Origin: Octopus sinensis
Taxonomy: Eukaryota
Assembly: GCF_006345805.1 (NCBI RefSeq)
Contig: NW_021837015.1
Span: forward strand, 1-22,326
Reading direction: 5' to 3'
DNA: 22,326 nt
The translations under genes and the position numbers were made by a program. This document shows, piece by piece, positions 1 to 22,326 of the stretch (positions are counted from its first letter, which is position 1; every line of letters starts with the position of its first letter). The notes under the pieces were generated by a model that made no database searches, was not told the DNA's origin, and saw only the letters and a program-made list of their open reading frames with translations.

Positions 1-31
1 TAAAAAGTAAAGGCAGGCCATTTCTATACAG

Positions 32-526
32 TTCCTACACAACGACCAGATGGGACATGGCGGAAGTCGGTCCGTGTCAAGGAAGGCTACATCCCCAGCG
101 AACAGGCCCCACGGTACAAAATAAATATAAGTGTGTAGTTATGAAAGCAAATACAAAAAACAAGAACGATTAAGATTAGAAAAGAATTCCATCCAACCAG
201 GATCTCAGGAATATCTGCAATACCAGCAGGATTCGTTAATTGAGGGACTGAATGACGCAATGAAAGATTTTAACATTTCCCGCGAAGTCCTCACTCAAAA
301 CACTCTACAATACCTCGGAAAGACCCAACAAAATAGATATAAACATCTGCTGAAAAAAATTGAGCATATTTCAGAACTAGAAGCGATGGATAGGAGTTCC
401 TTGGTGACTGATCAGCTGGCTATGATATGCAGGAAGAAGGAGATATTGAGGGAATTTGAATCCCTTAAGGCTCAGGCCATCCTCAAACGAAATTCGGAGC
501 AAACATCTGAGAAGGCTGCTATTTAA
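32..526 (+). CDS. PYM1: Partner of Y14 and Mago (PYM1/WIBG), exon-junction-complex disassembly factor; 5' end probably outside the window
   Basis: [27 protein letters not shown] / YESKYKK matches the PYM N-terminal signature ([26 protein letters not shown]). A 25-nt GT-AG intron at 114-138 joins it to ORF 131..526. The C-terminal [36 protein letters not shown] fits the PYM C-terminal helix. A further 25-nt intron at 7-31 is possible. Confidence 0.88.
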
Positions 527-815
527 TTTATTATGTTTTTGACGACATTTAAACCATTTTTTGTAAGTTATGTACTGTTTGTATATTTATATTCGATAAT
601 TTTTGAGAACACATTAGTACTACACAACGTATTGGATTTTAAATTTTTATTATTGAATTTTTATTACAAAATATAGTTATTCTAACTTTTAAGTATATTT
701 TTTCCGGTGCATTTTTAAAGTTATTGATTTTCATGTTTACGAAATCATTTAAATAGATGTAAAAAATTACTTTAATAAATTAATTTAAATAATTATTAGA
801 AATGTTCAGGTTGTA

Positions 816-2451
816 ATGATGCGATTTTTTGGTCCTGTTAATGAGGTTGATAAACTGTTGAGTTTTTTTAACAGATTAGAAAAAACTTGCCTCAAAACTG
901 TGAGGAAGTAGTTGAAAAAATATGGAAATCTCTAATTTCAGCAAACAATCACAACGCTTTATTAGATAAAATAGACAAGCATCAATTTAAACATTTATTC
1001 CTAACATCGATAGCCGAGAAAAGTACTATTTTTGCAGAATCTAAAGGAGCACTTTATGGCTTTAATGTTACCGTCAAAGACTCATATTGTGTGGCGGGAA
1101 TGAGGACCACGTGTGGATCGAAAACACTCAAAGACTTCAAATCACATTACTCTGCGAATTTAGTTAACAAATTACTCAAAAATGGAGCAATTGTTTCGGC
1201 AAAAACAAATTTGGATGAATTTAGTATGGGGTTTGCATTTTTTGACAATTTTGAAGAAGTGGGGGGGTCAGTAGTCATTTCGGCGTCGTCACCAATCCTT
1301 GGGACAAAAACAGAATTTGTGGGGGAAGCTCAAGTGGGAGCGCGGTCTCTGCACTTTTAGGAGTATCCACCATGTTGTTATATTTTTATATTTCTCAGTT
1401 CATTAGGAGAGGACACGGGAGGGTCGGTTAGACTTCCTGCTGCTTTTTGTGGAGTAGTTGGCTTTAAACCCAGTTTTGGAATTTATTCTCGTCATGGGTT
1501 GATCCCCTTGGCCAATTCACTTGACACTCCTTCCTTCATGTCACGCCATGTTTGCGATATTAAGTTATGTGCAAAAATATTATCCGATGGGCCTGATGGG
1601 GCGGATTTGACAATTTCTCGGGTTAAAAATCTATTTAGCAATGAATACTCTGACTGGTCCACAATCCGGGTCGGAGTCCTCGATCTTCGATTTGTCAAGG
1701 GAAATGCCGATTCTCAAGTAATTCGAGAGATTAACCGAATTGCTGAACTTATTGAAGGACATAATATTGAAATAGTCAACCAAGTAGTCCTACCTCACGT
1801 GGGTTTATCAAGTTTATGTTATGACGTCATTTGTTATTCTGACGTGTGCTCGAATATGGCCCGGTACGACGGTGTTCGATATGGTTGGGTACGGTAATTC
1901 ACGTTGTGAGGATTTTCATCACCAGAAATGACGGGCCACTTTGAGGATGAAATTTGTGTTAATCGGACAGCGTCTTTCGGGGAGAAAGTGAAGAAGCGCA
2001 TTATTGCCGGAAATTATTTTCTTTTAAAAGAGTTTAAACTTGCTAATGTTAATCCTAGGAACTACAAAAACTACTACGAGCAGGCCATGAAGGTTCGACG
2101 TCTTATTTCTGACGATTTTTCTCGTATTTTTGAGTTCGTGGATTTTTTACTGATGCCCACGACTACACATTTGCCCCCGACTTTTGCCGAATTTGAGGAG
2201 GCTGAGAAGAGTGGGATAGATTATGATATTTTAACAATCCCAGCAAATTTAGCGGGTTTTCCTCATGAGATTAAATGAAAGGGGTTCCCTCCATTTCAAT
2301 TCCATGTGGATTGTCGTCTGATGGACTTGCAATGTCGTGTCAGCTGATAGCTAGAAAATACGACGATTGTAGGCTTCTTGATTTTGCAGATTATGTTGCA
2401 AAGATTATTGATTTCAGTGGAAATTATGATCGTTTTAATAATTTGGTTTGA
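816..2451 (+). CDS. QRSL1: Glutamyl-tRNA(Gln) amidotransferase subunit A (GatA), amidase-signature family, 491 aa, 7 exons
   Basis: Exons 816-845, 875-1230, 1257-1373, 1399-1883, 1911-2031, 2059-2255, 2282-2451 total 1476 nt, in frame. Introns are 29, 26, 25, 27, 27 and 26 nt. Motifs VKDSYC, KTNLDEFSMG, NPWD..GGSSSGS, DTGGSVRLPAAFCGVVGFKPSFG, SNMARYDGVRYG, KRIIAGNYFLLKENY and PANLAGVPSISIP are present, and the K-S-S triad is intact. The first exon/start is less certain. Confidence 0.93.
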
Positions 2452-2633
2452 GTTGCAATTTTTAAAAATTTATATTTTTTTTAAAAATCTTCCGGTTCCT
2501 ATAACAAATGAGGTTTAACTGTATTTCAATTATAAAAACCATAGTTATGAGATAAAACTAAAAAATTAGTATATTATTAAGAAATTATTTTTTTTTAAAT
2601 ATTTTAAACATAAAGTTATTAACGTTCATTTGT

Positions 2634-4889
2634 ATGTCTTGTGTCGATGTATCAATCGAAACAAAAAGTGATTGATTTTATGAGAAATATTAGTTCAAAA
2701 TCTAATTGATGTTGGGTACTACAATATAGTCTCACAAAATGAAAAATTTTCAGATATTTTTGACGAGCCTGTCAGAAGGTTGAGAGCTGATCTCAGAAGT
2801 TCTATAAATTTCACAACTCTTACAAAGTTATTTATACTGTTAAAATTAAGAGAACAAATTGAATTATTTTACAAAAATATTAACGAGGAAGCCCAATTAT
2901 GGCGTCTTTTAATAAACTTGGAAGGGAAAAATTTTCAAAGTTCTATTCAGGTCGTATCATTATCACTCAATTCTAGGTAGCTATTAGATGGTTTGAGCAA
3001 AACTATTCGGTTTCTACAAACTCGGAAGATCTTGTTGCTGCCCTAAGAGCAAGTCGTCTGTATTCTATTGTTTTGGGATCTATAGATCTCCTAATTGCTG
3101 CAAATATGGTCCAGATTCCATTTTTCTTGATAAATTTGATCAGCATTTTGCACATGCTGAGGCATCTACTGCCAAAATATTGTTCGAATATGTCAGAGCG
3201 GGAAGAATTGAGGAGGTTGATCTTAAAAATTGCTAAAAAATCAAAAATAGGCTAAAAAGGCATGTTTAGAGGAGGATCCTTGGCGAGGGCTTTTATTAGA
3301 AGGCACCTCCTCTCTTTGGAGGAAGTGTTGTGCTGAATATACTATCCTTGTATTTTCTAGAATTTTCTATTTTATAGAAATCACTCTCTGATTACGAACG
3401 TGCCCTCTTTGGCGTCCTAACGGGGCAGTTCAAGGCAGTTCTTCCAGTGTGCAGTGACTGGGCTGACGCTACTTGGGCTGCACTGTGTTCACTAGGCACT
3501 GCTAGGCCCCTTTACGAGTACATTACCTGTTTTAATGATTTAATTTAGTGACACGATCAATGATAGTGCAACAATAAATAGGGATAATGGAAATGAATCA
3601 CTTGAATGGTTTGCTAACCTAGAAGTCTAATATTAGTTTGGATACGGTTAAGTGCTCTATTAAGGAGTTGGATGATCGTGGCTACTCAAATTCACTTGAG
3701 TTGTATTATATCATTAAATGCTCTAGGTTTGATTTGAAAAATATGCTAAATGAGGAAAATATGTCATGCTATAGACATGATATATCATTTAATTTGTTCA
3801 AATTGGTTTTCTTGGACTTTCAATCAGTCCAGTCTTTTATCGAACACAACATAGATCGGTTCAATTCGTCAGTTATTCGACTTGTACTTCATGTATTTCT
3901 CATAAGGGGAAAACAAGACAAGAATCTGATAGCAGTTCGGGATAATGATAATTTTAGACAAATGTGTTTCAGCTACTCTTGGATAAGAACATATCAAGGC
4001 TCCTTGATGACGGTTCCTGGCGTATTGCAGTGGGATATGTGCCATTTCTTAGTTTGGAAAATCAAATTAGCTCAGCTTGTCGAATCTACAGAGCAGCTAT
4101 TTCATTGCAAACTAGAAATGGGAGAACCTGTTTTGATTTGTGTCGCCAGAATAGACTTCCTGTGGTTGAGATAGGAATTGCCTTACTAAAGACATCCAAT
4201 GTTGTTACTTTCATTCATATCTTAGAGTATTGATATAGTGGATAATATGGAATGGATGTTGTTTATTCCGACTCATTTCCCCAGTTTGCTTCGAGTTCTT
4301 AACAATGTTTTGCTCAAATTCGTGCTTGATGACAATTTTTCTATTTTTCCGACCATTTTTAATCGACTGAGTTCGCATGATTTGTTCGGAGGATGTTTTT
4401 TGGATGAAAAAGAAACCCAGAAATATACTTTTTTTGCTACTTTAGTGGTGGGTCGTACCTGTTCATGAGTATTAGAAGTGCAGGACTGCCTATGACAAGT
4501 GGTTCGACTCCTGCCAAAAGGAATCCCCCGAGTTGACTACAGTTAACCATGCAATCGCATCCTTGTCAATAAACGACTTTTTGTCGACCGTATTTGATCC
4601 AGTTGAAGATGTTTTTGTATGGTTTAGTGAGATTGAGTAGGTAGGAGGGCGAGTTTGGTGTGGTTAGAGACACGTATGTTGTGGAGAATTGTTTTCGTCT
4701 GTTGCAAATGCATCAAGTAATGGGGAAGGACGCAGAGGTGTTTGACTTGGTGTCCTTGATTGCAGGAAATGACAAAATGTTGCACAAAGTTTATTAGAGT
4801 TTTATTATTTTCAGTTTTTTACCCAAGTGCAGGTCAGGGAGTTTATGGAAACTGTCAAATATTCTTTTTTTGGTGTTTCTATTTTATGA
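2634..4889 (+). CDS. NUP107: Nucleoporin Nup107/Nup84-like (Y-complex), shortened, at least 13 exons
   Basis: Exons 2634-2667, 2694-2950, 2977-3059, 3086-3215, 3251-3349, 3378-3517, 3549-3624, 3653-3934, 3958-4200, 4226-4447, 4476-4636, 4668-4788, 4815-4889 total 1923 nt, in frame. The spliced product gives KILFEYVRAGRIEEAKKAC..PWRGLLLEG..LWRKCC..YERALFGVLTGQFKAVLPVCSDWADATWA, DIVDNMEWMLF and LHKFFTQVQVREFM. These are colinear with Nup107 blocks ([47 protein letters not shown]). Extra introns at 2827-2850, 3727-3754 and about 3796-3827 are possible. Confidence 0.8.
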
Positions 4890-5019
4890 TTGGTCAATCT
4901 TTGTTTTTTTTATTATCTTTGGCTATTTTTAGCTTACATTTTCAATAGGTTAAGTTGCATCGGGTATAAGAATAAAGAGAATAGTGACTAATATTGAAAA
5001 ATAGGTGTAGTGAGCCTGA

Positions 5020-6255
5020 AGTTTCGGTTGACACAGGTTCAAAGAAAAATCTGTCCAATAGAGATCCGTATTTATTTTGCGAATCTCCCTTTTTTTTGTT
5101 GCTGTGTAGGCTTAGGTCGCAGACGTGAGAAGACATGTTGACGCAAAACTGTCGGAGCATGTCGCATCCAATCACTTTTACAGAAAAGCTAGACGCCGTC
5201 TATCCTCTTACCGTCTTTCCTGGTAAGACCAGAGGGAGGCACGGGATATTGGCTGCCTCAATCAAACGTTTTACAATGCTATTAAGCTCCGCGTGCCTTG
5301 CGATTCTCTCATGGTTATTACAAGAAACCTGGTGTAGACCTATGCGGTCTAATCTAGATTCTTTCTCTCCCCTCTGGATTGCTCAGGACGAAGAGCTAGC
5401 ATTCGGCACATCTTTGTGGACAGCTAGCGGACTTAAACTCAAGTGGACTTTCTCATCGATTGCCGGAGAAAAAAGAAAGGAGCAGAGTGGGTCGCCCTGT
5501 TGTACACCGGTGGCAGAAATAATGGTAGAAGAGCTAGAAATAAAAAAAGGAGAGCTGTAGGTTTAGAGCACGAACCCATAAATTGTTGGGCAACGAAAGA
5601 AGCAAGATTACAGCAAAGAGTCACGGTGAACATTGTTAAATGCGTAAGTTTGACTATGGGTTGTTAAATCTCGGTCACAAAACATATGGCAGTATCCACC
5701 GGTGTTTCAAGCTTAAGGGAACCATGACTCTAAGCTGTAGCTAAAGAAAAGCTTTTGAGATTTCCAGGAAGGAGGATTAGCATGCAAGCATTAAAGCTAG
5801 GCAGCGGAAAACGTCTCCGACGGCGATTTGGACGTACACCGCCATTTTTTGGAAAAAAGAACCTAGATAGGCGGAGAAAATGAGTCCACGAGCGGAAGCA
5901 GATAAATCTGAAGATAAAAGGTTGTTGACTAGTTCCCTGATCGAGGTAAGGAGCAGCGAGCCTGTTGGGCCGATCACTAGGGAAATGAGGTTTCAAGGGT
6001 GACTTAGGCGGAGACCCTCAATGCCTGCACTACTCCTACACGAAAAAGTATTGAGAGCTCGACAAATTGCATCGTTAGTGAGTCTCAAAAAGGAGGCCGT
6101 GGATTTTATGGATGGAAATGACCTGAGGTTTGCAGGTGCGGGAGGGTGTTTGCTCTTCAATGTGTTGATTACATTTTTAGTTAATGAAAGTATGCCTACC
6201 ATTGGAGGCCAGAACTCTTATTGCTGCTCTGGTGTCACCCTCGATCAGTTTTGAC
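5020..6255 (-). mobile_element. Degenerate CRE-clade (RLE-type) non-LTR retrotransposon, copy 1, internally deleted
   Basis: Minus-strand motifs in order: KLIEGDTRAAIRVL, LKSKHPPAP, SSAGIEGLR, KNGGVRP(I)AVGDVFR, GVQQGDPLCSFLF, GLHQVSC..RHAELNSIVKRLI, RKDGKRIDG, (W)DATCSDSFA, KYGSLLDRFFFEPVSTETSG. Contains stops and frameshifts. Confidence 0.85.
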
Positions 6256-6269
6256 ATGATACGGGGACA

Positions 6270-6485
6270 GAGAGGATCGGTATCAATCCAACGAAATCCA
6301 TTCCCGTTGGTTAAAACGTAGAACTGAGCATCCATTTCAATCTCTGATTGAGTCGTTTAACTTATTCCTGTATCCAAGTACGTCTGGGTTTCCCCCTGAC
6401 ATGACGAATTTTAAATTCTTCATACAACTTCATCATCTGTGAGTTGCAAAACTCAAGTCCATGATCAGTATTAATTATGAAACTA
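6270..6485 (-). pseudogene. DDE retroviral-type integrase (rve) core fragment, Ginger/SCAND3-KRBA2-like or LTR-retrotransposon derived
   Basis: Minus translation IINTDHGLEFCNSQMMKLYEEFKIRHVRGKPRRTWIQE*VKRLNQRLKWML matches the rve pattern (SDNG.EF.N..I.HVRG.PR..QSQG.VER.NQ). It carries a stop, and the catalytic E is changed. Confidence 0.7.
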
Positions 6486-6764
6486 TGCAAACCGTTATTC
6501 AAACACCACACTGACTACACTGACACTGACCAACCATAAGCATCTTGAACTTAGCTTTGACCCAACCATGTCCTTAAACAAACATGTCTCAAACATCTCG
6601 GACAAAGAAAACAGGCGTACAAACATTCTACAAATAATAAGTGGTCACATCACTGGTGCCCAGAAACCACTCCTCAAACGATTCTACAAATAAAACATCC
6701 GCTCCGTTCTGAGCTACGCAAGTCCGAGCTGGACCCCCTGTCTATCTGCAAGCTTTATTGGGAG

Positions 6765-6785
6765 AATTGGGAGAATTGGGAGAAT
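6765..6785 (+). repeat. 9-bp unit (TTGGGAGAA) triplicated at the SINE 5' junction (array about 6759-6785)
   Basis: TATTGGGAGAATTGGGAGAATTGGGAGAAT is directly visible. Only one unit is needed to restore the host LINE frame. Confidence 0.85.
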
Positions 6786-7220
6786 GGCCCCGTTGGCTGA
6801 AGACTAAGCTATGGATAATGGATTTGGACAGTCGTGAGTTCGATTCCGAAGGAGGACAGTTTTCATCCTGGGGCTAATTCTCGTTATCGTTCCCCTGCCC
6901 GTGAGGCAACGAGTACTTCTGGCACGACACAGTTGGAAATGGGGATCTCTTACCTTTCGGGCTTAGCGTGGCGTTATGGGGTCCACCATGTCAGTTGGAG
7001 AATTTCAATCGGATATGGCAACGCTCAGGAGGCACTTAATGCCTACCGAAAAAGGACCTTTAGCTCTCAGACCCTGGGACATCGTCGTCTCAGGCCGATC
7101 ATGCGGGCAGGATCGAACCTTTCAGAAGGATCTCCCTCGTTTGGATCGGCGATCACGGGAATAACTATAATTAACTGGCTTTGCCCGTGTTTGGTCTTTA
7201 AAAAAAAAAAAAAAAAAAAA
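6786..7220 (+). mobile_element. tRNA-derived SINE, about 435 bp, with poly(A) tail
   Basis: The 5' end GGCCCCGTTGGCTGAAGACTAAGC is tRNA-like with an A-box-like sequence. A B-box GTTCGATTCC lies at 6838-6847. The body is about 330 nt and GC-richer than the flanks. A CACGGG/CCCGTG stem (7154-7159/7184-7189) precedes an A21 tail (7200-7220). It interrupts a LINE reading frame. Confidence 0.8.
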
Positions 7221-7354
7221 TACAATCAGTTCTAAACAAGGCTATACGATTATATCCGGGTGTCTGAAATACACACCTAACGATCACCTGTACTGCGAAA
7301 CCAATCTTTTCCCGATAAAAGAACATTCAAATATAAGAGAAGCACAATTTTTAT

Positions 7355-8815
7355 TCGTTTCGCGTAAATCTTATTACCCTTGGAAAACGAAGCTGGAGAA
7401 GTAACCGTTTTTCAGGATTTTGAGATCTTCAGCGCAATTGGAAGCAAAGCCTGGGTCGACGGGCGATATGGCTAGGTTCCCGTTGGAGAATGTGTCACAG
7501 CAGGTAGAATCCCATATAAGGGATTTCCCCTGCTCGAAGGGGAATGTAGTTAAGCCGTCAAGGCGTTTGCCGTCAACTCTGTCCAAATAGAAATCAGATA
7601 GAGGCAGGAGAGGGGATGTATTCCGAACTCGTCCACAGTTCCACCACAGCGACATTTATGAGCCTGACAGATTTTAAGCCCGACACGTAAGGAGATCTCG
7701 ATTCCTAGGCACTCCGAGTCCAAGAGGTTCCCAATGGAGATTGCATAGGGAACTCATACCGAGCTTAAGGATGTAATCGAAATCAGATAGGAAGTCACTT
7801 CTGTAGAAACAGGGTGCACATCTTAGCGTAGTACAAAGGGCTTTAGGGACGGAAAAGTGATTTCGCAAGAGGAAAAATGCTACATGAGGCTCGATGTTTT
7901 TAAGCCTCTCGATCATTTTAGAGAGATTCAATATTTTTTTCCGAAAATAAACCTTCTAGAGCGGAAAGACCCATGGGTACCCCAAGGATGGATAGATTAG
8001 ACTTTTCGGTAATACGAACGTCTGGAAAAATATTGTGGCAAATGGAAGAGGCAGCAAAAAATAAACTTTGATGGAGGTGGATATTCATTATTTCGAATTT
8101 ATTTGCATTAATGGATAGGCCAATTGCCGAAAGGGATGGAAGGATAGTCCGGAAATCATCAAAAACTACTTCGGGAGGACCATAAATAGTTGCGTCGTCC
8201 AAATACCAAATGTTTACCGGGGATCGGACAGAATGGGGGATGCCATTAACGCCTAGTGCGAAAAGCACAGGACCAAGTGCAACCATTGGAAACGCCGACA
8301 CCAAGTTGAGCGGGCAGAAAGTTTGGAGACAAACAGGGAACAATGGCATGACAGAGAAGCTTAGCGGAGAGCCTCCGGGAAACATTTCCCACAGCGATGG
8401 GTCTTACGCCGTTGTCCTTCTTCCCGAGGGCAGTAAGGTTTGCAGAAAAGAAGATACCGCGAGCAAAGTCAGGAAGCGAACCGGAGATAAAACGGTTGCA
8501 GAGATTGGTAATTGAGCGTAATAGTTTCCGCTCAGCTTCTGCGGTCATAGAAGAAGTCAAGTTTTTTATATGAGTAGCCCTAATATGAAGACTTACTCGA
8601 CGAACCATTTGTTCTTTGTCAACGATCTTAAAACTACTTGCATTTTTCCTGAAGAGGGCGGGGATCCTGCAATCAATTAAAACAAATAAATTGCATTTAC
8701 TAACGATCGCGGGATTTCTTGCCTCAAAATATGGTACTGAAAGCGGAGAAAACATCTGTGATGAGTCTATAAAAATCGCTCAGATGAATTGGTTAATGAA
8801 GAAGACTGAATGAAA
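7355..8815 (-). mobile_element. Degenerate CRE-clade non-LTR retrotransposon, copy 2
   Basis: ORFs 8246..8755 (LTALGKKDNGVRPIAVGNVSRRLSAK..QLGVGVSNGC), 7918..8385 (GPVLFALG..IWYLDDATI..LSILGVPMG), 7674..7931 (HVAFFLLRNHFSVPK..LRCAP) and 7374..7655 (RVDGKRLDGLTTFPFEQGKSLIWDSTCCDTF) cover RT and the REL endonuclease. Part of the RT core is deleted. Confidence 0.92.
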
Positions 8816-8859
8816 ATTTTTGCATTCTATATTATTCAAATGCCTGAATGATTAGAATG

Positions 8860-9975
8860 TTTATGTAGAAACCTCAAGCGGGTAGCTCCCAGAAGTGAAG
8901 CATTTTATTGCCTACTACAGAATAGAAACCTGTTTTTTTCAACCAAGCGAGCATTGTGCAACTATTTCGTAAGAGACAAAAAAACCGTTAGTCATTTGGA
9001 AACTCAGTATGGAAAAATGCTCAACAGTGATTATGTCAGGAGACAAAAAATGTTGCAATACGCGCCGATTCTTCAATAATTACAGACACGAAAATTCACA
9101 TATATTCGTCCACGACAAAATGAAAAACGAAATTACTCTCATCAAAGTGGGAATCACTTCCCAGGACCGCCTGAAGCAAGGCGAAGTTGAGAAATGCCAT
9201 AAATTATTGTCCGGGGAGTTGTCCAGCCTATACCCTAAAGTAAAAATACTTTCACTGGTTCTGATCTGGGACGGTGTCGTTTCCAAGTTTTTCAAGAAAT
9301 ACATTAAAAAGTTGGCTATCGAAGACGGAACTCGGACTTACATACAGTCAGTTGTGTTAGAGAAAACACTGGACAGTGTGGTGGTTGAACACAGACACGG
9401 AATAAATTAAGCCAGTAGCCTCATAATTGAAGCAAGTCGTTTGTATGAAGAAGATATAGAAAGTGGGGAAAAAGAAGCTGTAACTGATTTAGTTAGTTAG
9501 TTATGTTATCCCGGCTTCACTAACACGTAGGAAGCCGGCTGCAATCAGGTAGCGAGACGCGAAGATCGGGCGCTCCCAGAGATCCCGAATCCCAATAGGC
9601 GGAGACAAGTGAGGCGGTCCAGGACAGGGGAAGAGGTCTTCGGGGGTGAAGGAACGGTATGTTTCGAAAATCAGTGGATGATGACCTGAGCGAATCTGAG
9701 CAAGCTGGACACGGAGATATCTGCCGAGTGATTGCTCTGAGGAGTGGACCGGCGGGGGGGGAGAGTTGAGAAGTTTGTTGTTTTTGAGCATCCTGATAGC
9801 ACGAGTGGAGATGTGGTCATGGATTAGTTTATTCGCAGTTTTCCCATTGTTGGTTGAGAGTATTTTTGATAGACATCTACATTGATCGTAACTGATTTAA
9901 TGACAGAGGATAAAGAAGTAGTGTTGGTTACTTCTTTCTCTAAAAGAAGAAAATATTATATTTAATAAAAAAAAA
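8860..9975 (+). mobile_element. 3' part of an RLE-type (R2/NeSL-like) non-LTR retrotransposon, interrupted at 9492-9887(+TSD)
   Basis: RVAPRSEAFYCLLQNRNLFF..KKTVSHLETQYGKMLNSDYVRR is a decayed CCHC knuckle. It is followed by HIFVHDKMKNEITLIKVGITSQDRLKQGEVEK..LVLIWDGVVSKFFKKY..YIQSVVLEKTLDS (PD-(D/E)xK endonuclease). The frame resumes after the insert as ..AVTDL|MTEDKEVV..KYYI** and is followed by an A-run at about 9966-9975. Confidence 0.8.
9492..9887 (-). mobile_element. 5'-truncated I-group LINE 3' end with 12-bp target-site duplication
   Basis: IHDHISTRAIRMLKNNKLLNSPPPPVHSSEQSLGRYLRVQLAQIRSGHHPL..PCP..RDLWERPIFASRYL matches the C-terminus of I-group LINE ORF2. The tail is (CTAA)n. GTAACTGATTTA occurs at both 9480-9491 and 9888-9899. 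Confidence 0.85.
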
Positions 9976-9989
9976 ATTAAGAAGAAAAT

Positions 9990-10760
9990 TAATCTTCGTC
10001 CTCAGCCGACGAAGAAAAAAAAGCGATTCCTGATGATGACCCCGAATATCTCAACGTCTATAGGTGCAAATATATGGTTTCTGGCCAGGGACAAGGATTT
10101 CTTTTTTGGCGAGCTCCGCGTGTTTTGCTGCCGAATCAGGCTCAGCAACTGCCGAAATTAGATTATGTGCTGAAAATCTGTCGGAGCATGTCGCGTCCCA
10201 TATGAGGAATTTTTCGTGATCAAAAAGAAATGTTATCATGCCATCTGAGCGTTTTCCATCTTCGCGATCCAACACGACCGAATTCAGCACATTAGGGAAT
10301 CCCGCAGATGCCAGGACGCGGCTCACCACATCATTAAACCCAGAGTGGAGAGGGAAGCGGCCAGCGCTACGACGGCAAGATAGCGGGTGTAGTCCTAAGG
10401 TGTTTGTCTAACTGCAGCCGCATTGATGCTTATGGCAAATGTTTAATCCCAAGCGCAGGAAAACTGCGATGCAGAGGCATTCATTATCCAGTAATGTCCC
10501 GACTGACGCCATAGCCAGCCAGGCTCCTGAATACTTTTGGGACCTTGCAAACAGACAGGTCAGGCGGTGTTGATCAAGTTTACACTTGAAAAGCAAAAAC
10601 TTGTAATCGGAATAAATTGCGTCCCATCCCCGCTATCTGGTCAAATAATCAGGTTTATTCAAGGCCATTTGGGGATCAGCATCCTACAGCCGAAGAGAAC
10701 TCAGAGTCCAAGGGCAATTCAATGTAATTGTCTTACCTGCTGTTTATGATTTCAGATTTA
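9990..10760 (-). mobile_element. Degenerate CRE-clade non-LTR retrotransposon, copy 3 (3' half)
   Basis: QKYSGAWLAMASVGTLLDNECLCIAVFLRLGLNICHKHQCGC, VSRVLASAGFPNVL..LDREDGKRSDG..LIWDATCSDRFSAH..AAKHAELAKK. Confidence 0.9.
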
Positions 10761-10879
10761 TGGTAATTGTCCACAACTTATTTACTGACTGTGTACACGT
10801 CAGACCGAAAAAATCAAACTCAAGCTAACTCAAGAATATTAAAATTTATAATTTGTGGCAAAAAGTGCATTTCTAGACC

Positions 10880-12270
10880 AAAATTACGTTTTATACGTTT
10901 AACCCCATAAAGGCAGTAAGCGAATCGTCCTCAAGGAAGTTGTACGGATACTTAACCCGCTCTTCTGCGAATCTACTTTTTGTCGATGCCTGAATGAAAG
11001 TGGAGGTGAGGTTTTCTGCAAATCCTGGTTTCCTTTGGTGATTTTTGTTTTTTGTAAAATGTTCCACCGGTGGTAAACATATTTCCAAAACCAAATTTTT
11101 ACTTTTTATATTATTTAAACAAAAGACCGCAGTAAAAACCGAAGGGTCGTCTCTTGGTCTACCAGGTTTCAGTATCAGCCTTATTAGTGCTTGTATGCAA
11201 ATATCCAACACTTATTTTACCGAGAAAAGAAGAGGTGCCGACTGTTTTTTAAATCTTTTGTTTGAGAGTAGTGTGTCTGATTTCCTGTGCTTCTTGTGTG
11301 TTACTTTTGCATAAAAACTTTGTTAGGTTATTTACCTTCTTTGAACATATTCTCCTGTAAATGTGATTACGTCGCCCGTGCAAAATGGCCTTCCACACAT
11401 CTTCAGTTGATCGGTTCACGGATCGATTTCGGTTCACGGCTCTAAGAACCAGATTCCGTTTTAAACACTTATATCGATTTTTTCTAGCCTTTAATTCGCT
11501 ATTCAATGTTCTGATACTGATGATTATATCCGAATTCATTTGGTAAAATTTCTTGAGGCGATTTCTTTACTTGGCAAAGGCAGACCTCCTTCAACCACTA
11601 GCAGAATGAGGTTCAAGTTTACATATGGCCATTGCTTTTGTTTCCATAATTATTTTCGTGAAGTAGCTGATGGCCTTGTCCAGAGAGCTGAACTTTCCCA
11701 GATGCTAATTGATCTCAGAGTCGGTTTTAGCATAGGTAAGGACATCAGAGTCGGTTTTAGCATTGTGTCGTGGGAATCGCAGCTCGGACGTCACTTTTGG
11801 CTCGTTTGATATTGTCACATTTCCGGACAGTATGAGATGTTCTTTTTATTCTTTTGAAGACGTTTGTAATTAGCATCTGGGAAGGTTGTTATTGGGTGCA
11901 AAGTCAGTTGATGTTTTTTGATCAATGTCGAGAAAAAAAGTGGGTTCCTCCCAGTGCGGATAGAGGTTCCAAAGCTCAAGTGGAGCAAAGCTGATTAGAC
12001 GAGACCATGCTTCGCAGTAGTCTGACGTAAGCGCATAGCTAATGAAGAGAGAGAGGCATGTGGACACCTGTATCCTGACGGAATTGGGAATCCATAGGGG
12101 AATTTTCAAAGAACCTCGGAAATCTGATAGTTTAATAAGAAACGACCAGAGGGTGATTATTAGCCCAAGTTGGAAAAATAAATGAGAATAAATAAATGTT
12201 TTGAGCGTTATTTTTGCTGCACTATAAAGTACTATGGCTCTCGTGATAAGGCTAATAATAATCAAATATT
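10880..12270 (-). mobile_element. Highly decayed Jockey/I-like LINE (possible endonuclease remnant, linker, RT N-terminus)
   Basis: LILKPGRPRDDPSVFTAVFCLNNIKSK..HF..KPGFAENLTST resembles the RT pattern PKPGKP..P.SYRPISLLN..SK..Q.GFR...ST. The upstream LDKAISYFTKII..RNRLKKFYQ..VWKAI resembles the EN-RT linker. The endonuclease part (11870-12270) is weak. Confidence 0.55.
11715..11763 (+). repeat. Local tandem duplication (19-nt identical core, 30-nt period)
   Basis: TCAGAGTCGGTTTTAGCAT occurs at 11715-11733 and 11745-11763. Confidence 0.9.
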
Positions 12271-12833
12271 CATTTGAGCTGTATTATTAATAACCAAGTA
12301 CAGTCAAACCCCAGTAAGTCTCCACCACACTTACTCGCCACCTATTTGCTTGGCCGGAATCTAACTGTTCTCTTGCATGCTCGCAGATCGAGCTTGTTTT
12401 TTTGATTTTTTTCTTTCGAAAAAGAATATACTCACAAAAATGAATGTGGCGTGTATTCAACTTTTTCATTAATAGCTTCGTAAATGTCTTCTTAAATAAT
12501 TAAACATTTCGACTTTCTTTATTTTTGAATACGTATTTAAGAATTAAAAATTCAGAAATCGCGGATGTATGCCATCTTTTAATTATCCACAGAATGTGAC
12601 TTGCTCAGGTGTATTGAAGAATTTTTTAGATTCCCCAAAAAATGGAACATCATTAGTTTATTTTTGAAAAACAGGTAAGTCAGTCCTCTTCCAAAATCTT
12701 TTTTGCGTAAATTCTATTTTTTAAAAGATTTAAGTGTGGTTTGGCGCAACAAGCAAATGTTTAATTGCAGAACACCTCTGGACCTGACATATCTCATTCA
12801 AAATTAAGTTTATTAGTATCATCAATAAAAATG

Positions 12834-14457
12834 TTAATTTATTATGATGTAGAGACCCGTAGACGGGAGTGTGACAAAAATATCTGAAGAAATATTATTT
12901 GGCCTGTAATAAGAATCCATCACACTTTCCACAAACGAGTCAGCAAGATGACTGGGCACAAGTGACACACAACACCCACCCCATCCAGCTCCTGTCAAAC
13001 GACTCCCCAGAGCACCCGAAGCACTAAAATACCTTTCAACCACTCAAACCGACAAGAAGCGACTAATTCATCTAAAAGAGGACAACTACAGTCATAAAAC
13101 ACTGAACAGCTGTGGTGACTCTCATCCATTAACAACCCCAGTCTCTGAGCCACTTTCTCACTCGAACAAACATCTTCAGTTGCCTCCAAAAATTCCCTAA
13201 CTCTCAAAGCCTCCCCAAAAACATGCATCGACCGAGAAAAAAGATCAAACTCCACGACTTGTATTTTAAACGACACAAAAACCATGTCCCAGATTTGAGG
13301 GCAAAACCCGCTCGATGAGGTCGCCTTCCTCCATTTCAAGCTCAGAAGCAATTTCGGCACGTGTGTAGCAATACGTGTGGAACTCACTTTTAACGATATC
13401 AATCATTTCTTCTAAAGTTGAACCTAACAGAATTTGAAGACTGGCCAATTTCGTAATTGGTGATTTCGACTTTCGTTTAGAAATAAGCTAAAAATAAATT
13501 TTGACGTAAAAACAGACCATTGCTGCTAAACGGCACTCAGCGACTCGAGTGTTGAATTGAAAAGTGGCAGCTTTATTCATTTTAACACCAGAATTGGCCA
13601 CCACAAAAGACATTCCTTTAGGAAGGGTCACTAAGGATGTCCTCAAAGGGTCAAATTCAATCGAACATGCCAAAAATGACAAAAATTTTTTACAGAGCCT
13701 GAAGTTGATAGGAATGACGCCGCCTGATCCATTCCCCCTCCTTGGGTTCCAATCAATCTCTCAAACTGACCGCATAAATCAGCTAAATTATTCTATTAAT
13801 AAATAATAATTAATTCAAACTAATTAATTAATAATAGTAATTAACAATAAATAAATACCGCAGAAATTTCCTGTGGGGAAAACATGTGATAGATTACTAC
13901 TGCCGAAGCACACACTAGGGCACTCGAACTCGAAAGGCCAGCTGATGGGGGAATATCTCCATCCACCAAAATCTAAATTTAAAATCAAAAAAAACTACAT
14001 CAAGTCCATTTGGTAGTACTTCTAGTTCAAGGTACCGAGACATGCCAATGAGCCCACACAACACGTAATCAGCCCAGCCTTGATTTGTCAAGACAAGTTT
14101 GTCGGTAGTGGTGTAATGATCTCTGAATTATTCAATAAACAAAAAACGGATATAAATCTGTTTTAGTGTTCGAAATGTTTATTTGAGACATTTGGTTGGT
14201 GGAGACAGCCACAATGGCACACTGTTCAATGGCCATGGGACACACGCCGTACCCACAGTAGTCAATGTGCTCGCCTGTAAATTTGGCAGAGATTTGTACC
14301 GATGAGGTTGACCCGCCCTGGGGCTCTCACGAAGAATTGAGGGGGATGTTGGTAGCGAGTATAGAATGATTTTGATAGTTTGTTCATTCTATTATTTATT
14401 TATTTTTTAATGCCTTGGTGTGTCTTGATATGATTGTTTTGGAATTGTGTGGGCCAT
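12834..14457 (-). CDS. GALK2: N-acetylgalactosamine kinase / galactokinase 2 (GHMP kinase), 450 aa, 10 exons
   Basis: Exons 14457-14414, 14388-14300, 14274-14148, 14122-13999, 13972-13859, 13792-13694, 13670-13518, 13487-13283, 13257-13050, 13023-12834 are in frame. Motifs [91 protein letters not shown] and [12 protein letters not shown] are of the GALK2 type. The model needs a GC-AG intron (14413-14389) and a GT-TG intron (13693-13671). Confidence 0.92.
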
Positions 14458-14599
14458 TATGGTCAGAATGTCAAATTAATTTATTTAAATTTAAAATATT
14501 TTATAATATATTAAATGTATCATTAAATTCTTTAGATTAAATATACTGTATTAAAATAAATTTGATTAATAAAACTTTTTTTTAATTATTATTTTTGTT

Positions 14600-14795
14600 T
14601 ATATATAGCCGTCAAATTAAACTAAAATTAAAGATTTATTCAGGGGTTATAGCCCAGCCGAACGGATTGCTTGCGTTCCCACGCACGATTGTAAGCGAGA
14701 TCCTGCCTCAACCAAGAGGACTCGCGAGCATCCATTTTCTTCCGAGCAATGAGGATGCCGAGGTCTTTTATGAAGCATGAGGTGAGCGGACCTAT
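14600..14795 (-). mobile_element. CRE-clade 3' terminal fragment, copy 4
   Basis: GPLTSCFIKDLGILIARKKMDARESSWLR, then after a frameshift RISLTIVRGNAS. This is the typical CRE C-terminal FIKDLG..ES.WL.QRIS.AI.RGNA pattern, followed by an A-rich tail. Confidence 0.8.
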
Positions 14796-15211
14796 TTTTA
14801 AAACTATTTTTTTAATTCCCATCGTCCATTATATTTTATCAAGATCTCGTAAAAGCGAATTAATGCTTTTCCAGTTTGGAAAAACAGTCGACTATCTTTC
14901 TGAGGAGGTCGGGTATTTTGCGAGTAATTAAAACAAGAGAATGACACTTATCCACAATCGCAGAATTTCTTGCCCTCGAAAATCTGAACATTGATTCACT
15001 CCAAGAAAACTTTTGCTTAACAGAACCATCCTAAATCACTCGGTGGTGTATAAATGTATGAAGGCAGAGCCACTAAATACAGTCCACACTTTTTGCTCGC
15101 CATATTTTTCAAAAAAGAACTTTTAAGTTTGTCCATTTACGTTTATCCACGACAACCGCGGGACAAGTATTAAATAGTGAATATAGCATTTATATATGGG
15201 AGAGTATAGAT

Positions 15212-15284
15212 CAGGGGTGCGCAAGTGCGGCCGTGAGTCGATGAATGTGCGGCCGTGGGCACAATTATGTCATCGAGCAACTAA
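15212..15284 (+). mobile_element. Probable hAT (Charlie/Tip100-like) left terminal inverted repeat, orphan end
   Basis: CAGGGGTGCGCAAGTGCGGCCG follows an 8-mer GTATAGAT resembling the NTCTARAN hAT target. The subterminal GTGCGGCCGTG is repeated twice. I found no matching right end in the window. Confidence 0.5.
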
Positions 15285-17065
15285 TCTTAATAATAAAATG
15301 GTATGGTGTGTGTCTGTCTGTCTGTGTGTGCACACCAACTTCAAATTGGCAATACGATGTCCTCGACTAACATGATGAGGTCCTTAAAACCTTCCCCCCA
15401 AAAAAAATTAAAAAAAAATTTTCTGCATTTTGGTTAAAATGAACAACTACGATGTCCTCGACTTACATGATGAGGTCCATAAAACCTTCCCCCCCAAAAA
15501 AAATTAAAAAAAAATTTTCTGCATTTTGGTTAAAATGAACAACTACGATGTCCTCGACTTACATGATGAGGTCCATAAAACCTTCCCCCAAAAAAAAATT
15601 AAAAAAAAATTTTCTGCATTTTGGTTAAAATGAAGAACTGTGATGTCCTCGACTTACATGATGAGGTCCTTAAAACCTTCCCCCAAAAAAAATTAAATAA
15701 AATTTTCTGCATTTTGGTTAAAATGAACAACTACGATGTCCTCGACTTACATGATGAGGTCCTTAAAACCTTCCCCCCAAAAAAAATTAAAAAAAAATTT
15801 TCTGCATTTTGGTTAAAATGAAGAACTGTAATGTCCTCGACTTACATGATGAGGTCCTTAAAACCTTCCCCCCAAAAAAAATTAAAAAAAAATTTTCTGC
15901 ATTTTGGTTAAAATGAACAACTACGATGTCCTCGACTTACATGATGAGGTCCATAAAACCTTCCCCAAAAAAAATCAAAAAAAAATTTTCTGCATTTTGG
16001 TTAAAATGAAGAACTGTGATGTCCTCGACTTACATGATGAGGTCCTTAAAACATTCCCCCCAAAAAAAAATTAAATAAAATTTTCTGCATTTTGGTTAAA
16101 ATGAACAACTACGATGTCCTCGACTTACATGATGAGGTCCTTAAAACCTTCCCCCCAAAAAAAATTAAAAAAAAATTTTCTGCATTTTGGTTAAAATGAA
16201 GAACTGTGATGTCCTCGACTTACATGATGAGGTCCATAAAACCTTCCCCCAAAAAAAAATTAAAAAAAATTTTCTGCATTTTGGTTAAAATGAAGAACTT
16301 TGATGTCCTCGACTTACATGATGAGGTCCTTAAAACCTTCCCCCCAAAAAAAAATTAAATAAAATTTTCTGCATTTTGGTTAAAATGAACAACTACGATG
16401 TCCTCGACTTACATGATGAGGTCCTTAAAACCTTCCCCCCAAAAAAAATTAAATAAAATTTTCTGCATTTTGGTTAAAATGAACAACTACGATGTCCTCG
16501 ACTTACATGATGAGGTCCTTAAAACCTTCCCCCCAAAAAAAATTAAAAAAAAATTTTCTGCATTTTGGTTAAAATGAAGAACTGTGATGTCCTCGACTTA
16601 CATGATGAGGTCCATAAACCTTCCCCCAAAAAAAAATTAAAAAAAAATTTTCTGCATTTTGTTAAAAATGAAAACTTTGATGTCCTCGACTTACATGATG
16701 AGTCCCTTAAACCTTCCCCCCAAAAAAAAATTAAATAAAATTTTCTCTGGCATTTTGGTTAAAATGAACAACTACGATGTCCTCGACTTACATGATGAGG
16801 TCCTTAAAACCTTCCCCCCAAAAAAAATTAAATAAAATTTTCTTCGCATTTTGGTTAAAATGACAACTACGATGTCCTCGACTTACATGATGAGGTCCTT
16901 AAACCTTCCCCCCCAAAACAAATTAAAAAACAATTTTCTGCATTTTGGTTAAAATGAAGAACTGTGATGTCCTCGACTTACATGATGAGGTCCATAAAAC
17001 CTTCCCCCAAAAAAAAAATTAAAAAAATTTTCTGCATTTTGGTTAAAATGAACAACTACGATGTC
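15285..17065 (+). mobile_element. Non-autonomous Helitron/Helentron-like (DINE-1/HINE-type) element with central tandem repeats; 3' end missing
   Basis: Starts A|TC then TTAATAATAAAATG, followed by a (GTCT)n-containing microsatellite at 15306-15330 and immediately by the tandem array. Confidence 0.5.
15353..17065. repeat. Tandem array of an about 95-bp unit, 18 full copies plus one partial
   Basis: Unit AAAATGAA(C/G)AACT..GATGTCCTCGACTTACATGATGAGGTCC(T/A)TAAAACCTTC(5-6)A(7-9)TTA(8-9)TTTTCTGCATTTTGGTT. GTCCTCGACT was counted 18 times from 15359 to 16970, at 92-98 nt spacing. Confidence 0.97.
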
Positions 17066-17166
17066 ACAGTCGGTTTATGAAACACGCCGTTAATGAAACG
17101 CCAGCATCAAATTAGAAAAAAAATTGATTTTGTCGATAAAAAATTTATAAATTGACAAATACCTGG

Positions 17167-20100
17167 CAAGACAAGACAAGTTTTATTTCCCAACAAACCC
17201 ATAAATTAAAGTTACGAAGAAGGCCAAGAGCAGAACAAGAAACTAATTAAAGTGGGCTTGATTTCATTATATAGGGTCATTTTATGAGACACCACATGTC
17301 TCTTCTTCGCATATACCCTAAAGAATTACATCATAATTTCCATAAGTGACGTAACAAATCTTCTATCTTTCTGACTTTACCGTCATAAGCATCTTCGATT
17401 TTTGAACTTAAGTTCAATCCAAATGCCAATTGAATAGCAAATCTTCTGGTCTTTTCCAACTTTTTCACAAAAATGCTACTTTCTTCTTCGACCTATACCA
17501 TCCTTGATAGCCATATATCAAGAATGGCTCAATACATGTAGATACACAAAAAGGAAAGTTTCAGGCTCCAAATGAAATCGAGTAAGGATTTCAACATTCC
17601 TGTAGCTTTCTCTCTTCGTGTTTTGATATGATCTTTAAAAGATCCTCTTCGGTCTATCGATACTCCGAGATACTCCAATTTTCCAGAGTTTTTTATATCT
17701 CCTGTATTTATATATTCATTGATATTTTTTCTTTTACTTGCAATCCATGTGACTGTTGATTTTCTCTTGACAGAGTCAACCCATTGTTTTGGCACCACCT
17801 CCCAATGTTTTTATATGGGTTTCTACCCTTTTCCACGAATTTGTTTACTTATGCTTGAATCAAGCACAAGAATGTCATCAGCATAAATAATCATACGACT
17901 ATTTATGCTCTCAGTTTTTGGTAACTCACTCATTACACAATTGAAGAGTAGCGGGCTGAGAATTGATCCCTGCGGAACCCCTCTTCGTAATTCAATTTTC
18001 TTAGAAATTAAATTTCCAACACGTATATACGACCTCCTTCTTGAAAGAAAGTTTTCTATCCATAATAATGCGGTCTCCCCAATTCCTGCTTTTGATAACG
18101 TATCAAGAAGTCCGTAGTGCCAAACTGTCAAAGGCCTTCGTTATATCCAAGCACGCTATTGTAAGAAATTCCTTTTTTCCTCTCGAACTATCAATTGCAG
18201 ATCTCAGCTCTCTGAGACAATCTCCAGTCCCTTTTTTATGTCGAAAACCCATTGATTGTCAGAAAGAAATTATTATCCTCAACAAGCCTTGAGAGACGAT
18301 TGAAAAACATTTTCTCCATAATTTTCGAAATTGAGCAGATTAAGCTAATGGCCTATAGCTATCTGCTTTTGACTTAGGCTTTCCTTTTTCACGACCATAC
18401 GTACAATTGTTCGTTCCAGGTCGACGGAACATGTCCAAAACTCCACGAAGAATTGTACAATATATTTAGTAATCCAACTATACGTCTGGTCCGCATCTTG
18501 AAAATACTCATTGGGATGAATCCCATCCTGGTGCTTTATTTTTGCAACCTTTTATCGCAGTATTATTTCTCTTGTGGTTATAGGTTGCACAAGGGACTAT
18601 TCAGTTTCGACGTTTCTTTATAATTACTTCTTTATTTTGCACTTCTTGTGGAATAAAGGTGGCTGGATCAGTCTCTTGAATTCTGGACAATTGTTTGCGT
18701 AATATATCCGGTATTTCTTCCTTCGGAATAGTAAAACCATCATCTGATTTCAGAGAAATTTCTTCTTTTATTACTTGGCGAAACCATTCTTGCAAATAGT
18801 TTCCAAAATTTTGGATTCTTTCGATGTAGCTTTGAACATTCCTTTTTCCATATTTTTTCTTCATTCTTCTTACAACATCCATTATCTTCCTTTATTTAAC
18901 TTGATCTGGTTTTAAGTTCGTGGGAGTCAAAGAAATCCCAACACCTCCTTAATTTATTTTCCAATTTATTCTTCTCCCGACGTAGAGAACGTTCTTCTAC
19001 TCCTATTATCATATTTTCCTCCTGCGGTAGGAGATTTTTCCTTTTTCCATAATTTTCCAGATAACTTAGTAATAAGCATCTTTATTGTTATCCAGGTTAT
19101 CGATATCTTTCGGTTTCGAAATCCTCAAAGAATCTATACCACCAAGTTTTATTCTGATGAAAAAATTGGAGTGATCCAATTCAATTCTACTAATATCATA
19201 TCCAACGAATATGTGCTGTGTGTGAACCGGACCGGTTCTTAATTCAATCGTTTGTGGAATGTGATCACTTCCTACGTCATTTTCAATATATGAGGATTGC
19301 ACATTTCACTCATCTTTTGAGGCATTATGAACAGTCCAAGTCTATCACCACTATAAGTTGCATAGTGATTTATTTCTTTCTGCCGACGTCAATATTTTCA
19401 GTTCCTCCGATTTCATCCACTTTACAAGACATTTTCCATCTTGATTTGTTGTAACACACCCGTAATCAACATGCTTCGAGTTCAAATCCCCACTAAAATC
19501 GGATTCACGTTTTTGTTAAAGAATTCATCAATAATCCATGGGTATTCACGTAATTTCTTCGAATAATACCTCCAATGGCAGGGCCGATGCTCTCGATGAG
19601 GGTGAAGAGAACGTTATCTAAACAACAAAATAACACACCTTGAAGTTTTGAAGGCTATAAAAAAATTAAAAACAACCGTGCGGCGGGTCCAGACAACATC
19701 AACGGTGAATTGATAAAGTACTCCCCAATGGAGATCTCAACTTAATCACAAATCTCCTGAACGAGTGTTCCATGGAAATACCATACCGCCTATTGGAAAG
19801 GAACGCTAATTCCTCTCCAAAAACCCAACAAGCCGCAAGGTCCTCTTAACACATTCGCCCATCATACTCTTGACACAATAAGGAAAATCTTCTCACTCGT
19901 AACACTGGAACGTATTAAGGACCCTGTTAATGAATATCTGTCGGCTAGCCAAAGTGGATCAGGCCTGGGCGATCAACTGCAGATGTAGTATGGGGACATA
20001 TGGATCTGTGCCATATCTCAGAAATTTAAAATGGCGACCACAATATGGGCATTGATATGAGCAGGGCATTTGATACAATCCGCAAGACAACTAATGGAGA

Positions 20101-21625
20101 TCCTCAAAACCATTCTTGACAATGACTCGATCAGATGGTTCGAGCACTACTTATAGACCCGAGTTAACGGTGAAGATCGGACCCGTACAATCAAGATCTT
20201 TCAAAACAAGCATTGGAACGCCCCAAGGTGATTCAATATCACCTGTACTATTCATATTCATTGTCTATCTTGAAGCGGCACTAAGAGATCTGAGAAAACT
20301 AGTGAAGACTACTTCAATAACTGAAGTGATATATGCCGACGATGTAGACTTTTTGTCTCATGATAAGTCGACACTCGAAGAACTGCTGACCATGCTTCTC
20401 ATGCACTGGAAAAATGGTTCTTAAAAGTGAAATAGAAAAACCGAATATGTAACAATCAACCGGGAGGCAAATAGAACAGACGAAAAATGGCGAAACTCGA
20501 AAAAAAGTTGGAACTCTTTTAGGAGATAGTGAAGACATTATGAGGAGAAAGATGCTATCGACTGTTGCACTTAACAAACTGCGGACCACACTTGGCTACG
20601 AAACCGCGAGGTTGGAACGGCCTTACGTGCCAAATTATACAATGCTTTTATTAAACCCATACTTTTGTACAACGGAGGAACATGGGGAATTCTGAGTCTG
20701 AATCAAAATCTCTTGATGCATTCCATAGAAGACAGTTAAGAATTCTTATTGGCATCAACTGGCCAAAGAAAATCAAGAACTCCACCCTATACAATATCTG
20801 CAACAGCAGACCCGTCAGTGTGGACATTACCGAAGCACGTTGGCGCCTATTGGGCCACATTCTAAGACTCGACCAGGATGTCTATGCTAACTGGGCAATG
20901 GATCATATTACGCAAAGGACGAAGATCTGCGTCCCGAGGACGCCCACGAAATACATTACCTATTGTAATCTCAAAAGAACTACAACGCGTTAAAAGACAA
21001 CTGAAAAATGGAGACGACCTAGATACTCTCAGGAGTATAGATACAACGCACATCATGGAAAATTATGACCGAAAAGATAGCTCATATGTGGCACATGTGG
21101 GAACTTAATTAGTTTAAATTACATTATGTTCCTATGACAGTGCTAATAATAATAAAATTGTTATCCATCCATATTTGTTTGTATTTGAACGCTGACTATT
21201 CACATACATCTTCCTTCAATAATTCTAGCCCTCTTTGTCTTCAAATTAGTTCTATAATAAATTGAAGTTCCAGTTCCAGAAATAGAACCATCCTTCCATG
21301 GAATATCAATTGATGAAAATCCATTGAGTTTAAAGGAACTACCCTCTTGATCTTTGTCTCATTTACTATCAAAACATCCATACAACACTGTGCTGACCAA
21401 TGCAGTCAGCTCTGAGGCCCGCTTTCTAAGAGAGCGGGCATTGATCAGGGTTATCCTGATTACTTCTGATTTTTGGTGGCTGATCCCTTTTCTAGAATCG
21501 CCACCAAATCCAGTAAAAGCTTCGTATCCTTTTTGTTTTCGTTACTTCTATAATGCTTTTTCTAATTTCTCCAAATTTTTGTGAGTAATCTAGCTGACAT
21601 TTCGTACTTATCATCTGTGCTGAGA
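17167..21625 (-). mobile_element. Near-complete L2/Jockey-like LINE (ORF1 C-terminus + APE-RT ORF2), interrupted by an RTE insertion
   Basis: The ORF1 end (..KLLLDLVAILEKGSATKNQK*) overlaps the ORF2 start SEVIRITLINARSLRKR..DVLIVNETK (21470-21300). Further motifs: DGITIGGI across the insert, GDLNSKH, GSDHIP, KGKPKSKADSYRP, LDITKAFD, GVPQGSILSPLLF, IIYADD, YLGVSID. The 3' tail is AATAAAACTTGTCTTGTCTTG (17167-17187). Confidence 0.88.
19577..21155 (+). mobile_element. 5'-truncated RTE-clade LINE nested in the LINE above
   Basis: EVLKAIKKL.NNRAAGPDNINGELIK, LQKPNKPQGP, GIDMSRAFDTI, GTPQGDSISPVLF, YADDVDF, LDAFHRRQLRILIGINWP..RWRLLGHILR, RGRPRNTLP. It ends in a (TAA)n tail. AAT is shared at both junctions (19574-19576, 21156-21158). 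Confidence 0.9.
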
Positions 21626-22192
21626 TTTTATTTTTTTCAAAATACAAATACCTGAGCTGGTATTTGGGTTTTAAATATATTCATTATAAAATTAAAATCG
21701 ATGCCAAAGCAGAATGTGCTTTAAACCGATTTCATAAATAAATAATATTTTAAAATTAATAATTGATTTTTAGAATAATGAGAAAAAATTCTAATGCTTC
21801 ATAATGTATTAAAATGTCAAACAGAATCTTCTGAAGGAGCAAGCCTGTCTGCACAGTTCATTTGTGATTAGAAGATCTAATTTTAGAGATTGAAAAGAGA
21901 AATAGCAATGAGATCTGTCAAATTATTACCCCCCTCACAACCTAAACCAAATTAGCGTTCAGTATTCATTGATTTTACTTTTCTATTAAGGTCTACTTAT
22001 AAATTATTTTATGGGATTCAATGGAAAATTTAAGTTATTTCAATTTTAATTTTTAAATCATGTTAAATTTTAAATCATTTTATAAATATATTTTTTTACT
22101 TTACCTTGTTGCCCTATTCAAAGCACTAGTGTCCATTCAACGGCGTGTCCATTTTATGGACGGTCAAAATTATGACTAATTATTATTTCCAA

Positions 22193-22240
22193 CTAGCTCG
22201 CAGCTCGCTTCGCTCACCGCGACCTAGCTCCTGCGGAGGG
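22193..22240 (-). mobile_element. Possible Helitron 3' terminus (element would continue beyond the window)
   Basis: The minus strand reads CGCGGTGAGC-GAA-GCGAGCTGCG (imperfect GC hairpin), followed by AGCTAG|T. Confidence 0.35.
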
Positions 22241-22326
22241 CCTGTTTCATCAACAACTATAAGTTTATGTAGATGTATAAAACTACTGGTTGAAGTAAAC
22301 CCTATCTATCGCCTGTTGTTCGTTTT

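What the first reader, a model, noticed from the sequence alone, without database searches (positions are those of the whole stretch)
114..14413. Near fixed-length micro-introns with almost no splice-site consensus
Of 28 introns modelled in four genes, 27 are 23-35 nt and 20 are 25-28 nt. The +3 donor base is a pyrimidine in 16 of 28, and all six QRSL1 introns start GTT, whereas GTR is the norm. Acceptors include AAG (1256, 2281, 3652, 13258) and GAG (1910), and I see no constant branch-point motif. Inference: intron length may act as a ruler for the spliceosome, possibly with altered U1/U6 pairing. Very short introns are known in dicyemids, ciliates and nucleomorphs. The standard code and animal-like intron positions here favour a dicyemid-like animal.
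Basis: partly seen in the sequence, partly recalled or inferred. Interest (0 to 1): 0.7.

Follow-up and report, generated by a model that had tools for sequence, protein, structure and literature searches.

The report
Dicyemid-type micro-introns in an octopus contig
The roughly 26-base introns are real, but they are the already-described hallmark of dicyemid parasites, and this "Octopus sinensis" contig is almost certainly DNA of such a kidney parasite that ended up in the host's genome assembly.

Summary
Four genes (PYM-like, QRSL1, NUP107, GALK2) carry 28 GT-started introns. 27 are 23-35 nt and 20 are 25-28 nt, with a median of 26. Homology-guided boundary enumeration fixes 13 of the 14 QRSL1/GALK2 introns. 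12 of those 14 sit at the same position and phase as ordinary introns (45 nt to 14 kb) in oyster, polychaete, chiton, water flea or octopod orthologues.

Beyond GT and AG the signal is weak but not absent. Donor +3 matches intron background. The last exon base is G in 50% of cases. Acceptor -3 is a pyrimidine in 82%. An A-rich zone lies at -9..-7, followed by a short T run.

The window is the whole GenBank contig VCDQ01009472.1 of the Octopus sinensis assembly. O. sinensis is the host from which Dicyema japonicum was collected for genome sequencing. The genes are only about 40% identical to cephalopod orthologues. Uniform ~26-nt introns at conserved positions, and reduced splice motifs, are published for dicyemids (2007, 2019, 2026).

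Verdict: already known. The ruler and U1/U6 ideas remain untested. By-products are a contaminated host assembly, a mis-modelled RefSeq protein and a possible GT-TG intron.

The parts
1..526 (+). PYM-like (Mago-binding) gene, 5' end cut by the contig start; stop TAA at 524-526
   Evidence: Pfam Mago-bind, E 4.6e-10; model; stop codon
7..31 (+). PYM intron, 25 nt, GTAAAG..TACAG (tentative; only 6 nt of the upstream exon lie in the window)
   Evidence: Sequence reading and table
114..138 (+). PYM intron, 25 nt, GTACAA..TGTAG, phase 2
   Evidence: Joins 'EQAPR' to 'YESKYKKQ' in frame; retention gives a premature stop
816..2451 (+). QRSL1 (mitochondrial Glu-tRNA(Gln) amidotransferase subunit A) coding region, 491 aa, stop TGA
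   Evidence: Best hits are animal QRSL1 at 41-42% identity, E 1e-97; scores 480 bits against the family HMM
846..874 (+). QRSL1 intron 1, 29 nt, GTTGAT..AACAG, phase 0. Ambiguous: 857-879 (23 nt) and 837-874 (38 nt) score the same; all start GTT
1231..1256 (+). QRSL1 intron 2, 26 nt, GTTTGC..TGAAG (AAG acceptor), phase 2
   Evidence: Rank 1 of 645 boundary pairs; same column and phase as introns in chiton, Daphnia and Argonauta
1374..1398 (+). QRSL1 intron 3, 25 nt, GTTGTT..CTCAG, phase 2
   Evidence: Rank 1 of 866; position conserved
1884..1910 (+). QRSL1 intron 4, 27 nt, GTTGGG..GTGAG (GAG acceptor), phase 1, with an in-frame TAA
   Evidence: Best GT-AG candidate by 10 bits; same column and phase as chiton and Argonauta introns
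2032..2058 (+). QRSL1 intron 5, 27 nt, GTTTAA..CCTAG, phase 2; the only intron whose retention keeps the frame open
   Evidence: Removal gains 14 bits over retention; rank 2 of 929; position conserved
2256..2281 (+). QRSL1 intron 6, 26 nt, GTTTTC..GAAAG (AAG acceptor), phase 1
   Evidence: The only GT-AG candidate, rank 1 of 654; position conserved in chiton and Argonauta
2634..4889 (+). NUP107/Nup84-family nucleoporin coding region, 638 aa, stop TGA
   Evidence: Pfam Nup84_Nup100, E 4e-25, collinear over residues 146-629 and profile positions 143-714; weak hits to NUP107 structures
2668..2693 (+). NUP107 intron 1, 26 nt, GTGATT..ATTAG (not testable by homology; a 17-nt alternative exists)
   Evidence: Frame logic
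2951..2976 (+). NUP107 intron 2, 26 nt, GTCGTA..TCTAG (a 23-nt alternative, 2954-2976, exists)
3109..3143 (+). NUP107 intron 3, 35 nt, GTCCAG..ATCAG
   Evidence: Shortest frame-compatible GT-AG candidate; the next is 53 nt
3216..3250 (+). NUP107 intron 4, 35 nt, GTTGAT..AATAG
   Evidence: Pfam score 92.0 against 83.5 for the 44-nt alternative
3350..3377 (+). NUP107 intron 5, 28 nt, GTATTT..TATAG
   Evidence: The only GT-AG candidate
3518..3548 (+). NUP107 intron 6, 31 nt, GTACAT..TTTAG (the 19-nt alternative 3548-3566 is only 1.3 bits worse)
3625..3652 (+). NUP107 intron 7, 28 nt, GTCTAA..TTAAG (AAG acceptor). Ambiguous: 3609-3636 (28 nt, TAG acceptor) ties, and 3625-3664 (40 nt) scores 4 bits better
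3935..3957 (+). NUP107 intron 8, 23 nt, GTTCGG..TTTAG
   Evidence: 3.2 bits better than the 38-nt alternative
4201..4225 (+). NUP107 intron 9, 25 nt, GTTGTT..CTTAG (the 22-nt alternative 4204-4225 scores 1.2 bits better)
4448..4475 (+). NUP107 intron 10, 28 nt, GTGGGT..ATTAG
   Evidence: 7.6 bits better than the 31-nt alternative
4617..4644 (+). NUP107 intron 11, 28 nt, GTATGG..GGTAG (the 31-nt alternative is 1.1 bits worse)
4789..4814 (+). NUP107 intron 12, 26 nt, GTTTAT..TTCAG
   Evidence: 12 bits better than the 38-nt alternative
12834..14387 (-). GALK2 (N-acetylgalactosamine kinase) coding region, 435 aa, stop TAA
   Evidence: Aligns over residues 3-433 with human GALK2 structure 2a2c, E 1.3e-113, with no gap at any splice junction; scores 543 bits against the family HMM
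14275..14299 (-). GALK2 intron 1, 25 nt, GTACAA..TACAG, phase 1
   Evidence: Rank 1 of 908; same column and phase as oyster and Capitella introns
14123..14147 (-). GALK2 intron 2, 25 nt, GTTTTT..TTCAG, phase 2
   Evidence: The only GT-AG candidate; position conserved
13973..13998 (-). GALK2 intron 3, 26 nt, GTAGTT..TTTAG, phase 0; the only GALK2 intron not matched in oyster or Capitella
   Evidence: Best GT-AG candidate by 5 bits
13793..13858 (-). GALK2 intron 4, 66 nt, GTATTT..AATAG, phase 0; the length outlier, made of AT-rich short repeats
   Evidence: Best GT-AG candidate by 10 bits; position conserved; internal 13/28-nt repeats
13671..13693 (-). GALK2 intron 5, 23 nt, GTAAAA..TTTTTG, phase 0; ends in TG, not AG
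   Evidence: Removing exactly these 23 nt scores 543.0 bits, against 522.3 for the best GT-AG alternative. The alignment to human GALK2 is gapless across the junction. Same column and phase as oyster and Capitella introns. Sequence re-read
13488..13517 (-). GALK2 intron 6, 30 nt, GTCTGT..TTTAG, phase 0
   Evidence: Best GT-AG candidate by 6 bits; position conserved
13258..13282 (-). GALK2 intron 7, 25 nt, GTTTTT..ACAAG (AAG acceptor), phase 1
   Evidence: Best GT-AG candidate by 6 bits; position conserved
13024..13049 (-). GALK2 intron 8, 26 nt, GTTTGA..TTTAG, phase 2
   Evidence: Best GT-AG candidate by 7 bits; position conserved

Best explanation
These are ordinary U2-type (GT-AG) spliceosomal introns. 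They were inherited at ancestral animal positions and have shrunk to roughly the smallest size a spliceosome tolerates (mode 25-26 nt). They belong to the genome of a dicyemid mesozoan, probably Dicyema japonicum or a co-infecting Dicyema species, whose DNA contaminated the Octopus sinensis assembly.

Shown: the introns exist, their boundaries, their conserved positions, the weak flanking signals, and the contig's provenance.

Inferred: when the 5' splice site, branch point and 3' splice site all lie within about 25 nt, the intron is recognised as one unit and little sequence information is needed. What remains is G|GT at the donor, an A-rich zone 7-9 nt upstream of the 3' end that would serve as branch point, a run of about 4 T, and YAG. 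The narrow length distribution would then reflect deletion pressure stopping at a steric minimum, not a dedicated measuring device.
For: Real introns:
- 28 segments start with GT, and 27 of them end in AG. Retention causes a premature stop for 26 of the 27 tested.
- An enumeration of all boundary pairs, blind to dinucleotides and scored with family HMMs, puts the models at rank 1-9 of 457-929 pairs for 13 of 14 QRSL1/GALK2 junctions.
- The spliced GALK2 aligns with human GALK2 with no gap at any splice junction (E 1e-113).
- 7 of 8 GALK2 introns and 5 of 6 QRSL1 introns share column and phase with introns of 45 nt to 14 kb in Crassostrea, Capitella, Liolophura, Daphnia or Argonauta.

Residual signals:
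- Exon -1 is G in 14/28 (p=0.001). Acceptor -3 is a pyrimidine in 23/28 (p=0.005).
- A is enriched at -9..-7 (p=0.002), and 27 of 28 introns have an A at -10..-6. T is enriched at -6..-4.
- Hadjez et al. 2026 describe the same weak A stretch upstream of the 3' AG, and 'GTa'/'AG'-only logos, for D. japonicum.

Dicyemid origin:
- The window is contig VCDQ01009472.1 (22,326 bp) of the O. sinensis assembly GCA_006345805.1.
- D. japonicum was collected from O. sinensis (Lu 2019).
- The octopod QRSL1 is a 31-kb gene with introns of 397-14,190 nt and is only 40% identical.
- Median intron length is 26 nt here, against 26.2 +/- 1.9 (Aruga 2007) and 27 (Zverkov 2019).
- GC is 38% and about half the window is LINE or satellite repeats, against 36.7% GC and 49% repeats in D. 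japonicum.
- The top named GALK2 hits are bivalves, so a lophotrochozoan affinity.
Against: - No dicyemid reference sequence or RNA-seq was available, so species identity and actual splicing are inferred.
- The protein searches found no close relative. The best hits were 41-49% identical, apart from the mis-modelled protein from this contig itself.
- Donor +3 shows no excess of A (9/28, which equals background), whereas the published D. japonicum logo is summarised as 'GTa'.
- One intron lacks the AG that a fully conventional mechanism expects.
- Six NUP107 boundaries are not uniquely determined, and NUP107 intron positions could not be compared with orthologues (one search found nothing).
Confidence: 0.85

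Rival explanations
1. Length-ruler splicing with altered U1/U6 pairing. The spliceosome of this organism picks the 3' site mainly by distance from the 5' site or branch point rather than by sequence, and its U1/U6 snRNAs have changed to accept any base at +3 to +6.
For: - The length distribution is very narrow (20 of 28 introns are 25-28 nt).
- Donor +3 and +6 equal intron background.
- A conserved-position intron ends in TG at the usual distance, with an A at -7.
- Hadjez et al. 2026 report that the weak A stretch lies further from the AG in longer introns. I read that as a branch point nearer a fixed distance from the 5' end.
Against: - 27 of 28 introns still end in AG, and 23 of 28 have a pyrimidine at -3.
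- A 66-nt and two 35-nt introns exist, so length is not obligatory.
- Hadjez et al. found canonical U2 branch-point-interacting regions and U2AF in the analogous myxozoan case.
- A lower bound plus deletion bias explains a narrow distribution without a ruler.
- No snRNA gene is in the window, so nothing here speaks to U1/U6.
Confidence: 0.12
2. The contig comes from another short-intron organism, not a dicyemid: a myxobolid myxozoan, or a ciliate or apicomplexan parasite of cephalopods (Chromidina, Aggregata).
For: - Myxobolids have median introns of 22-27 nt with equally reduced splice motifs.
- Ciliates such as Paramecium have 20-35-nt introns.
- No dicyemid sequence was available for direct comparison.
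Against: - The contig is from an octopus assembly, and myxobolids alternate between annelids and fish.
- The best hits of QRSL1 and GALK2 are bilaterian animals, with bivalves on top for GALK2 at 44-49%. No myxozoan is among the named hits in the top 120 of either search.
- 12 of 14 intron positions are animal positions.
- TAA and TGA are used as stops. From general knowledge, the oligohymenophorean ciliate code reads TAA as glutamine.
- LINE-rich repeats fit D. japonicum, whereas myxozoans are described as having relatively few transposable elements.
Confidence: 0.04
3. The contig is genuine octopus DNA, either native genes or a block transferred from the parasite into the host genome.
For: It is deposited and RefSeq-annotated as Octopus sinensis (XP_036356206.1).
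Against: - It is a separate 22-kb contig with no octopus-like gene on it.
- Its QRSL1 is 40% identical to the octopod Argonauta orthologue, which spans 31 kb with kb-scale introns.
- All four genes are intact housekeeping genes with dicyemid-type introns.
- NCBI's gene finder could not model them.
Confidence: 0.03
4. The short segments are not spliced at all. They would be assembly indels or the frame disruptions of decaying pseudogenes.
For: One segment lacks AG. The contig may have had low coverage.
Against: - All 28 disruptions start with GT, 27 end with AG, and 27 are 23-35 nt long.
- They coincide with ancestral intron positions and phases.
- About 4.7 kb of exon sequence has no other frameshift or stop.
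Confidence: 0.01

Closest known systems
Dicyemid micro-introns (Dicyema acuticephalum, Aruga et al. 2007, PMC2222250; D. japonicum, Lu et al. 2019, PMC6736024, and Ogino et al. 2010 as cited in PMC6543705; Dicyema sp., Zverkov et al. 2019, PMC6543705; splice logos in Hadjez et al. 2026, PMC13644364)
   Same: - Uniform length around 26 nt.
- GT-AG ends.
- Positions conserved with other animals.
[quoted passage not shown]
- A weak A stretch upstream of the AG.
- An AT-rich, LINE-rich genome.
- An octopus host (O. sinensis).
   Different: - In this 28-intron sample, donor +3 shows no excess of A (T 13, A 9), whereas the published logo is summarised as 'GTa'.
- One intron ends in TG.
- The sequence is filed under the host's name.
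- Identity to a named Dicyema species was not tested.
Myxobolid myxozoan ultra-short introns (Henneguya salminicola, Thelohanellus kitauei, Myxobolus spp.; Hadjez et al. 2026)
   Same: Median length of 22-27 nt. Splice motifs reduced to GT(a) at the 5' end. A weak A run as putative branch point. A parasitic, reduced animal.
   Different: Cnidarian lineage with fish and annelid hosts. H. salminicola has 29% GC and no mitochondrial genome, which would leave a mitochondrial QRSL1 without an obvious role. Relatively few transposable elements are reported. The proteins here look bilaterian or lophotrochozoan, and the contig comes from an octopus.
Ciliate introns (Paramecium 20-35 nt, Stentor 15-16 nt) and Bigelowiella nucleomorph introns (18-21 nt)
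   Same: A near-fixed minimal length and a conventional spliceosome retained despite tiny introns.
   Different: Not animals. Gene content, intron positions and (from general knowledge) the genetic code differ. The length classes are tighter and shorter.
TG 3' splice sites in human U2-dependent introns (Szafranski et al. 2007, PMC2374985)
   Same: A U2-type intron using TG instead of AG at its 3' end, as GALK2 intron 5 would have to.
   Different: In human they are described as alternative 3' splice sites. Here there is no frame-compatible AG that preserves the conserved protein, and the nearest downstream AG is about 30 nt away. Splicing is unverified.

Membership tests
Dicyemid (Dicyema) nuclear genome / dicyemid-type micro-introns | Intron length tightly clustered near 26-27 nt | tested here: met
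   Median 26; 20 of 28 introns are 25-28 nt. Published values: 26.2 +/- 1.9 and median 27.
Dicyemid (Dicyema) nuclear genome / dicyemid-type micro-introns | GT-AG ends with strongly reduced flanking consensus | tested here: met
   GT in 28/28 and AG in 27/28. Donor +3 and +6 equal background. Only weak signals at exon -1 (G), at +4/+5 and at -3 (pyrimidine). This matches the description.
Dicyemid (Dicyema) nuclear genome / dicyemid-type micro-introns | Introns at positions conserved with other animals | tested here: met
   12 of 14 QRSL1/GALK2 introns share column and phase with mollusc, annelid, arthropod or cephalopod introns.
Dicyemid (Dicyema) nuclear genome / dicyemid-type micro-introns | Association with a cephalopod host | tested here: met
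   The window is contig VCDQ01009472.1 of the O. sinensis assembly. D. japonicum was sampled from O. sinensis.
Dicyemid (Dicyema) nuclear genome / dicyemid-type micro-introns | Divergent bilaterian (spiralian) protein sequences | tested here: inconclusive
   The best hits are animals at 41-49% identity. Bivalves top the named GALK2 hits, but fish and corals follow closely. No tree was built.
Dicyemid (Dicyema) nuclear genome / dicyemid-type micro-introns | High nucleotide identity to a sequenced Dicyema genome or transcriptome | not testable with these tools
   No dicyemid genome or transcriptome is in the searchable collections. The protein searches returned no close relative.
Myxobolid myxozoan micro-introns | Cnidarian/myxozoan affinity and a fish or annelid host | tested here: not met
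   The contig is from an octopus assembly. No myxozoan is among the named hits in the top 120 of either search, and the top named hits are bilaterians.
Ciliate short introns | Ciliate gene content and (for oligohymenophoreans) TAA/TAG read as glutamine | tested here: not met
   TAA ends PYM and GALK2, and TGA ends QRSL1 and NUP107. The genes are of metazoan type with metazoan intron positions.
U12-type (minor spliceosome) introns | Extended donor (A/G)TATCCTT and a TCCTTAAC branch site | tested here: not met
   None of the 28 donors has TATCC at +2..+6 (table).
Cephalopod (octopus) nuclear genes | High identity to cephalopod orthologues and kb-scale introns | tested here: not met
   40% identity to Argonauta QRSL1, whose introns are 397-14,190 nt, against 25-29 nt here.

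The most novel reading that the evidence does not exclude
In dicyemid micro-introns the 3' splice site is chosen largely by its distance from the branch point or 5' end. On this reading an intron whose AG has mutated to TG (GALK2 13693-13671, at an ancestral intron position, with an A at -7) is still removed precisely. That would be a natural case of AG-independent, distance-defined 3' site selection in an animal.
Probability: 0.12. Interest if true: 0.6.

Novelty: already known. Interest (0 to 1): 0.25.

Why it matters
For splicing biology the window adds little. Uniform ~26-nt introns at conserved positions have been reported for dicyemids since 2007, and their reduced splice-site logos were published in 2026.

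The practical points are these:
1. A public host genome (Octopus sinensis, GCA_006345805.1) contains parasite contigs.
2. At least one RefSeq/UniRef protein, XP_036356206.1 ('N-acetylgalactosamine kinase-like [Octopus sinensis]'), is a chimeric mis-model of a parasite gene. Such entries can mislead comparative and horizontal-transfer studies.
3. Contigs of this kind are a free source of dicyemid sequence.
4. The GT..TG intron at a conserved position is a concrete case for asking how 3' sites are picked in minimal introns.

Tried and rejected
- QRSL1 intron 4: I first considered the alternatives 1893-1910 and 1893-1925, which seemed to have a better GTAAT donor. Re-indexing showed they start with GG (the GT is at 1894) and are out of frame. 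The 27-nt GTTGGG..GTGAG model is best by 10 bits.
- GALK2 intron 5: the canonical alternative GTCATT..TTCAG (20 nt, 13718-13699) is rejected. It costs 20.7 bits, removes the conserved 'MDQxxS' serine and moves the intron off the conserved position.
- GALK2 intron 8: the 20-nt alternative is 7 bits worse.
- Hidden in-frame introns in QRSL1 and GALK2: no candidate improves the HMM score.
- Depletion of lengths divisible by three (4 of 28, p=0.02): not claimed. Such introns without stops are hard to detect in NUP107, and the unbiased QRSL1+GALK2 subset has 4 of 14.
- NUP107 homologue search: no hits, so its intron positions could not be compared with orthologues.
- Rfam and tRNA scans of the window: nothing found, so U1/U6 could not be examined.
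- Supplement of Hadjez et al. 2026: not held, so exact D. japonicum base frequencies at +3 are unknown to me.
- 'All six QRSL1 introns start GTT': p is about 0.011 under the intron T frequency, which is not compelling after allowing for post-hoc choice.

Full report
**What is in the window.**
The window is eukaryotic DNA with 38% GC. Six-frame reading shows coding frames that switch or hit a stop every 100-500 nt on the + strand at 1-4890 and on the - strand at 12834-14387. Joining the frames across short GT...AG segments gives four proteins:
- a PYM-like Mago-binding protein (Pfam Mago-bind, E 4.6e-10);
- QRSL1, the mitochondrial Glu-tRNA(Gln) amidotransferase subunit A (best hits are animal QRSL1 at 41-42% identity, E 1e-97);
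- a NUP107/Nup84-family nucleoporin (Pfam Nup84_Nup100, E 4e-25, collinear over profile positions 143-714);
- GALK2, N-acetylgalactosamine kinase (residues 3-433 align with human GALK2 structure 2a2c, E 1.3e-113).

Stops are TAA (PYM, GALK2) and TGA (QRSL1, NUP107). The rest of the window (about 4900-12800 and 14600-21100) is repeats. It holds three decayed reverse-transcriptase fragments, a 95-nt satellite in 18 copies and a poly(A)-tailed element.

**Check of the observation.**
My independent models give 28 introns with these lengths: 23, 23, 25 (seven), 26 (seven), 27 (two), 28 (four), 29, 30, 31, 35, 35 and 66 nt.
- All six QRSL1 introns start GTT.
- The AAG acceptors end at 1256, 2281, 3652 and 13258, and the GAG acceptor ends at 1910.
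- Donor +3 is A 9, C 4, G 2, T 13.
- One intron (7-31) lies outside the stated range.

**Are the boundaries right?**
I built family HMMs from the homologues found. At each QRSL1 and GALK2 junction I enumerated every frame-preserving boundary pair within +/-30 nt, whatever its terminal dinucleotides.
- The models rank 1-9 among 457-929 pairs at 13 of 14 junctions.
- At the 12 canonical junctions among these, the model is the best GT-AG choice by at least 3.8 bits.
- QRSL1 intron 1 lies in an unconserved N-terminus and is ambiguous (23, 29 or 38 nt, all starting GTT).
- Removing the in-frame 27-nt segment 2032-2058 gains 14 bits over keeping it.
- No further in-frame intron is hidden in these two genes.

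For NUP107 the homologue search returned nothing, so I scored alternatives against Pfam.
- Introns 4, 8, 10 and 12 are favoured by 3-12 bits.
- Introns 3 and 5 are, respectively, the shortest and the only frame-compatible GT-AG candidate.
- Introns 6, 7, 9 and 11 have near-equivalent alternatives of 19-40 nt.
- Introns 1 and 2 lie outside the region matched by the profile.

Retaining any of 26 of the 27 introns tested gives a premature stop.

**Conserved positions.**
I fetched the genomic loci of orthologues and mapped their exons exactly.
- Seven of the eight GALK2 micro-introns fall in the same alignment column and phase as introns of Crassostrea virginica (225-1,961 nt) and Capitella teleta (45-540 nt).
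- Five of the six QRSL1 micro-introns match introns of the chiton Liolophura sinensis and of the octopod Argonauta hians. Three also match Daphnia pulex.
- The matches include the GTT..GAG intron, the AAG-acceptor introns and the in-frame intron.

This confirms 'animal-like intron positions'. Together with the phase agreement, it is the strongest evidence that these are true spliceosomal introns with the stated boundaries.

**How little consensus is there?**
Compared with the intron interior composition (A .30, C .10, G .13, T .47), donor +3 and +6 are indistinguishable from background (p=0.73 and 0.82). Positions +4 and +5 show a weak excess of G (p about 0.03). Some signals do remain:
- The last exon base is G in 14/28 (p=0.0013).
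- Acceptor -3 is a pyrimidine in 23/28 (p=0.005).
- A is enriched at -9..-7 (38/84 against 160/571 elsewhere, p=0.002). This corresponds to +16..+20 from the 5' end.
- 27 of 28 introns have an A at -10..-6.
- T is enriched at -6..-4.

There is no fixed branch-point motif, but there is a positional A zone followed by a very short T run and YAG. So 'almost no consensus' is essentially right, though slightly overstated. The run of six GTT donors in QRSL1 has p of about 0.011 under background T frequency and was noticed post hoc, so I do not give it weight.

GALK2 intron 5 (13693-13671, GTAAAAAATTTTTGTCATTTTTG) ends in TG.
- Removing exactly these 23 nt gives a gapless alignment with human GALK2 through '[13 protein letters not shown]|ACSIEF'.
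- It scores 543.0 bits, against 522.3 for the best canonical alternative.
- It sits at an intron position and phase shared with oyster and Capitella.

Three explanations remain open: a TG 3' site is used, the allele is defective, or the consensus carries an error. TG 3' sites have a human precedent as alternative sites (PMC2374985). About 4.7 kb of flanking exon sequence shows no frameshift, which makes a consensus error at exactly this dinucleotide unlikely a priori.

**Where the window comes from.**
The GALK2 search returned 'N-acetylgalactosamine kinase-like [Octopus sinensis]' (XP_036356206.1, 352 aa) on a contig of exactly 22,326 bp. The look-up identifies the window as GenBank VCDQ01009472.1 of assembly GCA_006345805.1.

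That RefSeq protein is a mis-model. It has a retroelement-derived N-terminus, read-through into introns (for example a C-terminal '...GHGFCVV') and skipped conserved exons.

The contig's genes are not octopus genes. The octopod Argonauta QRSL1 is 40% identical, spans 31 kb and has introns of 397-14,190 nt.

Octopus renal sacs harbour dicyemids, and D. japonicum was collected from O. sinensis for genome sequencing. Published dicyemid features match the window:
- 7 genes with 16 introns of 26.2 +/- 1.9 nt at conserved positions (Aruga 2007);
- a median of 27 nt (Zverkov 2019);
- 36.7% GC and 49% repeats with many LINE copies (Lu 2019);
- splice motifs reduced to 'GTa' and 'AG', with a weak A stretch upstream of the AG (Hadjez 2026).

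The only other animals with such introns are myxobolid myxozoans. They have fish and annelid hosts, and nothing in the similarity data points to them.

**Mechanism.**
The best-supported reading is conventional U2-type splicing of minimal introns. Shown here are GT at the 5' end, AG at the 3' end in 27 of 28 cases, the residual G at exon -1, the pyrimidine at -3, the A zone and the T run. Inferred is that having all signals within about 25 nt lets the intron be recognised as one unit with little sequence information, and that deletion pressure has pushed lengths to a steric floor.

The 35-nt and 66-nt introns show that length is not strictly required. The TG-ending intron, and the published observation that the A stretch lies further from the AG in longer introns, keep a distance-based component possible.

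**Verdict.**
The taxonomic inference is supported, and sharpened to parasite contamination of a host assembly. The mechanistic speculation is untested. The phenomenon itself is already known, so interest for splicing biology is low. The useful by-products are the contamination and mis-annotation finding and one candidate GT-TG intron.

Noticed in passing
whole window (1-22326): The window is the complete GenBank contig VCDQ01009472.1 of the Octopus sinensis assembly GCA_006345805.1, yet it carries dicyemid-type genes. This looks like parasite contamination of a host genome that is also in RefSeq.
   Followed up: yes
window 13266-18864 (locus L001 3463-9061): RefSeq protein XP_036356206.1 / UniRef100_A0A7E6EKQ3 ('N-acetylgalactosamine kinase-like [Octopus sinensis]', 352 aa) is a chimeric mis-model. 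It has an N-terminus from the retroelement region, read-through into micro-introns and skipped GALK2 exons. QRSL1, NUP107 and PYM appear not to be annotated, at least in the part of the contig that was returned.
   Followed up: partly
13671-13693 (- strand): A GALK2 intron at a conserved position ends in TG instead of AG. No frame-compatible AG preserves the conserved protein, and the nearest downstream AG is about 30 nt away. It could be a real non-canonical 3' site, a defective allele or a consensus error.
   Followed up: partly
15353-17065: A tandem satellite with a 95-nt unit in about 18 copies at 92% identity, with higher-order periods of 283 and 378 nt. Each unit carries C- and A-runs.
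   Followed up: no
7921-8403 (-), 17826-18140 (-), 20095-20421 (+): Three decayed non-LTR retrotransposon reverse-transcriptase fragments (Pfam RVT_1) with frameshifts and stops. Related 'DGKR.DG...F..L.WD.TC.D.FS' ORFs lie at 7377-7655 (-) and 10054-10407 (-). This fits the LINE-rich D. japonicum genome.
   Followed up: partly
6757-7225: A 9-nt microsatellite (ATTGGGAGA, 3 copies), followed by a sequence with a tRNA-like B-box (GAGTTCGATTCC) and ending in a 21-nt poly(A) at about 7200-7221. It looks like a SINE, although ARAGORN finds no tRNA.
   Followed up: no
13793-13858 (- strand): The single long intron (66 nt) is almost pure A/T and is made of 13/28-nt internal repeats (TRF). It looks like a micro-intron expanded by local duplication.
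   Followed up: no
8973-9407 (+): An ORF annotated in GenBank as a 133-aa gene with no Pfam hit. It lies inside the retroelement region and is probably not a host-type gene.
   Followed up: no
5129-5200 and 10150-10200: A shared 'CTGTCGGAGCATGTCGC' core in two places, suggesting two copies of one repeat family.
   Followed up: no

Follow-up and report, generated by a model that had tools for sequence, protein, structure and literature searches.

The window analysed here, 22,326 nucleotides in length, is the whole of contig VCDQ01009472.1 of assembly GCA_006345805.1, the proteins of which are labelled Octopus sinensis. It contains a gene for a mitochondrial-type GatA and a nest of retroelements (Table 1). 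The main member of this nest, at 8579-9976 on the + strand, is a non-LTR (LINE-like) retrotransposon copy that is 5'-truncated, frameshifted and dead.

Table 1. Features of the window. Amino acid positions are those of the full-length relative P0267.
Feature	Position	Strand	Details
Mitochondrial-type GatA, 445 aa	841..2451	+	1611-bp span; GT-AG introns of 26, 36, 37 and 26 bp
LINE of a different family	7374..8573	-	RT and C-terminal 'DGKRxDG...WD.TC' domain; 5'-truncated at 8573; abuts the element
Element 5' end, RT active-site remnant	8579..8632	+	PNMKTYSTNHLFFVNDLK, F-x-D-D motif; aa 670-687
RT-to-zinc-knuckle linker	8616..8879	+	RAGILQSIKTNK, LTIAGFLASKYG, FLHSILFKCLND; aa 859-946; in-frame stops
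Decayed CCHC zinc-knuckle region	8885..9046	+	PRSEAFYCLLQNRN ... CNYFVRDKKTVSHLETQYGKMLNSDYVRR; 64% identity to aa 955-1009
String PRSEAFYCLLQNRN	8888-8929	+	quoted in the earlier note
String KTVSHLETQYGKMLNSDYVRR	8981-9043	+	quoted in the earlier note
Restriction-like endonuclease (PD-(D/E)xK) remnant	9043..9410	+	includes 133-aa ORF 9009-9410 (P0001)
String EITLIKVGITSQDRL	9129-9173	+	quoted in the earlier note
String WDGVVSKFFKKY	9267-9302	+	quoted in the earlier note
String YIQSVVLEKTL	9339-9371	+	quoted in the earlier note
ORF C-terminal tail, read through stop	9411..9491	+	ASSLIIEASRLYEEDIE matches P0005 ASSLLIEASHSYEDNME; final 12 bases are the first target-site duplication copy
Nested insert, 396 bp, probably a 5'-truncated LINE	9492-9887	-	96-aa ORF remnant; (TAAC)n-like 3' tail
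Element 3' end after the insert	9888..9976	+	MTEDKEVVLVTSFSKRRKYYI, compare L002 MESEEELVASSSPKRRREIPI; terminus TTTAATAAA and 10-A run 9967-9976
Second copy, 3' part, of the 7374..8573 LINE family	10051..10596	-	just downstream of the element
Short RLE-family fragment	12615-12710	-	P0267 family
Short RLE-family fragment	14867..14974	+	aa 859-894

The decayed copy and its neighbours

An earlier note had placed a retroelement at 8860-9975 and had quoted several amino acid strings from it. All of these strings are present on the + strand; they fall in two different reading frames, and between them lie a stop (approximately 9077) and frameshifts. The conceptual translation of the element matches intact proteins at E values from 5e-42 to 1e-13. 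This resemblance is far beyond chance. The element also exceeds the interval that was first proposed. Its homology to full-length relatives begins at 8579, extends beyond the stop at 9410 as far as 9491, picks up again at 9888 after a nested insert and closes with AATAAA and a run of ten A residues.

The copy is heavily decayed. Its RT is reduced to the remnant of the F-x-D-D motif, which is 78% identical to P0267 (tblastn) and is also found in the RT ORF of a paralogous copy, L002. Approximately 171 aa of the RT/thumb that are present in P0267 are missing directly after this remnant. In the zinc knuckle (8954-9010), the second and last Cys of the intact C-x2-C-x8-H-x4-C pattern are gone. The nuclease remnant has a deletion of approximately 33 aa and two frameshifts, and its catalytic residues are mutated; the KPD of the family has become NSH and the IEV has become IKV. 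The copy is 65-73% identical at the DNA level to the compared paralogues over the RLE region, and its 3' end is 84% identical to L006 12868-12931. It is unable to move or to make a working protein, and as a single copy it has no function. A search for a target-site duplication around the whole element gave no convincing one, because its 5' end abuts another LINE.

On either side of the 396-bp insert within the copy stands the same 12-bp sequence, GTAACTGATTTA, as a perfect duplication (9480-9491 and 9888-9899). The L006 paralogue (12546-12931, on another contig) is continuous across the insert site and represents the empty site. Thus, with a target-site duplication and an empty-site paralogue, the copy is truly integrated. 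That the element is both decayed and integrated had been suggested in the earlier note, and the frameshifts, stops, duplication and empty site agree with this. The note had also described a nested LINE of a host family. The insert is real, and no match to it was found in Pfam; its membership in a host family could not be confirmed, as no relatives of it were found in approximately 125 kb of compared loci.

The LINE that abuts the element at its 5' end has a weak Pfam RVT_1 match. It is 91% identical at the DNA level to L006 19565-19858, where the LINE extends further 5', and its family is also present on L002, L004 and L007.

Family architecture and relation to R2

Intact members of the family encode one protein of approximately 1000-1300 aa. 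Its N-terminal region carries the conserved motif R-x-P-R-G-G-W; the RT comes next, then a CCHC zinc knuckle and, at the C-terminus, a PD-(D/E)xK nuclease. Pfam RVT_1 matches the RT of the L002 copy at 3e-30 and those of eight full-length relatives at 1e-9 to 2e-33. The AP-endonuclease domain (Exo_endo_phos) is absent from the eight full-length proteins (943-1310 aa) and from the N-terminal ORFs of L002. C-x2-C-x8-H-x4-C is intact in P0002, P0249, P0273 and P0321, and KPD...E...K is conserved across the family. L002 and L003 are an 11-kb duplicate at 99.4% identity and were counted once.

No meaningful Pfam or PDB sequence match was found for the RLE domain. Pfam searches with the conceptual protein of the window and with an intact C-terminal domain returned only noise, including chance matches below threshold. 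The C-terminal nuclease of the intact paralogue P0002 was modelled with AlphaFold (pLDDT 71.5, core above 84) and compared with known structures through Foldseek. Four of the five best matches were R2 proteins, with E values from 1.9e-6 to 4.1e-5; the top matches R2Tg, turtle R2, and R2Bm ranged from 2e-6 to 1e-4. The model aligned with the R2 structures over 164 columns at a TM of about 0.5 and an rmsd of about 3 Å. After R2, the ranking consisted mainly of PD-(D/E)xK cap-snatching nucleases. The C-terminal domain matches R2 best and is a predicted R2-like restriction-like endonuclease. The modelled fold supports a placement of the element among the RLE-type non-LTR retrotransposons, within the R2 superfamily in the broad sense. 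The earlier note had proposed an RLE-type element, and the presence of RT, CCHC and PD-(D/E)xK, a model fold nearest to R2 and the lack of an APE domain all bear this out.

R2, R4/Dong, NeSL, Hero, CRE, and Utopia share with the family a single ORF, a central RT, a CCHC knuckle, a C-terminal PD-(D/E)xK nuclease and the absence of an APE. Like those of RLE elements, the copies of the family are 5'-truncated, which is consistent with target-primed reverse transcription. There are also differences from R2. The RLE domain of the family has no detectable sequence similarity to R2 in PDB, and its RT does not resemble R2 more than L1; against PDB sequences, the RT matched LINE-1 ORF2 slightly better (1e-18) than R2 (4e-13). 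Unlike in R2 proper, no zinc finger or Myb domain was detected by Pfam in the N-termini of the family, where the R-x-P-R-G-G-W motif is found instead. R2 proper inserts in 28S rDNA, whereas the sequences 3' of three copies (those of the window, L002 and L005) are all different and none of them is rDNA. These three flanks show no R2-like site specificity.

By analogy with R2, the nuclease would nick the target and the RT would copy the RNA onto the nick, a process known as target-primed reverse transcription. The 5' truncation and the short A-tail of the window copy would both be due to this inferred mechanism. The N-terminus and most of the RT were lost at insertion. Decay then went on through two internal deletions, frameshifts, stops and the mutation of catalytic residues. 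At a later step, another retroelement entered the decayed copy and produced the 12-bp duplication.

The host genome

The genes of the window and of related contigs can indicate which organism carries the element. The GatA of the window is at most 42% identical to any other protein. The best matches are animal; there is no cephalopod GatA among the best 120 and no near-identical GatA in the protein database. The POLD1 gene on a contig that bears the element has introns of 99, 30, and 27 bp. The GC content of the window is 38.2%. A 95-bp satellite and LINE families found in the window recur on five larger contigs of 194-688 kb. Together, the six contigs examined come to approximately 2.2 Mb.

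Published dicyemid introns measure 26.2 +/- 1.9 bp, with a median of 27 bp and a mean of 38 bp. The published dicyemid genome has a GC content of 36.7% and 48.9% repeats, and the host in that genome paper was Octopus sinensis. Intron size, an AT-rich, repeat-rich and compact genome, divergent proteins and a cephalopod source all agree with Dicyemida. The GatA gene, as read from its predicted product and splice sites, marks the host as a long-branch animal with dicyemid-type introns. The source of the contig is thus a compact, repeat-rich and fast-evolving animal, most likely a kidney-dwelling dicyemid parasite, co-sequenced with its octopus host; the assignment to dicyemids draws on the size of the introns, on composition and divergence, and on the octopus source. 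Nothing specific was found in the literature on dicyemid contamination of the octopus assembly.

Two other origins were considered for the contig. Octopus DNA with an octopus transposable element (TE) is ruled out by the divergence of GatA and by introns of 26-37 bp. The compact POLD1, SLC12-like and Sin3-like genes on contigs with the element are also against it. A microsporidian contig is ruled out by the mitochondrial-type GatA with its animal best matches, by frequent introns and by an Ets domain that adjoins one of the copies. The earlier note had likewise held that the host is not microsporidian, citing GatA and an intron-rich genome, and the spliceosomal introns of 26-37 bp confirm this.

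Distribution and history of the family

The closest matches to the element come from GCA_006345805.1 itself. Outside of this assembly, most relatives are on environmental contigs with no named host. The named relatives are mostly from Microsporidia, in eight genera, among them Hamiltosporidium, Astathelohania, Dictyocoela, Nosema (N. granulosis), Nucleospora, Pancytospora, and Vairimorpha (V. apis). The other named hosts are Polistes (a wasp), Dermatophagoides (a mite), three Lepidoptera, and Pompholyxophrys. The family is patchy among named hosts. Best matches to broadly distributed animal elements, the outcome that the earlier note had set as refuting its proposal, were not seen. Weaker relatives come to 2630 representatives at E<=1e-3. 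No other spiralian was found among 30 looked-up representatives or among the named best 120 matches.

The resemblance to a microsporidian family, which the earlier note pointed out, is real. The microsporidian copies are annotated as 'hypothetical protein', 'reverse transcriptase' or 'LINE-1 ORF2'. They share with the copies of this genome the domain order and the motifs KTVDHLATxC..ML..DY.RRH, IEVGITSQD, WDG.V..YH..Y and YIQ..VLKKTLES, at an RLE-domain identity of 45-61%. They differ in that the copies of this genome form a clade of their own in an animal host. Nothing specific on RLE or LINE clades in Microsporidia was found in the searchable literature, nor was a description of the family. 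The family is a coherent lineage of RLE-type LINEs; it is abundant in Microsporidia with large genomes and occurs as well in the genome of a dicyemid-like animal.

An RT/RLE phylogeny had been proposed in the earlier note. The trees were built by neighbour-joining and are distance-based only. The copies from GCA_006345805.1 form their own clade with 91% bootstrap, in which at least two sublineages and a mean identity of 0.62 were found. Each host lineage is its own well-supported clade, and the butterfly copies group with Vairimorpha apis (73.5%). The deep nodes have a bootstrap of only 14-41%, and no microsporidian lineage is the specific sister of the clade of this genome. Over the RLE domain, this clade is 47-52% identical to microsporidian lineages, which are 53-66% identical among themselves. 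The best RLE-domain identity between any copy here and any microsporidian copy is 61%. Over the whole ORF, identity to named full-length microsporidian copies (Dictyocoela) is 36-38%. A copy of this genome is 47% identical to a wasp copy and to an environmental copy over approximately 600-700 aa. From these sequence comparisons, the family appears to be long resident and diversified in this genome.

The divergence of the element can be set beside that of host genes. RLE-domain identity to microsporidian copies is above the GatA value of at most 42% to any organism, but the comparison is not like for like because Microsporidia are not known to have GatA. The most conserved core of POLD1, as read from alignments, is approximately 60-70% identical to human and yeast, which is above the value for the element.

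Several histories could account for these data. It is extremely improbable that the element is microsporidian or octopus DNA which reached the contig through misassembly or contamination and is foreign to the parasite genome. The contig does belong to a mixed-organism assembly. However, the decayed copy lies between two copies of a LINE family that is common to other contigs at 91%, it contains a nested insertion with a perfect duplication, and short-intron genes are found on both sides of the repeat nest. Paralogues are also present on at least five other contigs that have compact genes and the same satellites. A dicyemid and its microsporidian hyperparasite could have exchanged the element recently, in one direction or the other, which is the strong version of the idea in the earlier note; this would agree with the dominance of Microsporidia among the named relatives. 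Microsporidian hyperparasites of dicyemids are on record (Czaker 1997, in the citation given by PMC4150386), and Parisot et al. (2014, PMC4202319) document the exchange of TEs between microsporidia and animals. Yet the 61% and 36-38% identities are low for a recent event, the clade of this genome is internally as diverse as microsporidian genera are between each other, and no microsporidian lineage is its specific sister. Such a transfer is given very little credence.

Vertical descent is rather improbable as well, although it fares better than a recent transfer. An old opisthokont RLE lineage would have been kept in dicyemids and microsporidia and lost nearly everywhere else, and the arthropod copies would be secondary, through contamination or transfer from microsporidia. 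Under this history, the dicyemid-type copies should fall outside all others and be the most distant. They do fall outside the cluster of microsporidian, arthropod and environmental copies, and are less similar to any of its members than these are among themselves. RLE elements as a group are ancient, and the many weaker relatives also fit with such a history. However, losses would be required in almost all animals and fungi, and other spiralians are missing from the representatives and matches named above. The RLE-domain identity to microsporidian copies, and that of 47% to the wasp and environmental copies, are also high for two very fast-evolving hosts, when GatA here is so divergent even from other animals. 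The patchy distribution and the relatively high similarity of the element therefore make a history that includes ancient horizontal transfer the most likely one, and at least one such transfer is plausible. The reading as a whole, that of a dead RLE LINE copy in a dicyemid-like host, from an old family with ancient horizontal transfer in its history, appears quite likely to be correct.

The earlier note had regarded the element as a candidate for transfer between parasite and hyperparasite. An ancient transfer stands as plausible; a recent one is unlikely, and there is no evidence that ties the element to a hyperparasite. Neither a partner nor a direction of transfer is inferred, because the clade is separate and old, support at the deep nodes is low, and the family is also present in the wasp, the mite and three Lepidoptera. 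Reported cases of microsporidia-animal exchange (PMC4202319, PMC7313128) resemble this one in that a TE family is present in microsporidia and in scattered animals; the second of these reports concerns microsporidia-like genes of Papilio xuthus. The transfers described there are of DNA transposons (Merlin, piggyBac) with very high nucleotide identity. The element here is unlike them in that it is a LINE, its similarity is at the protein level only (approximately 50%), and the animal involved is a parasite in its own right.

The results show that the assembly labelled Octopus sinensis includes contigs, the longest of them 688 kb, that belong to another animal. Their products are filed as 'uncharacterized protein [Octopus sinensis]' and may mislead comparative and transfer studies. 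The same contigs are dicyemid-type sequence at long-read scale and could improve the resources for a little-studied phylum. A wider and more tentative proposal, with a limited chance of being right, is that the family moved between Microsporidia and dicyemids via hyperparasitism, with a microsporidian in a dicyemid in a cephalopod kidney, and that Microsporidia were the hub that seeded scattered arthropod genomes. If true, this would be a parasite-hyperparasite case of retrotransposon transfer. The family is a concrete and testable candidate for the exchange of retrotransposons along a chain of nested parasites.

Anatomy and decay of the window copy

The element under study is a dead, 5'-truncated copy of a restriction-like endonuclease (RLE) retrotransposon. 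It was mapped onto a full-length relative of 1141 aa, P0267. All of the strings quoted in the earlier note are present on the plus strand; they are split over two frames, with a stop and frameshifts near 9077-9100 between them. Residues 688-858 of P0267 are absent from the copy, and about 33 further residues are missing between the zinc-knuckle region and the nuclease domain. The sole surviving ORF encodes 133 aa (9009-9410), and homology extends beyond its stop, up to 9491. The copy has lost the family's catalytic residues: NSH stands in place of KPD, and IKV in place of IEV. A search with the frame-corrected translation retrieves intact proteins (E values from 5e-42 to 1e-13), and thus the likeness is not due to chance.

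Features of the window around the RLE element
Feature	Position	Strand	Remark
Flanking LINE of a different family	7374-8573	-	one of two copies either side of the RLE element
RT active-site motif PNMKTYSTNHLFFVNDLK	8579	+	start of copy; P0267 aa 670-687
Linker	8616-8879	+	mapped on P0267
Zinc-knuckle region	8885-9046	+	mapped on P0267
PRSEAFYCLLQNRN	8888-8929	+	quoted string
KTVSHLETQYGKMLNSDYVRR	8981-9043	+	quoted string
Nuclease domain	9043-9410	+	mapped on P0267
EITLIKVGITSQDRL	9129-9173	+	quoted string
WDGVVSKFFKKY	9267-9302	+	quoted string
YIQSVVLEKTL	9339-9371	+	quoted string
Nested 396-bp insert	9492-9887	-	(TAAC)n-like tail
Flanking LINE, same second family	10051-10596	-	other flanking copy
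RLE-family scrap	12615-12710	-	further fragment of the family
Galactokinase-like gene	13266-18864	-	long intron holds 95-bp satellite
RLE-family scrap	14867-14974	+	mapped on P0267
Tandem array	15353-17065		18 copies of 95-bp unit (92% matches), inside the galactokinase-like gene's long intron

Either side of the nested insert stands one copy of a perfect 12-bp duplication, GTAACTGATTTA (9480-9491 and 9888-9899). Past the insert the element picks up again with MTEDKEVVLVTSFSKRRKYYI, and the element's 3' end is AATAAA and ten A (9967-9976). The insert is missing from a paralogue on a different contig (L006, 12546-12931), which runs on across that point and therefore serves as an empty-site control. 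Integration of the window copy, which the earlier note had thought likely, was confirmed.

Repeats make up a large share of the contig, counting the nest at 5000-11000 and pieces of RT-like ORFs from other families of retroelements, e.g., with YADD-type motifs, at 17529-18131 (-), 20116-20993 (+), and 5135-5560 (+). The second LINE family was also found on other contigs (L002 18179-18346, L004 17491-17667, L006 19346-20001, and L007 15088-15705). Its C-terminal motif, 'DGKRxDG...(I/V)WD.TC.D', may be another PD-(D/E)xK-like nuclease. The satellite is also present at L006 (90-94%) and, more diverged, at L005.

Family assignment

The family is an RLE-type non-LTR retrotransposon because of its domain order, the absence of an AP-endonuclease, its conserved motifs, and its R2-like modelled fold. 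A better-preserved copy, L002 (contig VCDQ01013470.1), has two ORFs: one of 537 aa for the RT (Pfam RVT_1, 3e-30) and, after it, one of 245 aa containing P0002, an intact C-terminal domain. In all eight full-length relatives (943-1310 aa), RVT_1 is central, the conserved domain is C-terminal, and an AP-endonuclease domain is absent. The C-x2-C-x8-H-x4-C and KPD...E...K motifs are conserved across the family. The C-terminal domain has no match in Pfam or, by sequence, in PDB. P0002 was modelled with AlphaFold (mean pLDDT 71.5, core 84-94) and compared through Foldseek, and four of the five best matches were R2 proteins (R2Tg, 1.9e-6; turtle R2, 8e-6; R2Bm, 2e-5 and 4e-5), with TM ~0.5 and rmsd ~3 A over 164 columns. 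PD-(D/E)xK cap-snatching endonucleases ranked next. The earlier label of RLE retroelement was thus correct. R2 proper was rejected: neither a zinc-finger nor a Myb domain was detected in the full-length relatives, the 3' flanks of the window, L002, and L005 copies all differ (three flanks), and a sequence search of PDB places the RT no nearer to R2 than to L1. Domain architecture, 5' truncation, and the A-tail suggest that the element would be mobilised by target-primed reverse transcription.

The genome that carries the element

The window is the entire contig VCDQ01009472.1 of GCA_006345805.1, an assembly whose protein records carry the label Octopus sinensis. The genes on the contig do not resemble those of an octopus. 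In a 5.8-billion-protein collection, no entry exceeds 42% identity to the product of the GatA gene (841-2451); the best named matches are animal mitochondrial GatA, and no cephalopod is among the best 120. The GatA introns are 26, 36, 37, and 26 bp, and the window's GC is 38.2%. On other element-bearing contigs, POLD1 (L006, 344 kb) has introns of 99, 30, and 27 bp, and SLC12-like and Sin3-like genes (L002) lie in long exons. Contigs of 194, 344, 455, 522, and 688 kb have the satellite (90-94%) and the flanking LINE family (91%) in common with the window, along with further repeats, and therefore the window and all of these contigs come from one genome.

P0267, from a 188-kb contig of this assembly, has an N-terminal Ets domain (1.4e-18) fused to a nearly full-length element and is probably a chimeric gene model. 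Ets is an animal-type transcription-factor domain, and its presence is evidence that these contigs are of animal origin. An 11-kb segment with an element copy and parts of the SLC12-like and Sin3-like genes occurs twice on VCDQ01013470.1 (L002/L003, 131-152 kb and 163-184 kb; 99.4% identity), through recent segmental duplication or else through an error of assembly.

Dicyemids, kidney parasites of cephalopods, have introns of 26.2 +/- 1.9 bp (PMC2222250) or a median of 27 bp (PMC6543705); a mean of 38 bp has also been published. A dicyemid genome has 36.7% GC, 48.9% repeats, and many LINE ORF2 copies, in a paper that also names Octopus sinensis (PMC6736024). The window's introns, GC, and repeats match these genomes, and we infer a dicyemid, co-sequenced with its host, as the source of the contig. 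The window and the L002-L007 contigs (VCDQ01013470.1, VCDQ01004311.1, VCDQ01005863.1, VCDQ01012021.1, and VCDQ01012107.1) share compact, highly divergent genes, 26-37 bp introns, and mutual repeats, and look like a co-assembled dicyemid genome.

Distribution, age, and horizontal transfer

An RLE-domain profile matched 757 entries of the named protein collection and, in an exhaustive representative library, 2630 at E<=1e-3 (132 at E<=1e-30). Named matches beyond this assembly are overwhelmingly from Microsporidia (Pancytospora philotis, Hamiltosporidium tvaerminnensis, H. magnivora, Astathelohania contejeani, Vairimorpha apis, Nucleospora cyclopteri, Nosema granulosis, and Dictyocoela muelleri), and the resemblance pointed out in the earlier note is borne out; the best matches are not broadly distributed animal elements. 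Others are from Papilio xuthus, Parnassius apollo, Scirpophaga incertulas, Polistes dominula, Dermatophagoides pteronyssinus, and a Pompholyxophrys transcriptome, with many environmental contigs and a few short ones binned as bacterial MAGs. Five full-length members on 3.5-kb contigs (P0264, P0325, P0380, P0394, and P0204), filed as 'MAG: reverse transcriptase family protein' under Bacilli, Longicatena, and Bacteroidales, are likely eukaryotic contigs that were mis-binned. P0197, from the rotosphaerid Pompholyxophrys sp. (EukProt), is 71-73% identical to Pancytospora copies; this likeness, and the grouping of two butterfly copies (among the lepidopteran P0217, P0240, and P0226) with Vairimorpha apis, suggest microsporidian contamination of, or transfer into, these datasets.

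The RLE domains of 126 sequences were placed in a neighbour-joining tree (200 bootstraps). This assembly contributes 18 of them, and 17, the window's among them, form one clade (91%). The remaining one, P0162, belongs to a second lineage, which groups with environmental sequences. Separate clades are formed by Hamiltosporidium (96.5%), by Astathelohania (99%), and by Pancytospora together with environmental sequences (97.5%), and the butterfly copies cluster with Vairimorpha apis (73.5%). Mean identity is 0.62 inside the assembly's clade, 0.47-0.52 between it and microsporidian groups, and 0.53-0.66 between microsporidian genera. Over ~600-700 aligned residues, identity of the L002 copy is 47% to one copy from Polistes and to one environmental copy, and 36-38% to Dictyocoela; deep nodes have 14-41% support. 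From the tree and these identities, the family has long resided and diversified in this genome, its clade has no microsporidian lineage as specific sister, and recent transfer is very unlikely. A third, more 'microsporidian-looking' fragment (L007 14623-14949, minus strand; WEGIVSKYHKGY and YTQSTVLKRTLES) coexists with the main clade and with the lineage of P0162, a hint that there are several sublineages or that invasion happened several times.

The earlier note had proposed transfer between parasite and hyperparasite. Horizontal transfer is plausible but unproven; its recent form is disfavoured by the separate clade and low identity. Ancient transfer remains the more economical reading because the distribution is patchy, because Microsporidia are documented as hyperparasites of dicyemids (Czaker 1997, as cited in PMC4150386) and as exchanging transposons with animals (PMC4202319 and PMC7313128), and because element identity (~50%) exceeds the 42% maximum of GatA, even against other animals. 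This contrast is not like for like, and the POLD1 core is ~60-70% identical to human and yeast. Vertical descent with massive loss is rather improbable beside ancient transfer. A practical by-product concerns the products of the window and L002-L007 contigs, listed as 'uncharacterized protein [Octopus sinensis]': these appear to be parasite contigs mislabelled as octopus.
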